From positions 3,387-67,386 of the forward strand of contig JACPKC010000002.1 in NCBI GenBank assembly GCA_016187225.1: DNA of 64,000 nt, read 5' to 3'. This DNA comes from Candidatus Berkelbacteria bacterium. Its GTDB lineage: Bacteria > Patescibacteriota > UBA1384 > JACPKC01. Each line of letters opens with the position of its first letter. Within the stretch, counting starts at the first letter, position 1. The notes beneath the pieces are model-generated. The model had not been told where the DNA came from and made no database searches. It was given only the letters and a program-made list of their open reading frames with translations. Positions 1 through 64,000 of the stretch are shown here, one piece after another. The position numbers were made by a program, and so were the translations under genes.

Positions 1-408
1 CTGAAAATTTGCTAACACCTCGTTTTTTTGCTCGCTCACCGCAGGCGTCGATGGCGCCTTGTCGGCTTCAATCTCGATCAATTTGCGAGCATACGAAAAA
101 CTTGTGCCCGAACAAACGGCGAGTGAAAGCGCCATGCCTTGAGCGGCGCCAAATTCGTTCAAAAAACGCGACAGGTCAGGATTCTCCGGATTCGGCGTGG
201 CAAGTTTAAGATTTGCGCCAGCGCGCAAGTAAGGTATAAGGAGATACTTTGAAATTGATTCTTCGGGAATGACATGCAGGATAGTGCGAGAAAATGGGTA
301 GTCGACTAGATTTACATATTGTAAGCGCAGACGCTCGGCAAGCGCTTGCGCTTCGCGTTCCTCCTCATCGCGATTTACGTTTTGCACCATCGAACGCACA
401 TCAAACAT
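1..408 (-). CDS. Type II secretion / type IV pilus assembly ATPase (GspE/PilB family), N-terminal domain only; gene continues past the left window edge
   Basis: Reverse-strand translation from ATG at 408 gives MFDVRSMVQNVNRDEEEREAQALAERLRLQYVNLVDYPFSRTILHVIPEESISKYLLIPYLRAGANLKLATPNPENPDL..., the pattern of the T2SSE_N/MshEN domain (LxxPYVDL ... IP ... P). It does not appear in the ORF track because it is truncated by the window edge. Confidence 0.45.
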   Translation of the reverse strand, partial: MFDVRSMVQNVNRDEEEREAQALAERLRLQYVNLVDYPFSRTILHVIPEESISKYLLIPYLRAGANLKLATPNPENPDLSRFLNEFGAAQGMALSLAVCSGTSFSYARKLIEIEADKAPSTPAVSEQKNEVLANFQ

Positions 409-488
409 CAACCCTCCACTTCTCCACTTACTTTACCATACGGATTCGAGTATATTGCGAAATGAGTTCCATATCAAAAGGAGGAAGC

Positions 489-1178
489 ATGCCGGAGACA
501 ATGACTCCGTCGGAAGCGCAAGAAGCGGCGCCAGATGGGAAGAAGCCAATTGAAAATGCCCCTACTCATCCAGCGCTCGGTGGCAACGATAAGGCCAGAG
601 AATTAGCTCGAGATCTTGCAAGGGCGGCTGACGGAGAGACGCTTGTCGAGCCCACATTGCCCCCATTTAGTGGATTTGGAAAGCCCTCCACCAAAGAAGA
701 CCCATTGGCGCTTCATTTGCCTAAAAGTCCAGGCGAGGCAGGCGTTAGCGAAACAATTCAGCCTTTGGCGAACGATGGTGTTTTAAGCCCAGTCGATCTG
801 GCCAGTTTCCCCGCCCAACTTGCGCCTGTCGTTCAAGAACTTGTTGCCCTTATCCCGGATAATCTGCATCTTAAAATCGGTAGCTGGGAACAGCCGCAAG
901 CATCGGGCAAAGGTATCGAAGTTATTCCTTTCTTTGTTGAGAAGGATGGAAAGTTTGAAAAAATTGGCGAAGACCAGTTTCAGGCTCTAATCAGTAAGTT
1001 GTCGAATAAGGATAAAAATTCCATCACGCTTGCGCATAAAAACCTCGCGCAAGCCGCCCAGGAATATGTCAACTCGATGCAAATCTCGACGCGACCAGCG
1101 CCTGCCGAGAACAAGGGTGAATCAAAAGGAATTTTGGGTCAGGTTCGTTCTTGGTGGAATCGCCTACGAGGCAAGTGA
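489..1178 (+). CDS. hypothetical protein (acidic, Pro/Ala-rich N-terminus, no TM)
   Basis: ORF 294..1178. Start reassigned to the in-frame ATG at 489, preceded by AAAGGAGG 6 nt upstream. No recognisable motif. Confidence 0.5.
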   Translation: MPETMTPSEAQEAAPDGKKPIENAPTHPALGGNDKARELARDLARAADGETLVEPTLPPFSGFGKPSTKEDPLALHLPKSPGEAGVSETIQPLANDGVLSPVDLASFPAQLAPVVQELVALIPDNLHLKIGSWEQPQASGKGIEVIPFFVEKDGKFEKIGEDQFQALISKLSNKDKNSITLAHKNLAQAAQEYVNSMQISTRPAPAENKGESKGILGQVRSWWNRLRGK

Positions 1179-1274
1179 GAAAAAATCTGGTTCAGATTGA
1201 CATTTCCCTCCTGATATGATACAAATTTTTGTCCTTTAAGCAAGGGCGAAAATTTTTTATTGGAGGGTTTTACA

Positions 1275-2204
1275 ATGAGATACTTTTTTCGCGAGCCGTT
1301 TTGGGTGATCGTAATGGCCATCTTTCTCGTGGGGCAGGCGAAGGCGTATACATCGCTCTACAGTCCGGCAGATTACCTTCTGCCGATCGTCGTCGAACGC
1401 CCGGAGCAAAGCGGGAGCCGGTCGGTGAATGAAAAGAAGCTCCAGGAGGGCATCGAGCGACGAGTCAGGGCGAACGGCTGGCCGTACGAGGAAGAGCCGC
1501 GTGCGTTTTACGCTTTCAAAATTTCGTATGAAATTTTGGCCGAGGGCGATGAGTCGCGGCGGCGATCTTCAACCTTTCGTTATCAGGTGCCGGAGTTTTA
1601 TTCAACCTGGGATCGGAAGGGTAAGATGCGAACTCATGTTCGCACGCGCACCGTCTCGAGCACGCAACGCGACTCCCAACACCTCAAGGGTTACACCTTC
1701 GAGGTGAATGGTCGAGTGATCGATCAGGATGGGAGAACGATTCTTGAAGCCTGGCGGAGCGTGCCTTGGGTTGTGCGCCCACGGGCGTCGAATTCGAGCT
1801 CCTACCGCGGAATAGGTGGGAGCGAGTCGAGTAGCGTCACGCGCCGCGCCAACTCAGACGCGATCGAGTCCCATCAGCTCGACAGAGCGATGGACGATCT
1901 CATGGGCGATCTGACCGCCCAACTCACTCGCAAGGTTGCCGCGGGTGAGATTGCGAGAGTGTCTCGCGTATCGCGGGGCGGGCCATCGGGGCGAGAAGGT
2001 GTAGTACCGGAAAGTATCCGGTGCTCCTCGGAAGCAGTGGTGCTTCTCGAGGCCTGCCCAGAAACGGCTGAGAAGATTCGTGCCATCCTTGTGCGCGGCA
2101 ACCAACCGCGCTTCACGCGAGCGCAAACCGGCGAGCGGTTTTGGGTGTTACGCGAGGCTCAAAACGAGCCTCGCGGCACCTTTGAAATGGTGCGCATAAA
2201 GTAG
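1275..2204 (+). CDS. hypothetical secreted protein (signal peptide, Arg-rich, higher GC than neighbours)
   Basis: ORF 1260..2204. ATG at 1275 after GGAGGG. N-terminus MRYFFREPFWVIVMAIFLVGQAKA is a signal peptide. Followed by a terminator hairpin. Confidence 0.5.
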   Translation: MRYFFREPFWVIVMAIFLVGQAKAYTSLYSPADYLLPIVVERPEQSGSRSVNEKKLQEGIERRVRANGWPYEEEPRAFYAFKISYEILAEGDESRRRSSTFRYQVPEFYSTWDRKGKMRTHVRTRTVSSTQRDSQHLKGYTFEVNGRVIDQDGRTILEAWRSVPWVVRPRASNSSSYRGIGGSESSSVTRRANSDAIESHQLDRAMDDLMGDLTAQLTRKVAAGEIARVSRVSRGGPSGREGVVPESIRCSSEAVVLLEACPETAEKIRAILVRGNQPRFTRAQTGERFWVLREAQNEPRGTFEMVRIK

Positions 2205-2209
2205 CAAGT

Positions 2210-2258
2210 AGCTTTTTTATCGGCCTGTCAGCGTGTGTCTGTAGGCCGGTTTTTTATT
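2210..2258. terminator. bidirectional rho-independent terminator between convergent genes
   Basis: CGGCCTGTCAGCGTGTGTCTGTAGGCCG hairpin (2221-2248) flanked by AGCTTTTTTAT upstream and GTTTTTTATT downstream. Confidence 0.5.
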
Positions 2259-3474
2259 CTGGAACGAAAACAGTCCAGACGCGGCCATTGTCGTCCGGCA
2301 CCGCATCTTGATAAAGCTCTTCACCCGTACTGGCATTTTTGATCGTAACCGGCAGATCCGGTGGTAATTGAAGTGTAGCCGTGCCACTGCTATTCGTTAT
2401 CACTTCATCGATTTTTTGCCCGCCAGTATAGATTTCAAGGAGTTGATTAGGTTCAGTTTGATTCGTGTTTTTATTATTAGTAGTGATTAGCGTTAGACTC
2501 ACTGTCTGGCGCGTGTGATCAAGTGTCACCTTACTTTCCTTGCCTTCTTCAACAAAGGCGGGACTAATAAGATTACCCTCTTCGTCGTAGATATCGACCT
2601 CGCCGGGTGCGACTTCCTCAACCGTGTCTTGTCCATTGGAGTCGGTGATGACTTCGTGAACAACGTCGGACTTGCGTTCCTTAACGCGCAATTTTACAGC
2701 CGGCGCCCCACTCTTGAGTTGAATCTTAACTTTTCCCGCCTTAATACTGGGCGTTGCCCCGCCGCCGCCAACACTGACTTGATTCCCGCCAGGGCTTAAA
2801 TCGACGTTGGAGCTCCCGGGTGAGATCGAAGGTGTAATATCGGGCGCGTTGAAAGTGGTATCGGCGACGCCTAGAACCTGGAGAATATAAATTCCGATTG
2901 GCCACGCGAGAACAACGAGAGCAATGCCAATGACCGATTCAGTCAGCATGCTTTTTGCGGCCTTGCTTTGCGTGTCGTCGCCGGCGGCTGTGAGATAGCG
3001 AATCCCGCTTCCCAAAAAAAGAATCATAAAAATTACCGTGGCGGCGATTACGACCAGATTCCAGATTTTTGGAAAAGACGTACCGATATCATGGAAAATT
3101 GGGGGCAAGCTTTCGGGCGGTTCGAGGGCGAGCCCGACATTACCTTCTTGGCCAGTTTGTGTTGCCCCGCCCCCAGCGCTTTCACCGGAAAGTTTTTGCA
3201 TTATATTACCTAGAGTACCCTTTACGCCTTCTACCGCATCATTAATCCCTTTACCAGTGTTTTTAGGTATTTGCCCAAGTGATTTTAAGCTATCGTTAAT
3301 TGATTCCAAGATGGCGCTAGAGCCATCTTTAGCGTCAGCGGGTTCTGTTTTTCCAGCCGCACCACTTTCCCCCCCGGGGTCATCTCCAGCCTGGACTGTC
3401 GATATCGAGAATATCGGGGAAAATACAAAAACAAAGAAGAGTAAGCAATAATAAATAAAACAATAACTCTTCAC
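2254..3474 (-). CDS. secreted protein with long Gly/Ser-rich ectodomain and C-terminal two-helix VirB2/TrbC-pilin-like hairpin (paralog 1 of array)
   Basis: Signal peptide MKSYCFIYYCLLFFVFVFSPIFSISTVQA. Hairpin IWNLVVIAATVIFMILFLGSGIRYLTAAGDDTQSKAAKSMLTESVIGIALVVLAWPIGIYIL shares the motif YLxxAG(D/N)xxxxKxAK...aw..G with five downstream paralogs. Confidence 0.55.
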   Translation of the reverse strand: MKSYCFIYYCLLFFVFVFSPIFSISTVQAGDDPGGESGAAGKTEPADAKDGSSAILESINDSLKSLGQIPKNTGKGINDAVEGVKGTLGNIMQKLSGESAGGGATQTGQEGNVGLALEPPESLPPIFHDIGTSFPKIWNLVVIAATVIFMILFLGSGIRYLTAAGDDTQSKAAKSMLTESVIGIALVVLAWPIGIYILQVLGVADTTFNAPDITPSISPGSSNVDLSPGGNQVSVGGGGATPSIKAGKVKIQLKSGAPAVKLRVKERKSDVVHEVITDSNGQDTVEEVAPGEVDIYDEEGNLISPAFVEEGKESKVTLDHTRQTVSLTLITTNNKNTNQTEPNQLLEIYTGGQKIDEVITNSSGTATLQLPPDLPVTIKNASTGEELYQDAVPDDNGRVWTVFVPE

Positions 3475-3499
3475 GTTTTACCCCTCGCTCGTAACCAAT

Positions 3500-3895
3500 T
3501 TACTCAACCGTTGTGGGGATGCTGTCGCTTGTCACGCCTTCGATTCCCAAGAGACGCAGAACATAGGTGCCAACTGCCCAGGCGGTTACCACGAGCACCA
3601 AGCCAACCACGGCGTCGAGCATGAGCGCCCGCGCTTTTTTCACCTGCTCTTCATTGCCGGAAGAGGCAAGATACATAATGCCGCCAACCAGAAAAAGAAT
3701 TACAAACACCACGCCCGCTACGATGATGGCGATATCGAAGATGGATTCGATTGTGCCTTCAAAAGTCGTGAATTTATTCGGAATTTTATCGGGTTGTTCG
3801 ATCGTTTGCCCAAAGGCAACCGCCGGCATGGCCCAGCTCGAAACAGCTAAAATCTTGACTAAACTTTCCCTCTGTCGCATTAACCAGACTGTCAT
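3500..3895 (-). CDS. VirB2/TrbC-pilin-like small membrane protein (paralog 2)
   Basis: 131 aa: signal peptide, then IAIIVAGVVFVILFLVGGIMYLASSGNEEQVKKARALMLDAVVGLVLVVTAWAVGTYVL (TM-loop-TM). Confidence 0.6.
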   Translation of the reverse strand: MTVWLMRQRESLVKILAVSSWAMPAVAFGQTIEQPDKIPNKFTTFEGTIESIFDIAIIVAGVVFVILFLVGGIMYLASSGNEEQVKKARALMLDAVVGLVLVVTAWAVGTYVLRLLGIEGVTSDSIPTTVE

Positions 3896-3922
3896 AAATC
3901 CTCCTTTGATAAATATATATAT

Positions 3923-4244
3923 TTAGCCGCCGATATCGATTGAACCAATCCCAAGCAAACCCAAAACGTAGTTGCCCACGGCCCACGCAATCACAATAAT
4001 CACCATCCCGATCACGGCATCAATTAAAAGCTGTTTGGCTTTTTTAGTTTGTTCATCGTTACCCGCATTAGTTAAGTACATTATCTGGCGGATCAATATT
4101 TTGCAAAACTTGCCCGCCACCGCTGGCGCTTTCGCCTGTCGACTTCACACTTGGCGCGCCTGGCGCAGTCTTAGCCGCTTTCGCCAAAACGAGTGACGGC
4201 GCAAGAAACACAATTAATGAAATTAAGGAAATAAATTTTCGCAT
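3923..4244 (-). pseudogene. frameshifted or truncated copy of the paralog at 5976..6605 (signal-peptide ORF and C-terminal pilin-like ORF in different frames)
   Basis: Reverse ATG at 4244 encodes signal peptide MRKFISLISLIVFLAPSLVLAKAAKT... and stops after 59 codons. In another frame, 3923..4120 encodes MYLTNAGNDEQTKKAKQLLIDAVIGMVIIVIAWAVGNYVLGLLGI, identical to the C-terminus of the 5976..6605 product. Confidence 0.5.
3943..4083. repeat. about 140-bp segment identical to 5991..6130 (pilin-paralog C-terminal module)
   Basis: Direct string match AACCAATCCCAAGCAAACCCAAAACGTAGTTGCCCACGGCCCACGCAATCACAATAATCACCATCCCGATCACGGCATCAATTAAAAGCTGTTTGGC...GTTAAGTACATTA present at both loci. Confidence 0.85.
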
Positions 4245-4259
4245 AGCCCTCCAGCCTAT

Positions 4260-4580
4260 TTATTGAATGCCCAGATCAAGTTTGCCCGCCTCGCCAATGC
4301 CGAGGAGTTGCAAGATATATGTGCCTATCGCCCAGGCAATCACGACAATAATCAAACCCACGATCGCATCCACCAACAGTTTTTTGGCTTTATTCGTGTT
4401 TTCCTCGTTGCCGGCGGCCACAAGATACTGAATGCCGCCAATTAAAAAAAGCAGAACGAAAATCACCCCGGCCAAAGTGATGCCGATGTTAAAAAAAGCG
4501 CTGATCGCGTCCGAGATATTGGTAAATTCCGTGCCACGTAATTTATTTGGCGTATCGACGCTTTGGGCGAGTTGAATCAT
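4260..4580 (-). CDS. VirB2/TrbC-pilin-like small membrane protein (paralog 3, no obvious signal peptide)
   Basis: 106 aa: ITLAGVIFVLLFLIGGIQYLVAAGNEENTNKAKKLLVDAIVGLIIVVIAWAIGTYIL. Confidence 0.6.
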   Translation of the reverse strand: MIQLAQSVDTPNKLRGTEFTNISDAISAFFNIGITLAGVIFVLLFLIGGIQYLVAAGNEENTNKAKKLLVDAIVGLIIVVIAWAIGTYILQLLGIGEAGKLDLGIQ

Positions 4581-4670
4581 TTTTCTTGCCTCTATAAGTT
4601 TATAATGCCACTATACCATACTCGTTTCGTCGAGCGTATTTCTCCACAGAGGTGGTGAATTGCCAGTGTC

Positions 4671-5117
4671 CTAGGGTTCCAACTTAATCGCGTCCGGCAG
4701 TATGAACGAGGCGGCGAGAAATTTGAGAAACATATAGGAGCCAAAGACCACGCCGATACCGAGTAAAGTATATAAGATGCCCATTTTAGCCGCTTGTGCT
4801 TGAGTGGCGTTTCCACTCGAGGTAACAAGCTTGTAGCCATTTAAGATCAGAAAAATCAGGGCGATTGCCAGAACAAACCTAATCATTGCGTTCGCGATCG
4901 CTTTCAAAAATATCATAATATTTTCAAAGGTTTGTTCTTTTGGGTCGCTAACAATGCTCCAGTCGATACCAAAAAGATTTTGATCAGCGGCGTGCGTAAG
5001 TTGAGGAATGAGAAAAACGGCAAAAAGAAAAATTAAGCCTATCAAGAAGGTTTTTGACTGAACACGTTTTACCAGTTGGTAGGTTTTGGTTCGCAATGAC
5101 ATTTTTTCCTCACTCAA
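4671..5117 (-). CDS. VirB2/TrbC-pilin-like membrane protein (paralog 4, divergent)
   Basis: 148 aa. Signal peptide ends ...LTHA. Two C-terminal helices around TSSGNATQAQAAKM. Confidence 0.5.
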   Translation of the reverse strand: MSEEKMSLRTKTYQLVKRVQSKTFLIGLIFLFAVFLIPQLTHAADQNLFGIDWSIVSDPKEQTFENIMIFLKAIANAMIRFVLAIALIFLILNGYKLVTSSGNATQAQAAKMGILYTLLGIGVVFGSYMFLKFLAASFILPDAIKLEP

Positions 5118-5979
5118 TAAAGCGTTTTAAGACTTCGAGAATACCATAAGCGGTGAGCACAACGACGGCGCCCATAATTGCAAACAACATGCCGTTTTTA
5201 GCTTCTTTAGTCGCATCGGTATCGCCAGCGCCCAAAAGATAGCGGAAAGCATTTATCATAAAGAAAACCAGCGTTACCAGGCCAAGAAGAATGATCAAGA
5301 TGTTGGGGATGCTCGAAGTGACTAGGGTTTCAATCGAATCGACGTTTAAAACACTTTTCAAATCTATCTCGCTGATTGGCGTGATAACTACCTTCGGGCT
5401 GGGTGGAAGAGTTGTGCCCTTACTGCTCCCGCCCAGGCCGCCGTTTCTGCTACTACCTCCGCCGCCCCCACTCCCACCACTTCCTCCATCAGCCCCCCCG
5501 CCAGTCCACGGAAACTGCCAGCCGTTACCAGACCCGCCATCAATCCCATTATTAAGATCTGATTCCGTAAACAGATCATCATTTGGACCATCGTCAAACC
5601 ACCAGCGGCTATAATCATCATCTGTCATTTCCCAATCATTGTCGCCATCGTTGCTTCCTACGCCGCTCTCGCTCCCAGATCCGCCATCAATTCCATATTC
5701 AAAAGGCAATCTTACGTTGTCATCATTGCCCGTGTACCAGCTGTTATCTTGATTCGGAACATCGTCAAACCATGAGCGATTATCATCTTGATCGGCAGAA
5801 GAAAATCCACCACTATTGTCCTCATTATATGGCAAGTACCAGCCGTTATATGGGTTAAATGAAGCTTGAATTGGAAAGCGAATGTTGGAATAGACAAATG
5901 CGCTTACTCCAACCAAGCCAGTCAAGCCGAGGATGAATAGTCGAAGCTTAATTTTTTTATTGAGAGAGAATTTTTTCAT
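5110..5979 (-). CDS. secreted protein with Asp/Trp/Gly-rich low-complexity ectodomain and C-terminal pilin-like hairpin (paralog 5)
   Basis: Signal peptide MKKFSLNKKIKLRLFILGLTGLVGVSAFVYS. Repeats of the type WFDDxPN..W and a (GGS)n run. C-terminus FRYLLGAGDTDATKEAKNGMLFAIMGAVVVLTAYGIL. Confidence 0.6.
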   Translation of the reverse strand: MKKFSLNKKIKLRLFILGLTGLVGVSAFVYSNIRFPIQASFNPYNGWYLPYNEDNSGGFSSADQDDNRSWFDDVPNQDNSWYTGNDDNVRLPFEYGIDGGSGSESGVGSNDGDNDWEMTDDDYSRWWFDDGPNDDLFTESDLNNGIDGGSGNGWQFPWTGGGADGGSGGSGGGGGSSRNGGLGGSSKGTTLPPSPKVVITPISEIDLKSVLNVDSIETLVTSSIPNILIILLGLVTLVFFMINAFRYLLGAGDTDATKEAKNGMLFAIMGAVVVLTAYGILEVLKRFIE

Positions 5980-6605
5980 AAACTAATTAAACCAATCCCA
6001 AGCAAACCCAAAACGTAGTTGCCCACGGCCCACGCAATCACAATAATCACCATCCCGATCACGGCATCAATTAAAAGCTGTTTGGCTTTTTTAGTTTGTT
6101 CATCGTTACCCGCATTAGTTAAGTACATTACGCTTTGAAAACTGGAACCTAGATCTGGCGCACCAATTTGAAGGATTGCGTTCCCACCAGTGCCACTTGT
6201 TCCACCACCATTGCTACCACCATTTGAATTTGCGCCGCCACTCGCGGCTTTATTAGGTGATCCACCTGACGAGGAACCGTTTTGAGCTAAAAGCCCTCCT
6301 TGCTGACGAATTTCATCAAGGCCTGGCGCCGGGTCTACGTCATCGGGGCGGCTAAGTGGCCTAAGTTCATTCCTACCGAGCGAGGTGTTGGTAAGACCCC
6401 CGTTAAATTCGGCGTCAATTTTATCTTGCGCATCCCCGCCCTCACTAATCATTCCACCATCAACCCAAGCTGGGGATTGAACTGGATCAGCTGAAGCGGT
6501 AAAACTAATTTTAGAGTAAGCAAAGGCGCTGGCGCTGATTAGACCCGTCAGTCCGAGGGCAAAAAGTCGAAGCTTAATTTTTTTGTTGAGATAAATTTTT
6601 TTCAT
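5976..6605 (-). CDS. secreted protein with Gly/Ser/Asn-rich ectodomain and C-terminal pilin-like hairpin (paralog 6)
   Basis: Signal peptide MKKIYLNKKIKLRLFALGLTGLISASAFAYS is nearly identical to that of paralog 5. C-terminus MYLTNAGNDEQTKKAKQLLIDAVIGMVIIVIAWAVGNYVL. A 4-nt overlap with the upstream gene start suggests translational coupling. Confidence 0.6.
   Translation of the reverse strand: MKKIYLNKKIKLRLFALGLTGLISASAFAYSKISFTASADPVQSPAWVDGGMISEGGDAQDKIDAEFNGGLTNTSLGRNELRPLSRPDDVDPAPGLDEIRQQGGLLAQNGSSSGGSPNKAASGGANSNGGSNGGGTSGTGGNAILQIGAPDLGSSFQSVMYLTNAGNDEQTKKAKQLLIDAVIGMVIIVIAWAVGNYVLGLLGIGLISL
5991..6130. repeat. second copy of the about 140-bp identical segment (see 3943..4083)
   Basis: Direct string match. 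Confidence 0.85.
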
Positions 6606-6651
6606 ATCAAAGATTGTTGTATCGTTTTGTCTCCTCGCGATAATAAATCAC

Positions 6652-8052
6652 TCACTCACCCTGTAAAATGGCAGAAATTTTTTGAGCCGCTTCTTCAATG
6701 GCATTTTGTGGCGCCTGACTCTTGGTGCCCACGCGTTGAATTAAGTCGCGGAAAATTGTGTCAACTTTGTCGGGACGTTTCGTTTTATACCAACTCTTTG
6801 CCGTCTGTTGCTGATATGCAAACGGATTACCGCTCTCGCCTCGATCTAAAACGGTGGGCGGTTCTTCTTCGGGTTTAGGATCAGGCCGTTTTGTTGCCGA
6901 ACGATAAGGATTACCGCGCTCAATCACCAAATTTTTTAACACCTCCCAGGCTAGAGTGGGATTTTTGGTATTTTTTGTGACCGTTTCAATATAGTACGAA
7001 GCATAGTCGACCGGCGTATCGATGTCGCGCACCTGCGGCAGAGGTATGGATGAATATTTGAGTGTCGGCGCGAGCTGGTTAAAGATTAGTTCGTAGTATT
7101 GAAAGCCAAAAATCATCGCCGCCTTGCCTTCAATAAAAGCCTGAACATCGCCTGGCATAGAGGTGTTCCAGGAATAGTAAGATTTGGCTGGATCGGCAAA
7201 ACCGGTAAAGCGTTCTAATGCCTCTGTGCCCTTGAAAACAGTTTGGCCAACGGCATTTTTAACGCCTAAATGAAAGCTTGCGTTGGTGTGCTCGGGCGAA
7301 ACCATCTCGGCGCCGTTTTGGAGCATGAGCGCGTAGACAACGTCTTCGGCGCGCGAAATGTTGTTGGCGGTGCCGGCGGCGAGACCAGAGACGCTAATAC
7401 TCCCATCGGGATTTTTTTCAGTGAGAAGTTCAACCGCGCGCTGGAGCTTGTCGTAGGTATTGAGCGGATCGCGGAGCAAGTCAGCCTCTTCATCGCGGTC
7501 GACATCTTCGAGTTCAGAGATTTTTTTGTTGAAAACGGCGGTGTTTTTCCAGATGCCGAGGGTGTCAACATAGTAAGGCAAGCCATAAATGCTTCCATCG
7601 TACACCACATCTTGCGTAACGACCGGGGCAAACAGGGCTTTGAGGGCATCTTCATCGGTTTGATTGCTGTTTTTACCGAGGAGACCATTGGGCATCGGGA
7701 CGAGTTTATTCTTGTGTCGCGGAAGCCAATCGTTACGGATCGACCAAATATCCGGCCCCTCGCCCGCGGCGAGCGCTTCAGCGGTAGTCAGTTCGAACTC
7801 GCTCGCGCTCATGAGTGTGTATTCAAGTGTGATCGCGGGATTGTCGCGCTCGAACTCCTCGATAATCGGTTCAAAAACCTCGGCGCTATCAAAGGTGCGC
7901 CAGATCTTGAGCGTGACTGGTTCGGTTTGGCCAGCGATGCCGCTACTTTGACTGCTTGAAGATTTCCGGCCGATACAGCCAGTTAAGAGTATTGGAATCA
8001 AGGCAAGCGCTAAAGCTCGCCCAAACCATTTAATTGGAGTTTTCTGACTCAC
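6652..8052 (-). CDS. ABC-transporter-type extracellular solute-binding lipoprotein (sugar-binding family 1-like)
   Basis: Lipobox LLTGC after MSQKTPIKWFGRALALALIPI. Body KIWRTFDSAEVFEPIIEEFERDNPAITLEY...GLPYYVDTLGIWKN is typical of SBP_bac_1 proteins. No permease gene adjacent. Confidence 0.65.
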   Translation of the reverse strand: MSQKTPIKWFGRALALALIPILLTGCIGRKSSSSQSSGIAGQTEPVTLKIWRTFDSAEVFEPIIEEFERDNPAITLEYTLMSASEFELTTAEALAAGEGPDIWSIRNDWLPRHKNKLVPMPNGLLGKNSNQTDEDALKALFAPVVTQDVVYDGSIYGLPYYVDTLGIWKNTAVFNKKISELEDVDRDEEADLLRDPLNTYDKLQRAVELLTEKNPDGSISVSGLAAGTANNISRAEDVVYALMLQNGAEMVSPEHTNASFHLGVKNAVGQTVFKGTEALERFTGFADPAKSYYSWNTSMPGDVQAFIEGKAAMIFGFQYYELIFNQLAPTLKYSSIPLPQVRDIDTPVDYASYYIETVTKNTKNPTLAWEVLKNLVIERGNPYRSATKRPDPKPEEEPPTVLDRGESGNPFAYQQQTAKSWYKTKRPDKVDTIFRDLIQRVGTKSQAPQNAIEEAAQKISAILQGE

Positions 8053-8080
8053 TTCCCCTCCGTATTTACATTACATTGTA

Positions 8081-8959
8081 TCACGCGCGCAGAACTTTAA
8101 TGAGAAACTCACGAAACTCTGCTTTGAGATCTTCGCGTTTGAGAGCGAATTCAACAACGGTTTTCAGGTACTCCAATTTATTGCCGGTGTCATAGTAGCG
8201 GCCGCCGGCGATCTCTCGAACATAAGCTTTCCGTTTTTTACTCAAAGCATCGATCGCATTGGCAAGAAAAATCTCGTTGCCGTGACCGGGGCGGGTGTGC
8301 TCAAGCTCAGTAAAAATGTCCGGCGTTAGCACATAACAACCATCGGCTAAAAGATCAGAAGGCGCTTCATTGGGCAACGGTTTTTCGACCAAACGATTCA
8401 AGATTGAAGTGTGCGGCGTTCTGGTTGGAGTGATGTCAAAAATTCCATAGCGGCTGGCATCCTCTTCTCGGGCAAGTTTGACGCCTGACAGAACCGGCTC
8501 GCCGAACTCTTGAAATGTTTCCAAGCACTGTTTCAGCCTTGGAGTTTCCGCCCAGGTAAATTGATCACCCCAAAGAACGGCAAACGGTTCGTCGCCAATC
8601 ACATGTCGAGCGTTCAAAACCGGTGTGCCGTTGCCGTAAGGACCTTTTTGGCGAATGTAGACAAAATTAGCCATCTCGGCGATTCGGCGCACCTCTTCGA
8701 TTTGGCTCTGTTTCTCGGCTGCTTCGAGACGTTTTTCCAGCTCGAATGGATAATCGAAGTGATCTTCAATCGAGCGTTTATGCCAGCCAGTGACGATAAT
8801 AATGTCTTCGATGCCCGAGGCGACAGCCTCTTCCACGACATATTGAATGACTGGTTTATCAACAACCGGAAGCATCTCTTTTGGCATTGCCTTGGTGGCG
8901 GGTAAAAAACGAGTTCCAAATCCTGCCGCCGGAATGACGGCTTTGCGAACCTTGGCCAT
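8081..8959 (-). CDS. galU: UTP--glucose-1-phosphate uridylyltransferase
   Basis: MAKVRKAVIPAAGFGTRFLPATKAMPKEMLPVVDKPVIQYVVEEAVASGIEDIIIVTG is the canonical GalU N-terminus. Length 292 aa. Confidence 0.9.
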   Translation of the reverse strand: MAKVRKAVIPAAGFGTRFLPATKAMPKEMLPVVDKPVIQYVVEEAVASGIEDIIIVTGWHKRSIEDHFDYPFELEKRLEAAEKQSQIEEVRRIAEMANFVYIRQKGPYGNGTPVLNARHVIGDEPFAVLWGDQFTWAETPRLKQCLETFQEFGEPVLSGVKLAREEDASRYGIFDITPTRTPHTSILNRLVEKPLPNEAPSDLLADGCYVLTPDIFTELEHTRPGHGNEIFLANAIDALSKKRKAYVREIAGGRYYDTGNKLEYLKTVVEFALKREDLKAEFREFLIKVLRA

Positions 8960-8971
8960 AACACCTCTTCA

Positions 8972-9367
8972 CTAGCGCGTTTTAATTGTCAGACGGCGCG
9001 CGCGAGTCTTGGTAAGTTTGGGAATTGTGATTGTGAGAATGCCGTTTTTAAGGTCGGCGTTGGCGTTGTCGGCATCCACCGAGGTGGGCAGAACATACGA
9101 CCGCGAAAATGAACCCCAGTAACACTCTTGAACGAAATAGTTTTCACGTGTAATCGTATCGCCAAACTGGCGTTCGCCTTTGATCGTGACCATGTCGTCG
9201 GTGATGGCAATGTCGAGGTTTTCAGGCAAAACACCAGCAATTGGCGCCTTAATAACCACCGAGTCTTCAGTTTGATAGGCGTCGATTGCCAATTGCCCGC
9301 CGCTATCTTCTTCCAACCAGTCGTCGCTGGCCACATCCGTAGTTTGTTTGTCTGTCATTAAACCCAT
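8972..9367 (-). CDS. Hsp20/alpha-crystallin family small heat-shock protein
   Basis: Alpha-crystallin domain: AIDAYQTEDSVVIKAPIAGVLPENLDIAI...GSFSRSYVLPTSVDADNANADLKNGILTITIPK. Confidence 0.85.
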   Translation of the reverse strand: MGLMTDKQTTDVASDDWLEEDSGGQLAIDAYQTEDSVVIKAPIAGVLPENLDIAITDDMVTIKGERQFGDTITRENYFVQECYWGSFSRSYVLPTSVDADNANADLKNGILTITIPKLTKTRARRLTIKTR

Positions 9368-9422
9368 GCCGCCTCCTCTATTTATATATTAGAGAGGCAA
9401 TGAGTAATAGGCAAGAGATGAT

Positions 9423-10124
9423 TTAGGGCGCTTCATCATAGGCGAGGGTAAGAGCGGCGCGTTCGCGAAAGCCAGCTTGGGCAAGACAGCGAGCGGCTTC
9501 GGCAAGAGTGGCGCCAGTAGTGCAAATATCATCGATCAGTAAAACAGGCCCTTGAATTTCAGGGCCTGTCCATTTAAAAACGCCGCTCACATTTTTTTGC
9601 CGCTCGCGGCGCGAAAGCCCAACTTGACTCCGCGTTTCTTGGATTCGCTGAAGTTGAGTCCTGACAGGTATGTGAGTTAACTCGGAGAGGGCGCGAGCAA
9701 GTAGAAAAGCTTGATTATAACCACGGGATCGCAAACGCTGGGGGCTGATTGGGATTGGAATGAGCGCCGACCAAGACGTGTGTTTAAGAATAGTTTGCCA
9801 ACGACTATATGCATGAGCCGCAAACTCGTCGAAGGCGGCCGAGAGCCCCTGATATTTTAACTTGTGGAGAGCGCGTTTCAGGGGTTGTTTTTGGTAACTC
9901 CCGAAACAGCCAAGCGCCTTGAGGTTCAGAGATTGTTGGTGCGTTTTGCACAGCGCGTTCGGCGCGAACGTAGTTCGTCGACAAATCTGGCATTGAGTTG
10001 GCGAGAGCGAGAGCGCGCTTTCATGAATACAAGTTTTGCAAAACCAATTTCCTCGTCGCTGGCAACCTAGACAAAAGGTTGGGCAGAGACAATCTCCAAT
10101 TTCATTAAAAATAAGTTTAAGCAT
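9423..10124 (-). CDS. comFC: ComF-family protein (ComFC-like phosphoribosyltransferase with N-terminal Cys-rich zinc finger)
   Basis: CxxC...CxxC pairs at the N-terminus. PRTase motif VLLIDDICTTGATLAEAARCL. Confidence 0.75.
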   Translation of the reverse strand: MLKLIFNEIGDCLCPTFCLGCQRRGNWFCKTCIHESALSLSPTQCQICRRTTFAPNALCKTHQQSLNLKALGCFGSYQKQPLKRALHKLKYQGLSAAFDEFAAHAYSRWQTILKHTSWSALIPIPISPQRLRSRGYNQAFLLARALSELTHIPVRTQLQRIQETRSQVGLSRRERQKNVSGVFKWTGPEIQGPVLLIDDICTTGATLAEAARCLAQAGFRERAALTLAYDEAP

Positions 10125-10167
10125 ACGCGGGCTTTACTCTTATCTTTTCACCAGAGATGATATTAAC

Positions 10168-10788
10168 ATGAGTTCGCAGTCAGCGCCGATCGCAAATTTT
10201 TTTAGCAATCGTTTGGCTTATGTCGTTTCGGCTCTCTTTAGTCCATTCTTAATTTTGCCGGCGTTAATTGTCGCCGCAACCTGGCGTGTTGCCGCCTCCC
10301 CGCCGCAATTTGTAGCTTGGGTCGGCATCCCCTTCCTTTTTCTCTTTATCATACCGACCGCTTATATTGCGAACGAAGTTCGAGCGCGGCGGATGAGCGA
10401 TATTCATATTATGGTCCGCGAACAGCGCGCGATGGCATTTTTAGTTTTTCTAGTTTCGGCCGCCGTTGCGATTGGCATCTACTGGTGGATAAAAGTTCCC
10501 GCGTCGCTCCTTATTTTAGGCGTTGTTGTTTTCTTAAATGCGTTATTTGCGGCTTTCATTACGCTTTTTTGGAAGATCAGCATTCATGCCTGGGTGCTTT
10601 CGGGTGCGGTCACGGCCTTTGCGCTGATTGTCGATTCGCCTTTTGCCTGGTGGATTTTACTTTTTATTCCGCTCGTCATTTGGTCGCGAATCTATCGCGG
10701 CCGCCACACAGTTTTGCAAGGGTTGATGGGGGCATTGATTGGCGCGAGCGCCACTTATGCGCTCTATCTTCTAATTCGGAGCACTTAG
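10168..10788 (+). CDS. polytopic membrane protein, PAP2 (type-2 phosphatidic-acid phosphatase)-like candidate
   Basis: ORF 10036..10788, start moved to ATG 10168. Six hydrophobic segments. KISIHAW (SxH) and SRIYRGRHTVLQG resemble PAP2 motifs 2 and 3 (SRx5Hx3D with D replaced by Q). Confidence 0.4.
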   Translation: MSSQSAPIANFFSNRLAYVVSALFSPFLILPALIVAATWRVAASPPQFVAWVGIPFLFLFIIPTAYIANEVRARRMSDIHIMVREQRAMAFLVFLVSAAVAIGIYWWIKVPASLLILGVVVFLNALFAAFITLFWKISIHAWVLSGAVTAFALIVDSPFAWWILLFIPLVIWSRIYRGRHTVLQGLMGALIGASATYALYLLIRST

Positions 10789-10843
10789 AATTAGAACTTA
10801 GTCGAAAAGTGAGAAAGTTCTAAATTTGCTATAATAAATATAT

Positions 10844-13800
10844 ATGCGTTGGCTCGACCGAGCGATCATATTTTTTTCTGCACTCTTGAGCGCAGTCTTG
10901 ATGGTAATTCCGCAAAGTGTTGCGGCGGTTGATTTTAATTCTTCAAATATTATTTCCAACAGTGAGTTTATCGATACAAATTCAATGACCGCGCCGGAAA
11001 TTCAGCGTTTCTTGGAAGACCGGGGCGGTTTTTTAAAAGATTTTACAGAAAACGGCCGCTCGGCCGCGCAAATCATTTACGATGCCTCTCACGGTTACGG
11101 TGATGCTTCGGGCGCGATCAACGGCATCGCGCTGACAACGAGTACCGGCACGGTGAGTCCGAAAGTGATCCTGGTCACCCTTCAAAAAGAGCAAAGTCTG
11201 CTGACAATGACATCCCAAAACGACAGCGCCTTGCGGGCGGCGATGGGCTATGCTTGTCCGGATTCGGGCGGGTGTAACTCTAACTATGCTGGTTTTACCA
11301 AGCAAGTTGAGAACGGCGCTTGGCAGTTGCGCTATAACTATGAGCGTTCACAGGCTACAGGCTTTGGCGATTATCAAGTGGGTCAATCATTTTGTTTTGA
11401 CGATTTTAACGGCACTAACTGCGGCACATATGAAAATCGCGCCACCGCCGCGCTCTACCGCTACACGCCGCATGTTTATAATGGGAACTACAATTTCCAT
11501 AATCTCTACTACAACACCTACAACTTCACTGGGCCGGAGTTCGCGGCGACCCTAATTTCTTGGTCAAGTTCGGCTGGGCTTTATCAGTATCCTTCGGTAA
11601 GCAGTGGTCAGGATGCCACCTTGCAGGTCACACTGCGAAATATGGGGCGCACGACTTGGCAAAGAGGGGCGGTGAATTTAGGCACGGAACAGAATCGCGA
11701 CCGCATCACCGGTTTCAATCGTGGAACGGGCTGGCGATCAGGAAATCGAGTTTCGTTGGTTGAAGTCTCGGTTGCGCCGGGTGAAAATGGCACCTTTAAT
11801 TTTGTGGTTTCGCCGCCTTATTCTCTTCAAAGCGGCACTTATCGAGAACACTTCCGCCTCGTGGCCGATGGCATCAGCTGGTTTGGGCCAGAGTTATTCT
11901 GGGATATTTCAGTGACGGCGAGTTATCAGGCATCAGTCAGTTCATGGTCAACTTCAAGCGGTTCGCATACTTATCCAAGCGTAACTCGGGGCGGAAATGG
12001 CACAAATATAATTTTGAGAGTTCAAAATACTGGCGCGGCAATTTGGCAGAGAGGGACGGTGAATTTAGGCAGTGATCAGCCGCGCGATCGCGGCACGGGC
12101 TTTTTGCGCGAGTCGGGCACTGGAGTGGCTTCGGGCTGGGTCTCACAGAATCGAATCCAGATGCAAGAGAGTTCAGTCCCGCCTGGTGAAACAGCGACTT
12201 TCTCCTTCTGGCTTCAAGCGCCATCGAATATGCGCCCGGGGACTTACCGAGAACACTATCGTCTGGTGGCGGATGGATTAGATTGGTTCGGACCCGAGTA
12301 CTACTGGGATTTTGATTTTCCTTTGGAGTCAAAACAGATTGCTCTAATTGACGACTCTCCAGCTCGGAAAGTTCAAGTGGGCGAGGAAACCACTCACCAC
12401 TCACCACTCATCACTCACCTGCTTACTTTCAGCGAATCGCCAGATGCGGTAAAACTCGCTTGCGCTCTTAATCTTTCTGAAGATGCGGTCGAAATTAATC
12501 AGGCAACTCAAACCGCTATTATCTCGGGTGAGATTCCTGATTTGAGCAAGCTGGCCGCCGTGTTGCCAACCCTCGAGAGTGTGGAAGCCGATGAGCCAAT
12601 TCGAATCTTCTCAACCCCGAATGACCCCAGGTATAGTAGTCAGGCAACGACTTTCTCGCAAATGAACATGCAAGCCGGCTGGGATTACGTGCAGGGCAAA
12701 ACGAGCGCTGTCATTGCCGTCATTGATACCGGCGTAGACGGAACGCACGAAGATTTAACCGGCAAGGTATTGGCAGGCAGAAATATCTCGGCCAATACCG
12801 CGATCGCGGCTAATACTGACTCGGATGACAATGGGCATGGCACGAATATCGCCGGCATCGCGGCGGCGGGCGGCGATAATTCCATTGGAATGACAGGGGT
12901 TGATTGGCAGGCGCGAATTTTGCCAATCAAAGCTTTCAATAGTGATGGATTGGCAGAGACTTCAGATATCGTTTCGGCGATTGAGTATGCTATTAATCAG
13001 AATGCGACCGTGATTACGATGAGTTTTGGTCGCTCAACACCTTCAGATGCGTTAGAAGCGGCGGTTAATAGCGCCGCCAGTCGCGGCATTCTTCTTGTCG
13101 CGGCGGCTGGCAATACGGGCGAGAGTTCAGTTTACTATCCCGCGGCTTATGAAAATGTGATTGCGGCCGGCGCCGTGCAGGCCGATAATGCTCGTGCCAG
13201 TTTTTCTAATTACGGTAGCGCTCTTGATTTAATGGCGCCGGGTGTTTCAGTAATCGCAACTGCCGACGGCGGGGGGTATGAAGCCGTGAGCGGCACGTCA
13301 TTTGCTGTGCCTTTCATTGCTGGCATCTCAACCTTGGTGAAGGATTTTCATAGTAGCGCCAGTGCGAGTGATGTAACGAGTATTTTAAACTCGACGGCCA
13401 CCAAGGTTAGCGGTATGAACGGCAATCTGCGAACCGATGAATATGGCAACGGTGTTGTGAATTTAGCCGATGCGCTTGTTAGCGCTGGAGACTATCAGGC
13501 TTCGACAATTTCTTGGTCAACCAGTAACGGTTTATTTACCTATCCAACTCTCTCTTTGGGTGGCAGTGGCGCGAATGTCATTCTCACAGTGCGAAATACC
13601 GGTACCTCGCGCTGGTTTCGCGATCTGGTGCATCTAGGCGCCGATCAGCCGCGCGATCGCGGCACGGGCTTTTTGCGCGAGTCGGGCACTGGAGTGGCTT
13701 CGGGCTGGGTCTCACAGAATCGAATCCAGATGCAAGAGAGTTCAGTCCCGCCTGGTGAAACAGCGACTTTCTGGATTAGATTGGTTCGGACCCGAGTACT

Positions 13801-14237
13801 ACTGGGATTTTCGGGTTTTATCAGAACTCGATGGGTATGGAGCAAGCACCTTAAACTGGTCAACCTCGGATGGACTTTTTACCTATCCAAGTGTTATTCG
13901 AGGTGGAGCTGGCACGAATATCGTGTTACGGGTCCGGAATACCGGCACAACGACCTGGATACAAGAGACTGTTCATCTAGGCGCCGATCAGCCGCGCGAT
14001 CGCGGCACGGGCTTTTTGCGCGAGTCGGGCACTGGAGTGGCTTCGGGCTGGGTCTCACAGAATCGAATCCAGATGCAAGAGAGTTCAGTCGCTCCGGGTG
14101 AAACCGCCACCTTTTCATTTTGGTTACAAGCGCCGTCCGGAATGAGTCCGGGCACCTATCATGAACACTTCAAAGTCGTAGCCGATGGTCTGGGTTGGTT
14201 TGGTTCAGAAGCGTACTGGGATGTTATCGTGAGATAA
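10844..14237 (+). CDS. large secreted S8 subtilisin-family peptidase with internal I9-like propeptide and five Ig-like/beta-sandwich repeats; reading frame interrupted near 13773
   Basis: Signal peptide MRWLDRAIIFFSALLSAVLMVIPQSVAA. Catalytic triad contexts AVIDTGVDGTHEDL, DNGHGTNIAGIAAAG and GTSFAVPFIAGI. Repeat unit ...NLGxDQPRDRGTGFLRESGTGVASGWVSQNRIQMQESSVPPGETATFSFWLQAPS..GTYREH(Y/F)RLVADG..WFGPE occurs at least five times. ORF 10844..14101 and ORF 13755..14237 are joined by an apparent 73-bp deletion relative to the repeat copy at 12204. Confidence 0.75.
12074..12203. repeat. 130-bp perfect intragenic repeat, copy 1
   Basis: Identical to 13643..13772, and to 13986..14090 over 105 bp. 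Confidence 0.85.
13643..13772. repeat. 130-bp perfect intragenic repeat, copy 2 (ends at the deletion/frameshift junction)
   Basis: String identity with copy 1. Downstream sequence rejoins the repeat unit 73 nt later than in copy 1. Confidence 0.85.
13986..14090. repeat. 105-bp perfect intragenic repeat, copy 3
   Basis: String identity with copies 1 and 2. Confidence 0.85.
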
Positions 14238-14296
14238 GGCGCAAATCACTAGATCAACACTACGGTCTAATTCACTTCATTGGCCTTGAACTAGAT

Positions 14297-15181
14297 ATGT
14301 CTCTACAGAATCAGCACAAACAAGCTCAACAGGCGCTTTATGACGCTCATCTCCTCGATGATCTTGCCGCGGGCGCCGGAACCTTTGGATTTCGCAAGCC
14401 CAAGTTATTGCGCGATCTCGCTTTTGCGCGTTGGCTTGCCCGCCTTGAACTTAAAAGCGGTGAGCAAGTGCTGGATGTTGGTTGTAATGCCGGCGCTCGA
14501 CTTGAAGCTCTTCGGCGCGAATACGGGATCGAGGGCACGGGCATTGATCTTTCGCCGAAGACAATTGCGCTTGGCCAAAAACATTTTCCAGCGTTGACCC
14601 TTCAGGTGGGAGACGCCGAACTTTTGCCTTATCAGGAAAATTCTTTTGACACAGTCATTAGTTTCGAAACCTTTGAGCATCTGCCCAACCCTGGCAAGGC
14701 GTTGGCAGAAATCGGTCGTGTTGTTAGGCCTGGTGGTTGGGTGTTGATTTACGCTATTTCACGACGCAATGCTGGCACTTGGCATTGGCTTCAATCTAAG
14801 TTGAGCGGCGGTCGCTTGGGCACGGGCGCCTTGCGCGATCATCTTCCCGAACTTCTTGTTCCACCAGAATGCTTTCCAGCTTGGTCTCAAAAAGCGGGAC
14901 TCAAGATCCAACAGAGAGGTCTTTTGCATCAATTTTTTACCCTTTTGCATGATGAACCTTGGAGCGCCTTCCTCGCAACACTTGCCCCCAAACGCTCTCG
15001 GCCACGACTTGATACAATAAAAATGGCAGGCAATCTACCTCGCGCGCCGGGCAAGTTTTTTATGCTCTACCGCGTCTGGCTTCATGGCATGGAGATTGTC
15101 ATGAGTCTTTTGGATTTACCCTGGCAAATGGCACGAGTAAGCGATGGTATTTTTGTTTTATTGAAAAAACAAGAATTGTGA
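14297..15181 (+). CDS. class I SAM-dependent methyltransferase
   Basis: Motif I VLDVGCNAG. Post-I and II regions IDLSP...DAELLPYQENSFDTVISFETFEHLPNPGKALAEIGRVVRPGGWVLI. Confidence 0.8.
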   Translation: MSLQNQHKQAQQALYDAHLLDDLAAGAGTFGFRKPKLLRDLAFARWLARLELKSGEQVLDVGCNAGARLEALRREYGIEGTGIDLSPKTIALGQKHFPALTLQVGDAELLPYQENSFDTVISFETFEHLPNPGKALAEIGRVVRPGGWVLIYAISRRNAGTWHWLQSKLSGGRLGTGALRDHLPELLVPPECFPAWSQKAGLKIQQRGLLHQFFTLLHDEPWSAFLATLAPKRSRPRLDTIKMAGNLPRAPGKFFMLYRVWLHGMEIVMSLLDLPWQMARVSDGIFVLLKKQEL

Positions 15182-16722
15182 TTAGGAGGGGCAAGATCTT
15201 GAAGCGTCAAAGTATTATCTCGGGATTCATCTTCGGGCTACTTTTAGGCGTACTTGGACTTCGTCTTTACCTCTTGTTTTGGGGCTATTTTCAATATGAA
15301 TTTATTGTGCCGCCGGGGGGAGATCCAGCTGTTCATTTACAATTTATCAATGCGATTCAGCGTGGCACGTTTCAAATTGGCGCCTATCCGCCGGCTTTTC
15401 ATTTTATTGTTGCCTGGCTCGCACAAGCGCTGGCCTTGCCCACAGTTACAATTTTAATTCTCGTCGGTCCCTTTTTAGTTGTATTGCCGGCGCTCGCGGT
15501 GTTTTTGCTCGCTCGAGCTTGGTTTGATCGCGTTACTGCGCTCTTGGCGGCCGCTCTAATTGGCCTGACTGGCGCGAGTCCGATTCTCGCTTATATGGAT
15601 GGGAATTATCCAAATTTAATCGCTGGCGGCTTCTTCCTGATCCTTGGCATTACGGCGCTTGTTCTGGGGCTACGGAAACAGCCAGTTTTTTACAGCACAC
15701 TTGCGAGCCTGTCTTTTTTAGCGGTGGCTTTATTCCATCACCTTACTTACGGTCTTCTGCTTGCGATTCTAGTGGTTTACTTCCTCGCTCTGTGGATTTT
15801 GAAATGGTTTAAAATTGGCTCGGTGCCATATTTGCGAACTGTGAGCTGGATAGTGTTGCCCTCGCTCTTGCTCACCGTCGCAGTCGCTCTTCTCTTGGCT
15901 GGGCCCGAAGTGATCTTGCCGGCGCTCCGCGATCTTTTAGGCGGTCAGCCGCCATCTATTTTTGATTCAGCGCTTCGAACGCCAATTCGTCTAGGGCAAT
16001 ACAATGAAATTGTTGGTCCGGTTGTGGTGGTGAGCGGTATTTTGGGTATCATCTTTTTGATTCAGCGCCGTGATTTGCCTTGGGAACGTCGACTCTTCTT
16101 GCTCCTTTGGATTGGGATTGTGTTTGCTCTTTCACGAACTCAATTTTCTGGTCTGCCAGCGCGATTTGCGCGAGAACTCGGCATCCCCTTGGCGCTTTCG
16201 GGTGGACTTTTGGGCACATCGCTCATGAAACTTTCAACCGATCGTTCTCATCAATTGGCAAGTGGAGCGATTCTCGCTCTCTTCCTGGTTTCGCAAACAG
16301 TGATGCTCACAACTGGCCCAGCCCAACTCCCCGAATCCTTTAGTCGACTCATCTGGTTTGACAAATCTGACCAAGAGAAGCTTGCTTATCTTGAAGACTT
16401 GCCAGTGGGAAGCCGAATTTTGGCGACACCCAGCTCGCCCTACTATGAAGCTCTGTTACCGGAGTATAAATTTTCCGCACTCGCGGCAATGGATCTCACG
16501 AATGAGCGTAAGACCGGGCAATTAATTCAATCCCGCGCCGACTATTTGTTTGTAGATACCTTGCCGGCGACTAATCCTGATCCAATTGCGTATCCATATT
16601 TTGCCAACTACGATCGGGCGCGAGTCGCCCTTGAAAATTATAGTGGAGCGAGAATTATCAAGACCTTCGCGGATGGTTCAGTTGTGAAACGCGTGATCGC
16701 CACCTTGCCAGCCGTGCAGTAA
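15178..16722 (+). CDS. polytopic membrane protein, putative GT-C-type glycosyltransferase or polymerase
   Basis: More than 10 hydrophobic segments followed by a soluble C-terminal domain of about 150 aa. Start overlaps the upstream stop (ATGA). Confidence 0.4.
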   Translation: MIRRGKILKRQSIISGFIFGLLLGVLGLRLYLLFWGYFQYEFIVPPGGDPAVHLQFINAIQRGTFQIGAYPPAFHFIVAWLAQALALPTVTILILVGPFLVVLPALAVFLLARAWFDRVTALLAAALIGLTGASPILAYMDGNYPNLIAGGFFLILGITALVLGLRKQPVFYSTLASLSFLAVALFHHLTYGLLLAILVVYFLALWILKWFKIGSVPYLRTVSWIVLPSLLLTVAVALLLAGPEVILPALRDLLGGQPPSIFDSALRTPIRLGQYNEIVGPVVVVSGILGIIFLIQRRDLPWERRLFLLLWIGIVFALSRTQFSGLPARFARELGIPLALSGGLLGTSLMKLSTDRSHQLASGAILALFLVSQTVMLTTGPAQLPESFSRLIWFDKSDQEKLAYLEDLPVGSRILATPSSPYYEALLPEYKFSALAAMDLTNERKTGQLIQSRADYLFVDTLPATNPDPIAYPYFANYDRARVALENYSGARIIKTFADGSVVKRVIATLPAVQ

Positions 16723-16814
16723 GAAGTAGATGGTGAGTGACGAGAGTTTTTTATTCGAGCTTGTCGAGAATCACCCTTTACTATCTATTACTCACTCTTC
16801 ATTATTTATTAAGA

Positions 16815-17951
16815 ATGAAGATCGCCATTATTTTGGGCACGCGCCCAGAAATTATTAAACTCGCCCCAATTCTTCGTCGCATCCAGGCGTCCGAGAATGA
16901 GCTTATGCTCATCCATACTAATCAGCACTACTCGGCAAATATGGACGGGGTATTCTTTAAGGAATTAGCTTTGCCAGCGCCAGACTCTAATCTTGGGGTT
17001 GGTTCAGGTACGCATGGCGCTCAAACTGGTTTAATGCTTGCCAGGCTCGAGAAGGCGTTGAACATGAATCGACCGGACGCAGTTCTAGTTCAGGGAGATA
17101 CTAATACAGTTTTAGCAGGCGCCTTGGCGGCGGTGAAGCTTGGTATTCAAGTCGGTCACGTGGAAGCGGGGCTTCGAAGTTACGACCGAACGATGCCGGA
17201 AGAGATCAATCGCGTTCTGACCGACCATGCGGCCGATATTTTATTTGCGCCCACTCAAAATGCGGCCCAGCTTTTACATGCCGAAGGTATTCCTAGCGAA
17301 CGAATCGAGGTTACTGGTAATACGATCGTGGATGCAATAAACGATCATCGTGAGTTAGTCAATTCACGTTCGTATATTCTATCCACGCTAAAGCTAGAGC
17401 CTCGAGGTTATTTGCTTTTAACCCTGCATCGGCCAGCGAATGTTGACCGACGAGAAACGCTCGCTGAAATTATTATAGGAATCACGAACGTGGCACGAAT
17501 AACTCAACTGCCGGTAGTCTTTCCGGCGCATCCTCGAACAGTTAAACAGCTTGAGCAATTCAAGCTCACGCTTCCGGTTTCATTTCGTCAAATTAAGCCA
17601 ATCGGCTACCTAGATTTTCTAGGCTTAGAAGCAAATGCCGAGCTTATTCTCACGGACTCCGGCGGAATTCAAGAAGAAGCCTGTGTCCTGCGAGTGCCTT
17701 GCGTGACCATCCGAGAAAACACCGAACGTCCCGAAACTCTGGCAGTAGGCGCTAACGAATTGGCAGGTCTAACCTCAATCGGCATTCAAGCGGCGAGTGC
17801 CAAAATGCTTGCGCAAGCTCGAACTTGGCAAAATCCTTTTGGCGATGGTCGCGCGAGCGATCGAATTCTTCACAAATTATCCACAAGGTTTTCCACACTG
17901 CCTGCAACGGGCTTTGCTAGTGTTAAGGGTCATGGCGACCACAACTTCTAA
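16815..17951 (+). CDS. UDP-N-acetylglucosamine 2-epimerase (WecB/NeuC family)
   Basis: MKIAIILGTRPEIIKLAPI...HTNQHYS...LVQGDTNTVLAGALAAVKLGIQVGHVEAGLRSYDRTMPEEINR is canonical Epimerase_2. Confidence 0.85.
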   Translation: MKIAIILGTRPEIIKLAPILRRIQASENELMLIHTNQHYSANMDGVFFKELALPAPDSNLGVGSGTHGAQTGLMLARLEKALNMNRPDAVLVQGDTNTVLAGALAAVKLGIQVGHVEAGLRSYDRTMPEEINRVLTDHAADILFAPTQNAAQLLHAEGIPSERIEVTGNTIVDAINDHRELVNSRSYILSTLKLEPRGYLLLTLHRPANVDRRETLAEIIIGITNVARITQLPVVFPAHPRTVKQLEQFKLTLPVSFRQIKPIGYLDFLGLEANAELILTDSGGIQEEACVLRVPCVTIRENTERPETLAVGANELAGLTSIGIQAASAKMLAQARTWQNPFGDGRASDRILHKLSTRFSTLPATGFASVKGHGDHNF

Positions 17952-19578
17952 AGCCGAAGTTTTAAGGCGAGCTTTGGCGCGGCAAGCGCCGGTGTTGGCG
18001 CTTGAAGCGCACGACGCTCCATCAGCTAAAATCGTTGAAGAAGCCGGTTTCGATGCCGTTTGGGCTTCAGGTTTGACGATTTCTATTACTCACGGCGTCC
18101 CCGATCTCGGTCTTTTAGATCGATCTGAAATGCTCACGACCGTGAAATGCATAAATGACGCCACAACCCTGCCGGTGATTGTTGATGTCGATGATGGTTA
18201 TGGCGGCATTCGAAATGTGATTCAACTTGTTAAGGAATGCGAGGCGATCGGTGTTGCGGCAATTATTATTGAAGAAAAAGGGCGAACAACCAAGGCCAAT
18301 TCCCTTGATCAAAATGCGCATCACTCTTTGGAAGAGATTGACGTTTTCTCGGCAAAACTTAGAGCCGCTAAGCAATATCAACGCTCGCCTCACTTTCTCG
18401 TGGTGGCCCGGATTGAGGCCTTGATCGCGGGTTTGTCCGTTGAAGAAGCGCTAAAGCGCGCCAATACCTATACAGATGCGGGTGCAGATGCGATCGTGAT
18501 TCACTGGAACAAAAAAGATCCCAGTTTAGTTTACAATTTTATCGATCAGTTTAAGGATCGGGTGCCGGTAATTGTCATCCCAACGAGTTATAGCCAGATT
18601 CCTGCCTCGGAACTTGCCAGTCGCGGCGTTAAGCTAGTGATCTATGCCAACCATCTAAGACGGGCCTCAATCACAACGATGCGCGCGATTGCTGCCCGGA
18701 TTCGAAATGATGAGCGCACCTCTGAAGTGGAGGCTGAAATCGCTTCGGTGAAAGATCTTTGGAATATGGTTGGCACACACGAGGTCATGGCCTACGAAGA
18801 ACGCTTACTGCGAGAAAGCAAGGCGCCGATCAATGCTCTTATTCTCGCGGCCGGAGAGACTAAGGAGCTTGGGCGAATCACCGACTTGCCGGTCGCGCTC
18901 ATGCAGATCAATAAGAAGAGTTTCCTTGAGTGGCAGGCACATGCATATCGGGCGGTTGGCGTTGAGGCGGTTGGCGTCGTGACCGGTTGGCGAGCCGAGA
19001 AAATCACTCTGCCCGGGTTTACCTATATTAAGAATCCTGACTATGCCAAAACAGGAATCTATCATACCCTTCAAAAGGCAAAAAAATTTTTGACCGCCGA
19101 GACCCTAGTGTCTTATGGCGATATTTATTTTTCGGATGATCCAGTGCGTCGCATTCTCGTTGAACTTGAGAATGGGCAAGCTGATATCGTCATCGCCGTC
19201 GACCCGAATATAAAATATGGTCTTGTCTCTAATGACAAAGAGCTGGTTATGACCGAGGAAGAAACCTCGTCATTGGGAAGTCGGATGGCGCATCTATCGG
19301 AAAAACCGCGTGTCCTCAAGGTGAGCAAGAAGCTAGTTGGCAACGCGATCGCGGGCGAGTTTATCGGTTTGGCTGGTTTTTCCAAATCAGCAATAACCGC
19401 CTTATTACTTTTGCCTGAATCTCAACCTGAAACAGACTGGCGCCAGGCGGATTTATGTGACGCGCTTAATACCTTGATTGCTCAAGGAATTCAAATTCGG
19501 GCAATTCCAGCGCCGTTCTGGTATGAAATTGATAAAACCGCTGACGTGCTTAATCTTTTAAGCACCAGTATGGTTTAG
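17932..19578 (+). CDS. pepM: phosphoenolpyruvate mutase fused to a C-terminal MobA-like nucleotidyltransferase (phosphonate cytidylyltransferase-type)
   Basis: The N-terminal 290 aa resemble characterised PEP mutases: EAGFDAVWASGL, DVDDGYGG, VARIEALIAGLSVEEALKRANTYTDAGADAIVIH, PTSY, LVIYANH. The C-terminal INALILAAGETKELGRITDLPVALMQI and GDIYFSD are NTP-transferase motifs. Confidence 0.8.
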   Translation: MATTTSKAEVLRRALARQAPVLALEAHDAPSAKIVEEAGFDAVWASGLTISITHGVPDLGLLDRSEMLTTVKCINDATTLPVIVDVDDGYGGIRNVIQLVKECEAIGVAAIIIEEKGRTTKANSLDQNAHHSLEEIDVFSAKLRAAKQYQRSPHFLVVARIEALIAGLSVEEALKRANTYTDAGADAIVIHWNKKDPSLVYNFIDQFKDRVPVIVIPTSYSQIPASELASRGVKLVIYANHLRRASITTMRAIAARIRNDERTSEVEAEIASVKDLWNMVGTHEVMAYEERLLRESKAPINALILAAGETKELGRITDLPVALMQINKKSFLEWQAHAYRAVGVEAVGVVTGWRAEKITLPGFTYIKNPDYAKTGIYHTLQKAKKFLTAETLVSYGDIYFSDDPVRRILVELENGQADIVIAVDPNIKYGLVSNDKELVMTEEETSSLGSRMAHLSEKPRVLKVSKKLVGNAIAGEFIGLAGFSKSAITALLLLPESQPETDWRQADLCDALNTLIAQGIQIRAIPAPFWYEIDKTADVLNLLSTSMV

Positions 19579-19594
19579 TTAGCAAGGAGGGTGT

Positions 19595-20758
19595 GTGGCA
19601 GTCGAACCAGTTAAATTTTGGCAAGCGCTTGAAAAAGAGAATCTCGGTCCAATTTTTCAAGTTCCATGCTCGATATTCAAAAATTTTCTGAACTTTTGTT
19701 ATGACACCGACAAGGAAGTCTACAATCCGGTTCATGAAGGCATTGCCCTAGTTCAAGCTTCGGGCGCTTATCTTGCTACCGGTAAATTGCCGATCGTGAT
19801 GCTTCAAAATTCCGGTTTTGGCAATCTTTTGAATCCCCTCACCTCATTGAATCAGGTTTATGACATCCCTGCTTTGCTGATGATGAGTTGGCGCGGAGCG
19901 GATGGTCGAGGCACTGATGCGCCGGAACATGATGAAATGGGAACCATGTTCTTAAAAATTCTTAAGGCGGCGAATGTTGCCTCTGAAATACTTGATGAGA
20001 GACATTTCGGCGAGCAAATTTATAAGTCGAGCCAACTCGCTCAAAGCCAACGTCGCCCGACCGCGTTAATTCTTAAAAAAGATTTTTTTGCGCCCTACCA
20101 AGCACGCCAATCACACATCTCTCCAGCGCAAGAATTCACACGGCATCACGTGATCTCGGTGATAAAAAATTGGTTTGGCGAGCGAGCGATTTACCTTTCT
20201 TCGACTGGCTTCCCAAGCCGAGATTCGTTTAACGTTCGCGATACGCCCGATTTTTACATCATGGGTTCAATGGGCTATACGGGCGCACTCGGCTTACATA
20301 TTGCAAAATCAAACGACCGTCCAGTTGTGCTCTTCGAAGGCGATGGCAGTGTTTTAATGCATATCGGCGCACTCGCTTCAATTGCGGCGCTTAAGCCAAA
20401 AAATCTGATCCATTTTGTTTTAGATAACGAAGCTTATGATTCAACCGGTTTCCAGCCATCGCTAAGCAAAGGCATCGATTTGTGTAAAATTGCGGAAGGT
20501 TTCGGCTACACGTATACATTGAACGTTCGTGAAGAAAATGATTTAAGGACTCTTCTCGCAACCGTGGAATCAATTAAAGGACCGATCTTGATCCGCGTCA
20601 AGGTGGGGCAGGTTCATACAAAGACTGGCCAACGCGTTTCGGATAAGTATTCTCCAGTTCAGATTACAGATCGTTTTATGGAGAATTTGCGATCTGGCTA
20701 TCTTGGCATTCAAGAGTCAGGCAATCAAGCGCGTGACGTGGTTGAGGTTAATGTCTAA
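19595..20758 (+). CDS. ppd: phosphonopyruvate decarboxylase (thiamin-diphosphate enzyme; sulfopyruvate decarboxylase is the closest alternative)
   Basis: 387 aa. ThDP motif GDGSVLMHIGALASIAALKPKNLIHFVLDNEAY (GDG-x26-NN). Positioned directly after pepM. Confidence 0.7.
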   Translation: MAVEPVKFWQALEKENLGPIFQVPCSIFKNFLNFCYDTDKEVYNPVHEGIALVQASGAYLATGKLPIVMLQNSGFGNLLNPLTSLNQVYDIPALLMMSWRGADGRGTDAPEHDEMGTMFLKILKAANVASEILDERHFGEQIYKSSQLAQSQRRPTALILKKDFFAPYQARQSHISPAQEFTRHHVISVIKNWFGERAIYLSSTGFPSRDSFNVRDTPDFYIMGSMGYTGALGLHIAKSNDRPVVLFEGDGSVLMHIGALASIAALKPKNLIHFVLDNEAYDSTGFQPSLSKGIDLCKIAEGFGYTYTLNVREENDLRTLLATVESIKGPILIRVKVGQVHTKTGQRVSDKYSPVQITDRFMENLRSGYLGIQESGNQARDVVEVNV

Positions 20759-21852
20759 TGCCCTGGTCGTACCATCTGCCTACACAGATCACGTTCGGTG
20801 AAGGCGTATTTCGCGATATTGATCGGTGGTGGTTAGCTAAACTGGGGCGGCGTGTCGGCTTGATCACGAGTCCATCTCAACAAGCGCGGGCGGTTGAACT
20901 TAAGGTTTGTGCGCGTTGGGATAAGATTACTTCCAACCCATCGGTTGCGACGCTTCAATCTTTGATTAAATGGGTTAAGTCAGAATCCCTCACCGGCCTA
21001 GTTGCTCTTGGCGGCGGCAGTGTGATCGACAGCGCCAAGGTTGCTTCAGTCCTGGCTTGCCAAGACATCTCACTTGTTGAAGCGCTCACCCGAAAAACTC
21101 AATTAGTCGCTCGACACTTGCCACTTATTGCTTGCCCGACCACTGCCGGCACAGGCGCAGAGGTTACGAAATGGGCAACGGTTTGGGGCGACGATCTTCG
21201 CAAGTATTCATTTGAGCATGAACTTGCTTATCCACTTCAGGCGGTCATCGACCCAGAGCTGACTTATTCATTGCCCCGTCAAATTACGGCCTCAACCGGC
21301 TTGGATGCATTTGCGCAAGCGATCGAAGCCTATTGGTCGCGTAATACTCAACCGCTCTCGCAAACCTTGGCGCTTCGTGCGATCGAGCTGATTTACGCCA
21401 CTTTGCCAAAAGCAGTCGATCAGCCAAAAGATGGCACAGCGCGTCACGACATGGCGCTTGGCTCGCTCTTGGCCGGACTCGCCTTTACCGGCACGCGCAC
21501 AACGGCCTGCCACGCCATTTCTTATCCAATGACCGCTCATTTCGGTGTGCCGCATGGCTTTGCCGTTGCTCTCACTCTTCCAAACATGCTCCGTTTCAAC
21601 GCCGAATCCTTCGTCAATTTTTCTACGTTCGTGAAGGCACTAGATGCAGATTCGATCGAAGCGGCCGCGAAACGCATTGAGCAGTTGATGCAAGTAGTAG
21701 GCGCGCCAACTACTTTAGCCGCCGCCAAGGTGCCTAAAACAGGCTTGCAAACTATTCTTGATGAGGGCTTTCATCCCGACCGCGTTATTCACAATCCTCG
21801 CGAACTTGACAGACAGTCGTTATCCGAGATGCTAACTAAAATTGCAAACTAG
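20758..21852 (+). CDS. group III iron-containing alcohol dehydrogenase (candidate phosphonoacetaldehyde reductase giving 2-hydroxyethylphosphonate)
   Basis: GGGSVIDSAKVAS and the Fe-ADH His cluster HAISYPMTAHFGVPHG. Start overlaps the ppd stop. Confidence 0.65.
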   Translation: MPWSYHLPTQITFGEGVFRDIDRWWLAKLGRRVGLITSPSQQARAVELKVCARWDKITSNPSVATLQSLIKWVKSESLTGLVALGGGSVIDSAKVASVLACQDISLVEALTRKTQLVARHLPLIACPTTAGTGAEVTKWATVWGDDLRKYSFEHELAYPLQAVIDPELTYSLPRQITASTGLDAFAQAIEAYWSRNTQPLSQTLALRAIELIYATLPKAVDQPKDGTARHDMALGSLLAGLAFTGTRTTACHAISYPMTAHFGVPHGFAVALTLPNMLRFNAESFVNFSTFVKALDADSIEAAAKRIEQLMQVVGAPTTLAAAKVPKTGLQTILDEGFHPDRVIHNPRELDRQSLSEMLTKIAN

Positions 21853-21860
21853 GAGGTTGG

Positions 21861-22598
21861 ATGCAGGCTTTAATCGTTGCGGCGGGCCGTTCGTCTAGAC
21901 TCTATCCGTTGACTCTCAAGACTCCGAAAACCCTGCTGTCGGTTGGCGAAGCGAGTTTAATTGAACGGTCGGTTCAAGCGTTGACTGCGGTTGGCGTTGA
22001 TCGGTTAGTGGTGATAACGGGCTTTGAAGCCGAGCAGATTGAATCAGCCTTGGGCGATCGGGCGAGCTACGTTCGAAACGAAAACTTTGCCACAACCAAT
22101 AATTTGGCAAGCTTACTGATTGGATCGCAAGCGCTTGATCTGTCAGAACCCTGGCTCTACCTTCATGCCGATTTAATTTATCATCCGCGCTTACTTGAAA
22201 ATACATTAAAAGCGCCGGGTGAAGTGGTTTTCTTAGTTGACCAACAGTCAATCGGCGAAGAAGAAATGAAAGTTCGGATCAAGGATGGGCGAATTATTGA
22301 AGCCAACAAGGCGATTCCGCTTAAGGAAGCCGCTGGTGAATGGACGGGAATTATCAAGTTTAATCCAGAGGGTGCGGCATGGTATCTGCCAGCGGTCGAG
22401 AAAGCAGTCGCGACTGATCCAACCAAATATGACTGCGTGGTCGTTCGTGATCTTGCCGCCGCCGGATATACAATTAGCGTTGCCTCGACTGAAGGCTTAC
22501 CGTGGCGCGAGGTTGATTTTCCAGAAGATCTTGCCGCCGCCCGGGAGATCGCCAAGGAGATTCCATGGCCAGTTCCATCCCTTCAGTTCGCGAATTGA
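21861..22598 (+). CDS. MobA/LicC-like nucleotidyltransferase (second cytidylyltransferase candidate)
   Basis: MQALIVAAGRSSRLYPLTLKTPKTLL...VDRLVVITG. Confidence 0.6.
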   Translation: MQALIVAAGRSSRLYPLTLKTPKTLLSVGEASLIERSVQALTAVGVDRLVVITGFEAEQIESALGDRASYVRNENFATTNNLASLLIGSQALDLSEPWLYLHADLIYHPRLLENTLKAPGEVVFLVDQQSIGEEEMKVRIKDGRIIEANKAIPLKEAAGEWTGIIKFNPEGAAWYLPAVEKAVATDPTKYDCVVVRDLAAAGYTISVASTEGLPWREVDFPEDLAAAREIAKEIPWPVPSLQFAN

Positions 22599-23329
22599 TT
22601 CCAATTATTCAAAAACGAAACTACGAGACCGCGACTACTTTTCAACTTGTTCATTTTCGTATTTCTCCTTACCTAACTCGCATCCTTTTGATGTTGAACA
22701 TCTCTGCTAATGCGACGACTCTAATCGCGCTCTTAATTGGTCTTATGTCGGTGTTTGCGCTTGTGCGACTGGTCAATAGCCCGCATCTTGTTTTAATTAG
22801 CGCACTGCTTTTTCAACTTCATTACCTGTTTGATTGCTCCGATGGTGAAATTGCTCGATTTCGCAAAACCCAAAGCCCGGCTGGCAAGTACGCCGACCTA
22901 TTTTTGCACCTTTTTGTTTACCCGATTTTTTTCCTTTCGATGGGTTGGGGGGCAACGAATGCGACTGGGAATCCATATTTTTTGCTTCTAGGCGGGATCA
23001 GCGCGGTTGGAGCGCTCTGGTACGACCACCTCTGGTTCGATTCTGGGCCGGATCCGGCATCCTTGACTCCAGTCAAAATGCCAAGCGTGACAATCGCAAA
23101 AAGAAAGTCAGCCCTAACTTTATTCATTGAACGGTCGTCGATTGTATGGAGCTTTCCCCTAATTGCTAATGTGTTTGGTCTTGTTGGAGTTTTGGTAAGT
23201 GCGTTAGGTAGCCTTGAACCGCTCTTTTGGTTTCTTTGGTTCTACGGCATTTCGTATCCGCTCTTCAGTGTTTTTACTGCTTGGCGCGTTCATCGCAATC
23301 TCGTAAAAACTTATGCTAAGCGCTCATAG
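22565..23329 (+). CDS. membrane CDP-alcohol phosphotransferase family protein
   Basis: DCSDGEIARFRKTQSPAGKYADLFLH matches DG-x2-AR-x8-G-x3-D-x3-(D/H). Five or six TM segments. Confidence 0.55.
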   Translation: MASSIPSVRELIPIIQKRNYETATTFQLVHFRISPYLTRILLMLNISANATTLIALLIGLMSVFALVRLVNSPHLVLISALLFQLHYLFDCSDGEIARFRKTQSPAGKYADLFLHLFVYPIFFLSMGWGATNATGNPYFLLLGGISAVGALWYDHLWFDSGPDPASLTPVKMPSVTIAKRKSALTLFIERSSIVWSFPLIANVFGLVGVLVSALGSLEPLFWFLWFYGISYPLFSVFTAWRVHRNLVKTYAKRS

Positions 23330-23389
23330 CCGCACCAGTATATCTGGTTAGCATGCGCCCGATCATGCCTCAAGCACCTGGGAGTTTAC

Positions 23390-25078
23390 ATGGCTCGCGA
23401 GCGGAAACAGAAAAAACCCATTCTTGTAATTCTTGAGGACCCGACTTGTCTCGATCGCATCCACAATGCAATTCATCCTCATGAACAAGACCAGATACTC
23501 TATTTGCCTCTGAATGATTCAAGTTATCGAGCGCTTCAGTCGGCCAATTTGCCAAGTGTCGATCTTACCTCGCTTCAATGGAAGTCGTTTATTGGCATGG
23601 ATGATGAGGCTAGAAAACTTGCTCGTATTTCTATAAACAAAAATAAGAAGGTTTTGCACGGTCAAGAGATTACCCAAGTGCTTGAGTGGCCGCTAAGTTA
23701 TCTCTTTGCGTATCTATTAAAAAGAATCTGGATAATCGATTGGGCAATTCGAAGTTACAAGCCAGGCCAGATTATTTTTTGTATTCCAAAAAACAAGTTC
23801 CAACTTTCAGATGATCTATCATTTTCAGAATCAAGTTTAATCGGAAGTCGTTTAGCGTTGCTTTTGGCGCGCCGGAGTTCTCTGCCGTACAAAATGATCC
23901 GGGTGCGACAAAAAATGGCCTTTGATTTCCTCCGACCTCTCCGTTTAATATACCGTTGGTGGCGCTCGCAACGCTTCCCAGAAATCCCGTTGAAGCGGTT
24001 TGATGTCTTGGTCGCTCCAGCCGTAAAAGAGGCATCCTTTTCAGCGTTCAAGGGCAAAAATATCAACAGACTGACAAGTTATGGCTTACCTCTCCCTCTT
24101 TTTTCGCATGAACAGTTTCAATTTCCGCCGCTTCGTTACAGAGGCATATCGCTTAATTCGATTTTGAATTCCACAGCTAAGCAGGTTGGTCGAACGTTGC
24201 GGAGTTATCGCGCGTTTTTCGAGCGTGTTTCGGCCGCTCTCGCTTTTGCTCATGCCGAATTTGTAATTGCGAGCGAAGACACCAGCGCTTTTGGAAAATC
24301 TCTTGTTCTTGCCGCTAAATCCCAAGGGATTCGTTCAGTGGTTAGCCAGCATGGGGTCACAGGTCACCCGATTGGTTTTATTCCACTCACGGCCGATAAG
24401 TTTATGGCGTGGGGGCAAATTTCGCGAGATTGGCTAATAAAACACGGAGTGCCAGCTAAACGAGTGAGTGTTACAGGGCATCCAGCGTTTCAGGCTCATC
24501 AGGTTGATAGAACTCGTCGAGCTATACATCGAACGAACGTGAATAAAATGTTGAAGTTAGCGAGCAGGGCAAAATTAGTTGTGCTCACCACGCAAGTGAT
24601 TGAGGAACGATACTGTTTCCCTAATTATCATGTAAATTGGTGGGAAAATACGCCGTTTATTCAGGACGTAATCAACGCTGTGCTGGATATTGATTTAGCG
24701 GTTTTAGTGATCAAACCTCATCCCTCGGATGAAGGAATGGAAAAAATTATTGAAAGCTTAATCACTCGCGAACGAGTCAAGATTGTGCGGACGATACCGA
24801 CGCCAGAATTACTCGAAGCCGCTGATGTGGTGGTTACAGCTTGGTCAACGACTGGTCTTGAAGCTCTCGCCGTTGGGACGCCGGTCGTGTGGCATAACCC
24901 AGCGCGTCGGCCTGACTATCTCGGCTATCGTCCGTACATGAAGCATATTGAGGCGAAGAATCCACTCGAACTCACTGCGCTTATCCGCCAGGCAATCAAA
25001 TACCCGCTTCATTACCTCAAATCAGCTAAGACTGTAGAATATCTTAAGGATTACTTCAGCGTTCCACATCTCCATTAA
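23390..25078 (+). CDS. GT-B-fold transferase, TagF/CDP-glycerol glycerophosphotransferase-like candidate
   Basis: The C-terminal half has VLVIKPHPSDE...VVTAWSTTGLEALAVGTPVV, reminiscent of Glyphos_transf/capsule phosphotransferases. The N-terminal half is unassigned. Confidence 0.35.
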   Translation: MARERKQKKPILVILEDPTCLDRIHNAIHPHEQDQILYLPLNDSSYRALQSANLPSVDLTSLQWKSFIGMDDEARKLARISINKNKKVLHGQEITQVLEWPLSYLFAYLLKRIWIIDWAIRSYKPGQIIFCIPKNKFQLSDDLSFSESSLIGSRLALLLARRSSLPYKMIRVRQKMAFDFLRPLRLIYRWWRSQRFPEIPLKRFDVLVAPAVKEASFSAFKGKNINRLTSYGLPLPLFSHEQFQFPPLRYRGISLNSILNSTAKQVGRTLRSYRAFFERVSAALAFAHAEFVIASEDTSAFGKSLVLAAKSQGIRSVVSQHGVTGHPIGFIPLTADKFMAWGQISRDWLIKHGVPAKRVSVTGHPAFQAHQVDRTRRAIHRTNVNKMLKLASRAKLVVLTTQVIEERYCFPNYHVNWWENTPFIQDVINAVLDIDLAVLVIKPHPSDEGMEKIIESLITRERVKIVRTIPTPELLEAADVVVTAWSTTGLEALAVGTPVVWHNPARRPDYLGYRPYMKHIEAKNPLELTALIRQAIKYPLHYLKSAKTVEYLKDYFSVPHLH

Positions 25079-25375
25079 ACTGACAAATATTCGTTGCCAT
25101 ACCCGAGGCACTCTTCATCCAGCAACTCGAAGGACCTCAACCCTGGATGGGCCTGGGTTCGATTGCCTGGGTCGGGCCAGAGATTGAACCTTCAGGCGAT
25201 GCCGAAGGCGAGGTCGGTCGGAGACGGTGGGTCTCGATCGGAGACTTGGAGGGTGAGCTCAAGGAGCATCCAGAGCATTTTATGGGGTTTCATTACCCCG
25301 TACTGCTTTGGGCGGTGAACCTATTGAGAAAACCCGTCGCCACATCGGCGACTAACCAATAGAATCATCCAAAGT

Positions 25376-25404
25376 GAGGCGTTTTTCACGACGCCTCTTT
25401 TCTT
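25376..25404 (+). terminator. rho-independent terminator
   Basis: GAGGCGTTTTTCACGACGCCTC hairpin followed by TTTTCTT. Confidence 0.5.
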
Positions 25405-25698
25405 ATTAGAGAGAACTCGGACGTGAGTTCGGAGGTCAAATCTGCCTACTCGTAGCAAATACTCTCATGCGAATCATTAGTCTCTGCCACAGTGTGTACC
25501 AGCACCAGTCCCACATCGTCTGAAGAACGAAGTGCCGCCACAAGTTCCTCAAGGCGTACGTCAGGCGAATCTAGACAAGAGTTTTGCCGGTTATCCATAT
25601 TCCGTCAGAATGTTGAAGTGAAAACATATCCCCAGTCTACATTGGAATACACTTGATACCATTGTGCTAGATTTAAACAAAAGAGGGGAAATATTTTT

Positions 25699-26763
25699 AT
25701 GATGACTCGCGCAAGGCTTTTAAGTTTAGTAGGCGGGCTGGGTATATTGGGCCTCATGGGCGTGGGCATCGCTTTAAATAGATCAGAGGCTTCCTCAATC
25801 ACAGAGAATTTTTTTGTTCAGCCCCAAGAAGGTGTCGAAGCGCTTACTGTGACTGCGACGTATGCTGATTACCTGTTAATCGAGGGTACAGAACTTACCT
25901 TCCAGTTTGATAGGGAGACGACGATCGTTAATCCCTCGGGGCAGAACATTGGCTCTGTGAAGTATACGACCGTGACTCACCGCTATCAGAAGCCAGGGAA
26001 TTATTCCGTCAAGCTTATTGCGAAAATTCCCCTCGGAGACGGAAAGATTCTCACGAAAATAGTCCGAAAACGTGTCAAAGTAAGTAAGATCAAGCCCGGC
26101 CAATACTTTTCCATTGAACCCCCATCCGGTCTGGCCCCGCTCGGCATTAAGGCAGTGTACGCAGACTACTTCATGATTGAAGACACGAAGCTCGTCTTTG
26201 ATTTTGGAGATGGCACGGTCAGTGAGGACAGCGGAAACTACAGCAACAACACAGGCTCGGTTAAATACACTACCGCTTTTCATCGCTACAACGAGCCAGG
26301 CAAGTACACGGTTGGTCTCACGGTGAAAACACCTATCGGCGGCGATGAATTTCGTGAAAAAACCGTGAAAAAAGTGGTAAGGGTACAGCAGGGCGACTTA
26401 GTGTTACCTGTGCCGACTATTCGTAAACTCTATATGACTGGTCAGGGAACATTGCCGCGAACAGAAATAACTATTGAGCCTCGTATTCGATTGTCTGGGC
26501 GCGAAGCGCGTGGAGTATACATTGAAGGGACATCGATCACCGAACAAACTAATTTCGACGTCTGTTTGACGAATGAAGCATTCTCTCTACGAGCGGAATG
26601 CGAACAACTCGGTGTTTTTGGCACATTTAACAATAACGGTGGGTTCGACTGGTTCCTGTGGTTTCCAGACACTCTTTTCACACAGAAAGGCAACTATGTC
26701 ATCGAGGGGAGAGCACAGGGTTCAGTGCAAGCGTCAACACTTCTTGAAATTGTACGAGAATAG
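25699..26763 (+). CDS. secreted protein with two PKD-like domains
   Basis: Signal peptide, then two units ending VKYTTVTHRYQKPGNYSVKLIAK and FDFGDGTVSEDSG..VKYTTAFHRYNEPGKYTVGLTVK (PKD consensus FxDGS..H.Y..G.Y.V.L.V). Two hairpins lie downstream. Confidence 0.6.
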   Translation: MMTRARLLSLVGGLGILGLMGVGIALNRSEASSITENFFVQPQEGVEALTVTATYADYLLIEGTELTFQFDRETTIVNPSGQNIGSVKYTTVTHRYQKPGNYSVKLIAKIPLGDGKILTKIVRKRVKVSKIKPGQYFSIEPPSGLAPLGIKAVYADYFMIEDTKLVFDFGDGTVSEDSGNYSNNTGSVKYTTAFHRYNEPGKYTVGLTVKTPIGGDEFREKTVKKVVRVQQGDLVLPVPTIRKLYMTGQGTLPRTEITIEPRIRLSGREARGVYIEGTSITEQTNFDVCLTNEAFSLRAECEQLGVFGTFNNNGGFDWFLWFPDTLFTQKGNYVIEGRAQGSVQASTLLEIVRE

Positions 26764-26940
26764 TACGAACTTTCTACTTACATAACGCAACAAAAGAGCA
26801 TGCGTTCTCTTTTGTTGATGAATAGACCTGCAATTTTGTTTTAAAGAGCGCTCGCCAGGGCGCTCTTTACTTGTCTAATGCCGTGACGATACTTGGCAAG
26901 TTAAATACTCCTTGATAGCCTAACCGTGAGTTAGGAGGCG

Positions 26941-27090
26941 ATGGTGACTTTGGCACAGAAAATTGTTGCTGTTATCTCGGCACGGATCGAGTCAAAGCGA
27001 CTCGTGAAAAAAATATTCAAGAAATTGCTGGCAAGCCGCTTGTAACTTGGGCATTTGAAACAAGGCCGCGTCGCAATGTACTTACACGAT
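26941..27090 (+). pseudogene. N-terminal remnant of an acylneuraminate-cytidylyltransferase paralog (frameshift in an A7 run, then truncated)
   Basis: AGGAGG followed by ATG MVTLAQKIVAVISARIESKRLVKK, then a +1 shift gives KNIQEIAGKPLVTWAFE. About 80 percent nucleotide identity to the start of the intact gene at 27707. Confidence 0.5.
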
Positions 27091-27706
27091 TACTTTAGTA
27101 CTGGCGCACGCTTCGGTTGAATCACGCCCGGTTTAGGCGTAAACTCCAGACGTTTCGTTGGGAACCACCGGCAAGTCGGTGAATTTAATAGATTGGAGGA
27201 AAATGCGATATGAACGTTATCGCATGTTCCAAAGACCCTGGAGGGTTCAATAATCTCCTCCCCGTGTTGACCCGCACTCTTCCCGGAGACCGGTTTTCTC
27301 CAGTTCCAGTTGGAGAACGGCAATCTGGCGGAGCATCCGCTCGTGGCGAGCGGATGTGTTATGAAAGCAACGAATCTCGCCGAGTTGATCAATCAAGTGG
27401 TCATGGCGCTTGATGGGGATCTCGGTTCGAGAATTCTTGCTTCCCAGGAGGGCTACTACCGACTTGATGGCATGAACGCGGAGCGGTTTTGCCATCTGCT
27501 CCGGGATTTGGGGCACTGCAGCTTACAGCGTAGCGACCCCTTTCTCGTGAGGTCAGGTCTGTTCGATTGCCAAACTTACAGTTCGGTAGGTTTATAACCT
27601 ACCACATCGCGGGCCTTCGGGCCCGCTTCTACGTTTAGCCCACCTTGCATCAGTCATGACATGTGCTAGCATCAGGAAAATATCCAAGCAACAAAGGAGG
27701 GATTGC

Positions 27707-28291
27707 GTGTCATCTCCAAAGGTCAAACGTCCAAAAATCGTTGCTGTTATTCCGGCGCGGATTGGTTCGAAACGACTTCCTAAGAAGAATATCCAAGTGA
27801 TTGGTGGTCTTCCGTTGGTTGCGTGGGCCATCAAAACCGCCCAGGCAACCAAGCTTATCGACGACGTCTACGTTTCAACAGAGAGTGATGAGGTGGCCAC
27901 AATCGCTCGCCAATACGGCGCCAAGGTACTTGATCGGCCCGAGGAGCTGGCCGGTGATACGATCCGTATGCAGGACGTTGCACGCCAGGTTATGACCGAG
28001 CTCGCGGATATTGATGTCCTTGTCTTAGTTGGCGCGAATACGCCTGGCTTGCCACCTGAAACGCTCGACGCCGCAATCCAAAAGCTCCTCGACCACAGCC
28101 GCTGGGAAATTCGAAGTGTTGACAAAGACGGCCTTGAGCATTTCATGTTTTGGATTATGACTCGGCAAGCCTGTTTTTGGGATGGTCTCTCCGTCTATTT
28201 TGGTGTTCAAGAAACAGGTGTCGAGGAGATTCATACACCTGAAGACCTGGAACGTGTCCGCGCGATCCTTGAACAGAAAATTATTGCATGA
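27707..28291 (+). CDS. neuA: acylneuraminate (nonulosonic acid) cytidylyltransferase, short form
   Basis: GTG start 6 nt after AAAGGAGGG. KIVAVIPARIGSKRLPKKNIQVIGGLPLVAWAIK is the CTP_transf_3 signature. Confidence 0.7.
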   Translation: MSSPKVKRPKIVAVIPARIGSKRLPKKNIQVIGGLPLVAWAIKTAQATKLIDDVYVSTESDEVATIARQYGAKVLDRPEELAGDTIRMQDVARQVMTELADIDVLVLVGANTPGLPPETLDAAIQKLLDHSRWEIRSVDKDGLEHFMFWIMTRQACFWDGLSVYFGVQETGVEEIHTPEDLERVRAILEQKIIA

Positions 28292-28947
28292 GACTAAGTG
28301 TCATTGTGACCAATTATAATCTTGGCAGACAGCTTGGCCGATGTTTGCGGAGCTGTTTGGCGCAAGCTTTCCCCCGAGATGAATATGAAGTCATTGTGGT
28401 CGATGATTGCTCGACCGACTTCTCGCACAATATTCTCGAGGCCTTTGGGAATGAGATTAAGGTTATCAAGCTTGGTAAGAATGTGGGTGTTGCGGCAGCT
28501 TCAAACATCGGGATTCAGCGCTCGCTTGGTATGTATGTGATTCGAGTTGACGCCGACGACTATATTAACCAAAACTTATTTCTGTTTATGAGCGAGATTC
28601 TGACATATAACAAAGATATTGGCTTTGTTTACTGTGATCTGATGAAAGTAGCTGAAAACGAACAGCAACTTGGCAAAGTCGACCGAAGTGTCTTGGAAAA
28701 TTTGTATCACCATGGCGCTGGAGTAATGTTTCGTAAATCTCATCTCGAAGAAGTTGGCCTTTACGATGAAAAATTTCGCAATGCCGAAGATTACGACCTC
28801 TTAAAGCGCCTCATGAAGAGCTACACAGGTTTTCACCTACCCTTGCCGTACTATCGGTACGTAAGGCACGCCAACAATATGACCAACGATCAAGTCGGTC
28901 GGCTTGAATGGAACAAATTAGTGGAGGAGAAACATGCGACGCATTAA
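28288..28947 (+). CDS. glycosyltransferase family 2
   Basis: MRLSVIVTNYNLGRQLGRCLRSCLAQAFPRDEYEVIVVDDCSTD...DADD. Confidence 0.8.
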   Translation: MRLSVIVTNYNLGRQLGRCLRSCLAQAFPRDEYEVIVVDDCSTDFSHNILEAFGNEIKVIKLGKNVGVAAASNIGIQRSLGMYVIRVDADDYINQNLFLFMSEILTYNKDIGFVYCDLMKVAENEQQLGKVDRSVLENLYHHGAGVMFRKSHLEEVGLYDEKFRNAEDYDLLKRLMKSYTGFHLPLPYYRYVRHANNMTNDQVGRLEWNKLVEEKHATH

Positions 28948-30052
28948 GGTTGGGAAGCACTATATTTCAGACGCCGATTCGGTGTTTATTTTGCCCGAGG
29001 CGGGCGTGAATCATAATGGGTCACTCAAGCGAGCGAAGGATCTCATTCAAAAGGCGGCCGAGGCTGGCGCCCAGGGCATTAAGTTCCAAACTTATAAGGC
29101 GGAGACGCTTGTTACCAAGAGTGCTCCCCGCTTCTGGGACTGGGAAGGTGAACAAAAGAAGGAGGGGACGCAGTTTGATTCCTACAGCATTCTCGACAAA
29201 CTGCCGTGGCACGCCTACAAGGATCTCTCGTCGTACGCAAACGAGCTTGGCATCGAGTTTATTTCGACGCCGTTCGATGAGAAAGCGGTCGATATGCTCG
29301 ACGCGCTTGGCTCCCCGGCGTTCAAGATCGCTTCGTCTGATCTCACCTACTTACCGTTTTTGCGCTACGTCGCCAAAAAAGGCAAACCGATTTTTCTCTC
29401 AACTGGCGCGGCCACGCTCGGCGAGGTTGAGGAAGCGATCCGAACGATTGAAGCGGCTGGCAATCGCCAGATCGTGGTGATGCACTGTACACTTTGCTAT
29501 CCGACCGAACCGAAGGATGCGAACTTGAGGATTATTCAAACACTTCGTCGCACGTTTGGCTACCCAGTTGGCCTCTCGGACCACACTATGGGTACGGCAA
29601 TTCCGCCCGCCGCCGTTGCCCTTGGAGCCAGGTTGATCGAGAAACACTACACAGTTGATAAAACCCTCGGTCTCTCCGCCGATCACTGGCTCTCGATCGA
29701 CCCGATCGAACTCAAGCAGATTGTCGAGCATGTCAAACAAGTTCAAATCGCTCTTGGCACCGATGAAAAGCGAGTTTTCCCTGCCGAAGAGCATACTTAC
29801 CTATACGATAAGCGGAGCTTGGTGAGCACGCAGGCGATCAAAAAAGGTGAGGAAATTACGACTTCGATGCTGACTGGCAAGCGCCCGGGCACTGGCATCC
29901 CAACCAAGTTTTTTGATCTCATCGTTGGTAGCGCGGCGCAACTGGATATTCCCGAAGACACCACGTTGACTTGGGATATGGTAACCCAGCGCACTCCACT
30001 TGAGTTTGAAACGCTTCGTTCGCCAGCGGCTCGCATTCCTGAAATCGTTTAA
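28934..30052 (+). CDS. neuB: N-acetylneuraminate synthase family (NeuB/PseI/LegI-type nonulosonic acid synthase) with C-terminal SAF domain
   Basis: FILPEAGVNHNGSLKRAKDLIQKAAEAGAQGIKFQTYKAETL...KIASSDLTYLPFLRYVAKKGKPIFLSTGAATLGEVEEAI...GLSDHTMG. Confidence 0.85.
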   Translation: MRRIKVGKHYISDADSVFILPEAGVNHNGSLKRAKDLIQKAAEAGAQGIKFQTYKAETLVTKSAPRFWDWEGEQKKEGTQFDSYSILDKLPWHAYKDLSSYANELGIEFISTPFDEKAVDMLDALGSPAFKIASSDLTYLPFLRYVAKKGKPIFLSTGAATLGEVEEAIRTIEAAGNRQIVVMHCTLCYPTEPKDANLRIIQTLRRTFGYPVGLSDHTMGTAIPPAAVALGARLIEKHYTVDKTLGLSADHWLSIDPIELKQIVEHVKQVQIALGTDEKRVFPAEEHTYLYDKRSLVSTQAIKKGEEITTSMLTGKRPGTGIPTKFFDLIVGSAAQLDIPEDTTLTWDMVTQRTPLEFETLRSPAARIPEIV

Positions 30053-30068
30053 CGCTAGGCGAGAATCT

Positions 30069-31061
30069 ATGGCTCGAACGCAACGCGTCCGGTGTAATCT
30101 GTGTGGCGCCGCTGTTGCTCGCTTGTGGTATCAAGCGGGTGAGTTTACATATGTAACTTGCCAAGTATGTAATTTGCACTACCTCAATCCTCAACCAACG
30201 CTCGAGATACTTGTTAATGAATACTACACGGACGACGCCTACTTTTCGTGGTATTACGATGGCGGCTACACTGCTCAAGAAGAAGCTATGCTTGCAAGTT
30301 ATCGGCAGACTGTGCGCGAGATTGTTTATGAGGCTGGAATCCAAAAGGGTCAACTCCTAGATATTGGCTGTGGCAGTGGCTATCTCATGGTCGTTGCCCG
30401 TGAGCTGGGGTTTGAGGTGGAGGGCATCGAGCCCGGCAAATCGGTGGCCGAGCATGGTCACAAGAAGTTTGGTCTCAAAATCCACATTGCTCCGCTTGAA
30501 GAAGTGAAATTAGCGCCCGAGAGCTACGATTTGGTGGTGATCGAAAGCACGCTTGAACACATGCTCGACCCTTTCGATACCTTGAAGCGAATTGCCCGCA
30601 TACTTCGTCCTGGTGGCGTGGTGTTTATAAAAGTGCCGAACGCAAATGTTACGCTTACTAGCCGAGCAGTTCGAGCTTCAGAGATTGAGGAAAATACGCC
30701 GTTCCACACTTACTACTTCACGCCCCAAACGCTTTCAATGTTGACTCGCAAAGTTGGTCTGTGGCCAATCTCGCTTAACACCGCTCTTCATTTTTCAGTC
30801 CCGTTCCGCCTAAGACAATGGTGGGAAGAGCAACGTGAACGTCGAATGAAGCGCGGTTATGTTGTTTCCCATTTGGAACGAAAATTAAATCCAAAGAGAT
30901 TTGCGTCTTCTCCAGCAACCCTGCTCGATCGTTTTGTCGGCGCCATGATCGATATTGGAGCAGTGCGACTTGGGACTCCGCTCTGGCGGGCAATTGATAG
31001 AATACCCCTAGCGCAAAAGGGTCATACAATTAGCTTATGGGCCCGCAAGGAAGTTTTATGA
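30069..31061 (+). CDS. class I SAM-dependent methyltransferase with N-terminal Cys4 zinc ribbon
   Basis: CNLCGAAV...CQVCNLHY, then LDIGCGSGYL and LRPGGVVFIKVPN. Confidence 0.75.
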   Translation: MARTQRVRCNLCGAAVARLWYQAGEFTYVTCQVCNLHYLNPQPTLEILVNEYYTDDAYFSWYYDGGYTAQEEAMLASYRQTVREIVYEAGIQKGQLLDIGCGSGYLMVVARELGFEVEGIEPGKSVAEHGHKKFGLKIHIAPLEEVKLAPESYDLVVIESTLEHMLDPFDTLKRIARILRPGGVVFIKVPNANVTLTSRAVRASEIEENTPFHTYYFTPQTLSMLTRKVGLWPISLNTALHFSVPFRLRQWWEEQRERRMKRGYVVSHLERKLNPKRFASSPATLLDRFVGAMIDIGAVRLGTPLWRAIDRIPLAQKGHTISLWARKEVL

Positions 31062-31774
31062 GCGCCTTTGATCAGGCCATTCGTTACGTTAAATACCTTA
31101 CTGGTTCTCTCTCGGGTCAACGCTTGTTTGGCCAGGAATATATTGATTATCGAATAAATCACGACTTAAAGCGCGCTGACCAGCAGAAGGTCTGGGAAGA
31201 ATGGGGCAAGGCTAATTATTACCAGCAAAGGGCGGCCGACCCGCCGAGCGATCAGACGATCTTCAATGTGATTAAACGCGCTCGAGCCAAGCGTGTGCTG
31301 GAGGCCGGCGTTGGTTATGGCCGAAATTTGAAACATATTCATGCGACCATTAGCCCGGATATTCAACTCGCTGGCGTTGATTTTGCCGAAAGTATGCTCA
31401 AGCATGCCCGTCAATTTCTAGGTGATATTCCGACCGAATTGGTGCGAGGTGACATTACTGACCGACTCCCCTTCTCCGATCAAGTTTTTGACGTGGTTTT
31501 TACTTCGGGCACACTTCAGCACATTGGTCCAGATTCAATCGATCAGGTTTATCAGGAGTTATGCCGCCTAACTAAAAATTATTTGGTCCTAGTTGAAGCC
31601 GATCAGCCGGGTTATGGAAATGGAAAGCTGATTGCCGAACACTGGTTTAAGGATCATATCTATAGTTACCACCACGATGAGAATTTGAGAGCGTTAGGCT
31701 GGGTGATTGAATCGAATGCAAGGCCAAAAGGGAATCCAAATGCCCGGGTTGTAGTTGCGAAACGGTTCTTATGA
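31058..31774 (+). CDS. class I SAM-dependent methyltransferase
   Basis: VLEAGVGYGRNL ... FDVVFTSGTLQHIGPD. ATGA overlap with the upstream stop. Confidence 0.75.
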   Translation: MSAFDQAIRYVKYLTGSLSGQRLFGQEYIDYRINHDLKRADQQKVWEEWGKANYYQQRAADPPSDQTIFNVIKRARAKRVLEAGVGYGRNLKHIHATISPDIQLAGVDFAESMLKHARQFLGDIPTELVRGDITDRLPFSDQVFDVVFTSGTLQHIGPDSIDQVYQELCRLTKNYLVLVEADQPGYGNGKLIAEHWFKDHIYSYHHDENLRALGWVIESNARPKGNPNARVVVAKRFL

Positions 31775-33291
31775 TTGTGGTCCTGAACCCGACTGGATCG
31801 AACTCCCGGATTGAGTTTGGATCCTCTGATCCTCGAATGTACCGCACGTTGCCCGGGAACTTTTTGGCGCTCCATGAGCTCCTGATCGCCCGAACAATTC
31901 CGCATACTGTTCTTCCTTCCCGAATTCTTACCGATGTATCGCCCGACAAATTTCCAGGCGCTTGGCTCGTTGTGCCGATTGGAAAGTACTCGTTTCATGA
32001 GAGGCGGGCGCTCCACGGCCTCTTGAATCGTCTTTCAGGTGTAATTATGGTTGATCCTCGTCTGCAAAAAGAATTTCCTCCGGGGCCGCGCATCCTTCAT
32101 CTCAAAGAAGATCTTGGGCAGTCACTTTTTCGTCGCTATGCAGTCAAGACACAGAAACCAAAACGATTTTCTCGCAAAACAGTGCATTTTGGCTACACGT
32201 TCGATCCTGATGAGCATGGTCATGCCGCACCTGATCAGGAACCGGAGCAATTTCGGTTACTGGCGGAATTTTTTGCCTCGACCGGCTATCCATTAGTTGT
32301 GGCCGGTGTCTCGCCCGCTGTAAAATCTTGGTCAATTGGCCACGACACCGAGGATCAGAAATGCTTGCGTTCGGGTAAAAAGATTGTCGAGTTCAACCAG
32401 TCTTATGGCGTCCGGTCTACTTTTTATCTTCGCCAGTTCATGGGCTTGGGTGATTTTACCGATCACCATTTTTATAAAATTCAAAAACCGTACACGCCAC
32501 AAGAAGCGTTTCGTGCCCTTAGTCGTCAGGGCACGGAGTTTGGTTATCACGGTGAAAGCGCCACTTGGATTGCTCTTCGTGCTGGCGGATTGCCGGCCGT
32601 TGAGAGTCACGGTATCGCCTTGTCCTATCTCCGGCGTGAGTTGTCTGAAGAGCAGATTCAAGTTGGTTCAACACACATGGGTAACCACGGCGAGGTTTAT
32701 CCGCAAGACTTTCGCGCGTTGGCACAAAACCGAATTACTCTCTGGCGGAACTCATTCCGTTTCAATGGTCTGACACCGATGCGACCTTATTTACTCTACG
32801 ATCGTGAGGGGAATACTCTATCTGGAATCTGGGGGCAGATGGATGATGTGATCGACGATTTAGCCAATCTCACTCTGGAGAGGCCGAACCATCTTGGCCA
32901 CCCGCCGCAACTCAACCAAAAAAGGTTGGAACGAGCGATCGAGACTCTTAAATCAGCTCCCGACGGCCACCTCTTCTTTCATTCTCACCCGCATAATTTT
33001 GACGACGTTGCAGGCACGCCCAAGAATTATGCGGCAGTTTACCAAGCGCTGAAGCAGGCCGAGTTTAGTAATATTACCAGTAACGAACTTGTTGGGTATT
33101 GGCAAAAACGGAGCCAGGTTGTGTTGCAACCTGTGGCGATGGGGTCTGGGGCGCGAGTAAGAGTGCGAAACAGTTTTTCTGGGCTTGTCTTGGCGTGCTA
33201 CGCTCAAGCGGCGCTCGAGGACGAGACCGGTACGGCGCTTCGCACTCGCATCCTCTACCGTACTCATCCTACGATCGTTCAAGTAATATGA
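31771..33291 (+). CDS. hypothetical protein (weak resemblance to NodB/CE4-type deacetylases)
   Basis: 506 aa, ATGA-coupled start. SIGHDTED and HSHPH resemble NodB motifs TFDDG and H(S/T)xxH, but not convincingly. Confidence 0.4.
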   Translation: MIVVLNPTGSNSRIEFGSSDPRMYRTLPGNFLALHELLIARTIPHTVLPSRILTDVSPDKFPGAWLVVPIGKYSFHERRALHGLLNRLSGVIMVDPRLQKEFPPGPRILHLKEDLGQSLFRRYAVKTQKPKRFSRKTVHFGYTFDPDEHGHAAPDQEPEQFRLLAEFFASTGYPLVVAGVSPAVKSWSIGHDTEDQKCLRSGKKIVEFNQSYGVRSTFYLRQFMGLGDFTDHHFYKIQKPYTPQEAFRALSRQGTEFGYHGESATWIALRAGGLPAVESHGIALSYLRRELSEEQIQVGSTHMGNHGEVYPQDFRALAQNRITLWRNSFRFNGLTPMRPYLLYDREGNTLSGIWGQMDDVIDDLANLTLERPNHLGHPPQLNQKRLERAIETLKSAPDGHLFFHSHPHNFDDVAGTPKNYAAVYQALKQAEFSNITSNELVGYWQKRSQVVLQPVAMGSGARVRVRNSFSGLVLACYAQAALEDETGTALRTRILYRTHPTIVQVI

Positions 33292-34793
33292 CACTCGCGC
33301 AAAAATTTCTCACAAGTGTTTCCTGGAATTTTGTCGGTAAAATCGCGGGTCTGATTTTAGGCACGCTAAGTTCCATTGTAGTCGCCCGTCTCTTGGGCCC
33401 AGTGGCTTATGGTGAGTTAACCGTTCTCTTGGCTGTGATCGGTACTATCCCCGTCTTTCTTTATTTCGGTTTCGAAGAGTTGCTCACGATTGTGGTGCCA
33501 ACGCTCGTGGCCAAACGTGAAAAAATGGCCATCCGTCAGCTAATTTGGTCGGCGTTGATTGGTCGAGTCGGGATCATTCTGCTCCTCGCGGTCGTTGTTC
33601 TCATTTTCGACAATCAACTCATGACCTTGTTTGGTCACCCCGAATTTACTCAGTACACGCCGTATATTATATTGTCGCTCATCGTGAGCGCGATCACTTC
33701 TCTTCTGATGGGTGTGGCGCGGTCTTTTTTTGCCTATCGGACGATTACGATTACTGAAACACTGGCGCAAGTTAGTCAACTGATTTTAGTTATCGTGTTG
33801 CTCCCAGCCGGTTACGGAGTGGTTGGGGTTCTGATCGCCATGCTGATCGGCCAGGCCGGGGCGGCCATTATCCTCGGTGTGAACACTAATGTTTTTCGTT
33901 CCGGTCTGGTTCGGCGGCCATCATTTCCTAGGAAGCATGTTCGGCTCGCGCTCGCGCTTTGGCTCGTTGGACTGATTGGCTACGTGCTTGGCAAGCAACT
34001 TGATGTAATTATGTTAGGCGCCTTGCGCGTGCCACTTGAAGAGATCGGTTTTTACGGTCTGGCGTTTGGATTCGCCGAGATGCTTTACGTGTTTTCGCTT
34101 GGGTTTGGAGCGATCGCCCAAAGCGCTTTCTCGGATATTTTTGGTCGATCTGGCGCGCCTGGACTTCACGTCGTCTGGCCAGTCGTGGCCAAAGTTGAGC
34201 AACTTCTGATTGTGCCGATTTATATCTTCGCAGTCATTTGGGCGCCAGTAATTTTAGAAGGACTTTACGGCCAGGCTTTCTTGGCGGCCGTGCCAATTTT
34301 CCGACTATTGGCGACACTGCGAATCGTTTATGTGGCCACCAGCGCAAGCTATGCCTCGCCCGTTTTTTACTTATTCGGGCGCAAGAAATTGGCTGTTTCA
34401 CTGCGTTTCTTGGCAGGTGCGGGAAACTTTGTTGGTAACTTAATTCTTATTCCTTTTCTTGGAGTCTTTGGCGCGGTTTGGGCAACAGGTTTATCAACGG
34501 CAGTGATTGGAGTGGTCGAGGTCGCGGTCGTCTATCGTCTTCTGCGCGCTCTGCCACCGATTGGATTCTTTCTGAAATTAGTTTTGATGTTCGGTCTGTC
34601 CGGCGCCTTAACGCTTCTCTTGCCTCTCACGGGCATTTCCGCTCTTCTTATTGCCCTGTTGATATATATCGCCTTGGCCATCTGGCTTGCCACTTGGTTG
34701 AAGTTATTCACTCAAGAAGAAGCGGCGATGGTTGAAGCGGCCTCGGCCGAATTTGGGCGGCTCGTCCGAGGCTTTACACATGCAGGTAAATAG
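33288..34793 (+). CDS. wzx: Wzx-type polysaccharide/oligosaccharide flippase (MOP superfamily)
   Basis: MTLAQKFLTSVSWNFVGKIAGLILGTLSSIVVARLLGPVAYGELTV and about 12-14 TM segments. ATGA-coupled start. Confidence 0.75.
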   Translation: MTLAQKFLTSVSWNFVGKIAGLILGTLSSIVVARLLGPVAYGELTVLLAVIGTIPVFLYFGFEELLTIVVPTLVAKREKMAIRQLIWSALIGRVGIILLLAVVVLIFDNQLMTLFGHPEFTQYTPYIILSLIVSAITSLLMGVARSFFAYRTITITETLAQVSQLILVIVLLPAGYGVVGVLIAMLIGQAGAAIILGVNTNVFRSGLVRRPSFPRKHVRLALALWLVGLIGYVLGKQLDVIMLGALRVPLEEIGFYGLAFGFAEMLYVFSLGFGAIAQSAFSDIFGRSGAPGLHVVWPVVAKVEQLLIVPIYIFAVIWAPVILEGLYGQAFLAAVPIFRLLATLRIVYVATSASYASPVFYLFGRKKLAVSLRFLAGAGNFVGNLILIPFLGVFGAVWATGLSTAVIGVVEVAVVYRLLRALPPIGFFLKLVLMFGLSGALTLLLPLTGISALLIALLIYIALAIWLATWLKLFTQEEAAMVEAASAEFGRLVRGFTHAGK

Positions 34794-34842
34794 TGAAGGG
34801 TAAAGAGAGAGTTGTTAGTCACGGAAACAAAAGGAGTTAATA

Positions 34843-35802
34843 ATGCCATCAGTTGCATTAATTATTCTCAATTGGAATGGGTATCACGATACGGCGCCAT
34901 GCTTTGAGTCGCTCCGCAAAAGCCGAGGCGTCAATTTTGAGATTTATCTTGTTGATAATGGTTCAGCCAACAAAGAAGCGGCGCGGCTTGAAAAGGAATT
35001 CTGCGATCTGCCCTTGCGCGTGATTGCACTGCCGGAAAATCTTGGCTTTGCCGCCGGTAATAATCGTGGCCTTGAAATTGCGCTTAAAGCGAAGGCGAAG
35101 TACTTTTTACTTCTTAACAACGATACGATTATCCCTACGGATTTCCTCAAAAAAATGGTGACTGCGATGGAAGCCGACCCAACCCTTGGCGTTTTGGGCG
35201 CGGTCAACCTTTACGAAGCTGATCGAAAGCGGATTTGGTATACCGGCGGGTATCTTAATCGGTCGACGGCGGATTTTACCGACCCTCGGCACAACACTAC
35301 TTATATACCCAGTGATCGAATTGAGCCAACAGACGACGTGGCGGGTTCGTCTCTCATGATTACCCGCACGGCCCTGGAACAAGTTGGCCTCCTTGACGAA
35401 CGATTTTTTAATAACTTTGAGGAGAGCGATCTTTGTTTGCGAGTTCGGGATGCGGGTTACCGAATTGCCTGCCATATGGGCGCTTTTATCTACCATAAAG
35501 TTTCGGCCGCGACCGGTAGCACAGGGCCCGCGAAAATCGATATCAATGAGTATTTCTTTCATCGCAACAAAGTGCTTTTTTTGCGTAAGCATTGGTCGTT
35601 TTTTGCCGGCGCGCCAGTTTTGGCTTGGCATTCGATCATGAGTTTGCGTCGGTATCGCTACGCTCGTTCTCGTGGCAACCGAGCCGCCCCGCTTATTCTT
35701 TGGGGTTTGCGGGATGGTTTTAAGCAGAACTACTGGAAGGGTAGCCTCCCTGCGATTATCGAATGGCGCAAATCTTTTCCTCAACAACCGGTGAAGGCAT
35801 AA
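34843..35802 (+). CDS. glycosyltransferase family 2
   Basis: ALIILNWNGYHDTAPCFESL...YLVDNGSAN...LPENLGFAAGNNRG. Confidence 0.8.
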   Translation: MPSVALIILNWNGYHDTAPCFESLRKSRGVNFEIYLVDNGSANKEAARLEKEFCDLPLRVIALPENLGFAAGNNRGLEIALKAKAKYFLLLNNDTIIPTDFLKKMVTAMEADPTLGVLGAVNLYEADRKRIWYTGGYLNRSTADFTDPRHNTTYIPSDRIEPTDDVAGSSLMITRTALEQVGLLDERFFNNFEESDLCLRVRDAGYRIACHMGAFIYHKVSAATGSTGPAKIDINEYFFHRNKVLFLRKHWSFFAGAPVLAWHSIMSLRRYRYARSRGNRAAPLILWGLRDGFKQNYWKGSLPAIIEWRKSFPQQPVKA

Positions 35803-35829
35803 AAAAACCACCCAGTTTAGCCTGGGTGG
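35801..35829 (-). terminator. rho-independent terminator for the convergent minus-strand gene
   Basis: CCACCCAGTTTAGCCTGGGTGG hairpin with an A7 run on the plus strand (U-run on minus). Confidence 0.5.
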
Positions 35830-35836
35830 TCACTGG

Positions 35837-36553
35837 TCAGGCCAGTATCAATTTCCCCTTCCCCCCACTCGCAAGCCAGCCGAGGAAGCGACAGGTCGCA
35901 AGGCAGGAGCGACCATCCTTGAGCAGGAGCGCCTCCTGCCAAGGAATAAACCGACTGCCGAGAATCTTCTCGGCCATCCCCTTGCTGGCCGCTCGATACA
36001 AACCAGAGCGGAGCCGGAGTCGACCCTCTCGCTCTTCGAGCTCCTGCTCGAGCATCTCGAGGGCGAAGTAGTGGGTGCCCTCATCGTCCCCGCCCGCTTC
36101 CAGGATGGTCGGTTGCGGGTTGCCTGGCCCGCCCGGCAGTTTTTTGATCCGCTCCTCGAGACGAGGGAGATCAGCCAACTCTTCGGCGACCTCTTCGGTC
36201 GCCGCTTCGAAGTGAGTCTTGCCGGGATCTAAGAACCCTTGCGGGTATTCCCCGATCGCCTTTCCCAGCGTTGCCCTGGGCTGGTCGACAACGCCAAGAT
36301 AGAGTTGATCGCTATACCAGGCGTACGGGACAGTGACCGCCCCGCCTCCGCCCGGTTCGCGCCAGCGGAGCGTGTCGTAACCACCTGGGTCCCAGCCATA
36401 GGTAACCTGGATTTTCATCCTGTCGTTTATTAGGCGTGCCGAACGCACTGGGTTGGCGTACGACTCATCATTGATTTCGAGGCGCCAACCGCGTTTTCCC
36501 TGCATCTCTAACGGAATTTCCGCCAGAGTCTGACTGATCAATGCTTCTTGCAT
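35837..36553 (-). CDS. hypothetical protein, GC-rich, loosely Nudix-like
   Basis: 238 aa. GFLDPGKTHFEAATEEVAEELADL only approximates the Nudix box. Local GC is clearly above the flanking glycan genes. Confidence 0.4.
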   Translation of the reverse strand: MQEALISQTLAEIPLEMQGKRGWRLEINDESYANPVRSARLINDRMKIQVTYGWDPGGYDTLRWREPGGGGAVTVPYAWYSDQLYLGVVDQPRATLGKAIGEYPQGFLDPGKTHFEAATEEVAEELADLPRLEERIKKLPGGPGNPQPTILEAGGDDEGTHYFALEMLEQELEEREGRLRLRSGLYRAASKGMAEKILGSRFIPWQEALLLKDGRSCLATCRFLGWLASGGKGKLILA

Positions 36554-36734
36554 GACGCATCGATCCCCCTTCTTGTATTTATTCAGGCTATAAAGCCTAA
36601 CCTGATTCTAGGGGGGGGTGACTATTTGTCAACGACAAAAATGACTTTATCAAGGTAATCCACTTTTTCGGCTTGCCAAGTTGGTTAGCATAAGCTAACG
36701 TCCAGAACAAAGCTTAAAGATCAAAAGGAGGCGT

Positions 36735-37238
36735 ATGAGCTCGACGGCAACAGCTGAAAAAGTCAGTCTGATAACTCACCAATCAGGGGCAATTGATGAT
36801 GTTAAGGTCGTTGACCTGACGATGCATCTTGATGACCGTGGTTATTTGTACGAGATTATCCATCGCACCGATCCGTACATTGCGAAGTTCGGCCAGGTAT
36901 ATCTAGTTGGTAATATGACTCGCGGCACGATCCGTGCCTTTCATAAGCATGAAAAACTGTGGGACTACTTTTGTATCGTCCATGGTTCAGCCAAGTTCGC
37001 GTTGGTCGACGATCGCCCGGATTCATCGACCTATGGCAATATCCGAACGATTGTTTTGAACTCAAAAAAGCCCCAGATGATCGTTGTGCCCCCCGGCGTG
37101 CATCACGGTTGGATGGGGCTTGAAGACGACACGATTTTGGTTTCAGTTGGAAGCGAAGTCTATAATAAAGATAATCCAGACGAAGAACGAGTCCCGTTCG
37201 ACTCGTTTGGTTATGATTGGTCGGTAAAGTTTAAGTAA
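36735..37238 (+). CDS. cupin-fold sugar-nucleotide epimerase/isomerase (RmlC or FdtA-like)
   Basis: DDRGYLYEI and RGTIRAFHKHEK (RG.H.H). AAAGGAGG RBS. Confidence 0.55.
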   Translation: MSSTATAEKVSLITHQSGAIDDVKVVDLTMHLDDRGYLYEIIHRTDPYIAKFGQVYLVGNMTRGTIRAFHKHEKLWDYFCIVHGSAKFALVDDRPDSSTYGNIRTIVLNSKKPQMIVVPPGVHHGWMGLEDDTILVSVGSEVYNKDNPDEERVPFDSFGYDWSVKFK

Positions 37239-37253
37239 TACCGAGGAGGGAAC

Positions 37254-38342
37254 ATGATCCTGGTCACAGGTGGAGCTGGCTACATTGGCGCAGTCGTTGT
37301 CCACCAACTCTTAGAGCGAGGCGAGGCAGTTCGGATTTTTGACAAACTTTTCTTTACCGAGGCGCCGCTCAAAGGGGTGCGTGACAAGATTGAGCTCGTC
37401 CAGGGCGATATTCGAACGATTGACCCCTCTGTTCTTGAAGGAGTAACCGCGATTATTCATGCCGCCGGACTTTCCAACGACCCGACGGCAGAATACAACC
37501 CGCAGGCGAACCACGAAATGAACACGGTCGCGACCGAACGTCTGGCCAAACTCGCTAAAAGCATGGGCATTAAGCGATTCATCTTTGCCTCGTCATGTTC
37601 GATTTACGACAAAGGTTTTAATGCCGAGGATATTCTGCAAGATGAAACGGCTGTGCTCAAACCTCGCGCCGCCTACTCGGTCTCGAAGTACCAGGCCGAG
37701 CAGATTCTTCTTAAAATGGCTGACGAGCATTTTAAACCAGTTATTTTTCGCCAAGGGACAGTCTATGGCTATAGCCCTCGGATGCGCTACGACCTGGTGG
37801 TCAATACATTCGTTAGAGACGCGCTGACCAAAGGTCGACTGACGGTTAACGCCGGTGGCGAAATGTGGCGGCCACTGATCGACGTCACCGACATTGGGCT
37901 TGCCTATCTAACCGCGCTAACAGTGCCAGTCGATAAAATCGGTGGGCAGATTTTCAATTTGAGTTACAAGAACTATCGCGTTCTTGAGCTTGCCCATTGG
38001 GTCCGTGAAGCGCTCAAAGACGAGGCCCATATTGATATCGACGTGGACTACACCAACTACAACACCCGTTCCTACCGAGTTTCCACGACGAAGACCGAGC
38101 GACTCCTCGGTTTCCGGCCCAAGGTTTCCGTTAAAGACTCGGTGCTCTACATGATTGAAAAAATCCGTGAAGAAAAAAAGACTGACTTTGAAAACCCGAT
38201 TTACTACAACATCAAGTGGATGACATTCCTCGATGAAACTGAACGATTGCTCAAAAAAATCGGCAGTGTCTATGACTTACCCGAGGCAGACAAGGCTACT
38301 CTTGGCGCAAAACTAGCAATTAAAGAGCCAGTCACCAAATGA
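37254..38342 (+). CDS. NAD-dependent epimerase/dehydratase (extended SDR)
   Basis: MILVTGGAGYIGAVVV ... YSVSKYQAE. Confidence 0.8.
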   Translation: MILVTGGAGYIGAVVVHQLLERGEAVRIFDKLFFTEAPLKGVRDKIELVQGDIRTIDPSVLEGVTAIIHAAGLSNDPTAEYNPQANHEMNTVATERLAKLAKSMGIKRFIFASSCSIYDKGFNAEDILQDETAVLKPRAAYSVSKYQAEQILLKMADEHFKPVIFRQGTVYGYSPRMRYDLVVNTFVRDALTKGRLTVNAGGEMWRPLIDVTDIGLAYLTALTVPVDKIGGQIFNLSYKNYRVLELAHWVREALKDEAHIDIDVDYTNYNTRSYRVSTTKTERLLGFRPKVSVKDSVLYMIEKIREEKKTDFENPIYYNIKWMTFLDETERLLKKIGSVYDLPEADKATLGAKLAIKEPVTK

Positions 38343-39238
38343 AGGCTCGCCCGACCATGATTATAGGAGCGAACGGCGCGCTTGGCTCCGATTTAGTACT
38401 TGCCTATGGCAACGAAGCTTTAGCCGTGACGCATGCCGAGTTAGAAGTTGGTGATGAATCGAGGGTGCAAGCCTATCTTAAAAAAGCGAATCCCCAAGCG
38501 GTAATTAATACCGCGGCTTATCACCAACTAGATGAGTGTGAACGCAACCCCGCTCAAGCTTTCGCCGTCAATGCGCTTGGCGCTTTATATGGAGCGCGCG
38601 CGTGCGCTGAAATTGGCGCCAAGTTTCTTTATGTGAGCACTGATTATGTCTTCGATGGCGCTAAGCAAAAACCTTATCTTGAAACTGACAAACCGAATCC
38701 AGAGAGTGTTTATGCCGTGAGCAAATTAGCCGGCGAACAATTTGCCCTTCATTACAACGACAAAGCTTATGTCGTCCGCACTTGCGGTCTCTATGGTGCC
38801 ACGCCTTCGCGTGTTAAAGGCACAAATTTTGTTTTGACGATGCTCAAATTGGCTCGTGAAAAGGGAATGGTCTCGGTAGTGGACGACCAGTTTATAACGC
38901 CAACCTCCACCCGCGACCTGGCAAATCAAATTAAGCGCATCCTTGAGGATGGCCAACCGGGTCTCTACCACGCAACCTCGGCCGGGAGTTGTAGCTGGTA
39001 CGAGTTTGCCGAAGCTATTTTTGTCGAGGCGTCAATGTCAATTGAGTTGAGGCGTAACCAAACTGATCTAGCCACTCTCGCTGTCAAGCGTCCCACCTAT
39101 TCTGTTTTAGAAAATCAGGCCCTTAAAGATCAGAGGATCGATATCATGCGTTCCTGGCGAGACGCGCTCAAAGACTATCTGCGCGATTTACTAGCCTCGC
39201 AATCTCCCCATGCCCCATCCGAAGCTCTCGCGGCTTGA
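38339..39238 (+). CDS. dTDP-4-dehydrorhamnose reductase-like NAD(P)H-dependent sugar reductase (RmlD family)
   Basis: MIIGANGALGSDL...VINTAAYHQLDECERNPAQAFAVNALG...YVSTDYVFDG. Confidence 0.7.
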   Translation: MKARPTMIIGANGALGSDLVLAYGNEALAVTHAELEVGDESRVQAYLKKANPQAVINTAAYHQLDECERNPAQAFAVNALGALYGARACAEIGAKFLYVSTDYVFDGAKQKPYLETDKPNPESVYAVSKLAGEQFALHYNDKAYVVRTCGLYGATPSRVKGTNFVLTMLKLAREKGMVSVVDDQFITPTSTRDLANQIKRILEDGQPGLYHATSAGSCSWYEFAEAIFVEASMSIELRRNQTDLATLAVKRPTYSVLENQALKDQRIDIMRSWRDALKDYLRDLLASQSPHAPSEALAA

Positions 39239-39947
39239 AGCCTACGTCGCTGGCCGTTTCGATGATCTAGCAGGTAATGCGGAGATGTTTCCGGAAGATC
39301 TCGCGCTAGATGATTGGCAGTGGCTGGCAGTTGTTAAAGTACTCGCTCCAATCAGCGGTCAGACTGTGCTCGATGCCGGTTGCGCTAAGGGGAAGTTCGT
39401 CGCTCGCCTTGAGGCGGAAGGAGCGAAAGCGATAGGAATCGACTTGAGTCCGGCTCTGCTTGCGGCGGCGCGAGCGCGCGGATTGAGGGCTAGATTTCTT
39501 GAAGGATCAGTCACCGCCTTGCCCTTTGAAGATGAGTCGTTTGACGCGGTGATTTGCATTGAGGTTTTAGAACATGTGCCGGAACTTGAGCGCGCGCTCA
39601 AAGAATTAGGTCGCGTCTTGCGGCCTGGCGGCAGTTTGGTGGTGATCGACAAAAATAGGGCTGGGCTTCACCCCGAGTGGCCGTATCCAGCCGCCCTTTA
39701 TAAATGGTGGGGAGAACGCAGAGGGCGCTGGATGTACTCACTTGACGCGCCGATTCAAGAGACATGGTTTACCGCAAGTGGATTGAAAGATATGCTTGCA
39801 AAACAAGTTGGCCCAACCGAAGTTTCGTTTCCTCGCCGTTTTACTCGGACCTTGACCGCTCGACTAACTCGCCTGTTACCTCTTTTGTCGTATGATCTTT
39901 TGTGGCATTCACAAAAACGAGTAAAGAATACATCTATTAAAGAATAA
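39210..39947 (+). CDS. class I SAM-dependent methyltransferase
   Basis: VLDAGCAKG...FDAVICIEVLEHVPELERALKELGRVLRPGGSLVV. Confidence 0.75.
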   Translation: MPHPKLSRLEAYVAGRFDDLAGNAEMFPEDLALDDWQWLAVVKVLAPISGQTVLDAGCAKGKFVARLEAEGAKAIGIDLSPALLAAARARGLRARFLEGSVTALPFEDESFDAVICIEVLEHVPELERALKELGRVLRPGGSLVVIDKNRAGLHPEWPYPAALYKWWGERRGRWMYSLDAPIQETWFTASGLKDMLAKQVGPTEVSFPRRFTRTLTARLTRLLPLLSYDLLWHSQKRVKNTSIKE

Positions 39948-39954
39948 CAGACTT

Positions 39955-41028
39955 ATGAATTGCCAAAAGATCACGAAGTGGCTACTCGATTGCCAGTTGA
40001 CGGACGGCCATTACGCTGGGGGATTACTTGAAGGCGAAGACGTGCGCACCGGCAACTACGAGTTCGTTTATTTTGAAACGACCGGGTATCTCCTCACTTA
40101 TTTAGTGAATGAATACCAGGCAACCCGTGAGGAGATTTTTTTACATCGGGCCAAGCAGGCCGTTCAATTTTTGACCGCAAATCTTACCCGTTGGGGACTC
40201 CCCTACACCCTTGATCCAAAGAGTAGCAAGCTAGATCGCCGAGTATTCACCTTTGATAACGCAATTATTATTAGTGGACTCTTGGATCTTTTCACTGTTA
40301 CCAAACTAACACGTTATCGGGCATTGGCTCTATTGATTTCCAGGCCGTTGATTAAATCGATGATTCGCACTGATGGGACTGTGCGGGCGTATCGTGATCT
40401 TCAGACAGGGCGAGTGACGCATTCGGGCACTGATTTTGCCACCGACGAGAGCTGTATTCATATTAAGGATTCGATCGCGCTCTTAAAGCTTGCACGGGCC
40501 ACTGGTCGAGGCAAATATCGTACACTGGCTGAACGGCTATTGGCGACCGCGCCCAGCTTTCAACGGCCAGACGGCAGTTTTCTGGTGCATAAGAACGGTA
40601 GTTTTGTTTTTTCCCATGCTCACTGCTACGCCACCGAAGGTTGTCTGTATGGTTACTTATCAACTGGGAGCAAAGAGTATCTCAAATGGGCGTGTGCCGC
40701 TGGCGATTACTTGAGTAGCGCTCAAGCCTGGACGGGGGGCATCTACCAATATGAACGATCTGGTCAAACAGCGGCTGATGCTACATCTCAAGCGATCAGA
40801 ATTTGGCGCTCGCTCGATTTAATCACCGGACGTCCCGCGTACGGAGCCAATATTAAGCGAGCATTGGCTTATCTTGATCGAATGCAAGCCGCTCAGGGTG
40901 GGCTTCGCTATACTCAAGGTCGCTTTTTGGGTCGCTCTCCTATCCTTTACACCTGGGTGTCGATGTTTGCCCGCTCCGCTCAATGCTTGACAGGATCTCC
41001 CGCGCCGCTCATCAATGAGATCTACTAA
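39955..41028 (+). CDS. hypothetical protein
   Basis: 357 aa with no motif I can assign. Sits inside the glycan operon. Confidence 0.45.
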   Translation: MNCQKITKWLLDCQLTDGHYAGGLLEGEDVRTGNYEFVYFETTGYLLTYLVNEYQATREEIFLHRAKQAVQFLTANLTRWGLPYTLDPKSSKLDRRVFTFDNAIIISGLLDLFTVTKLTRYRALALLISRPLIKSMIRTDGTVRAYRDLQTGRVTHSGTDFATDESCIHIKDSIALLKLARATGRGKYRTLAERLLATAPSFQRPDGSFLVHKNGSFVFSHAHCYATEGCLYGYLSTGSKEYLKWACAAGDYLSSAQAWTGGIYQYERSGQTAADATSQAIRIWRSLDLITGRPAYGANIKRALAYLDRMQAAQGGLRYTQGRFLGRSPILYTWVSMFARSAQCLTGSPAPLINEIY

Positions 41029-42185
41029 TGGGCTCGTCTTGTAATTCTCTGCAATGCATCCTCATGATTCCGCACGGAACCGATCCGTTTGTCGTTGTTC
41101 GGGGCGATGTGCTGGCTGACGCCTTGGGTCGGAAGCAGGGTGTCACGGCCTATACGCTCAAAATCAACTCTGGTCAACCCAAGACGCTCGGCGAGAAGGT
41201 CAAGTTTTTTTTTAGTAATCTGGCACGGCCGATTTCAGTCGTGCAAAACGACCTCAAAGATTACGATGTTATTGTTCCCTATCTCTTTTTACCCGTTGCG
41301 CCGTGGTCGATTTGGCTGATCCGGTTTTTCGCCCGCTGGCAAGTAAGCCGCGTGATTCAGCTTATTCAGCCAAAGTTCGTAATAAATGCGTCTTACTTTT
41401 CGTTTTCGGTTACTCCAAGCCGTTACTATCGCCTAATCTACGACCTGGTGGATGATTTCGACGGCTCACCGCGTGAAGGTTGGTTCGATCGATCAGTTCG
41501 TCAATTTGTGGGGCGCGAACTTAAGTCGGCTGATGAGATTTGGACGATCTCACTCGGCCTCATGTCTAAACTTAAGCAGGTTGGCTACCAAACGATTCGC
41601 TATGTGCCGAATGGCACCACGGTTGATAAATTTCGCACAGTTTCTGATACAAAAATTTCGGCCCTTCGGCGCAAACTTGGAGTCACAAATAAAACTGTGA
41701 TTGGATACATCGGCAACCATGCTTCTTGGTCTGGGATCGATTTTGTTCTTGATCTCGCCCGAAAGGTGCCTAAAAATTGGATTTTTCTCGTTGTCGGTGG
41801 TGGATCAGAAGTCGACAAGCACAAAGCGACTGCGCCAAAGAACATGAAATTTATAGGGCCAGTTTTACCTAGCGAAGTCGCAACCTATTTCCGGTTGACT
41901 GACATTGGCATTCTGCCATTTATTCGGATGCCGTTTACGGATAATGCGCTTCCAATCAAAGTGATCGAATATGGCGCGGCCCGCAAGCTCTTAATCGCCG
42001 AACGTCTAACCGAGTTGCAACGTTTAAGATTTCCTCACGTTGTATTTCCTAAACGCCGGTCGGTTGCCGCCTGGTTAGCCGCCTTGAAAACTACTCGCCG
42101 CACGCGGTGGCAGGCAGGCTGGGATCAAACAATTGAGGCCTTTGACTGGAACGAAATTGCCAAAAAGATCCCGCTTGATTATTAG
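41028..42185 (+). CDS. glycosyltransferase family 1 (GT4-like)
   Basis: C-terminal GT-B domain VIGYIGNHASWSGIDFVLDLARKVPKNWIFLVVGGG. Confidence 0.6.
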   Translation: MGSSCNSLQCILMIPHGTDPFVVVRGDVLADALGRKQGVTAYTLKINSGQPKTLGEKVKFFFSNLARPISVVQNDLKDYDVIVPYLFLPVAPWSIWLIRFFARWQVSRVIQLIQPKFVINASYFSFSVTPSRYYRLIYDLVDDFDGSPREGWFDRSVRQFVGRELKSADEIWTISLGLMSKLKQVGYQTIRYVPNGTTVDKFRTVSDTKISALRRKLGVTNKTVIGYIGNHASWSGIDFVLDLARKVPKNWIFLVVGGGSEVDKHKATAPKNMKFIGPVLPSEVATYFRLTDIGILPFIRMPFTDNALPIKVIEYGAARKLLIAERLTELQRLRFPHVVFPKRRSVAAWLAALKTTRRTRWQAGWDQTIEAFDWNEIAKKIPLDY

Positions 42186-42194
42186 TAAACACAT

Positions 42195-42938
42195 CTAATG
42201 CTTGGGTTTCCAAATCTCAATGACAGTCAGATGCCCGAATAAAGAGCGCGCCAGGTGGTGTTTAAGCGTATTGCGCCCAAACAGGTTCATGAGTCGCTTG
42301 CCGAGCGGTAGGAACCACCAGCCGACAACTGGGTTGTATGACCAAACTTTAGCCTGTGGGATTTGGGCGATTTGAACGAGGCGCCGGGCACGGGCTGGGT
42401 GGATATCATCTTCATAGCCGTAGACCCAGCGGCGAGTGATAATTAGGAGCGCTTTGGCGATTGTATAGGGCAGATCGAGTGGATTTGGCACGAGAATAAA
42501 CGTTACGCCGCCTGGCTTGGTAGCTCTATACATCATCTTCATGAGCGCGAGCTTGCCTTCATCGACAAAGTGTTCAATGACGCCGCCATTCCAAACTAAG
42601 TCGTAAGCGCCAAGAGAGTGTTTGAGCGCCAGAGCATCATCCTCGATAAGGGTTACGGGTAGATTCGCTTTGGCAAAAGCCTGACTTGCGAACTTGAGGG
42701 CTTTTGGCGAGAGGTCGAGGAGTGAAACTTGAGCGCCGGCGCGAGCGAGTTCGAGCGAGCTTAAACCAGAACCAGCGCCAACTTCAAGGACTGTTCGACC
42801 CGACCAATCTGGATATAGCGCCTTGACGGTCTCGACGTTGGCTTCGTTATCAACGCCGCTATAACTTTTGGGATCATAGTCTTGGGAGACAGCGTCCCAA
42901 ACTTCAACAACGTCAGCCTGTTGGTACTGATTTGCCAT
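42195..42938 (-). CDS. class I SAM-dependent methyltransferase
   Basis: VLEVGAGSGLSSLELARAGAQVSLLDLSP...GGVIEHF...TKPGGVTFILVPN. Confidence 0.75.
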   Translation of the reverse strand: MANQYQQADVVEVWDAVSQDYDPKSYSGVDNEANVETVKALYPDWSGRTVLEVGAGSGLSSLELARAGAQVSLLDLSPKALKFASQAFAKANLPVTLIEDDALALKHSLGAYDLVWNGGVIEHFVDEGKLALMKMMYRATKPGGVTFILVPNPLDLPYTIAKALLIITRRWVYGYEDDIHPARARRLVQIAQIPQAKVWSYNPVVGWWFLPLGKRLMNLFGRNTLKHHLARSLFGHLTVIEIWKPKH

Positions 42939-43023
42939 AAATTAAGGGTAAAGAGCAAAGAGTGATGAGTAAAGAGGTGCGTATGTGCTCGGTGCATTTG
43001 CAATCAAGTTGATCTGGTGCTTG

Positions 43024-43857
43024 TTAAATAGCGGCTGGAATTGGAGTGTGTTCGCCGCGCTCGGCGACGAGAAAAATCGTTTGGCGGCCAGAGGGCATGA
43101 GTTGAGAAGCTAGATAAAGCAGTCTGCCAATCGGTGATCGATCGGGGCGGTACCAAAAGGTCATTGCTTCGAGTGTAGTCAAGCCTGAATCGGCCAGGAG
43201 GCGTTTGAGTCGGCGAATATCATAATAAACGATGTGACCCCAGAGCCCATCCTCGCGATTTGCCCGACCGTCACCCCAATAACCCAAATCGCCATTGCCG
43301 CGAAGCAAGCTCAAACGTGAGCCAAGACTGGCTAAATTGGGAGTCGTGAGAATTATAATCCCGTTAGGCGCTAATCGATCGCGGATCGCTTCAAGAGAAC
43401 GCAAGAGGGTGGTGTGATCGAGATGTTCGGCAATTTCTGTAAACAGAATCACATCATAGATTTTGTCGCCATACAGCTTTTCATCCTCGGTGAAATCAGA
43501 CAGTTCGAGCTTAATTTCATACTCGGCGAGCATTTTTTTGAGAGTTTTATTTTCAAGATATGGGCTGGTCGGAGATTCAAAAACAGTCCAATCGATCGGA
43601 TAACGCTTAGCTAGATAACTGGCAATTGCGAAATCTTGGTGACCGCAAGCAAGTCCGGAGGCGTTCAGAATTCGGAGCTTGTCCTTGGATCTGATTCGGG
43701 CAAAATGCTCAATCGCATCGATGCTTTTAGCGTGGCGAATTGCGCTTGAATGCGCCCAGGATCGAGCTAAGGCGAGGTTAGCCTGACCGACAATTTTGCG
43801 TTCTACCAAATAGCAGAGAGGTTCAATTTCGTTAATGATGGCTTGCGTTGCTGACAT
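43024..43857 (-). CDS. class I SAM-dependent methyltransferase
   Basis: ILNASGLACGHQ ... YDVILFTEIAEHLDHTTLLRSLEAIRDRLAPNGIIILTTPN. Confidence 0.65.
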   Translation of the reverse strand: MSATQAIINEIEPLCYLVERKIVGQANLALARSWAHSSAIRHAKSIDAIEHFARIRSKDKLRILNASGLACGHQDFAIASYLAKRYPIDWTVFESPTSPYLENKTLKKMLAEYEIKLELSDFTEDEKLYGDKIYDVILFTEIAEHLDHTTLLRSLEAIRDRLAPNGIIILTTPNLASLGSRLSLLRGNGDLGYWGDGRANREDGLWGHIVYYDIRRLKRLLADSGLTTLEAMTFWYRPDRSPIGRLLYLASQLMPSGRQTIFLVAERGEHTPIPAAI

Positions 43858-43946
43858 ATTGGCACACCGTTATTTACGCGCGGGGCTCTTTACGACTATG
43901 GGGTTGCTTCGTTACGCTCGCCACGTCACATGTAAGGTAGTACAAG

Positions 43947-46058
43947 ATGAAACGAAGTACAATCATTGCGAAACGCCTGACGATCGGTCTTGATGGTCGA
44001 GCGTTCACTGAGCCACTCACCGGTCTGGGCCAGCTAGCGGCTGAAATTATTCTTGAACTTATACGCCGTCGGGATCGAATTATTATCTTTACAGATCAGC
44101 CGCCGCTTCCAGTTTATCGACGCTGGCTGGGTCGATCGGTGCGGTGGATCATTAGGCCCGCGCCTTTTCGCTGGTGGTGGGAGCTATTCACTTTGCCTCG
44201 TTTACTCCGTGCTTACCCCGTTCAGGTTTATCATGCAACTGGCAATCAGGGCGCGCCGCTCTTTGGATCAACGCCATCGGTGCTGACTGTTCATGATTTA
44301 ATTCCGCTCCGTCGCGCAACATCAGGCTCGCTGATCGACCGGCTATACGCTCGTTTTGTAACTCGCCCGCTTATCGCGCAAAGCGTACGGCGCGCTGTAC
44401 GCATCACCACGGTTTCACGTGCGACTCGGGCTGAATTGGTTGCTCAATTTCCGGCCATAACGCTTGAGAAACTTTCGGTCGTCTACAATGGTTTGCCGAC
44501 TCAAACTTATCCCGCGCTCGGACCAAAAAATAATTTTCATCTGCCCTTGGGTCCATACCTACTCTTTTTTGGCGGCTTCGACCGACGCAAGCAGATTCTA
44601 GAGCTCATCGAAGCTTTTGAAAGTATTGCTCGCAATCAGCCCAGTCTTTCACTTATTTTAGCGGGGCAGAAGAATCATTATTTCGAAACTGAAGTCGCAT
44701 CTCGTTTGGCGCGCTCGTCTTTGGCGAGGAGAATTATTTGTCCGGGCTACGTCGATGACCGCACGCTTAATCGTCTCATTAAAAAGGCGATCGCGATTAT
44801 TTATCCGTCGGCGGCCGAAGGTTTTGGTTTGCCGGTACTGCGTGCTTACGCCGCTGGCAAGCCGCTTGTTGCAACTGATCTACCATGTTTTCGCGAACTT
44901 CTTGGCTCAAAAGCGCCGCTCATATCATTGCCCGTCACGCCCGCCTCACTTGCCGCCGCGCTTGAAACGACTCTCGCGAATCCCGCAGAGAGCGCTCCAG
45001 TTAGAGATTCAAGGTTCTCCTGGCGTCGTTCGGCGCGTTTATTTCGTACGCTGTATCAAGAGGTATCAGTTCGAACGCCGCGCGTCGAATCGGCTTTGCG
45101 CCACCTTGCCACAACCTCGCAAGTAAAAACCCAACAAGTTTCCTTAATCGCAACTTTTTGGAATGAGGCTCACAGTATCGAAGCGTTTATCGATTCGATT
45201 GCCGCCCAAACTCGTCGACCCGATGAAGTTGTTTTAGTTGATGGCGGCTCAACCGATGACACTGTTGAGCGCATTCTAAAACGCAAAAAGCGAGAAAAAA
45301 ATCTCAAAATTCGTCTTGAGATCGTGCCCGGAAATCGATCAGTTGGTCGGAATCGCGCGATCGCGCTTGCCCGCTATCCAATTATTGCCGCGACCGACGT
45401 TGGTTGCACTCTCGCCCCAGAGTGGCTCGAAGAAATCATTCAGCCATTCGAGGAAAATCAGGCGACAGTTTGGGTGAAGGGCTGGTATCAAGTATTGGCG
45501 CACACGCCTTGGCAGAAAGTTATTGGTATCTTTCTGGTGCCGCCGCTTGGTCGAGTCAATCCAGTCAACTTTTTACCTTCGACGCGTTCAGAAGCATTTA
45601 CAAAAACGGCTTGGGCGCTGGCGGGCAAATTCGACCCACGCTTGAATCACAATGAAGACACCCCCTTTGCCCTGGAACTCCAGCGCCTCGGTGGCCATTC
45701 TGTCTTCACACCCTTTGCCTACGTTTATTGGGAACCGCCCGCGACGCCAACTGCAATGTATCGGGTTCTGCGACGTTACGCGGTGGGCGATGGCGAGTCC
45801 GGCGTCTGGACACTTCAATTTACTATCGCTTCTTTGCTTATCATTTTATCCTTGGGATTGATTACTCTAGGCTTACTGGGCTTGCAGTTCGCTTGGTTTG
45901 GGTTGGGATTGCTTTGGCTCATTTATCTTTTCGCGGTCTATCTGGATCACCCCAGGCTCCATTTGGCGGATTGGTGGCGGGTGGCGATTACTCGAATTCT
46001 GATTCTCGTCGCCATTATTAGCGGCTATATCAGTGGCTGGAGGAAAAGAATCAGATGA
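43947..46058 (+). CDS. bifunctional glycosyltransferase (N-terminal GT4, C-terminal GT2) with C-terminal TM anchor
   Basis: GT4: LLFFGGFDRRKQILELIEAF...PSAAEGFGLPVLRAYAAGKPLVATDL. GT2: VSLIATFWNEAHSIEAFIDSIAAQTRRPDEVVLVDGGSTDDT. Two C-terminal hydrophobic helices. Confidence 0.7.
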   Translation: MKRSTIIAKRLTIGLDGRAFTEPLTGLGQLAAEIILELIRRRDRIIIFTDQPPLPVYRRWLGRSVRWIIRPAPFRWWWELFTLPRLLRAYPVQVYHATGNQGAPLFGSTPSVLTVHDLIPLRRATSGSLIDRLYARFVTRPLIAQSVRRAVRITTVSRATRAELVAQFPAITLEKLSVVYNGLPTQTYPALGPKNNFHLPLGPYLLFFGGFDRRKQILELIEAFESIARNQPSLSLILAGQKNHYFETEVASRLARSSLARRIICPGYVDDRTLNRLIKKAIAIIYPSAAEGFGLPVLRAYAAGKPLVATDLPCFRELLGSKAPLISLPVTPASLAAALETTLANPAESAPVRDSRFSWRRSARLFRTLYQEVSVRTPRVESALRHLATTSQVKTQQVSLIATFWNEAHSIEAFIDSIAAQTRRPDEVVLVDGGSTDDTVERILKRKKREKNLKIRLEIVPGNRSVGRNRAIALARYPIIAATDVGCTLAPEWLEEIIQPFEENQATVWVKGWYQVLAHTPWQKVIGIFLVPPLGRVNPVNFLPSTRSEAFTKTAWALAGKFDPRLNHNEDTPFALELQRLGGHSVFTPFAYVYWEPPATPTAMYRVLRRYAVGDGESGVWTLQFTIASLLIILSLGLITLGLLGLQFAWFGLGLLWLIYLFAVYLDHPRLHLADWWRVAITRILILVAIISGYISGWRKRIR

Positions 46059-47131
46059 AAGTTCTTTTTCAGTGTCGAAAAAACTTAAACACCTACGCTG
46101 GCGGTGATCGCGTGCAAATTCTTGCTACTCAAGTCGCCTTGAAAAAATTAGGTATTGAGGCTCAACTCTCGCTCGGAGAGCCGCCAGCTTTGGACGGAAT
46201 TGATGTGGTGCATGTTTTTAATCCGCTCTTGGTCTCCGCGCGAATTCTCAAGCAGGCAAAAATCGCTGGCGTGCCAGTGGTCGTTTCCTCAATCTTTTGG
46301 CCAATGGGCGAGTATTTTCGTGCTTATAAAGATTTTACCCGTACCTTGATAACACTCCGACCCACCAACTGGGTTTCTGCCAGTCTTGAGATGGGCTTGC
46401 GTTATTTAACTTATACCTACGCTTGGAACCCATTTATCGAACATCGCCTCACTCACTTTTTGTCGCAGGCTGATCTTGTCCTGCCAAATTCAAGCGCGGA
46501 AGGCGAGATGATCGAGTCACGGTTAAAGGTTAAAACTCCTTGGCGAGTTGTGCCGAATGGCATCGATCCACTCTTAAAAGTAAAAAAGATGGTTTCACTT
46601 CCCTCTCTCTTGAAAAAAATAAAAAACTATATTCTCTGCGTCGGTCGTCTGGAGCTCCGAAAAAATCAGCATCTTTTAATTCAGGCGCTTTCGGGTATCC
46701 AGGTTCCTCTCGTTTTGGTGGGTAATCGAACCGTGAGCCCAAGTTACACCCGCGTCTGCGAAAAATTGGCGCGCCAGCACAATCAAACGTATTTTATCGA
46801 TCATCTACCTCAAGAAGCTTTGCCACTTGTCTACCAGCGAGCCCGTGTCCACGCTCTGCCTTCATGGTATGAAACGCCCGGACTTGCCTCGCTCGAAGCG
46901 GCGCTGGCCGGTTGTCGCATTGTGACGACCTCTACAGGCGGCCCGCGGGAATATTTCGGTAAAGAAGCATTTTATTGTCAGCCGAACGATCCTGGATCAA
47001 TCAAAAACGCAGTTTTACAAGCCCTAGCCGCTCCCATTTCATCTCGGCTTCAAGAGCGAATCAAGTTAAACTATACTTGGAAACAGACTGCTATCAAGAC
47101 ATTGGCAGGGTATCGGGCGGCACAACGCTAA
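46055..47131 (+). CDS. glycosyltransferase family 1 (GT4)
   Basis: ILCVGRLELRKNQHLLIQAL...PSWYETPGLASLEAALAGCRIVTT. Confidence 0.75.
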   Translation: MKVLFQCRKNLNTYAGGDRVQILATQVALKKLGIEAQLSLGEPPALDGIDVVHVFNPLLVSARILKQAKIAGVPVVVSSIFWPMGEYFRAYKDFTRTLITLRPTNWVSASLEMGLRYLTYTYAWNPFIEHRLTHFLSQADLVLPNSSAEGEMIESRLKVKTPWRVVPNGIDPLLKVKKMVSLPSLLKKIKNYILCVGRLELRKNQHLLIQALSGIQVPLVLVGNRTVSPSYTRVCEKLARQHNQTYFIDHLPQEALPLVYQRARVHALPSWYETPGLASLEAALAGCRIVTTSTGGPREYFGKEAFYCQPNDPGSIKNAVLQALAAPISSRLQERIKLNYTWKQTAIKTLAGYRAAQR

Positions 47132-49070
47132 TCAGCCACCCGACTTCCAATTCTTCCATAAAGGTAATGCCATCGGCAACCGGTCGGAAATTTTCTTCGT
47201 AGATTCCAAAGGGCGCATCGGAGGGGACAGAGTAGGTAAAACGAAAAGTTCCAACCTTGCCCGGCTCAACACGACGTTCTTGTAAGCGGATTCGATTTGA
47301 GCTCAACCAGCCGCTGGTTTCAATCGCTGATCTTGAGAATTTATTCAAAGCCGGTATGCGATCTTGAGGCAGATTCGTGGCCAAATGCACTAGATCATCA
47401 TCCCAATACGTGCTCCCAGTGTTTTTAAGAGTGACTTCAAAAGCAAGCGTCGTGCCAGGCGTTACATTGACTTCGCGAGCTGATTGTTGCACAAGCTCGG
47501 CATGATAAGCTGTGGCTTCGAGCAAGGGCGGTGTAAGATTAATACATTCGGCAAAAACCGAATTAGAAGTTGTAAGAACCGCTTGGTCATTTAAGCGATA
47601 AAGTTGGCTGACACCATCGATGTAGATCAACTCGACGCCAGCGAGAGTCTTGAGGACATTGCCAACGCAATCGAGGTCGCTTGTTGAGGCCTTCCAGTCG
47701 GGTTTGAGGAGAAGAGCATATTCAATGGGATAACCATAACCGGTGGTAAAGAATGACTCGCCAGTGAAGATTGCTCGTTGCGTCATTGGTCTTTGCAGAG
47801 CCGATAAAAAGTAGGTGGAAACGAGGGAAACATTGCTAATGATATGCTCATCTTGCTGAATAATTGCCTGCAAGTCAGAGACAGATTTCAAATGTTCCAA
47901 GGTCATATAGTTAGAGCCGGTGGCAATCCGAGCATTCATTTCTTGAGCGTATGGAATTGGGAAAATCAAAATTGCCGTCACAAGCGTTAAGGCCAACGGG
48001 CGCGCTTTTATTTTTAATAAAGCATTCAGCCCGATCGCGCCAGCGACCGCCAAAAAAGGGATCGATTCATAAAGAAAGCGACTCGGGTAAAAATAAAAAC
48101 CGACCCGCGGTAAAAATGATAGGGCGAAGCTCACTAGCACCCAGGTGACTGAAAAGATCAGTGCTTGACGTCGCATTTGATTGTTTTTTTTAATCACAAC
48201 GCCGAGGCCAAAGAGAGCAAGGAGTGAAAGGGGTAGACCAAGAGCGACGACGTAACCAGGCAGAGTGATGAATTCGCGAAACGGCCCAGGCTCCCAATAG
48301 GTTGGGACACTCACAATATACTCAATTGTCTGCCAAGGCGCTCGGATCAATTCCGGCCAACGCCAAAGCGCCACTCCGTTTGCCACAACGAACACAAAGA
48401 TCAGCCACCATTTTCTGCGGATCTTATGCAAGAGCGTTTTCCTCTCCGGCCAGGCGAACATGAAGAACGTGATGACGGCAACCGGTACAAAAAGCATAAA
48501 TGAGAGCGATTTATGAGTGAGATACAGTAAGATGCCAGTTAAAAGATAGATCAGCAAGACGGCACTTAAGCGTCTTTTGCGTGTCAGAAAAAGCGCTACA
48601 CAGCCAACAATTAGAAAAGCGAGAAAATTAGCCAGAGTTGCGCTGTTAATCAAAAAAAGCATGCCAAATGAAGTTGCAAGGAGAATTGGGATAGCGGCGA
48701 TCAAGCCATCAAGACGTTTTGCGAGTAACCCTAAAACAGTCGCAATCGCAACCAAAATTCCGAGTTCGAGCAATGAAAAGAGCGGGTAATCAAAGTCGAG
48801 TTGCCCACCAGTGAGATACCAGAGTCCACTTAAAAGCGCGACCGGCAAGGGGCTTTCATACGGCACGCGACCATAGGGCGCAATTCCTTCGTGAGTCGGC
48901 AAGAGCCGATGGGCGCGGACAGCTTCAACGGCATCGATGATGTAGGTATTGGCATCGGCGCCGGGCGGCGTTGGCTTACTGAAAGTGGGCGTTAGAATCA
49001 ACCCGGCCAGAATTAGACTCAAGCCAAATAACAACCACTCAACGCTTATTTTACGAAGCGCTCTTATCAT
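47094..49070 (-). CDS. polytopic GT-C-type membrane glycosyltransferase-like protein with C-terminal Ig-like domain homologous to the S8-protease repeats
   Basis: About 13 TM segments. C-terminus VTPGTTLAFEVTLKNTGSTYWDDDLVHLATNLPQDRIPALNKFSRSAIETSGWLSSNRIRLQERRVEPGKVGTFRFTYSVPSDAPFGIYEENFRPVADGITFME aligns with the repeat unit of 10844..14237. Confidence 0.5.
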   Translation of the reverse strand: MIRALRKISVEWLLFGLSLILAGLILTPTFSKPTPPGADANTYIIDAVEAVRAHRLLPTHEGIAPYGRVPYESPLPVALLSGLWYLTGGQLDFDYPLFSLLELGILVAIATVLGLLAKRLDGLIAAIPILLATSFGMLFLINSATLANFLAFLIVGCVALFLTRKRRLSAVLLIYLLTGILLYLTHKSLSFMLFVPVAVITFFMFAWPERKTLLHKIRRKWWLIFVFVVANGVALWRWPELIRAPWQTIEYIVSVPTYWEPGPFREFITLPGYVVALGLPLSLLALFGLGVVIKKNNQMRRQALIFSVTWVLVSFALSFLPRVGFYFYPSRFLYESIPFLAVAGAIGLNALLKIKARPLALTLVTAILIFPIPYAQEMNARIATGSNYMTLEHLKSVSDLQAIIQQDEHIISNVSLVSTYFLSALQRPMTQRAIFTGESFFTTGYGYPIEYALLLKPDWKASTSDLDCVGNVLKTLAGVELIYIDGVSQLYRLNDQAVLTTSNSVFAECINLTPPLLEATAYHAELVQQSAREVNVTPGTTLAFEVTLKNTGSTYWDDDLVHLATNLPQDRIPALNKFSRSAIETSGWLSSNRIRLQERRVEPGKVGTFRFTYSVPSDAPFGIYEENFRPVADGITFMEELEVGWLISVVPPDTLPMS

Positions 49071-49079
49071 TGAGCTAGA

Positions 49080-50261
49080 TTATAGCAAGTCGGCGACGCG
49101 GAGCAGTAGTTGGGCAATTGGTTGCCAGGCGTAGTGTTCGCGAACAAGTTTTTGCATCTTTCTCACCTCTTGAACGCGTTGTTTTTCGGATAATGTGAGG
49201 ATAGCTTGGGCAATGGACGCGCCAATTTGTTCGGGTTGATCCATATTGATCGGGTGACCACCTATATCGCGCAAAACATAACGCAAAGATTTTCGGTCAG
49301 CAAGAATCGGATAACAGCCACCTGCAATCGCCTGCAAAACTACGATTCCAAAACCCTCATTAAGAGAGGGAAAGACTAGAAAATGAGCGCTCTGACAGTA
49401 TTTGACAAGCATTTCATCGCTAACTTTGCCGGCAAAGGTGACGGCCTGGCCAAGTTTTTCTTTTGAAACCTGCACTTCCAAAGTTGATTGATAACCTTGA
49501 TCTTCACCCACGATTGTTAGTCGAGCTTTGGGACGTTTTTTGAGAATCTTTTTCAGGGCCTGAATTGCATACTGCGCGCCCTTATACTCAACTAATCGCC
49601 CAATAAACAAAAGTTCAAGCTGATCCGCGCGCCGGGCGGCCGAATTGCCTGCGAATTGAGCTGAATCGACGCCGACCGGAATGACGTGAATTTTTTCGCG
49701 TTTGGCGCCTAAAGCTAGATATTCCTCAACATTCGCATCAGTCAGAGCGATGAGCGCATCATAAGAATTCAGCATATGCCTACCCAGAGTGCGATCGTGC
49801 AAGTTTAAGGCTAGTCGGGCCGCTAATGATTGATGAGGCTGGGTTAAATCATAACCCGAGAGAACAAGTTTAGGGCGCCGAGCGCGCTGGGGCAAAAGCG
49901 GATAAAGCGGCTCAAAAAAAGTATAGCCGTGCGCATGAATGAGATCGAAATCTTCCTTATGCTTGCGCACCCAGGCATAGAGGGCTGGCGTCCACATGCC
50001 GGTATAAAATTGAAAGCGGGGCGGGAAACGTAAGACCCGAACCTTGGAGCGCTCCTCGTTCTCGAGTTGAGCTGGATACGTTGAGCGACGTATCCAGCCT
50101 CGGGCGGTCCAACCAAAAACATCAAATTGATTCAGCGAGGTCGTGGTGACAACGGTCACTTCATGACCAAGCTCGCCGAGCGTCCAGGCAATGTGAGCGG
50201 CGGTGCTTTGCGATCCGCCAATCGAGGGTGGGAAGCGGTGGACAAGTTCAAGGATTTTCAT
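49080..50261 (-). CDS. glycosyltransferase family 1 (GT4)
   Basis: MKILELVHRFPPSIGGSQSTAAHIAWTLGELGHEVTVVT ... EGFGIVVLQAIAGGCYPI. Confidence 0.8.
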   Translation of the reverse strand: MKILELVHRFPPSIGGSQSTAAHIAWTLGELGHEVTVVTTTSLNQFDVFGWTARGWIRRSTYPAQLENEERSKVRVLRFPPRFQFYTGMWTPALYAWVRKHKEDFDLIHAHGYTFFEPLYPLLPQRARRPKLVLSGYDLTQPHQSLAARLALNLHDRTLGRHMLNSYDALIALTDANVEEYLALGAKREKIHVIPVGVDSAQFAGNSAARRADQLELLFIGRLVEYKGAQYAIQALKKILKKRPKARLTIVGEDQGYQSTLEVQVSKEKLGQAVTFAGKVSDEMLVKYCQSAHFLVFPSLNEGFGIVVLQAIAGGCYPILADRKSLRYVLRDIGGHPINMDQPEQIGASIAQAILTLSEKQRVQEVRKMQKLVREHYAWQPIAQLLLRVADLL

Positions 50262-50302
50262 ATGAGGGAGTGTGAGTGCATTTTCGTTTATTCCTAAAAG
50301 AA

Positions 50303-51412
50303 TTATGCAATGAGTTCGCTATAGAGCATGAGATGACTGGCAACAGACGCATCCCAGGAAAAACTTCTTCTTTTAATCTTATCAAATTTATTTCGTTGCG
50401 CTAATTTGAGGGCGCGTGCGAGGGCTTGACTGTTGCCAGTTTCGAAAAAGATTACCTTGCCCGATACAACTTCTGGCAAGGAGCCAGCGCGACTCGCAAT
50501 GATTGGTCGGTCCATGGCGCAGGCTTCAGCCGCACTGAAGCCGAAGCCCTCGGCAAGCGAGGGCACAACTACACAGTCGGCGCTCGCTAGAATCCTAGGC
50601 AAGCGCGCTCGAGGCAGTGGTGGGCGTAAGGTAATTTTTGTTTGCAGTCCTAGGCGTTGAATCTGTTGCTCGATGGCGCGGTAACCAGCTTTGGGATCTT
50701 GACCCAAGATCAAGAGTAAGTGCGCCTTGACTGGTTGGGTCTGCATCGCGTCGATGAGCAAGCTAACACCTTTAGAGATGCCTGGTCGACCAAAGTACAG
50801 AAAAAGAAACTTTCGCGCATAACCTAGCCTATTTTTTTCATGTTCGTGATGATAGCGAGTTGGGGCAAAGAGTTTTTCATCGATGCCGTTGTGGATGATG
50901 CGAACTTTTTTTTTGGCGCCGCGCAGGGCGATCAGGTCTCTTGAGGTTGCCTGTGAGACGGCAATGAATTGGTCGAAAGGGAGACGCAGAATGAGTTGTT
51001 CAATGAGAAAATAGATCAGCGCGAGCGGGAAGGTAAGGTCGTAGTGGAACCAGCGTCGTCCCCAGACTTCATGCACCGTAACGACCACCGGTTTTCGAAG
51101 CAATTTTCCTGCTAAAAATGCGGGCAGGGCGGCATTGTAGGTAGTCGTATGAATAAGATCAGCGCTCCGCGCGTGCTTAAAAATAGTTGGTAGCGCGAGA
51201 CAAGTAAACCAGTAGCGGCGTGAAAATGGTGGTGTAGCGACGCGCCGAATTGTTATTCCGCGCCAGTTCTCGATGAGTGCGTTATTTGGCAGACGAGTGG
51301 CGATCGCCATAAGAGTATGATTTTTAACGAGTCGTGTCGCCAGCTCTTCGAAAAGCACAGTCACGCCGCCGACGAACGGGTAAAAATGTTCCAACACAAA
51401 GAGAATCTTCAT
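50303..51412 (-). CDS. glycosyltransferase family 1 (GT4)
   Basis: MKILFVLEHFYPFVGGVTVLFEELATRL ... EGFGFSAAEACAMDRPIIAS. Start taken at the second Met of ORF 50303..51457. Confidence 0.75.
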   Translation of the reverse strand: MKILFVLEHFYPFVGGVTVLFEELATRLVKNHTLMAIATRLPNNALIENWRGITIRRVATPPFSRRYWFTCLALPTIFKHARSADLIHTTTYNAALPAFLAGKLLRKPVVVTVHEVWGRRWFHYDLTFPLALIYFLIEQLILRLPFDQFIAVSQATSRDLIALRGAKKKVRIIHNGIDEKLFAPTRYHHEHEKNRLGYARKFLFLYFGRPGISKGVSLLIDAMQTQPVKAHLLLILGQDPKAGYRAIEQQIQRLGLQTKITLRPPLPRARLPRILASADCVVVPSLAEGFGFSAAEACAMDRPIIASRAGSLPEVVSGKVIFFETGNSQALARALKLAQRNKFDKIKRRSFSWDASVASHLMLYSELIA

Positions 51413-51523
51413 GGGTAAATAGTAAGTGGTGATTAGGGATGTGTGAAGAGCCAGCAATCTTGGAGACTATTGCCTATTGCCTACTTACTTAAGTACGCTT
51501 CACTCAAATGCAAAAGGAGAACT

Positions 51524-52594
51524 ATGTCAGAAGCAGAAAAACGTGGGCAAAAACGACGGGCGCTTATCACTGGTATTACTGGCCAAGACGGTTCTTATTT
51601 AGCTGAACACTTGCTTGAATTGGGTTATGAGGTTTATGGCTTGGTCAGGGCGCTCTCGACAACCAATCATACAAACATTGCTCATCTTAAAAACAAAGTG
51701 ACACTCCTCGGAGGCGATCTTCTCGATAAAACTTCTTTGATCGCGGCGATACGCTTGGCGAATCCTGATGAAGTCTATAATCTAGCCGCTCAATCGTTTG
51801 TTCATCTTTCTTGGGAGCAACCTGTGCTAACTGCTGAATTCACGGGTCTCGGCGTACTGCGTATGCTCGAAGCAATTCGAGAAGTGAGTCCAAAGATTAA
51901 GTTTTACCAAGCCTCGTCGAGCGAGATGTTCGGTAAGGTTGTTTCTGCCCCGCAAGTTGAGACTACTCGGTTTTGGCCGAGAAGCCCTTACGCCGTTGCT
52001 AAAGTATTTGGTCATTACATAACAGTTAATTATCGCGAATCATATAATTTGTTCGCATGTTGCGGCATCTTATTTAATCATGAATCACCACGTCGAGGTC
52101 TCCAATTTGTGACACGTAAGATTACCGATGCCGTGGCGCGTATTCATCACGGTCTTGCCCAAGAGGTTCGTCTCGGCAATCTGGATGCTAAGCGTGATTG
52201 GGGGTTTGCTGGCGACTATGTGCGCGCCATGCATGCGATGCTTCAGGCTGAAAAACCAGATGACTATGTAATTGCCACGAGTGAGACGCATTCTGTTGCG
52301 GAGTTTGTTGAACAAGCTTTTCGCGTTATCGGAATAAAAGATTGGAAAAAATATGTTGCTATCGACAAAAGATTTTTACGGCCGGCAGAGGTGCAACTTT
52401 TGCGCGGCGACGCTAGTAAGGCACGTAAAGTGCTTAAATGGGAACCGAAGGTCTCCTTTTCGGAACTGGTTGAGATGATGGTTCGATCAGATATCATGCG
52501 TGTTGAGCTTGAGCTCGCACATGCTCAAACCGCTCAAGCCCTGAACCAACTTGAATCTTTTCGCCAGCCTGAAGTTCAGCAGACGCTAGGCTAA
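51524..52594 (+). CDS. gmd: GDP-mannose 4,6-dehydratase
   Basis: [44 protein letters not shown] is the canonical Gmd N-terminus. AAAAGGAGA RBS. Confidence 0.9.
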
Positions 52595-52942
52595 CTACTC
52601 TTCGCGTTTCTGGCGTGTTGAGAATTCTTGAATTGCCAAATCGGAGATGAGGTGATCAACGCGACGCTCAATTCGATCAGCCTTGAGATAAAACCGATAT
52701 GAGAGGAAGAGTAGGAATACCAAACCGATCCCAAGGATAGTGCCTTGCCCCGTGCTCGGACCGAAAATTTTTTCGCGGACTATGTCAAGTGAAGCTGGAA
52801 AGATTGCCGCCCAGGCGACGCCGATCCAGGTGAAAAGCCAAAATAGAAAAACCACAAAGGGCTCGCGACCATGACGAAATTCATCATAGGATTTAGCAAT
52901 CACAAGCGCGGCTAAAAAACCGACAATGGCAGAGGCGATCAT
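52595..52942 (-). CDS. small membrane protein, DUF2304-like (GT2 partner)
   Basis: 115 aa with 3-4 TM segments, immediately downstream of a Dpm1-like GT2 as DUF2304 proteins usually are. Confidence 0.5.
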   Translation of the reverse strand: MIASAIVGFLAALVIAKSYDEFRHGREPFVVFLFWLFTWIGVAWAAIFPASLDIVREKIFGPSTGQGTILGIGLVFLLFLSYRFYLKADRIERRVDHLISDLAIQEFSTRQKREE

Positions 52943-52948
52943 GAGTTC

Positions 52949-53713
52949 TTATCCCGATAAGGTTTTTCCAAGTAAACGGAGCAAAATGTTGATTCCATTT
53001 AAGGTCGATTGGCCTTTCTTTTTGGAGTATTCAGTGTAGATTGCTCGGATTGGGACTTCACGGATGCGCAATTTTGCCCGCTTGGCCGCGATTAAAATCT
53101 CGGTACAAATTTCATACCCGCTGGTTGAAAGTTGTAAACGCTCGAGGGCACGAAGAGTGTATGCCCGGTAGCCTGATTGAGAGTCGGTTGCGGTAATTCC
53201 ACAGACCGCCCGCAATAGCCAACTGCCGGCATCGTTCAAGATTTGTTTTAAGCGCGGCATGTTTTCACGATCTTTTTTGCGAGTGCCGAGAACGATGTCG
53301 GCTTCATCTCTGATTAAAGGCGATAAAAGATTGTGGAGCTCGTTCGGGTCGTGCTGGCCGTCGGCATCGAGGGTCACTAAATAGGTCGCATGAAGTATTT
53401 GAGCAAGTTTAAAACCGGTTCGGGTCGCCAGACCTACCCCGCTATTCAAGCGATGTTTTGCAACCCAAGCGCCGTGCGCCGTGGCAATTAGACTCGTTTC
53501 ATCGCCAGAGCCATCATCGATAACCAGGGGCTGAATTGCGTCAATGTTGGATAGGGTCTTCGGTAAAGAATTAAGCACGTTGCCAAGCGCCGCCGCTTCA
53601 TTGTAAGCGGGTATTAAAATTACCAGTCGCGCCGTGTCTAAATCAGATGTTTGCTCTTGGACAAAATTGAGGCTGTGCCCAAGTGTAACTGTTGCGACTT
53701 CCTCCCCAGACAT
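52949..53713 (-). CDS. GT2 polyprenyl-phosphate glycosyltransferase (dolichol-phosphate mannose synthase-like)
   Basis: LVILIPAYNEAAALGNVL...VIDDGSGDETS...LDADGQHDP. Confidence 0.8.
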   Translation of the reverse strand: MSGEEVATVTLGHSLNFVQEQTSDLDTARLVILIPAYNEAAALGNVLNSLPKTLSNIDAIQPLVIDDGSGDETSLIATAHGAWVAKHRLNSGVGLATRTGFKLAQILHATYLVTLDADGQHDPNELHNLLSPLIRDEADIVLGTRKKDRENMPRLKQILNDAGSWLLRAVCGITATDSQSGYRAYTLRALERLQLSTSGYEICTEILIAAKRAKLRIREVPIRAIYTEYSKKKGQSTLNGINILLRLLGKTLSG

Positions 53714-53729
53714 TTACCCTCCTGCACAT

Positions 53730-54593
53730 CTATTGACTTAATTTAAGTTGCTGATATTCGGCGGCTAGAATGACATTTGAGAGCAAGGAAACAACTGTCA
53801 TCGGACCGACGCCGCCGGGAACAGGGGTTGCAAGTCGGGACTTTGCTTTTGCCGCTTCATCAATATCGCCAACAAGTGTAGCATCCTGCTTCGCAAGTCC
53901 GACGTCAATAAGCACTGTGTTCGGTTTGATCATGTCGGCGGTGATCAGGTTGGCCGTACCAGCCGCACTCACGATTACATCGGCGTCTTGAGTGAGTTTA
54001 GTGAGGTCGCGAGTTGTCCGATCGCCAGTTTGAACTTGAGCGCCGCGAGAAGCCAGCATCCAGGCAAGCGGTCGGCCGACTAAGCGTCCTTGGCCGATAA
54101 TGGTAAATTTTTTGCCACTGATCGGAACCTTATAATATGCAAGCAGACGCAAAATTCCAAGCGGAGTGGCTGGCGGGAAGAGTTCACGCCCAGTTTCTAA
54201 GGCCGCTTCGTTAGTCGCTGTTAGCCCGTCTACGTCCTTTTCCGGCTTAATTGTATTGAGAAGTTGATCGGTATCTAAGTCGGCTGACAATGGAAGTTGG
54301 AGAATAATACCATGCACTAACTGATCCTGATTTAGATCAACCAGCGTCTTGTGAATCTGATCGTATAATGTTTGTGGTCGAGTGGAAGTTTCGAATTCAT
54401 AGACACTTACCCGAACGCCGATTGCTCTCCCGAGTTCGCTCTTGGCGCGGACGTATTTTTCTGTCCGTTCATCGGGATTAACTTTGAGGATCGCCAGATG
54501 AGGTTTAACACCTCGCTTGGCAAGCGCTCGCACACGTTCAATCAACTCTTGCTTAAGTTCTGTCGCGACAGCGCGACCGTCCATAGTGGTCAT
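53730..54593 (-). CDS. folD: bifunctional methylenetetrahydrofolate dehydrogenase/methenyl-THF cyclohydrolase
   Basis: MTTMDGRAVATELKQEL...PHLAILKVN ... GRLVGRPLAWML...PVPGGVGPMTV. Confidence 0.9.
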   Translation of the reverse strand: MTTMDGRAVATELKQELIERVRALAKRGVKPHLAILKVNPDERTEKYVRAKSELGRAIGVRVSVYEFETSTRPQTLYDQIHKTLVDLNQDQLVHGIILQLPLSADLDTDQLLNTIKPEKDVDGLTATNEAALETGRELFPPATPLGILRLLAYYKVPISGKKFTIIGQGRLVGRPLAWMLASRGAQVQTGDRTTRDLTKLTQDADVIVSAAGTANLITADMIKPNTVLIDVGLAKQDATLVGDIDEAAKAKSRLATPVPGGVGPMTVVSLLSNVILAAEYQQLKLSQ

Positions 54594-54605
54594 TCTATTG
54601 CTCGT

Positions 54606-55823
54606 TTATTTCAGCTCGCCGGGAGCGGGGAAAGTTTTTGCGAGGGCACGAACTTGGTTTTGCACTTGGCGGATAACGATATTATTTTGAGAGTTAGAGA
54701 GCACTTTATCGATTAATTCTACGATCTCAAAAATTTGTTTTTCTTTGAAGCCGCGCGTCGTTAAAGCCGGAGTGCCAAGTCGAAGACCTGAAGGATGAGT
54801 AGCTGGCGCCGGATCATCCGGAATGATATTCATATTGGCGATCAGACCTGCCTTCTCGAGGCTAATTTGCGCTTCGCGGCCGCTTATTTTTTTATTTCTC
54901 AAGTCAACTAAAACGAGATGATTTTCAGTGCCGCCGAAACACAATTCATAATTTCGCTCAACTAATGCCTTTGCCAAAATTTGAGTGTTAGTCAAAATTT
55001 GTTTGGCATAAGTTTTAAAAGATGGCCGACTTGCTTCTTCCAAGGCGATCGCCAGCGCCGCAATTTGATTTTGATGCGGACCACCTTGGAGCCCGGGGAA
55101 AACCGCCTTGTCAATTTGTTTTGAGAATGTTTTTTTACACAGAATCAGACCGCCGCGCGGGCCGCGCAGAGTTTTATGAGTAGTTGTGGTAATTATGTCA
55201 AAAACCGACCCTGGGTTATTCAGCAAGCCAGTTACGATTAGACCTGAAATATGCGAGACATCCGCCAGCGTGAGGGCGCCAACTTGATCAGCGATAGACT
55301 TTACACGTTCGTAGTCAATATCGCGCGAATAAGATGAGTAGCCAACCAAAATTAATTTTGGTTTATGTTTGCGCGCAAGCTTTTCCATCTCGGCGTAGTT
55401 GATCTTTCCTTCGAGAGTCGTCTTATAGCGTACGAACGTGTAAAGTCTAGCCGGTAGAGTGACCGGGTGGCCGTGAGTTAAGTGGCCGCCATGCGAAAGA
55501 TCCATGCCAAGAACGGTATCGCCCGGAGCAAGTAGAGCCGAGTAAACCGCCAAGTTTGCTGGCGCGCCCGAGAGTGGCTGAACATTTACATGCTCAACGC
55601 CGTAAAGTTTCTTGGCAAGATCAATTGCTCTTTGTTCAATTTCGTCAACAATGCGATTGCCCGCATAGTAGCGTTTGCCCGGGTAGCCTTCAGAATATTT
55701 ATTGGCTAGTGGTGAGCCTAGAGCGCGCAAAACCGCTTCTGACATGTGATTTTCGCTGGCAATTAAACATAGATCTTCTTGTTGGCGCAAACTTTCTTTG
55801 CGGATTAGCTGTTCAACTTTCAT
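54606..55823 (-). CDS. glyA: serine hydroxymethyltransferase
   Basis: LIASENHMSEAVLRALGSPLANKYSEGYPGKRYYAGN ... THKTLRGPRGG. Start at the internal Met (MKVEQL) because the longer ORF would overlap ugd. Confidence 0.9.
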   Translation of the reverse strand: MKVEQLIRKESLRQQEDLCLIASENHMSEAVLRALGSPLANKYSEGYPGKRYYAGNRIVDEIEQRAIDLAKKLYGVEHVNVQPLSGAPANLAVYSALLAPGDTVLGMDLSHGGHLTHGHPVTLPARLYTFVRYKTTLEGKINYAEMEKLARKHKPKLILVGYSSYSRDIDYERVKSIADQVGALTLADVSHISGLIVTGLLNNPGSVFDIITTTTHKTLRGPRGGLILCKKTFSKQIDKAVFPGLQGGPHQNQIAALAIALEEASRPSFKTYAKQILTNTQILAKALVERNYELCFGGTENHLVLVDLRNKKISGREAQISLEKAGLIANMNIIPDDPAPATHPSGLRLGTPALTTRGFKEKQIFEIVELIDKVLSNSQNNIVIRQVQNQVRALAKTFPAPGELK

Positions 55824-57150
55824 TTTTCGCTCCTTCGGTATTCGCGAGTTCAATTTGCGGCCGGCCAATTGAATCATAAACAAAACCCTGTTCCGCCATC
55901 TCACTCGGGTCATACATATTACGGCCGTCGACTATATAAGGGCGCGCAAGAGTTGCGCGAAGTTTTGCAAGATCAAGCTGACGAAATTCGTCCCATTCGG
56001 TAAGGATCACCAGTAGGTCGGCTTTCTGCGCAGTTTCGAGTGCGGTTCTGCCAAAAGTTAAGTTCTTTAAGATTTGTTCGGCTTGATGTTTGGCAACTGG
56101 ATCATAGGCTCGAATCACAGCGCCCACGCGCTGAAGTTCTTCGATAATCGCCACTGCGGGCGCATCGCGCATGTCGTCGGTTTTGGGTTTAAATGCAAGC
56201 CCCCAAACTGCAATGACTGCGCCATTAAGTTTTTTAACGCGGGCGCGAATTTTACGCACGATAAGCTGACGCTGGGAACGATTAATATCCTCAACAGCTT
56301 CTAAAATACTCGCATGCACTCCAGCGTCGTGCGCCATAGCGATCAGCGCTTGCACATCTTTTGGAAAACATGAGCCGCCGTAGCCCACACCCGCATCTAA
56401 AAAGGCTCGCTTGCCAATCCGGGCATCAAGGCGCATGCCCTCGGCAACTTTGGTGACATCGGCGCCGACACTCTCGGCAAGTTGGGCAATTGAGTTGATA
56501 AAGCTAATTTGGGTTGCAAGCATTGAATTTGAGGCATATTTGATAAGTTCGGCCGTTTTCACGTCCGTCATAAGTATAGTCGACTTCAGAGGAACGTAGA
56601 GTTTCTTCATGATACGTCGGACTCGATCATTGTCGTTCTCAATGCCAACCACCACTCGATCCGGATGCATAAAATCAGCGATCGCCGAACCCTCACGCAG
56701 GAATTCTGGATTACTCACGACCGTGAAATGTATAGATGTTTGCTCACGAATTATCCGTCCAACAAGGTCACCTGTGCCGATTGGCACCGTGCTTTTATTT
56801 ACAATAATGACAGGGCGTATTAATGCTTGGCCAATTGCTCGCGCCGCGTCCTCAACAAAGCGAAGATCGGCTCGGCCGTGTTCATCGCTGGGCGTGCCAA
56901 CGGCAATAAAGATAATCTCGGCGTCATCAACTGCGGTTTTGATATTGCTTGTAAAATGAAGGCGTTTTTCGCGTAGATTGCGAGCTAAAATCTCTTCGAT
57001 GCCTGGCTCGTAAATCGGGCTTTTGCCTGTGTTTAAAGAATCGATTTTTTTTTGATCAATATCAACGCCGATGACCTCATTACCCAAATCGGCCAGGCAT
57101 ACGGCTTGGACTAAGCCAACGTAGCCAGTGCCAATAACCGCAAGCTTCAT
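55813..57150 (-). CDS. ugd: UDP-glucose 6-dehydrogenase
   Basis: MKLAVIGTGYVGLVQAVCLADLGNEVIGVDID...GGSCFPKD. Confidence 0.85.
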   Translation of the reverse strand: MKLAVIGTGYVGLVQAVCLADLGNEVIGVDIDQKKIDSLNTGKSPIYEPGIEEILARNLREKRLHFTSNIKTAVDDAEIIFIAVGTPSDEHGRADLRFVEDAARAIGQALIRPVIIVNKSTVPIGTGDLVGRIIREQTSIHFTVVSNPEFLREGSAIADFMHPDRVVVGIENDNDRVRRIMKKLYVPLKSTILMTDVKTAELIKYASNSMLATQISFINSIAQLAESVGADVTKVAEGMRLDARIGKRAFLDAGVGYGGSCFPKDVQALIAMAHDAGVHASILEAVEDINRSQRQLIVRKIRARVKKLNGAVIAVWGLAFKPKTDDMRDAPAVAIIEELQRVGAVIRAYDPVAKHQAEQILKNLTFGRTALETAQKADLLVILTEWDEFRQLDLAKLRATLARPYIVDGRNMYDPSEMAEQGFVYDSIGRPQIELANTEGAKNES

Positions 57151-58103
57151 TTGCGCTCCAGCTGGAGCTGGGCGCGCACCCATTCGAGAGTCTGTTTCAG
57201 ACCTGTTTCGAGTTGCACTTCTGGTTGCCAGTTGAGGAGTTTTCGAACTTTGGCAATATCCGGTTTGCGGCGCTTAATATCGTCGGGACGCGCTGGGCCA
57301 TTCTCGATTAGAGACCGACTGCCTGAAAGTTTAATTACTGTTTCGGCAAATTCGCGCACTGAATGCTCGTCTGGATTGCCAAGATTAACAACTTCATTGC
57401 GTGTCAATTTAGCCTGATCGAGCATGCTCAATAATCCTCGAATCAAATCATCAACGTAGCACGCTGAACGTGTTTGACTGCCATCGCCATCAAGAACGAG
57501 AGGTTCATCCTTAAGAGCTCGAACCGCAAATTCACCGATCATTCGACCATCGTGAAGCGCCATTTTTGGCCCGTAAGTGTTAAAGATTCGCACCATGCGC
57601 ACATCCAACTCTGGAAATTCGTGGGCATAAGTTGTGATAATCGTCTCCCCAATTCGTTTGCCTTCTTTGTACGGCGCGTGCGCGCCCCGCGGATTTACAT
57701 TGCCCCAATAAGTTTCTTTTTGAGGGTGTTCAAGCGGCTCGCCGTAAATTTCTGATGTCGAAGTGTGCAACAATTTAGCGTCTTTTTGGAGGGCAAATTT
57801 GAGAACGTTGGGAATGCCTAAAGTATTGGTTTCGATCGTTTCAATTGGATGTTTAACGTAGTGAATCGGACTCGCAATGCAGGCAAGATTCCAGATATAA
57901 TCTATATCTTCTACGATCGTGAGAGGTATCCGAACATCGTGTTCAACGATGCTTAAAGGTTGGCCGTCAAACGAGGCGAGATTTTGACGTGAACCGACAC
58001 GGAAATTATCTAAAATAATTACGCGTTCTCCACGGGCAAGTAACGCACTCGCAAGGTTTGAACCCAAAAAACCCGCACCCCCGGTGATTAATGAGGTTGG
58101 CAT
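57147..58103 (-). CDS. uxs: UDP-glucuronate decarboxylase (UDP-xylose synthase)-like SDR
   Basis: MPTSLITGGAGFLGSNLASALLARGERVIILDNFRVGSRQNL. 318 aa. ATGA-coupled to ugd. Confidence 0.75.
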   Translation of the reverse strand: MPTSLITGGAGFLGSNLASALLARGERVIILDNFRVGSRQNLASFDGQPLSIVEHDVRIPLTIVEDIDYIWNLACIASPIHYVKHPIETIETNTLGIPNVLKFALQKDAKLLHTSTSEIYGEPLEHPQKETYWGNVNPRGAHAPYKEGKRIGETIITTYAHEFPELDVRMVRIFNTYGPKMALHDGRMIGEFAVRALKDEPLVLDGDGSQTRSACYVDDLIRGLLSMLDQAKLTRNEVVNLGNPDEHSVREFAETVIKLSGSRSLIENGPARPDDIKRRKPDIAKVRKLLNWQPEVQLETGLKQTLEWVRAQLQLERK

Positions 58104-58115
58104 GGTTTTATGTTA

Positions 58116-58667
58116 CTAGAACTTCAGCCAGCGCATCAAGCGATCGGTAAAAATTTCACCTCGAGTCATTTGCTCCGGTAGATGGTTGCGTAGTCGGGCG
58201 CGTAGTTCGACTGGTTCAACGTGGGCAAGATGAATGGTGCGCACCGGCAGAAATTTTAGGGTTGTTTCGAGATAAAGATGCGGATTGCCAGCTTTGGCTG
58301 TAATCCAAAATGATTTAAGTTGATCCCAATCATAAAATTTTTCACCTGCCTTAAAGCCGTGTTCGTCAATTGAATAACGTACCATGACCGGTTTTTGACG
58401 TGATTGCTGATAAAACACTACGGCGGCCAGTGCAACCACCAGCATCGCCGAATAATCTCGCATAAAATAAAAAACAATGATGAAAAACGCGGCTACCGCT
58501 AATAAACCAACAACCCATAGCCAGCTCTTTTCAAAATACACAAATTCGGGCGCTTCCCACGCAAGCCAACTTCCCTCTCTCTGGAGGGTACCTGAAAGCT
58601 CATCAACTGCGCCTGTTCCCTTTTTAGGCCTATGTTTTTTAGGCTTCACTGCACTCTTCCCTTCCAT
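58116..58667 (-). CDS. hypothetical membrane protein
   Basis: Basic N-terminus and two TM segments (WLWVVGLLAVAAFFIIVFYF, AMLVVALAAVVF). Confidence 0.45.
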   Translation of the reverse strand: MEGKSAVKPKKHRPKKGTGAVDELSGTLQREGSWLAWEAPEFVYFEKSWLWVVGLLAVAAFFIIVFYFMRDYSAMLVVALAAVVFYQQSRQKPVMVRYSIDEHGFKAGEKFYDWDQLKSFWITAKAGNPHLYLETTLKFLPVRTIHLAHVEPVELRARLRNHLPEQMTRGEIFTDRLMRWLKF

Positions 58668-58730
58668 GATTATGCTAACAAAGGTAGCATGGACAGGCAA
58701 TATACTATCTGATACTTTGCTGGGTTGTTG

Positions 58731-58820
58731 GGAGAGGTGCGTGAGCGGTTGAAACGAGCGGTCTTGAAAACCGCCAGGGGTGCAAGCTCCTCGTGGGTTC
58801 GAATCCCACCCTCTCCGCCA
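58731..58820 (+). tRNA. tRNA-Ser (anticodon UGA), type II with long variable arm
   Basis: Acceptor GGAGAGG/CCTCTCC, anticodon loop CTTGAAA, long variable arm, T-arm GTGGGTTCGAATCCCAC, encoded CCA. Confidence 0.8.
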
Positions 58821-58879
58821 ATAACCATTACACTTTTGAGAGAGCGTCTTTGGTTATTATTGATTAATACTGATCACCT

Positions 58880-59785
58880 ATGTATTACGATTCAGAACAT
58901 AGTATTGAAAATGTAGTTTACCTTGACGATCATCGAGTATTATCGAAACTTGTTGAAAAAGCACGAGAAACTGATGACTGGGAACCCTTGACTGATGAGA
59001 TAATGGCTAGTTCTCACAGGCGAGATGAAGCAGAGCTTGCGAAAGTGAGAGGTGTTATTGCCACGGCAATTCGTCACGACGAACTGAATAATTTCAGTGA
59101 TATCTCCGCTCGGAGGCAAAACCAATTGAAACCCCATGGGACCGAGCGAGAGGAGCTGGTCGGAAGAATCGTCCCCTTTTCTCATTCGACAGGTGAATAT
59201 TCCCAAGTCGCTCAAGTAATTGTTGGACCTTGGGGAGCAGAGCCAAGCGGAGACGTGATTGAAGCTCAATTACCGCCCCGTGAAATCGAGCCAATCCCAG
59301 AACTGGTGACTGACCTCTACGAAGTTATGGGACGAACATTCCCCGAAACTTTTCCTGACACCGCTGAAGGTTGGAGAAGGGCATACGATTTTCCTGAAGA
59401 GCAACCTGCCCGAATTATAGCCTTAGACGAATTAAGCAATTTCTTACAGGAGAGCCAGAATCAAAGATTAAAAACCGGTCAAGTAATTGTTCGCATTGCG
59501 GATCACTCGAATCCTAGAACTGTCAGTGTCATCGAGATGCCGATTAATCATCTAATGCTTGCGATTGGCGTTGCGTCAGACGCCGGCTCTCTTTATCAGG
59601 AGCTATACAATTGCCTTGCAGAATGTCCAGTTGATCGAGATTTGCATCGGTTTGCAATGCATTGGCGTAATAGTTCTCCCAATCACCCCAGGCGCCGTGC
59701 ATTTGAGCGAGAAATTAGGACTGGTGGGGCGATGCATGTGCTGGCATATTCTGTAAAAAAGAAATTAATCTCTAGCTTAATTTAA
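58880..59785 (+). CDS. hypothetical protein encoded between two tRNA-Ser genes
   Basis: 301 aa, no recognisable motif. Confidence 0.5.
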
Positions 59786-59789
59786 ATTT

Positions 59790-59879
59790 GGTGAGGTGCC
59801 GGAGTGGCCGAACGGGTTCGCTTGGAAAGCGAATGTGCGAGCAATCGTACCGTGGGTTCGAATCCCACCCTCACCGCCA
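59790..59879 (+). tRNA. tRNA-Ser (anticodon GGA), type II
   Basis: Acceptor GGTGAGG/CCTCACC, anticodon loop TTGGAAA, long variable arm, T-arm GTGGGTTCGAATCCCAC, CCA. Confidence 0.8.
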
Positions 59880-59908
59880 GTAGAAACTTCACGATTTGAA
59901 AGGGTTGC

Positions 59909-59941
59909 TCCGCGCGGCCGCAAGGCGGCCGCGCGGAGCGT
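59909..59941. repeat. perfect 15-bp-stem GC-rich hairpin just 3' of tRNA-Ser(GGA)
   Basis: GCTCCGCGCGGCCGC-AAGG-CGGCCGCGCGGAGC, embedded in an unusually GC-rich stretch of about 100 bp. Confidence 0.6.
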
Positions 59942-60217
59942 TAGCGGAGGCGGGCGGCGGGGCGGGTCAATCCGTTTTCCGCTCGAAAAAAGTTCGCGCA
60001 AAGGGTATAATTTCACCGCCAGTTGGGAAAAGCCGAGCGTTCAGATGATTGTAAAAATTTCTAAAGCTCTCGGTGTTTCTGTTGAGGATTTACTAAAATT
60101 AAGAAAGAATTTACCCCAAAGAAAAACTATGAAATCGTCTTTTCCGCCAGCCGAGCCCAGAGTGTTCCGTTCGGATATTCTCAAACAGACACCGCCAATG
60201 AATCAGCTAAAAATAAG

Positions 60218-61291
60218 ATGAAGCGTATCGAAAGTTTTCTGGCGACGATCGAAAAAGTTTTTGCCAATATGGACACACGTACTTTTTGGCCGCTAAATGG
60301 TGGTCAAATCGGCGCCTATTTTGAGGTTGCCGAAGCACTCGACATTTATAAACGATTAATGGCTTTACGGACTCGAAAAGATCTGGCGGCGATTGCTAAA
60401 CTCTTGCCGCCGCCGGATATCTTGCGCAACTTCATTGAGAATAATGGTTTGATCGGTTTAAAAGTTGCACACCAGTTAAAATTGGCTGATATTGACAGTC
60501 GGGCACGCACTGATTACTTACTTTTTCTCTTTGATCTGCTGGCCGAGAAGACCCAGAACGATATTTTTTGCCATGATGGCAAAAATCTGCTTTTGACACA
60601 GGGTGAAATTGATCATCTTCTCGCCACGATGCGCTGGCAAGTCGTTGAAAAAACATTGGAGCAGAAAACACTTGCTAATCTTATCATTACCGCTAGTCAA
60701 TTTGCCTACAGTCTCTACTATGATATTTACATGGTGGGCGGTTTTTATCTCCATGGACCATACGATGTTGCTCGGCGTTTTGGACGCAATGCCATCTTGA
60801 TCATTCGTGATTATCACAATCTCAAGCCACACTTACTCTGGCCCGAACTTCGACTCGATTTGAATTCACTGCGATTGTTTACGATTTATCGTGGCCTAGA
60901 TTTTAAGATTAACTTTGCCAATCATCCCGACTCCACGACTTCAGTTGCTGATAAGCTCATCGCCTACTACGCTGAACTTGACAGCCGACGCCTTAAGCAT
61001 GATGACATTCCGGCACTCACTGATAAGCTAGAGCAGTTAGCTACGATTCAGGCTCGAACGATCATGGCATGGTCGGATCATAAGAAAGTAAAAAAAGGCG
61101 CAGAGATTGCTTACTATCTCTTTCGAAATTTCAGAATTGCTACAGGTACCGATTGGTCGCCACCAATCGATGTTAAGCAGACGATCGACAGCTTTGGCGA
61201 TGAATTTATCAAACGTTTCCATTATTTTGAAGCGCCGCCCGGGCTAGCTCATTGGCGCAAAATATTTGACCCGAGGATTGATTATTATTAA
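60218..61291 (+). CDS. hypothetical protein
   Basis: 357 aa, soluble, no motif recognised. Confidence 0.5.
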   Translation: MKRIESFLATIEKVFANMDTRTFWPLNGGQIGAYFEVAEALDIYKRLMALRTRKDLAAIAKLLPPPDILRNFIENNGLIGLKVAHQLKLADIDSRARTDYLLFLFDLLAEKTQNDIFCHDGKNLLLTQGEIDHLLATMRWQVVEKTLEQKTLANLIITASQFAYSLYYDIYMVGGFYLHGPYDVARRFGRNAILIIRDYHNLKPHLLWPELRLDLNSLRLFTIYRGLDFKINFANHPDSTTSVADKLIAYYAELDSRRLKHDDIPALTDKLEQLATIQARTIMAWSDHKKVKKGAEIAYYLFRNFRIATGTDWSPPIDVKQTIDSFGDEFIKRFHYFEAPPGLAHWRKIFDPRIDYY

Positions 61292-61355
61292 ATAAACCCA
61301 CATCCGTATTATTGCCAGCCAGAACAGTCAAATGGCTTACGGTGACATTAGTCAA

Positions 61356-62444
61356 TTAACGCATGTACGTTACGAAGCCGCTCGATGGAAAAGTGTCTGG
61401 GCAGGCAGAGGTGTTGGCGAAATAAACCGCTAAAGAATCTCGGGTAAGGAGTTTAAAGTAGACGATGCCATCTTGATTAGCATAGCAATGCTCATTTGTT
61501 ACCTCGGTCGGGTCCTTAAAAGTTGGATTTGTTTTTCCGATTCGATAAAAATCTCGATCTTGAAGACCAACAATTCTAACTTCATCCGGAGAAGTAAAAG
61601 TTGAAATTCCTAAATATGCCTCACTGTTATAAAACGCCTCAACTGGTGACGAAAACCAACTGCCACTAATGGTGCCTATAATATCTTGGTTCAGCGATCC
61701 GCAATTTTGCGGTTTGTCTCCGTATGTTTCACCTTCAAATCGAAGCTTGGCATAATAACGTTCTTTTTTTGGGAAAAAGTCGTAAGGGCAAATCGCGTGC
61801 CGCAAGCGGAGATGGCTCATGAATCGTGCTGGATTGGCAAATGTATTCTCTTGTCGCAGATCATAGAGCCCAAAATCCCAGATATTGTTTGGATAATTAC
61901 CACTGGTGTATGCCACCACTTCGCCCGCGGCAATGTCAACGTTCGTTTTCAATTCAATTGATTTACTCTCGGCGCTAGGCGTGGCAGGAAATACCTTGCG
62001 TATAGCCTCAATCGGATCTGTGATGTGATCAAATTTAAGGAAGTAGTCGCAAGAGGCTTGAAAAATAAGCGCATACTCATCCTGGCCACTGGCATTGCGA
62101 AAATTACCCGAAATGAGCGTTAAGACAGTCGGCGCGTAGATGGCAATTTTTTTACTCGGATTCTCAAACGCTATGAAAGTATGGCTACGCAGTTCGCCAG
62201 AATTCACCGAGCCTAGAGGCGCAATGCCGTTTATTCGATCTAGTTCGGTAAAATCATAGGTAAATTGGAGTTGATCAATTTTTCTACAGTTATCTGTAGC
62301 TCTAAATTCTCCGAGTTTTTCTGTTTGGGAATTTATTTGCGTCAAAGGCGTCGTATCTTTAATGAAGGTGACTGCGACCGCGCCGGCAATCAAAAGAATG
62401 ATGATAATCGTTATCCAAAATATGCGTTTAATCCATCGAGTCAT
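61356..62444 (-). CDS. hypothetical secreted/membrane-anchored protein
   Basis: N-terminal anchor MTRWIKRIFWITIIIILLIAGAVAV. Cys-containing ectodomain. Confidence 0.5.
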   Translation of the reverse strand: MTRWIKRIFWITIIIILLIAGAVAVTFIKDTTPLTQINSQTEKLGEFRATDNCRKIDQLQFTYDFTELDRINGIAPLGSVNSGELRSHTFIAFENPSKKIAIYAPTVLTLISGNFRNASGQDEYALIFQASCDYFLKFDHITDPIEAIRKVFPATPSAESKSIELKTNVDIAAGEVVAYTSGNYPNNIWDFGLYDLRQENTFANPARFMSHLRLRHAICPYDFFPKKERYYAKLRFEGETYGDKPQNCGSLNQDIIGTISGSWFSSPVEAFYNSEAYLGISTFTSPDEVRIVGLQDRDFYRIGKTNPTFKDPTEVTNEHCYANQDGIVYFKLLTRDSLAVYFANTSACPDTFPSSGFVTYMR

Positions 62445-62578
62445 AACATTAGTTTACCATGCCTAACGGGCTGGGGATCGGTACGCCTGCGGCGATCCCG
62501 CCAAGTTGCTTCGTCGCCCTTGGCTCCTCGCGATGACGAAAGTGAGAAAGTCCTATATAGTAATAAAAAGGAGGCGCT

Positions 62579-63049
62579 ATGAAACCGATGTTACCACGGG
62601 ATAGATCAATTGCTTTTCCTAAAAGAATCGGTTGGCTGATACTTGTTCTATTAGTTTATTTCGATGCAATCTTTACCGTGATAATCGGCAAAGAAGGCAA
62701 TCCGCTTTGGCAAATTTTTACCAATCGTTATGGCATTTGGACAGATTTGATTGCTCCTATTCCTGTGTTATTAGCCCTTTACGTCGGCATTTTATTGCTC
62801 ACGCCAATTGTTAGAAGATTTGACCGCTATCCTAATTCGCATGAAGTCATATTGACCAATTTAATTATTGTCTACGCGATTTACGACCTTTACTTTATTT
62901 TGAATTTTGTCGGTTTTCCTCTGGCAGTTGATTTTTTTGCATCAAAAATCAAGTTGATTATCGCTCTGCTTGTGCCTGGCATTATTCCTTACAATATTTT
63001 TTTGGAGTATAGATTATTAAAACAAAAAAATTCCTCGAATAGTTTATGA
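62579..63049 (+). CDS. small polytopic membrane protein
   Basis: 156 aa with four hydrophobic segments. Confidence 0.5.
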   Translation: MKPMLPRDRSIAFPKRIGWLILVLLVYFDAIFTVIIGKEGNPLWQIFTNRYGIWTDLIAPIPVLLALYVGILLLTPIVRRFDRYPNSHEVILTNLIIVYAIYDLYFILNFVGFPLAVDFFASKIKLIIALLVPGIIPYNIFLEYRLLKQKNSSNSL

Positions 63050-63813
63050 AAATTTGGAAAGCAATTTTTGGGGGTATTGTAATAATAGGTGTGTTCGGTG
63101 TCGTTGGATTTCTAAAGTTTCAAGCAGGGGCAGATCTCGTCAATCCGCCTCAATTTATTCAAGCTGATTTTATTGATCTCGATAAAATTTACTCGATTTC
63201 CAAATTTCGTTCCGGCGCGGGGCATGATTTTTCAGGCAATGGCGAGAAATGCCGGAGCATGAAGCACTATTTCAATGTCCAAGATTCGTCGGAAAAATTT
63301 GCGGTCTGGGATAAAAACAATGGTTTGCCGCCTCCGCCGGTTGCTGGTTCGGCGATAGATATTTTCAGTCCGGTTGACGGCAAAATTGTTAAGGTCGAGG
63401 TGGAGCAGACGCCGATCGGCCAGCAAGTTTATATTTCGCCGGAAAAGGCGTCAGAGTTTACAGTGCGCTTATTCCATATTTATTTACTGCCGGAGATTAA
63501 AAAAGGTTCGCAAGTTAAAGCTGGTCAAAAAATTGGCGAAATTGGCAAATACCAGAATACTGATATTGCTATTTCCACTGGATTGATCGGTCGAACGTTT
63601 ATCTCTTACTTTCAAGCTTTGCCGGAGAACATTTTTGTAAAGTATCAAGCCCGCGGCGTAGTCAGTCGCAATGAGCTGATTATCACTAAGGAGCAACGTG
63701 ATGCCCAACCCCTGCAATGTAATGGTGAGCAGTTTGCCAAGAAATATGATTCAATTGCGCCGGAAGCAAACTATGTGTATTTAAGCGGCTGGCAAAATCC
63801 TGTTAGCTACTAG
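63046..63813 (+). CDS. hypothetical secreted protein
   Basis: Signal/anchor MKIWKAIFGGIVIIGVFGVVGF. ATGA-coupled to the upstream gene. Confidence 0.5.
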   Translation: MKIWKAIFGGIVIIGVFGVVGFLKFQAGADLVNPPQFIQADFIDLDKIYSISKFRSGAGHDFSGNGEKCRSMKHYFNVQDSSEKFAVWDKNNGLPPPPVAGSAIDIFSPVDGKIVKVEVEQTPIGQQVYISPEKASEFTVRLFHIYLLPEIKKGSQVKAGQKIGEIGKYQNTDIAISTGLIGRTFISYFQALPENIFVKYQARGVVSRNELIITKEQRDAQPLQCNGEQFAKKYDSIAPEANYVYLSGWQNPVSY

Positions 63814-63887
63814 GATTAGCGCCTTGTATTTAGGGTGAGTCTATGTTTTAATTTGCGCACTTATTTAGCCTAGGAGGTTTAAGAAAT

Positions 63888-64000
63888 TGGAAAAATTCGA
63901 TATCCGTGGGTTGCAGGTCAAGCTGGCGGAGCCAGAGATTTACTTTCACGACGAACGACTCGGAGGAGCACCCGACATCCTATGTGGCTTCCTGCGTGAT
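63888..64000 (+). CDS. 5' end of a CDS running off the right window edge (TTG start after AGGAGG)
   Basis: AGGAGG at 63872, then LEKFDIRGLQVKLAEPEIYFHDERLGGAPDILCGFLRD. Confidence 0.3.

Follow-up and report, generated by a model that had tools for sequence, protein, structure and literature searches.

Seven tandem genes on the chromosome of a Candidatus Berkelbacteria MAG (Patescibacteria/CPR) form an operon-like array whose products belong to the Pfam family T4SS_pilin (PF18895). The array occupies positions 2254–6605 of the 64,000-nt stretch of DNA analysed here (the window), and its ORFs, g1 to g7, all lie on one strand, as the initial annotation had stated, namely the minus strand. We consider it likely that the products are Sec-exported helical hairpins which a VirB4-dependent machine extracts into a pilus-like or conduit structure contacting a host cell.

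Family and fold of the array proteins

PF18895 matches all seven ORFs. Five exceed the gathering cutoff of 26.6 bits (g2, 32.4; g4, 42.2; the C-terminal half of g5, 26.9; g6, 39.5; g7, 27.4), with g1 (24.6) and g3 (22.1) just under it. An HMM made from homologues of g4 and g6 also matches all seven, including g1 (70.7 bits) and g3 (23.3 bits, E = 6.7e-8), the latter having in addition a sub-cutoff match to DUF6112 (21.9 bits). The NCBIfam model NF045849 (Mbov_0395 family pilin-like conjugal transfer protein) gives significant matches to g1, g4, g5 and g6 (E = 1.5e-8 to 3.5e-8) across nearly the whole of its 80 residues; since their scores of 33–34 bits are below the 40-bit equivalog cutoff, the array proteins are relatives of this family and not members of it. 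The model originally proposed for comparison, TrbC/VirB2 (PF04956), does not match at E ≤ 1, profile-profile alignment (hhalign) with seven MPF_T VirB2/TrbC proteins reaches a probability of 1.6 %, and a search of the PDB returned no sequence relative. A profile of the shared module hit 66,652 cluster representatives at E ≤ 1e-3, and nearly all of the genomes matched carry CPR MAG labels.

This module, common to the seven ORFs in alignment, comprises a TM helix, a loop of the form AG(N/D)(E/D)x3-4K(K)AK and a second TM helix. Conservation spans both helices and the loop between them and includes invariant G, E and K positions; the helices are Gly-rich, and it is in the loop that polar residues are conserved. 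The module had been described as C-terminal, which does not apply to the 406-aa g7, where it is central (aa ~133–204) and followed by ~200 aa; likewise, the AW..G motif thought to be conserved gives way to AY or SY in g2 and g3. AlphaFold2 predicts a signal-peptide helix and a confident helix-loop-helix, in g6 as helices 2–28, 45–77 and 82–115, with a hairpin pLDDT of 85–89. Every intact paralog has two hydrophobic segments and a basic loop, and all but g4 have a signal peptide as well. Identity to g1 is 21–49 % among the paralogs, except for the repeat-sharing fragment of g5 (82 %).

Layout of the array and its variation in related genomes

The genes are closely spaced, but the several 4-nt overlaps claimed initially reduce to a single one, the ATGA shared by g1 and g2 (5976–5979), the remaining spacers being 7–90 nt. 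The parts preceding helix 1 are also shorter than had been estimated (40 to more than 300 aa), at ~20–185 aa. In the window version g1 (NCBI HYW32_00100; 5976–6605, 209 aa) has a signal peptide and a Gly/Ser/Asn-rich ectodomain of ~125 aa, followed by just the loop and helix 2; protein database searches with it returned nothing beyond self-matches. Its neighbour g2 (5110–5979, 289 aa) has an ectodomain of ~180 aa, rich in Gly, Asp, Ser and Trp and containing WFDD repeats, between its signal peptide and a hairpin with the variant motif TAYGI; the gene contains internal repeats of 48 nt and 27 nt. The signal peptides of g1 and g2 resemble each other (74 % nt identity over 106 nt). A short N-terminal part follows the signal peptide in g3 (4671–5102; 143 aa from ATG, 148 aa from TTG at 5117), whose hairpin is divergent (loop SSGNATQAQAAK, GSYMF).

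The next genes include two core short pilins, g4 (HYW32_00085; 4260–4580, 106 aa) and g6 (3500–3895, 131 aa), the latter with a signal peptide; the g4 ATG is preceded by a stop codon, 4 codons before it. Between them is g5 (3923–4244), initially called a pseudogene, in two pieces: 4068–4244 encodes a signal peptide and a short ectodomain, and 3923–4120 the loop and helix 2 in a different frame. The terminal gene g7 (HYW32_00065; 2254–3474) encodes a "decorated" pilin with a signal peptide and a Gly-rich N-terminal part of ~100 aa; its hairpin is followed by a low-complexity linker and two beta-sandwich domains (aa ~245–404). AlphaFold2 makes this C-terminus all-beta (pLDDT 60–77), there are weak matches to CarboxypepD_reg/SdrD_B/SpaA, and Foldseek matches include the TIE protein (6.6e-9), the GBS52 minor pilin (5.7e-7), SdrD and SpaC. 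On these models the C-terminus is predicted to be a tandem of Ig/CnaB-like adhesin-type domains.

The irregular structures of g1 and g5 coincide with a direct repeat of 145 nt, whose two copies (minus strand) are 99 % identical and cover the loop and helix 2 of g1 (5986–6130) and of g5 (3939–4083). Helix 1 is absent from the window versions of both genes, with the junction in each case at the 5' edge of the repeat. We compared the window with independent Logan assemblies of two runs, SRR12113424 and SRR12113420. These match it identically across thousands of bases, yet part from it exactly at the two junctions. The g1 junction (6130/6131) is contradicted by contigs L093 and L094; beyond the junctions, the Logan contigs stay in frame (...SFQSVPSIVS) and end 30 nt (k-1) into the segment shared by g1 and g5. 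L007 is identical to the window for 1,938 nt and then, at the frameshift junction of g5, continues in frame with ...NIDPPDIDASFQSVPSIVS. The unitigs L007 and L093/L094 end 30 nt inside repeat copy 1 or its true 5' extension, and L001 starts at 3972, 30 nt short of the end of the exact repeat. Since the Logan contigs disagree with the window at the junctions and read in frame, the window likely holds a local assembly collapse. On this comparison of assemblies, the half-module of g1 and the "pseudogene" g5 are most likely products of that collapse in the deposited MAG. Thus the tandem array first described as six paralogs plus a pseudogene is real, but the pseudogene is probably an assembly error and the true array probably consists of seven intact paralogs.

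In related Berkelbacteria (L002, L004 and L005), synteny covers the array with its order of genes as well as the flanks, with genes for a solute-binding protein (SBP), an NTP-transferase, HSP20, ComFC and PilB kept across several genomes. Positional orthologues bear out the hypervariability proposed for the ectodomains: their hairpins are 32–72 % identical, and their extensions differ in length and share ≤24 % identity. The orthologues of g2 (L002_a, L004_a, L005_a) have ectodomains of ~25–110 aa. For g3 they are L002_b and L004_b, and for g5 the intact L002_d and L004_d. Those of g4 (L002_c and L004_c; hairpin 66 % identical) do have signal peptides. The g6 hairpin is 45–52 % identical to its orthologues, and the last array position in all three relatives has the architecture of g7. 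Copy number also varies. The gene g1 has no counterpart in these relatives; it is a mosaic, in which a unique ectodomain stands between a signal peptide like that of g2 and a hairpin identical to that of g5.

Gene neighbourhood and proposed function

Upstream, the array is bordered by an extracellular solute-binding protein gene (6652–8052, minus strand; SBP_bac_1, 1.4e-19), which is its conserved left border in L002, L004 and L005 as well. The best sigma-70-like match just upstream of g1 (6640–6667, minus strand; TTTACA-16-TATTAT, 10/12 positions) may be the array promoter, as a consensus match only, the number of such sites not exceeding the shuffled expectation. Downstream, a convergent gene (1260–2204, plus strand) encodes a 314-aa secreted protein without a Pfam match; this is a fast-evolving positional slot, whose analogues in L002, L004 and L005 are undetectable by BLAST. 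Both neighbours pointed out at the outset are present: a ComFC-like phosphoribosyltransferase-domain protein (9423–10124, minus strand; weak Pribosyltran match and an N-terminal Cys-rich region) and the 5' end of a T2SSE (PilB/GspE-type) ATPase gene (1–408, minus strand), which runs past the window edge. L001 completes the latter (510 aa, T2SSE 6.7e-108), and L004 and L005 have orthologues, 60–65 % identical, at the corresponding position. No T4SS machinery (VirB4, VirB3/PrgI, VirB6, TraC-like) was found in the 64-kb window or 2.5 kb past its left end. In the relative GCA_040960375.1 (L002), genes for PrgI(VirB3), TraC-like and VirB4-like (AAA_10/DUF87/P-loop_TraG) proteins lie 5–6 kb downstream of the syntenic array.

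The initial interpretation, that these are T4SS pilins like VirB2/TrbC in which a conserved hairpin carries variable parts at the surface, is supported by membership in PF18895, the modelled hairpin, the T4SS genes near the array of this relative, the literature and the hypervariable extensions. Against it count the missing signal peptide of g4, the absence of T4SS machinery genes from the window and the 2.5 kb past its left end, the lack of sequence similarity to canonical VirB2/TrbC, and the small share of subfamily loci with a VirB4-like gene detectable nearby. Sec would export each product via a cleavable signal peptide, and the hairpin would insert so that both ends face outwards and the basic KKAK loop lies in the cytoplasm. 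Extraction from the membrane would fall to a VirB4-dependent machine whose genes lie elsewhere in the genome, and the subunits would build a pilus-like or conduit structure in contact with a host cell; we infer these extraction and assembly steps from homology with VirB2-like pilins of the monoderm-type (MPF_FATA-like) Patescibacteria T4SS. Structural subunits would be g4, g5 and g6, which are short and well conserved, and g1, g2 and g7, at the array ends, would decorate or tip the structure by carrying fast-evolving outward parts on the same hairpin. These parts, either N-terminal and of low complexity (Gly/Ser/Asp/Trp-rich) or C-terminal and Ig/CnaB-like, would set binding specificity, and new variants would come from recombination within the array, as in g1.

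It is unlikely, in our judgement, that the hairpin is a membrane anchor only, displaying variable surface adhesins or envelope proteins without polymerisation or a T4SS. Such a role would agree with the adhesin-type Ig-like domains or low-complexity ectodomains of the decorated members, and a VirB4-like gene was detectable within 10 kb in only 5 of 82 subfamily loci, in a search whose sensitivity is limited by its single partial VirB4 query. Moreover, the accessible part of the literature on Patescibacteria T4SS reports no observed pilus or other filament of PF18895 proteins. However, g4, g6 and their orthologues, which are both the best conserved and the most numerous of the members, offer an ectodomain of only ~20 aa, and the conservation of loop and helices goes well past the needs of an anchor. 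Published work also places the family near virB4 in 1,135 assemblies (PMC12102498) and describes a pilin array that is essential within a T4SS cluster (PMC10633639).

Many family members carry 2–15 hairpins head-to-tail in one polypeptide behind one signal peptide, and 21 of 390 module-bearing ORFs in the genome loci have 2–3 modules. Such tandem fusions are characteristic of hairpins that form rings, for example the duplicated or multiplied proteolipids of V/A-ATPases, and together with the Gly-rich helices it would suit a membrane-embedded ring or channel, like proteolipid c-rings, in place of an extracellular pilus. We regard this as distinctly improbable: no carboxylate or other functional residue is conserved within the membrane, the polar conservation being in the loop, fusion equally fits neighbouring subunits of a helical filament, and the genomic and literature ties are to T4SS and not to ATPase rotor genes.

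We give no more credence to a partnership with the neighbouring orphan T2SSE ATPase, acting like VirB11 or replacing VirB4 in pilin extraction. VirB11 belongs to PF00437, like this ATPase, and T-pilus biogenesis in Agrobacterium requires VirB11. Orthologues of the ATPase lie downstream of the array, in the direction of transcription, in 16 of 82 loci, which include Berkelbacteria, MAGs labelled Saccharibacteria or Moraniibacteriota, and unclassified ones; the large Walker-A ORFs checked past it were all DnaA, RecF/SMC-type, FtsK or RecA and not PilT. However, the remaining 66 loci do not have it, the loci are phylogenetically non-independent, and one to three unrelated opposite-strand genes separate it from the array. 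Given its PilB length (476–511 aa) and the MshEN N-domain in L004, it may simply be a type IV pilus motor. Finally, that the array is part of an integrated conjugative or mobile element, as the family name and the nearest named relatives in Mycoplasma ICEs might suggest, is very improbable, since the array showed neither a relaxase or integrase nor a tRNA border or change in composition (GC 0.45–0.50 vs ~0.49 in the flanks; the only tRNAs of the window are at 58.7–59.9 kb), the same chromosomal flanks recur in several Berkelbacteria, and T4SS loci of Patescibacteria rarely contain a relaxase (PMC12102498).

Comparison with known pilin systems

With the canonical VirB2/TrbC/TraA pilins (PF04956 and relatives; T-pilus, F-pilus, RP4 pilus) the array proteins share a long signal peptide, two hydrophobic helices with a short basic loop between them, both termini outside, and small core members. 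Multiple paralogs also occur in some pathogens, Bartonella and Anaplasma (PMC12102498). However, no sequence relationship is detectable, the window organism is a monoderm, its loop is acidic-then-basic (NEE..KKAK) where VirB2 aligns FGRxSLG, and some members bear large fused domains. The best named relatives outside CPR are the Mbov_0395/MMCAP2_0565 proteins of Mycoplasma ICEs (NF045849), also from monoderms with an MPF_FATA-type context, but the window array is chromosomal, multi-copy and outside any ICE. Archaeal CedA1/TedC conjugation/DNA-import pilins are helical hairpins too; among the top Foldseek matches the one pilin is that of the A. pernix pilus (PDB 8dfu), at rank 3 with a target-normalised TM of 0.58 and a non-significant E of 1.6.

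Pam pili (PamA/PamB; bioRxiv 10.64898/2026.03.03.709456) are likewise CPR-specific filaments with a presumed role in host contact and have Ig-like domains, as does the g7 C-terminus. They are nonetheless an unrelated system, in which Ig-fold pilins without a helical hairpin undergo donor-strand exchange with the help of membrane-anchored chaperones, and T4SS and VirB2 go unmentioned in that paper.

The closest parallel is with the divergent pilin arrays of Patescibacteria described in 2023–2025, where the PF18895 proteins are known as VirB2-like pilins of the Patescibacteria T4SS. Such pilins occur in 1,948 assemblies (PMC12102498) and form 441 arrays of 2–11 genes with an average identity of 25 % (Quinonero-Coronel et al. 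2025; PMC12102498); Southlakia epibionticum ML1 has an essential 6-gene array inside its T4SS cluster (PMC10633639; PMC12857230), and Nanosynbacter lyticus TM7x a "Sec-secreted array" of the same kind. The window array differs in not being in or next to a T4SS cluster within the available sequence, as that of S. epibionticum is, and in belonging to Berkelbacteria, the published arrays being commonest in Microgenomatia and Saccharimonadia. Hairpins fused to long low-complexity ectodomains or C-terminal Ig-like domains, a conserved gene order, a mosaic gene and an adjacent orphan T2SSE ATPase are not mentioned in the parts of the published descriptions considered here. Shared are the PF18895 family, the tandem divergent paralogs with signal peptide and hairpin, the location on a CPR chromosome rather than a plasmid and a nearby comF, which class ABY1 is reported to have near T4SS loci. 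Since such arrays have already been published for Patescibacteria, the initial interpretation is essentially right but not new, and the array adds one more case to a type already known.

A tandem array built on one membrane hairpin

The array comprises seven consecutive ORFs on the minus strand (2254-6605), named here g1 to g7 in the order of transcription, and the ORF listing and a MAFFT alignment bear out the common module ascribed to them in the initial annotation. This module, referred to below as the hairpin, runs from a hydrophobic helix through a loop of the form YL(T/A)(A/S)(A/G)G(N/D)(E/D)xxxKKAK into a second hydrophobic helix. The unsplit reading frames are g1 (5976-6605; 209 aa, identical to NCBI HYW32_00100), g2 (5110-5979; 289 aa), g3 (4671-5102; 143 aa counted from ATG), g4 (4260-4580; 106 aa, identical to HYW32_00085), g6 (3500-3895; 131 aa) and g7 (2254-3474; 406 aa, identical to HYW32_00065), while g5 is split into 4068-4244 and 3923-4120, the second piece lying in another frame. 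The three NCBI entries belong to a Candidatus Berkelbacteria MAG. Identity of the paralogs to g1 is 21-49 %, except for the g5 fragment, which shares a repeat with g1 and reaches 82 %.

Several details have to be corrected. The AW..G motif assigned to the second helix is frequent as AWAxG but is replaced by AY or SY in g2 and g3, and of the several 4-nt overlaps reported only that between g1 and g2 is found, the remaining spacers measuring 7-90 nt. Ectodomains of more than 300 aa do not exist, since the stretch between the signal peptide and helix 1 covers only about 20-185 aa. Nor is the module C-terminal throughout: the g7 hairpin occupies residues ~133-204, and the protein is long because about 200 aa come after it.

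Membership in a known family is what makes the array real as a feature, because the family matches lie far beyond chance. All seven ORFs match PF18895 (T4SS_pilin), and the whole-protein scores of g2 (32.4 bits), g4 (42.2), the C-terminal half of g5 (26.9), g6 (39.5) and g7 (27.4) exceed the gathering cutoff of 26.6 bits. Just below it are g1 (24.6 bits), for which PF18895 is still the top Pfam match, and g3 (22.1 bits), for which it ties with DUF6112. Precomputed database annotation assigns PF18895 to each of the 29 homologues of g4. The best matches to the NCBIfam model NF045849, the Mbov_0395 family of pilin-like conjugal transfer proteins from Mycoplasma ICEs, score 33-34.2 bits (E ~1.5e-8) and so miss the 40-bit equivalog cutoff; by this measure the array proteins are relatives of that family and not members. 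Of 1.84 billion cluster representatives, a profile made from g6, g4 and 24 homologues retrieved 66,652 at E <= 1e-3; with the limit tightened to E <= 1e-10, 16,689 remained. Scanning species-representative genomes gave 78 loci, nearly all labelled Patescibacteria/CPR, among them Berkelbacteria, Doudnabacteria, Moraniibacteriota and Saccharibacteria. When g1 and g7 served as queries for homologues, little but the two proteins themselves was retrieved, because low-complexity and fast-evolving regions defeat a word-index search.

The proposed relationship to conjugative pilins is thus supported and the original observation largely correct, with one restriction. The TrbC/VirB2 model PF04956, which the initial annotation had named for a search, is absent from the Pfam results of every paralog at E <= 1. 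The family alignment, when compared by hhalign with an alignment of seven annotated VirB2/TrbC genes from MPF_T plasmids, yields a probability of 1.6 %, both alignments being shallow, and the lowest E value of the family profile against PDB sequences is 0.16, with no pilin. These negative results lead us to describe the array, at the level of sequence, as a PF18895 member of VirB2-like architecture whose homology to canonical VirB2 is not demonstrable with the methods used.

The architecture itself is a matter of prediction. Hydropathy segments and A-x-A-type cleavage motifs occur in g2, g3, g6 and g7, and also on the N-terminal side of g1 and g5, in agreement with the signal peptide and the two transmembrane helices expected. 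An AlphaFold2 model of g6, computed with the family alignment, places the two helices of the anticipated hairpin at residues 45-77 and 82-115 with a pLDDT of 85-89 over the hairpin, preceded by a signal-peptide helix (2-28) and a short disordered stretch. Applied to the hydropathy profile, the basic loop and cleavage sites resembling A-x-A, the positive-inside rule would predict an N-out, loop-in, C-out topology once the signal peptide has been removed. Type IV pilins, the substrates of PilB and PilD, were considered and rejected: they are defined by one hydrophobic helix, at the N-terminus, and a class III signal peptide (a short basic leader and G/F(M)xxxE), whereas the array proteins combine two hydrophobic helices with signal peptides of the common Sec type, cleaved at sites resembling A-x-A, and no type IV pilin family appears among their Pfam or NCBIfam results.

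Two genes depart from the plain scheme in different ways. Unlike all its orthologues, g4 lacks a signal peptide; its ATG is preceded by a non-coding spacer of 90 nt (4581-4670) in which an in-frame stop occurs four codons ahead of the start. The protein may insert into the membrane without a leader or may be non-functional. At the end of the operon, the g7 C-terminus (residues 245-404) is predicted to be all-beta with a pLDDT of about 60-77, a moderate confidence obtained from a single sequence because the homologue search had given essentially g7 alone. Foldseek relates this model to Ig/CnaB-type domains of Gram-positive surface proteins, including B. anthracis TIE (6.6e-9), the minor pilin GBS52 (5.7e-7), SdrD and SpaC, and weak Pfam matches to CarboxypepD_reg, SdrD_B and SpaA agree with it.

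The repeat shared by g1 and g5

A direct repeat of 145 nt, 99 % identical, links g1 (5986-6130) to g5 (3939-4083) and spans the loop and helix 2. Helix 1 is absent from both genes in the window, and the break falls exactly at the 5' edge of the repeat (4083/4084 and 6130/6131). In the homologue P0032, the corresponding motif DLGSS(I/F)Q(T/S)(I/V) is followed, as is normal, by helix 1.

Logan contigs, assembled independently from two runs, contradict both junctions. Two of them, L093 (SRR12113424) and L094 (SRR12113420), match the window without mismatch from the solute-binding protein gene down to AGTTTTCAAAGCGT in g1, past which they continue with GCCAAGTATTGTTTCA (…SFQSVPSIVS) where the window reads AATGTACTT. 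A third, L007, equals the window over 1,938 nt (g2, g3, g4 and the start of g5) and, after GATCCGCCAGAT in g5, continues in frame with ATCGATGCAAGTTTTCAAAGCGTGCCAAGTATTGTTTCA. All three end exactly 30 nt (k-1 of a 31-mer graph) after the start of AGTTTTCAAAGCGT, as is to be expected when two genomic copies run together in a common repeat; L007 itself and L001, the contig that continues past the left end of the window, begin inside the exact repeat, 30 nt short of its 3' end. The repeat interior, sought by exact match in JGI metagenome contigs, gave 0 matches.

The most economical reading of these assemblies, made from two runs, is that both genes are intact in the organism and have in common an identical hairpin-coding segment of about 250 nt. 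The deposited MAG has probably collapsed the interior of the repeat in both copies, and this collapse is likely to have produced a false pseudogene (g5) as well as a false protein devoid of helix 1 (HYW32_00100, g1). Intact g1 and g5 would probably read ...AGTTTTCAAAGCGTGCCAAGTATTGTTTCA..., followed by a helix-1 segment of about 80 nt and then AATGTACTTAAC. Hence g5 is indeed split in the window, as the description of a pseudogene implied, but the Logan contigs speak against its being one. The analysis thereby flags a probable assembly error in a public MAG.

The same repeat bears on the origin of g1. Its leader has 74 % DNA identity to that of g2, its Gly/Ser/Asn-rich ectodomain is unique, its hairpin is identical to that of g5, and no counterpart is present in the related Berkelbacteria loci L002 (GCA_040960375.1), L004 and L005. 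Read from sequence comparison, this combination identifies g1 as a recently formed mosaic and as direct evidence of recombination within the array.

Neighbourhood and recurrence of the array

On its upstream side the array is flanked by genes for a solute-binding protein, an NTP-transferase, HSP20, a ComFC-like protein, PAP2 and an S8 subtilase, on whose side a large polysaccharide/phosphonate cluster follows. The subtilase gene (10844-14101) encodes a secreted protein of 1,085 aa with repeated N_BRCA1_IG/NPCBM-associated Ig-like domains; its last ~120 residues look like an upstream repeat translated out of frame and overlap the next ORFs (13755-14237 and 14195-15181), for which reason the ORF may contain a frameshift or another repeat-related assembly problem. 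The region consists of two separate genes in L002 and L004. Farther on, a phosphonate-type gene set (17797-23329) lies inside the glycosyltransferase/polysaccharide cluster, which reaches ~57 kb. It comprises a PEP mutase fused to a nucleotidyltransferase domain, a TPP-dependent decarboxylase-like enzyme, an Fe-alcohol dehydrogenase, a cytidylyltransferase and a CDP-alcohol phosphatidyltransferase, and suggests that this CPR bacterium has phosphonate-decorated surface structures, e.g., 2-aminoethylphosphonate or a phosphonoglycan/lipid.

Two convergent genes without a Pfam match lie downstream, followed by the gene for a T2SSE (PilB/GspE-type) ATPase of 510 aa; window positions 1-408 (minus strand) hold the 5' end of this gene, and L001 carries it at 3562-5094. 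Orthologues of 60-65 % identity are located past the arrays of L004 (15671-17206) and L005 (14828-16258), beyond two to three unrelated genes on the opposite strand. The space between array and T2SSE gene always holds one to three such genes, coding for secreted or low-complexity proteins (1260-2204 and 489-1178, plus strand, in the window; analogues in L002 at 13421-14683, in L004 at 12462-15550 and in L005 at 11497-14635), and, to judge from these loci, is a fast-evolving companion slot. The two window genes were also considered as members of the system and set aside, as the conservation test gave a single weak pair (W_229 and L004_618, 28 % over 86 aa).

Comparison with the relatives reveals a conserved plan. 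L002, L004 and L005 share the solute-binding protein gene followed by five to seven PF18895 genes, the last of which is large (348-420 aa) and encodes a hairpin with a C-terminal extension. The order of g2-, g3-, g4-, g5-, g6- and g7-type genes is kept, the g6-type being duplicated in L002. Positional orthologues have 32-72 % identity over the hairpin, and conservation is highest in the plain pilins g4 and g6 (45-72 %). The N- and C-terminal extensions, by contrast, do not exceed 24 % identity, and their lengths vary by several fold. The array shows neither an integrase or relaxase gene nor a tRNA border and keeps its chromosomal synteny; a mobile-element reading was rejected on these grounds.

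If association with a T4SS is taken to mean virB4 and other T4SS genes within ~20 CDS, it applies to L002 and, over the sequence searched, not to the window array. Past the L002 array, one opposite-strand gene is followed by genes for a 923-aa protein, PrgI (VirB3), a TraC-like protein and a VirB4-like ATPase, 5-6 kb away. Neither the 64-kb window nor L001 contains VirB4, PrgI or TraC-like genes, a tblastn of the window with the L002 proteins included. Over 82 phylogenetically non-independent loci (the window, the three relatives and the 78 genome loci), a VirB4-like ORF is detectable within 10 kb in five, with a sensitivity limited by a seed that was one partial VirB4; an iterated VirB4 HMM added nothing beyond 4 ORFs. 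Recurrent Walker-A ORFs near the arrays, examined as VirB4/VirD4 candidates, proved to encode housekeeping proteins: FtsH, SMC, ComM-like Mg-chelatase, FtsK, PNPase, RecG, BipA, DnaA, RecF and RecA.

An ATPase orthologous to the T2SSE protein of the window follows the array at 16 of the 82 loci, including L017, L018, L024, L025, L028, L030, L046, L065, L069, L077, L089 and L090. DnaA lies a few kb past it in L018, L030, L065, L077 and L089, and on its far side each large Walker-A ORF that was checked encodes DnaA, an RecF/SMC-type protein, FtsK or RecA, with no PilT among them. The enzyme may be an orphan with a functional link to the array, or its position may simply reflect clade-specific synteny near oriC. 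As the loci are phylogenetically non-independent, its recurrence is only a lead. We assign a low probability to a coupling of the array to the adjacent ATPase.

The survey also informs on the module itself. Arrays contain 1-10 modules, typically 4-7 (module HMM), and among 390 module-bearing ORFs, 21 hold two to three modules in one frame (e.g., L092 8531-10207, L082 5388-6968 and L080 9169-10483) while in 22 the hairpin is followed by 100 aa or more. A global search further uncovered many "poly-pilins", single proteins in which 2-15 modules are arranged head to tail behind one signal peptide (P0034, P0037, P0054, P0135 and P0160).

A putative pilus and its known counterparts

We consider it probable that, as a whole, the array encodes hairpin pilins extracted by a T4SS, with a plain core, decorated subunits and variants made by recombination. 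After export by Sec, the proteins would be extracted from the membrane by a VirB4-type T4SS whose genes lie elsewhere. The structure would be built of plain core subunits, and decorated ones would bear fast-evolving low-complexity or Ig-like adhesin parts for contact with a host, new variants arising by recombination within the array. The family membership, predicted topology, synteny, variability and mosaicism on which this reading builds are established here; filament formation, dependence on VirB4 and host interaction we infer.

A bolder version is unlikely. It treats the array as a recombining cassette in which a polymerising hairpin is re-joined to new signal-peptide, ectodomain or adhesin modules, g1 being a fresh chimera of a g2 leader and a g5 hairpin and the poly-pilins another outcome elsewhere. 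Gene order would then specify an ordered heteropolymer, decorated at the operon ends and plain between, with extraction perhaps involving the conserved PilB-like T2SSE next to the array as an analogue of VirB11. If true, monoderm CPR bacteria would possess a pilus machine that is a T4SS/T2SSE hybrid. The poly-pilins bear on the choice between a filament and a membrane ring or channel formed by the module, the latter being improbable in our estimate. That the hairpin simply anchors surface proteins also has little probability.

The array, which we prefer to read as one of hairpin pilins extracted by a T4SS, has published counterparts. Quinonero-Coronel et al. (2025), who applied PF18895 and further pilin profiles to 3,035 genomes of Patescibacteria, report VirB2-like pilins in 1,948 assemblies also containing VirB4, close to virB4 in 1,135 of them (PMC12102498), so that proximity is frequent but not obligatory. 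They describe 441 arrays, each with 2-11 pilin genes and on average 25 % identical, for which adaptation to different host strains is proposed, as well as comF near T4SS loci in the class ABY1 and T4SS genes near dnaA (PMC12102498). With seven tandem divergent genes and a Candidatus Berkelbacteria host, the window array fits their definition. By Tn-seq, Wang et al. (2023) found the predicted pilin series of the Southlakia epibionticum T4SS cluster to be essential for epibiotic growth, and S. epibionticum is the only species for which the essentiality of such an array is shown (PMC10633639). Few CPR-enriched gene sets have experimental backing for a part in epibiotic life, and VirB2-like pilin arrays belong to these few. 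According to a 2025 review, no other VirB2-like pilins occur in a monoderm T4SS, and a pilus, called a "potential", is so far no more than a possibility (PMC12857230). The Pam pili of CPR bacteria, described recently, were considered and rejected as unrelated, being an Ig-fold donor-strand-exchange system unlike the helical hairpins of the array.

With a Pfam family and published surveys in place, the phenomenon is already known, and the locus is a further, clean example from Berkelbacteria and no new kind of system. What makes it useful is the kept gene order, the plain core pilins flanked by decorated ones, the mosaic paralog and the recurrent T2SSE neighbour, all of which provide concrete hypotheses for structural and genetic work. 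Relative to the portions of the published accounts cited here, the additions are a conserved gene order in which the end genes are decorated, hairpins fused to Ig-like domains or to one another, a putatively orphan T2SSE as neighbour, a relationship with the pilin-like proteins of Mycoplasma ICEs and the probable assembly error.

Follow-up and report, generated by a model that had tools for sequence, protein, structure and literature searches.

RESULTS

Organization of the Pilin-like Array

An array of seven adjacent minus-strand pilin-like paralogs (PF18895, T4SS_pilin; gathering cut-off of the Pfam HMM, 26.6 bits) lies within the window, that is, within the 64-kb stretch of DNA analyzed here. 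PF18895 comprises TrbC/VirB2-like two-helix pilins that commonly occur as multi-copy arrays in Patescibacteria/CPR, and the related loci that we retrieved came almost entirely from Patescibacteria MAGs. The present array has the features of the family: a signal peptide, a variable ectodomain, a helix-loop-helix hairpin, and the YLxxxGNxE…KAK…AWA motif. In order of coordinates, its first member is a 406-aa gene (2254..3474) with a signal peptide, a pilin hairpin that passes the cut-off (E = 3.5e-6, 27.4 bits), and a long C-terminal extension that resembles Ig-like and related domain families weakly, below threshold. It is followed by a complete 131-aa paralog with both helices present (3500..3895; E = 5.9e-10, 39.5 bits, profile positions 4-71), by the gene here called A (~3923-4244), by a complete 106-aa paralog (4260..4580; E = 8.8e-11, 42.2 bits), and by a divergent, pilin-like 148-aa membrane protein (4671..5117) with profile matches that each fall under their cut-off (PF18895, E = 1.7e-4; DUF6112, E = 1.6e-4). 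A 289-aa paralog, whose repetitive ectodomain is rich in Asp and Gly and whose hairpin is complete (5110..5979; E = 1e-7, 32.4 bits, profile positions 3-71), precedes the last member, gene B (5976-6605), whose 209-aa product is NCBI HYW32_00100 of Candidatus Berkelbacteria bacterium. The leaders of the 289-aa gene and of gene B are 74% identical (repeat family D2).

Gene A begins with a segment (4084..4244) that encodes an ATG start, a Sec-type signal peptide (MRKFISLISLIVFLAPSLVLA), and a Gly/Ser linker, with a Shine-Dalgarno-like GGAGGG directly upstream of the ATG. It then runs through 141 bp (3943..4083) encoding MYLTNAGNDEQTKKAKQLLIDAVIGMVIIVIAWAVGNYVLGLLGIG and ends in a short C-terminal tail downstream of this tract (3923..3942, …SIDIGG*). 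In the deposited sequence these parts are split between two minus-strand ORFs in different frames, one holding the signal peptide and linker (4068-4244, ending ...DPPDNVLN*) and the other the remainder (3923-4120, MYLTNAGNDEQ...GLLGIGSIDIGG*). Gene B has the same layout in a single frame, with a signal peptide (MKKIYLNKKIKLRLFALGLTGLISASAFA) and a Gly/Ser/Asn-rich ectodomain (6131..6605), the same 141 bp (5990..6130), and a tail (5976..5989, …LISL*) that overlaps the start codon of the 289-aa gene. On visual inspection of the translations, both leaders look like typical Sec-type signal peptides.

Neither gene, as deposited, encodes the two-helix hairpin: helix 1 of PF18895 is absent from A and B and present in every other array member. 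The tract-bearing ORF of A scores barely above the cut-off (26.9 bits), and B scores below it (24.6 bits) because half of the domain is missing; both match only profile positions ~31-71. An exact-product look-up found the truncated 58-aa A product in no indexed assembly and, likewise, no match to the 209-aa B product among indexed assemblies. A homology search of the protein collection with B returned B itself and one relative, P0002 (41% identity over 44% of B), which has helix 1 and occupies the same position as B, adjoining a solute-binding-protein gene; that search gave no complete version of A or B that retains the missing piece.

An Exact 141-bp Repeat in Two Diverged Genes

Direct sequence comparison shows that 3943-4083 and 5990-6130 match perfectly over 141 bp (hereafter R). 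The preliminary description had started the second copy at 5991, one base short; the identity itself stands, and a repeat search extends it to 144 of 145 positions (3939-4083 versus 5986-6130). No exact repeat in the window exceeds R in length, and a 60-nt core of R occurs exactly twice in the 64 kb (0 expected, 100 shuffles). A 37-54-nt core of R had no match in the public genome, metagenome, and viral contig collections scanned. The tract had been described as encoding the C-terminal hairpin, but it covers only the loop and the second helix, copy 1 matching PF18895 profile positions 33-71 of 71 and copy 2 positions 31-71.

The downstream end of R is the exact point at which the downstream flanks of A and B part ways, the two tails being ~32% identical over the next 60 nt, and upstream of the tract (15-45 nt) identity is 60-67%. 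As had been noted, the rest of the array is far more divergent: over 138 nt, the best identities to R are 62% (106-aa gene), 60% (131-aa gene), and 50% (406-aa gene). A fully identical tract with abrupt borders between otherwise diverged paralogs is expected of gene conversion, and the sharp drop in identity at the tract ends fits such an origin. Two other sources of the tract were considered and rejected. A mobile cassette does not account for R, which is present in only two copies, lacks terminal inverted repeats, and has borders that are explained by k-mer length and flank divergence (see below). A template/variable pair of a diversity-generating retroelement is likewise a poor match, since the copies are 100% identical, with no adenine-specific mismatches, and the tract encodes a membrane hairpin.

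Independent Assemblies Depart from the Window at Both Upstream Borders of R

We compared the window with Logan contigs, which are independent k = 31 assemblies of the runs SRR12113424 and SRR12113420 and are built so that no 31-mer recurs (PMC12424806). These contigs agree with the window at 100% identity over 3972 + 1938 + 5974 nt (11.9 kb) and depart from it exactly at 4082/4083 and at 6130. Contig L001 equals window positions 6019..4082, the N-terminal part of gene A (4084..4244) included, and then continues for 38 nt that are foreign to the window (TCGATGCAAGTTTTCAAAGCGTGCCAAGTATTGTTTCA); gene A thereby stays in frame through the join at 4083..4084, as …DPPDIDASFQSVPSIVS. Contigs L004 (SRR12113424) and L005 (SRR12113420) are identical to the window down to 6130 and, at the join at 6130..6131, continue into GCCAAGTATTGTTTCA (…SSFQSVPSIVS), which is also absent from the window. 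Both genes thus proceed in frame into one common sequence (…SFQSVPSIVS…), and all three contigs end in the same 30-mer, AGTTTTCAAAGCGTGCCAAGTATTGTTTCA, which the window lacks. On the other side, L002, in which the 406-aa gene (2254..3474) is identical to that in the window, leads away downstream from A, as L001 does from B, and both begin with the last 30 nt of R. The contig ends therefore describe two paths into and two paths out of a single collapsed repeat, without branching at either join in either run.

Gene B is thus damaged in the same way as gene A, lacking helix 1 and the continuation that the independent contigs supply. The preliminary description had read the copy at 3923..4244 as frameshifted and truncated; the two ORFs are indeed present in this sequence, but the assemblies of two runs read on in frame past 4083, so that the frameshift and truncation do not appear to be genuine. 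An assembly artefact, which it had offered as an alternative, is most likely the right reading for both upstream junctions, where L001, L004, and L005 diverge from the window. Because the contigs continue into …SFQSVPSIVS, where helix 1 starts in the paralogs and in P0002, the real A and B probably carry the two-helix hairpin, and the deposited HYW32_00100, together with the neighboring apparent pseudogene, is probably mis-assembled.

The same contigs bear on whether the second locus exists at all. With direct repeats on either side of a 1.9-kb segment, the locus looks like an assembly-graph cycle, and the k = 31 topology taken alone also permits a path from B-upstream through the repeat to A-downstream plus a separate circle; there might accordingly be a single R-bearing gene, with a 2-kb unit wrongly inserted. 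We regard this as highly implausible, since there are four distinct flanks, each found in independent contigs, since L001 physically connects B-downstream with A-upstream, since the signal peptides and ectodomains of A and B differ, and since the paired-end scaffolding of the MAG placed the segment between them. Reads supporting only one locus had been named as the outcome that would undo the duplication; both loci exist, with distinct flanks on each side, and the chimeric elements are most likely the joins.

The Repeat Length Points to the Assembly Procedure

The default largest k of MEGAHIT is 141, exactly the length of the duplicated stretch, which moreover abuts the point at which the flanks diverge. 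MEGAHIT k141 contigs that have a graph node in common overlap by exactly 141 bp (bioRxiv 10.1101/2023.06.07.544120), and MEGAHIT v1.2.9 with defaults, followed by scaffolding with IDBA-UD, was used for the groundwater MAGs of He et al., 2021 (PMC7906910), a study that lists Berkelbacteria_48_23 / JACPKC. The MAG appears to originate from this pipeline. The link between runs, MAG, and study rests on 100% identity, taxon, GC content (48.9% in the window), and accession ranges; neither SRR12113420/24 nor HYW32 was found in the supplements of He et al., the run numbers did not occur in the literature searched, and no retrieved record ties these identifiers to BioProject PRJNA640378.

Taken together, these data make it very probable that contigs were joined by a scaffolding artefact within a genuine repeat, longer than R, that two complete pilin genes have in common, and the length of R, the "frameshifted" copy, and the lost helix most likely all come from this joining by the assembler. 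In the real genome, A and B would be two complete T4SS_pilin genes with an identical whole pilin hairpin domain, from …SFQSV via helix 1, the loop, and helix 2 to …GLLGIG, and the true shared repeat is estimated at 217-229 bp. Such a repeat would exceed both the reads (assumed to be 150 nt long) and the largest k, and would hence collapse in the de Bruijn graph, and both MEGAHIT contigs that emerge from the repeat would begin with its last 141-mer, that is, with R. The scaffolder would then have butted the incoming contigs onto the outgoing ones with a wrong overlap, removing helix-1 coding sequence at both joins. Gene A would have lost 38+3n nt (where n, ~16-20, is the number of helix-1 codons; roughly 86-98 nt) and gene B 15+3n nt (roughly 63-75 nt), so that, whatever the value of n, A would always be frameshifted and B would always remain in frame, looking intact but without helix 1. 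An alignment of A and B with the family is obtained when the gap is filled with 20 placeholder residues; matching by eye to the DLGSS motif of P0002 suggests 16 missing residues instead. Beyond the shared 30-mer, the missing piece is predicted to comprise another 46-58 nt, encoding a hydrophobic helix that ends in …GG(I/V/L) and immediately precedes MYLTNAGN. We infer the length and sequence of the missing piece, and likewise the software step and the MAG-study link. One observation goes against a simple form of the model, in which the incoming contigs would carry a 141-nt repeat head: the window keeps 14 nt of it for B and none for A. It therefore has to be assumed that the scaffolder trims blindly where the estimated gap is negative, a behavior of the IDBA source code. 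Reads of the original sample would be expected not to cross 4083/4084 and 6130/6131, and clipped reads on the upstream sides would read …GATATCGATGCAAGTTTTCAAAGCGTGCCAAGTATTGTTTCA… and …GGTTCCAGTTTTCAAAGCGTGCCAAG….

Taken at face value, the window sequence would instead make A a genuine frameshifted, truncated pseudogene that has recently exchanged exactly 141 bp with B by duplication or conversion, and pseudogenized paralogs are common in gene arrays. This is highly improbable: two independent read sets continue A and B in frame into shared missing sequence, B is truncated at the same nucleotide in a place where it has no upstream homology to A, the tract is exactly as long as the assembler's k, and gene conversion requires homology at both ends of a tract, which the window lacks upstream of 4083 and of 6130.

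The joins without helix 1 might also be real alleles in the sample of the MAG, from a strain with two deletions, the Logan runs having sampled an undeleted strain. Nothing establishes that the MAG and the Logan runs derive from one sample, there is 1-2 nt of microhomology at each join (TA in A, T in B), and Logan graph cleaning could have discarded rare alleles that lack the missing piece. It is nevertheless very unlikely, given that two independent deletions would be needed, starting at different, non-homologous points and ending at the same nucleotide, exactly k = 141 nt from the repeat end; that there is no other difference in 11.9 kb; that the Logan contigs are unbranched at both joins in two runs; and that either product would be left without a core helix of the domain. 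A variant of this reading, in which recurrent site-directed deletion of the helix-1 segment acts as a switch and the MAG captured low-frequency alleles by chance, deserves very little credence; if it were true, A would be inactivated by the frameshift and B would become a tail-anchored protein.

DISCUSSION

The preferred reading, two complete pilin genes with wrongly joined contigs, leaves little room for the donor-cassette mechanism of antigenic variation that the preliminary description had considered. In that mechanism, a silent partial pilin copy recombines into an expressed gene, as for Neisseria pilE/pilS, and the locus does offer a pilin-like array, one apparently defective copy, and a perfect tract common to another; clustered pilin-named genes and recombination between copies are points of likeness. 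Silent copies would, however, lack a start codon, promoter, or N terminus, whereas A and B each have their own start codon and signal peptide, and A, with its ATG and Shine-Dalgarno-like GGAGGG, is intact in independent assemblies and in frame in L001. A cassette system would further comprise many copies that differ in an exposed variable region flanked by conserved homology; here the tract exists in only two copies, the conserved membrane hairpin is what is shared and the N-terminal ectodomains are what differ, and the other paralogs (at most 62% identical) form no cassette family. The Neisseria proteins are, moreover, type IV pilins, a family unrelated to the VirB2-like hairpin found here, and their silent 5'-truncated cassettes have no counterpart in the array. 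We consider a donor-cassette system exceedingly improbable.

Assembly errors of a comparable kind are on record. Chen et al., 2020 (Genome Res; PMC7111523) found 13 in one 1.13-Mb CPR genome, one of them in a gene with repeats, and distinguished consensus unsupported by reads, Ns inserted despite overlap, and wrong repeat numbers. As in their cases, the consensus here appears unsupported at a repeat inside CPR protein-coding genes, and the pipeline that we assume has IDBA-UD as its scaffolder; the repeat is as long as the assembler's k, and the joins are the very points at which an independent assembly differs. Unlike in their cases, sequence was lost at a contig join without Ns. Scaffold joins inside repeats can mislead any study of pilin repertoires, pseudogenes, or "cassettes" that draws on uncurated short-read CPR genomes, and a perfect repeat exactly as long as the assembler's k is an inexpensive hint of such errors.

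Elsewhere in the window, there is a 71-nt drop-out at 13772. We do not count it as a second proven artefact, because the surrounding 31-mers are all repeated and lie beyond the reach of the Logan contigs, nor as a k = 141 artefact, because flanks of 130 and 40 nt are at odds with the simple model.

Once the half domains of the deposited A and B, which set them apart from PF18895, are attributed to artefact and not to biology, the underlying biology is real and unsurprising: two paralogs with different ectodomains and an identical membrane hairpin. The proposal that a very recent duplication or gene conversion is common to both loci holds up, and the tract is even longer than had been seen. As part of the explanation that we hold very probable as a whole, the identity of the hairpins is best explained by recent gene conversion between the paralogs or by recent duplication of the domain, two processes that are indistinguishable for A and B with these data. 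The fully identical tract with sharp borders in diverged genes resembles the concerted evolution of tandem paralogs, and ongoing gene conversion may keep the membrane core identical while the exposed N-terminal parts diverge. If so, recombination between the identical domains could loop out the three intervening pilin genes. A similar pattern is seen in a Moraniibacteriota MAG (L036), in which a 90-nt exact tract joins two adjacent pilin paralogs.

Structure of the repeat and of the genes that carry it

The array consists of seven PF18895 "T4SS_pilin" paralogs, with all genes concerned on the minus strand; by ORF list and Pfam they lie at 2254-3474, 3500-3895, in a split copy termed A (ORFs 4068-4244 and 3923-4120, in different frames), and at 4260-4580, 4671-5117, 5110-5979 and 5976-6605 (termed B, 209 residues). 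Base-by-base comparison finds 3943-4083 in A identical to 5990-6130 in B over 141 bp with no mismatch, and the perfect duplication reported in a preliminary description is therefore real, although its second start, 5991, was one base off. A repeat search returned the same pair as an inexact repeat (144/145 identical, 3939-4083 against 5986-6130), together with a third copy, 60% identical, in the adjacent paralog. The 141-bp tract is the longest exact repeat within the 64 kb, and a 60-nt core of it is found at exactly two places in the window, with zero expected by chance. The other array members are indeed much more divergent, with at most 62% identity to the tract over its 138 coding bases.

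The tract had been taken to encode the C-terminal hairpin, but it does not cover the whole of it: in both A and B the PF18895 match is limited to profile positions ~31/33-71 of 71. The tract starts with "MYL", residues that close helix 1 in all the other family members, and neither translation nor alignment reveals a hydrophobic helix ahead of it in deposited A or B, so that B, intact-looking as it is, is also defective. The intact paralogs belong to PF18895 by HMM; deposited A and B fail or barely pass because half of the domain is missing. In both genes the break falls on one and the same nucleotide, and exactly 141 nt further downstream their flanks begin to differ.

Independent assemblies contradict the window at both joins

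Using exact-protein look-ups, we found Logan contigs (k=31 assemblies) from two runs, SRR12113424 and SRR12113420. The first run gave L002 (window 3972..1), L001 (6019..4082; reported in two samples) and L004 (12103..6130), and the second L005 (8366..6130), all matching at 100%; the SRR12113424 contigs agree with the window over 11.9 kb with zero mismatches and thus come from the same population. At the joins (4083/4084 in A and 6130/6131 in B) they contradict it, as the fallback reading of an assembly artefact had anticipated: beyond 4082 L001 runs on for 38 nt, and beyond 6130 L004 and L005 run on for 16 nt, of sequence absent from the window. L001, L004 and L005 have a common terminal 30-mer (AGTTTTCAAAGCGTGCCAAGTATTGTTTCA) with 0 occurrences in the whole window, and L001 and L002 both open with the last 30 nt of the tract, followed by the downstream flank of B (L001) or A (L002). 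Common 30-mers at both ends therefore identify one collapsed repeat, with two paths in and two paths out.

Across the joins, A translates in frame in L001 (…GGGQVLQNIDPPDIDASFQSVPSIVS) and B in L004/L005 (…GAPDLGSSFQSVPSIVS). The collapsed repeat spans SFQSV to GLLGIG; its first part is missing from both copies in the window. The first description of A as a frameshifted, truncated copy is not supported: in L001 it reads in frame through sequence without counterpart in the window, and its truncated 58-residue product has no record in any indexed assembly.

With 20 placeholder residues, A and B align to the intact paralogs without gaps. The only other relative of B found in the search, P0002 (41% identity over 44% of B; encoded in L003 next to the same solute-binding-protein gene as B), has DLGSSIQTIF… against DLGSSFQSV… in B, which, matched by eye, suggests 16 missing residues, not 20. 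From these alignments we estimate that n = 16-20 residues would be missing between …PSIVS and MYL…, giving a full repeat of 169+3n = 217-229 bp, essentially the entire Pfam domain. A has lost 38+3n bases, which always shifts the frame, and B 15+3n, which always keeps it; these losses reproduce the frames of the window exactly.

Origin of the defect

The length of the tract, the split A and the copies lacking helix 1 are very probably an artefact of assembly or scaffolding. The last value in the default k list of MEGAHIT is 141. Where MEGAHIT k141 contigs have a graph node in common, their overlap is exactly 141 bp (bioRxiv 10.1101/2023.06.07.544120). Assuming a read length of 150 nt, a perfect repeat of ~220 bp, longer than both the reads and k=141, would collapse in the graph, and each outgoing contig would open with the repeat's terminal 141-mer, which would explain why the tract is 141 bp and ends exactly where the flanks diverge. 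Incoming contigs would be expected to carry the first 141 nt of the repeat; in the scaffold the incoming side keeps 14 nt of the repeat in B, whereas in A it is trimmed back beyond the start of the repeat. In the IDBA source code a contig is appended at an offset when the estimated gap is negative, with no check of sequence, and this step could account for the trimming. Two real deletions, at A and at B, are very unlikely: both would have to break downstream at the same point, exactly k nt before the repeat end, and upstream at different, non-homologous points, with no other difference in 11.9 kb. Chen et al. found 13 errors in one 1.13-Mb CPR genome, one of them in a repeat-containing gene (PMC7111523).

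Protein B is 100% identical to the NCBI Candidatus Berkelbacteria entry HYW32_00100, and window GC is 48.9%. We infer that HYW32 belongs to the project of He et al. 2021, whose deposited groundwater MAGs include Genasci_Feb2018_S35_SO-1_Berkelbacteria_48_23, that is, JACPKC (PMC7906910). The MAGs of that study were assembled with MEGAHIT v1.2.9 under default settings, and IDBA-UD served for scaffolding. In practice, the artefact reading marks HYW32_00100 as a probably mis-assembled database entry. A contig of the same presumed study, JACRDK010000025.1, derives from a scaffold named SR-2_scaffold_141_3681097, in which "141" would fit an input of k=141 contigs to that project's scaffolder.

An S8 subtilase gene at 10844-~14240 (+; PF00082, E=4e-50) has three repeat units, with Ig-like PF16158 matches where scanned. 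At 13772, a stretch of 71 nt that units 1 and 3 contain is missing from unit 2 (compare 12204-12273). Exact identity to unit 1 extends on either side of the gap, for 130 nt and then 40 nt, and the reading frame switches there. A further local assembly error in this scaffold is the probable cause, with flank lengths at odds with a simple k=141 model.

Homogenization of pilin paralogs

In the genome itself, A and B are probably both complete pilin-like genes, and their hairpin domains identical. Their signal peptides differ, and so do their ectodomains: that of A is a short Gly/Ser linker, that of B a Gly/Ser/Asn-rich region of 130 residues. Identity falls from 100% in the tract to 60-67% within 15-45 nt upstream and to 32% downstream. 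Such sharp borders would fit gene conversion, or duplication at the level of the domain, and not an ancient duplication of the entire gene, in keeping with the recent duplication or conversion originally proposed. Among 65 related Patescibacteria loci, one array (Candidatus Moraniibacteriota MAG JAUSGT010000002.1) has adjacent paralogs at 5091-5558 and 5890-6309 with a 90-nt exact tract (5346-5435 = 6097-6186) over helix 1 and the loop (…FMNWLLGLVGVLAVIAFVISGILYLTAAGNEEQ…); partial homogenization of pilin paralogs is therefore not unique to the window. In the chromosome-level MAG OY969576.1, adjacent 414- and 410-residue multi-pass membrane proteins adjoining a pilin gene have exact tracts of 127 nt (7431-7557 = 8699-8825) and 71 nt (7640-7710 = 8908-8978) in common, so conversion-like tracts between tandem paralogs occur there too.

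The donor-cassette antigenic variation initially suggested fails each defining feature of a pilE/pilS-like system that could be tested: the array has no silent 5'-truncated copies, the tract is present in only two copies, and the common segment is the conserved membrane core, not an exposed part that varies. The 100% identity of the copies, together with the nature of the target, rules out a DGR pair.

Array members and neighborhood

No T4SS ATPase or coupling protein is present among the immediate array neighbors scanned. Downstream of the array, ~1.5 kb past the window start, L002 encodes a PilB-type T2SSE ATPase (3562-5094; 510 residues, PF00437, E=7e-108); on the opposite side are the solute-binding protein and, from Pfam marks on L004, nucleotidyl-transferase and HSP20. 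A protein at 9423-10124 has a weak, sub-threshold phosphoribosyltransferase-domain match.

The 289-residue paralog (5110-5979) overlaps B (5976-6605) by ATGA (stop/start), their leaders are 74% identical in DNA (5875-5980 against 6501-6606), and its Asp/Gly/Trp-rich ectodomain contains internal repeats of ~147-171 nt. The paralog at 2254-3474 (-) has a C-terminal extension of ~210 residues beyond the hairpin, an unusual ectodomain position for the PF18895 family; the extension matches CarboxypepD_reg, SdrD_B and related domain families only weakly and below threshold (E 0.001-0.09).

Follow-up and report, generated by a model that had tools for sequence, protein, structure and literature searches.

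An apparent in-frame fusion of a subtilase gene to its usual neighbour in a Candidatus Berkelbacteria genome, with a 71-nucleotide gap in an FW repeat

Introduction

Why should a subtilisin-type protease sit in the middle of a 1085-residue protein, with a second reading frame running past its end? The gene lies in the window, the whole 64,000-nucleotide stretch of DNA that we analysed, which is part of a single MAG contig from a groundwater Berkelbacteria (CPR) genome bin. Its product is identical to NCBI MBI2589431.1, named "S8 family serine peptidase" in Candidatus Berkelbacteria.

10844..14101, + strand: fused ORF, 1085 aa (translation)
13755..14237, + strand: ORF of 160 aa, in frame +1 relative to the main ORF

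As far as the sequence can tell us, two genes, here called A and B, are fused in frame in this "giant protease"; they are separate, and usually adjacent, in every relative examined. Two genes run together explain why the propeptide is internal, and also what the initial annotation described as an unknown N-terminal domain followed by two repeats. The locus as a whole we read, with moderate confidence, as a lineage-specific in-frame A-B fusion whose FW repeats evolve in concert and which has undergone a genuine, very recent 71-nt deletion that was not mediated by repeats. Nothing at the locus overturns current understanding.

Apparent fusion of genes A and B

In the relatives gene A encodes a signal peptide, an unannotated domain of ~205 aa (the NTD) and FW repeats, while gene B encodes a membrane anchor, a prodomain, an S8 domain and two FW repeats. 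The A-B gene pair recurs widely in Patescibacteria. The two genes are adjacent with overlapping stop and start at locus L001 and across a 19-nt gap at L003; at L004 they are separated by a methyltransferase gene. NTD and S8 genes adjoin, in both orders, in 28 of the 55 related genome loci, mostly from Patescibacteria. A downstream methyltransferase gene and a large membrane-protein gene are common to locus L002 and the window locus.

The A-type NTD-FW proteins (P0003, P0004, P0006, P0248; L001 6523-8001; L003 3352-4866) resemble the first half of the fused protein in having a signal peptide, the ~205-aa NTD and one to three FW repeats, and in P0121 the NTD is up to 75% identical. They stop after the last FW repeat (YWD.xV*), whereas the window frame runs on into the protease. 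The second half is matched by the B-type subtilases of Patescibacteria (P0002, P0241, P0009, P0016; L004 5698-7872), which have a prodomain, a thermitase-like S8A domain and two C-terminal FW/NBR1 domains, and are 36-53% identical to the window gene over the S8 half. Every B-type homologue starts with a TM or signal segment. These proteins are ~675-690 aa long, with their own N-terminal membrane anchor or signal peptide and both FW domains intact, whereas the window gene is anchor-free, fused behind gene A and broken in its third repeat.

12317..12412, + strand: fusion linker, aa 492-523, predicted to be disordered (AF2 pLDDT < 40, model residues 1-27)

The linker stands where the relatives would have the stop codon of A and the start codon and membrane anchor of B. 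With the fusion A lost its stop codon and B its anchor, leaving the single N-terminal signal peptide as the only predicted export signal.

It is improbable, in our judgement, that the fusion is artefactual, or a read-through caused by sequencing error, and that the organism has two genes like all its relatives. The fusion is unique among billions of proteins: no second one was found among 1.84 billion representative proteins, and the top matches in searches of 5.8 billion and 1.84 billion proteins covered query residues 2-490 or 525-972, never both. A second suspect lesion lies 1.4 kb away on the same contig, and the linker overlaps a 7-nt tandem repeat of 4.4 copies (12389-12419, TRF), in frame and the sole tandem repeat of the gene, where miscounted copies would change the frame. 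Against an artefact, the frame is continuous over 980 codons, and the sequence from 12314 on is unique rather than repeated, so a chimeric join is not expected. The idea that a remnant of the gene B anchor survives was rejected, as no hydrophobic anchor remnant, stop codon or start codon was found in any of the three frames across 12260-12700.

If real, the fusion links a subtilase, in the Rosetta-stone manner, with a domain that is unannotated and probably muralytic. It would suggest that the NTD and the subtilase act together on the cell envelope, either the cell's own or a host's.

The N-terminal domain

10844..10927, + strand: predicted Sec signal peptide, MRWLDRAIIFFSALLSAVLMVIPQSVAA, then cleavage before VD (read from the translation)
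10928..11539, + strand: NTD, aa 29-232, family without annotation; fold putatively that of a lysozyme-like / GH73-like peptidoglycan glycosidase

Read by eye, the N-terminus appears to have the charged n-region, hydrophobic core and AxA-like site of a signal peptide, and the A-type homologues have equivalent N-termini. The domain that follows has no Pfam, PHROG or PDB sequence match, and GH73 and lysozyme-like profiles (e.g. Pfam Glucosaminidase, SLT) matched neither the window NTD nor 55 family members at E<=1.

Its structural model suggests that the NTD is probably a lysozyme-like cell-wall glycosidase. The AF2 model has a pLDDT of 95.3, and its best Foldseek match is a weak one to a phage β-N-acetylglucosaminidase (prob 0.97, E 0.13). 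Further weak but coherent matches are to a tail lysin, SLT, the GH73 autolysin 8yxn and LytB 7pj3, all of the fold matches being weak (E >= 0.13, TM <= 0.48). Within the family K87 is invariant and E88 nearly so, in the motif LQKEQSL. E88 lies on helix 78-89 of the model and is a candidate equivalent of the GH73 catalytic Glu. A real fusion would nominate this family, with at least 158 homologues, every one named hypothetical, and without a Pfam model, for biochemical study.

The prodomain and the protease

12413..12589, + strand: subtilisin-type prodomain, aa 524-582, β-α-β-β-α-β (AF2)
12704..13453, + strand: S8A subtilase catalytic domain, Pfam aa 621-870 (PF00082)
12725-12727, + strand: catalytic D628, DTG context
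12836-12838, + strand: catalytic H665, HGT context
13112-13114, + strand: oxyanion N757, GN context
13298-13300, + strand: catalytic S819, GTS context

The S8 subtilase with an intact triad that the initial annotation described is borne out. PF00082 matches aa 621-870 with 170.9 bits against a cut-off of 21.8 (E=5e-50), the D, H and S contexts are present, and the columns of D628, H665, N757 and S819 are invariant in an alignment of 15 sequences. The AF2 model of the S8 domain is close to thermitase (1thm; TMt 0.96, rmsd 1.4 Å, 37% identity).

The internal I9-like propeptide holds at the level of fold. A prodomain does lie in the middle of the protein, immediately N-terminal to the catalytic domain, and its AF2 elements (E30-35, H41-47, E55-58, E63-67, H73-79, E83-88) have a pLDDT of ~80-87. 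The match to I9 itself fell away, as a Pfam search of aa 491-615 returned no family at E<=10, I9 included, and the precomputed Pfam annotations of the B-type homologues list no I9. Sequence searches of NCBIfam, PHROGs and PDB added nothing for either the prodomain or the NTD. The alignment with unautoprocessed pro-subtilisin E (3whi) runs over 377-379 columns and takes in the prodomain and catalytic domain. The classical enzymes, thermitase and subtilisin, differ in being pre-pro-mature only, without an upstream enzyme domain or FW repeats.

Predicted processing

After Sec export the prodomain would chaperone the folding of the S8 domain, and the protease would then cut itself at the boundary between prodomain and catalytic domain, near EADEPIRIF|STPNDP. 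The products would be a hydrolase-FW-FW-prodomain piece and the mature protease, much as the Bacillus subtilis S8 wall protease precursor WprA gives CWBP23 and CWBP52 (PMC8767453). Each is a secreted S8 precursor whose large N-terminal part is cut away from the protease by processing, known for WprA and predicted here, although the N-terminal part of WprA is described as a propeptide, not as a separate enzyme-like domain with FW repeats. No homology between the two proteins is expected outside the S8 domain. The FW domains of the window protein probably bind envelope glycans or proteins.

The clostridial subtilase CspB keeps its prodomain bound once it has processed itself (PMC3567191), a precedent for tethering of the two halves of the window protein by a prodomain. 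CspB and the cortex hydrolase SleC also pair a subtilase with a peptidoglycan hydrolase (PMC3567191), but they are separate proteins of a spore-germination pathway and the hydrolase domains are unrelated by sequence. On the window protein the scores of the NCBIfam Csp models are far short of the cut-offs. Our literature searches found nothing on NBR1 domains in Patescibacteria and nothing relevant on subtilisin-like proteases in Saccharibacteria or episymbionts.

FW repeats and their identical cores

11540..11914, + strand: FW/NBR1 Ig-like repeat R1, aa 233-357 (repeat HMM, repeat search, DNA alignment)
11924..12316, + strand: FW/NBR1 Ig-like repeat R2, aa 361-491 (PF16158 at aa 392-485, repeat HMM)
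13493..13772, + strand: FW repeat R3, N-terminal two thirds, in the main frame (repeat HMM, alignment)
13773..13818, + strand: remnant of the R3 C-terminus, LDWFGPEYYWDF.., frame +1 (13772-13811 identical to R2 12274-12313)
13836..14237, + strand: FW repeat R4 and native stop, intact, frame +1 (PF16158, within ORF 13755..14237)

The earlier guess of an NBR1-like Ig fold for the repeat unit agrees with the profile search. PF16158 (N_BRCA1_IG) scores 48.8 bits on the main ORF and 29.9 bits on the 160-aa ORF that holds R4 (E=8.7e-7), against a cut-off of 28. The repeats number four rather than the five first reported; an HMM built from them finds exactly four, two before the protease and two after it, and the fifth was rejected on that result. 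FW domains are defined by a "four-tryptophan" signature (PMC9233695). In our alignment the tryptophans of R2, R3 and R4 fall in (I/R/T)W, GW, FW and DW/GW, plus YW, and in R1 a V replaces the FW tryptophan. The 71-nt gap takes out the FW strand of R3.

The repeats do contain the nucleotide-identical stretches noted at the outset. R2 and R3 share exact tracts of 130 nt (12074-12203 = 13643-13772) and 40 nt (12274-12313 = 13772-13811), R3 and R4 one of 117 nt (13631-13747 = 13974-14090), and R2 and R4 one of 105 nt (12074-12178 = 13986-14090). Identity is 100% in the core and 58-65% in the flanks. Runs of 105-130 consecutive matches are not chance, because the neighbouring repeat segments are only 58-65% identical. 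Just past the core R4 differs from R2 and R3 at seven positions, six of them third codon positions, which is the pattern expected of old paralogues.

The tracts look like gene conversion among the FW repeats, a reading of the sequence based on the divergence of the flanks and on L004, an independent Berkelbacteria MAG whose own FW repeats show an exact tract of 107 nt in the corresponding position. No exact FW tract longer than 35 nt was found in the other relatives. Conversion would have pasted a core of 105-240 nt between R2, R3 and R4, with the FW repeats evolving in concert, and the tracts would illustrate concerted evolution of FW domains. The window holds another exact repeat, of 141 nt, in a paralogue array.

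The break at 13772/13773

13772..13773, + strand: breakpoint; 71 nt absent, equivalent to R2 12204-12274, which encodes SFWLQAPSNMRPGTYREHYRLVADG; 1-nt (T) microhomology
13773..14101, + strand: out-of-frame tail of 109 residues, aa 977-1085, stop at 14099-14101 (translation)

The offset between R2 and R3 drops from 1569 ahead of the break to 1498 past it, which makes the gap 71 nt and not 73 as first described. The initial annotation was right that the last 160 aa lie in another frame after the break. When the 71-nt segment of R2 is put back, a single ORF of 1154 aa results, ending at 14237. As deposited, the frameshift swaps half of R3 and all of R4 for 109 nonsense residues, which have no similarity to anything. 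The frame of R4 (+1) is open from 13638 to 14237, with 160-199 stop-free codons; R4 retains its FW signature, its C-terminus (YWDVIVR*) matches the ends of homologues, and it stops 60 nt before the likely ATG of the next gene. As R4 is still a clean ORF, the lesion is recent or artefactual: the choice lies between a very recent mutation and an error of assembly. Exact tracts of at least 105 nt, in three copies, surround the break, and short-read assembly is at its least reliable in just such a place.

The sequence spanning the breakpoint is GACTTTCTGGATTAG. The junction, GACTTTCT|GGATTAG, is new and has 1 nt in common with either side; no direct repeat was found at its ends and no tandem repeat at 13772. 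A hairpin or direct-repeat mechanism of deletion was rejected, since the DNA folds no more stably than its shuffled versions (z = 0.71) and the endpoints are repeat-free. The "repeat-mediated" or slipped deletion originally proposed does not suit ends that share a single nucleotide, with neither a flanking direct repeat nor a hairpin. A collapsed repeat in its classic form does not suit them either, since whole units would be lost or the join would fall within identical sequence, and the junction here is new sequence.

Our favoured reading is that the deletion is genuine and very recent, fixed or polymorphic in the sampled population, and arose without mediation by flanking repeats. The product would be truncated after aa 976, with R3 destroyed, R4 out of frame, and the hydrolase, prodomain and protease intact. 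The result would be no regulated switch but an allele recently truncated at its C-terminal end, perhaps on its way to becoming a pseudogene. Spontaneous deletions in bacteria usually occur between short direct repeats, and the lack of any here counts against a genuine deletion.

It is quite possible, though short of probable, that the fusion and converted repeats are real and the gap is a local error, introduced when a short-read MAG was assembled, scaffolded, gap-closed or curated, the organism encoding an intact protein of 1154 aa with four FW domains. The missing microhomology that would support a biological mechanism speaks for this, as do the three copies of the 105-130-nt exact tracts, together with the 141-nt repeat elsewhere in the window. 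One related MAG contig (L061) ends inside its A gene at the first repeat, showing that such repeats break assemblies. The downstream frame, FW signature and native stop are perfectly preserved, as is the distance to the next gene, and all homologues are intact, every B-type homologue examined in full having two intact C-terminal FW domains. Set against an error, a collapsed repeat would normally lose a whole unit of ~400 nt, and NCBI lists the 1085-aa product as an ordinary protein. De Bruijn errors join at shared k-mers, so a new junction with a 1-nt overlap would not be a graph assembler's wrong turn in a repeat; it would have to stem from the reads or from a post-assembly join, which speaks for a genuine deletion.

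Independent copies were sought in several collections. No sequence more than 56% identical was found in any collection searched, and neither the fusion nor the deletion was replicated. The unique 43-nt R3-R4 linker had 0 matches in JGI metagenome contigs. The best identity was 38% in a protein-guided scan of metagenome contigs, 52% in the genome representatives and 54% in a protein search for near-identical fragments of the repaired R3-R4 region.

We think it very unlikely that the frameshift is regulated or reversible, through phase variation with gene-conversion repair from R2 or through programmed ribosomal frameshifting. R2 does match the sequence on the two sides of the gap perfectly, over 130 and 40 nt, which makes recombinational repair physically possible, and conversion among these repeats has evidently occurred. 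But the simple-sequence tract that the phase variation suggested initially would call for is absent from the break, no relative has a similar lesion, and ribosomal frameshifting cannot give back the 24 residues that the FW fold has lost, the third tryptophan strand included. We give equally little credence to a broader proposal in which the FW core is a recombination cassette. A Berkelbacteria episymbiont would secrete a bifunctional wall-hydrolase/protease to act on its host's envelope; conversion between the repeats of the enzyme's hydrolase and protease halves would remodel its binding domains time and again, and could break and repair them, as at 13772. If true, this would be a variation system based on homologous recombination for a host-interaction enzyme in CPR.

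The frameshift is of interest mainly as a caution for annotation: the deposited 1085-aa protein ends in 109 out-of-frame residues.

Two gene families in one reading frame

The studied gene gives two open reading frames:

10844..14101, + strand: main ORF, 1085 aa
13755..14237, frame +1: second ORF, 160 aa

The 1085-aa product is 100% identical to NCBI MBI2589431.1, an accession from a MAG contig of 82,429 bp, while the 160-aa product is absent from the protein collection searched. Homologues split into two separate architectures:

A-type: signal peptide, ~205-aa N-terminal domain (NTD), 1-3 FW repeats
B-type: N-terminal membrane anchor or signal, prodomain, S8 protease, two FW repeats; about 675-690 aa

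The window gene alone carries A and B as one reading frame. A word-indexed search of 5.8 billion proteins found a single protein spanning both halves, P0001, which is the window protein itself, and when phmmer was run exhaustively against 1.84 billion representatives, the best matches spanned either query residues 2-490 or 525-972. The fused form is new, its constituent kinds of protein are already known, and it carries an apparent frameshift. The internal propeptide, and the N-terminal domain and two repeats that precede it, are thus the result of gene fusion. The anchor that opens every B-type protein is missing, with no remnant in any frame, and its position is taken by a 32-residue linker predicted by AF2 to be disordered. 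Within the linker, just 5' of the prodomain, the 7-mer ACCACTC is tandemly repeated 4.4 times (12389-12419); gain or loss of one unit would put the entire protease half out of frame.

A lies immediately 5' of B in two Saccharibacteria MAGs, with stop and start codons overlapping in one (L001) and a gap of 19 nt in the other (L003). The closest genome match, from Berkelbacteria (L004, 52% identity), has a methyltransferase gene between A and B. When 55 loci retrieved from species-representative genomes were scanned with an S8 profile, the NTD gene adjoined an S8 gene in 28, in either order; judged by the titles of their records, nearly all of them belong to Patescibacteria (Doudnabacteria, Saccharibacteria, Berkelbacteria). 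This widespread adjacency, together with the fusion in the window, suggests that the two families act together on an envelope. The "Rosetta-stone" link between A and B is a useful output of the analysis.

The hydrolase-like and protease halves

The NTD family (window 10928-11548) has at least 158 homologues and no Pfam model, and it is found in CPR bacteria as well as in some Actinobacteria. In sequence searches, neither the window copy of the domain nor that of any of 55 family members matched anything in Pfam, NCBIfam, PHROG or PDB. Its AF2 model is confident (pLDDT 95.3), and the Foldseek matches are weak yet consistently cell-wall glycosidases. They are a phage β-N-acetylglucosaminidase (prob 0.97, E 0.13), a tail lysin, SLT transglycosylases, the GH73 autolysin 8yxn, LytB 7pj3 and MltF. 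A Glu in the motif LQKEQSL is nearly invariant, and other family members combine the NTD with LGFP, PG_binding_1, dockerin, FN3 or FG-GAP modules. With moderate-to-low confidence, we regard the NTD as a putative lysozyme-like muralytic domain.

In the protease half, Pfam Peptidase_S8 matches aa 621-870 (E=5e-50). The catalytic contexts are intact, as first described, with D628, H665, N757 and S819 each in an invariant alignment column. The AF2 model of this half (pLDDT 83.5) superposes on thermitase with TMt 0.96, rmsd 1.4 Å and 37% identity, and aligns with unautoprocessed pro-subtilisin E over 377-379 columns. The propeptide had been called I9-like. This holds for the fold of the prodomain (aa 524-582, β-α-β-β-α-β, pLDDT about 80-87) but not for its sequence, and as Pfam I9 gave no match we restrict the assignment to fold level.

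The whole precursor would be exported by its single N-terminal signal peptide. The prodomain would then fold the subtilase, which may cut at the prodomain/catalytic boundary and so part a hydrolase-FW-FW-prodomain piece from the protease. Such processing has precedents: WprA yields CWBP23 and CWBP52 (PMC8767453), and the CspB prodomain remains bound to its protease, on which SleC, a cortex hydrolase, depends for its cleavage (PMC3567191).

FW repeats and their identical tracts

The initial annotation was sound in essentials and wrong in several details. Its suggestion that the repeats are NBR1-like Ig domains is borne out by Pfam N_BRCA1_IG matches in both ORFs; this FW domain, a β-sandwich of Ig-like form, has been described in the autophagy receptor NBR1 and in diverse bacterial proteins (PMC9233695). 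Five repeats had been counted, three of them after the protease. A search with an HMM derived from the repeats detects four and no more, two on each side (R1 to R4; aa 233-357, 361-491, 884-1015 and 1022-1153 of the protein with its frame repaired). The nucleotide-identical stretches of 105-130 bp were recovered as exact matches, with a shorter one:

12074-12203 = 13643-13772: 130 nt
13631-13747 = 13974-14090: 117 nt
12074-12178 = 13986-14090: 105 nt
12274-12313 = 13772-13811: 40 nt

R2, R3 and R4 are 100% identical within the tracts and 58-65% identical outside them. Just beyond the 3' end of the 105-nt core common to all three, seven sites distinguish R4 from R2/R3; six are third codon positions, as would be expected of old paralogues. 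The abrupt change from saturated divergence to identity is a signature of gene conversion, and we take the tracts to be most probably biological and, less probably, homogenised by the assembly software. In L004, a separate MAG, the two FW repeats of the A gene share an exact tract of 107 nt (4364-4470 = 4760-4866), which by translation appears to lie in the same core region. The other relatives examined had no exact tract >35 nt between FW repeats.

Sharp identity between paralogues occurs a second time in the window. A 141-nt exact tract (3943-4083 and 5990-6130) joins two T4SS_pilin-like (PF18895) paralogues across their C-terminal transmembrane parts, in a minus-strand array at 2254-6605; one copy, ORF 3923..4120 (-), is truncated to 65 aa and has no N-terminal part. 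Elsewhere, a 79-nt direct repeat (1-79 = 2440-2518) flanks the S8 gene in L002, the contig of the closest B-type protease (P0002); one copy is clipped by the contig end, and the repeat may reflect either duplication or assembly. In a Doudnabacteria MAG (L049, 1000-1604), exact repeats lie upstream of the S8/NTD pair, with lengths of 219 and 121 nt.

The frameshift in the third repeat

At 13772/13773, R3 lacks 71 nt relative to R2 (equivalent to 12204-12274), rather than the 73 nt first reported. Reinserting them gives one 1154-aa ORF ending at 14237. The last 160 aa do lie in another frame, as first described, and the correction to the C-terminus of MBI2589431.1 is a further useful output. After the break the main frame runs through 109 nonsense residues to a stop at 14101, and the product is left with half of R3 and no R4. 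The residues lost from R3 (SFWLQAPSNMRPGTYREHYRLVADG) include a signature tryptophan strand, and ribosomal frameshifting could not regain them.

R4 stays cleanly open over 160-199 codons, and both its FW signature and the C-terminus native to the family are retained. Among the B-type homologues examined in full, none lacks either FW domain. The lesion must therefore have arisen very recently, if it exists at all. A genuine deletion, whether fixed or polymorphic, has about an even chance: the sequence across the junction is new, and a graph assembler should be unable to make such sequence by mis-traversing a repeat. The deletion had been described as repeat-mediated, but as the breakpoints share one base and have no flanking direct repeat or hairpin, slippage of that kind is not indicated. 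This lack of mechanistic microhomology favours an artefact, a reading that falls somewhat short of an even chance. The site also lies in the most difficult part of a short-read MAG, and a related contig breaks at FW repeats. That contig, L061 from Berkelbacteria CG10 (NTD 75% identical to the window's), has its A gene at 8001-8807 and stops 269 aa into it, about where the first FW repeat starts, consistent with FW repeats breaking assemblies. A phase-variable protease had also been proposed; no simple-sequence tract was found in support, and a regulated switch is very improbable. No independent gene copy >56% identical was found in any collection searched.

Genomic context

The surroundings of the gene are envelope-related:

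T4SS-pilin-like gene array
solute-binding protein; NTP-transferase
PAP2-like protein; methyltransferase
UDP-GlcNAc 2-epimerase; PEP mutase
47094-49070, - strand: second FW-bearing membrane protein, polytopic, 658 aa

The C-terminal domain of the 658-aa protein matches the FW-repeat part of the S8+FW profile, so FW domains occur on several envelope-related proteins of this Berkelbacteria genome; its neighbours look, by translation, like glycosyltransferases. At 16737-19578 the epimerase gene precedes an ORF of 593 aa that joins a PEP mutase domain to an NTP_transf_3 domain, a combination that suggests envelope decoration of the phosphonate type. The listed coordinates of these two ORFs share 155 nt, and the true start of the second is therefore probably later. 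Synteny is kept between Berkelbacteria and Saccharibacteria (window 2254-10788, L001 1-6384, L061 1265-7905), in the order T4SS_pilin-like array, SBP_bac_1, NTP_transferase, (HSP20) and then the A gene with its NTD.
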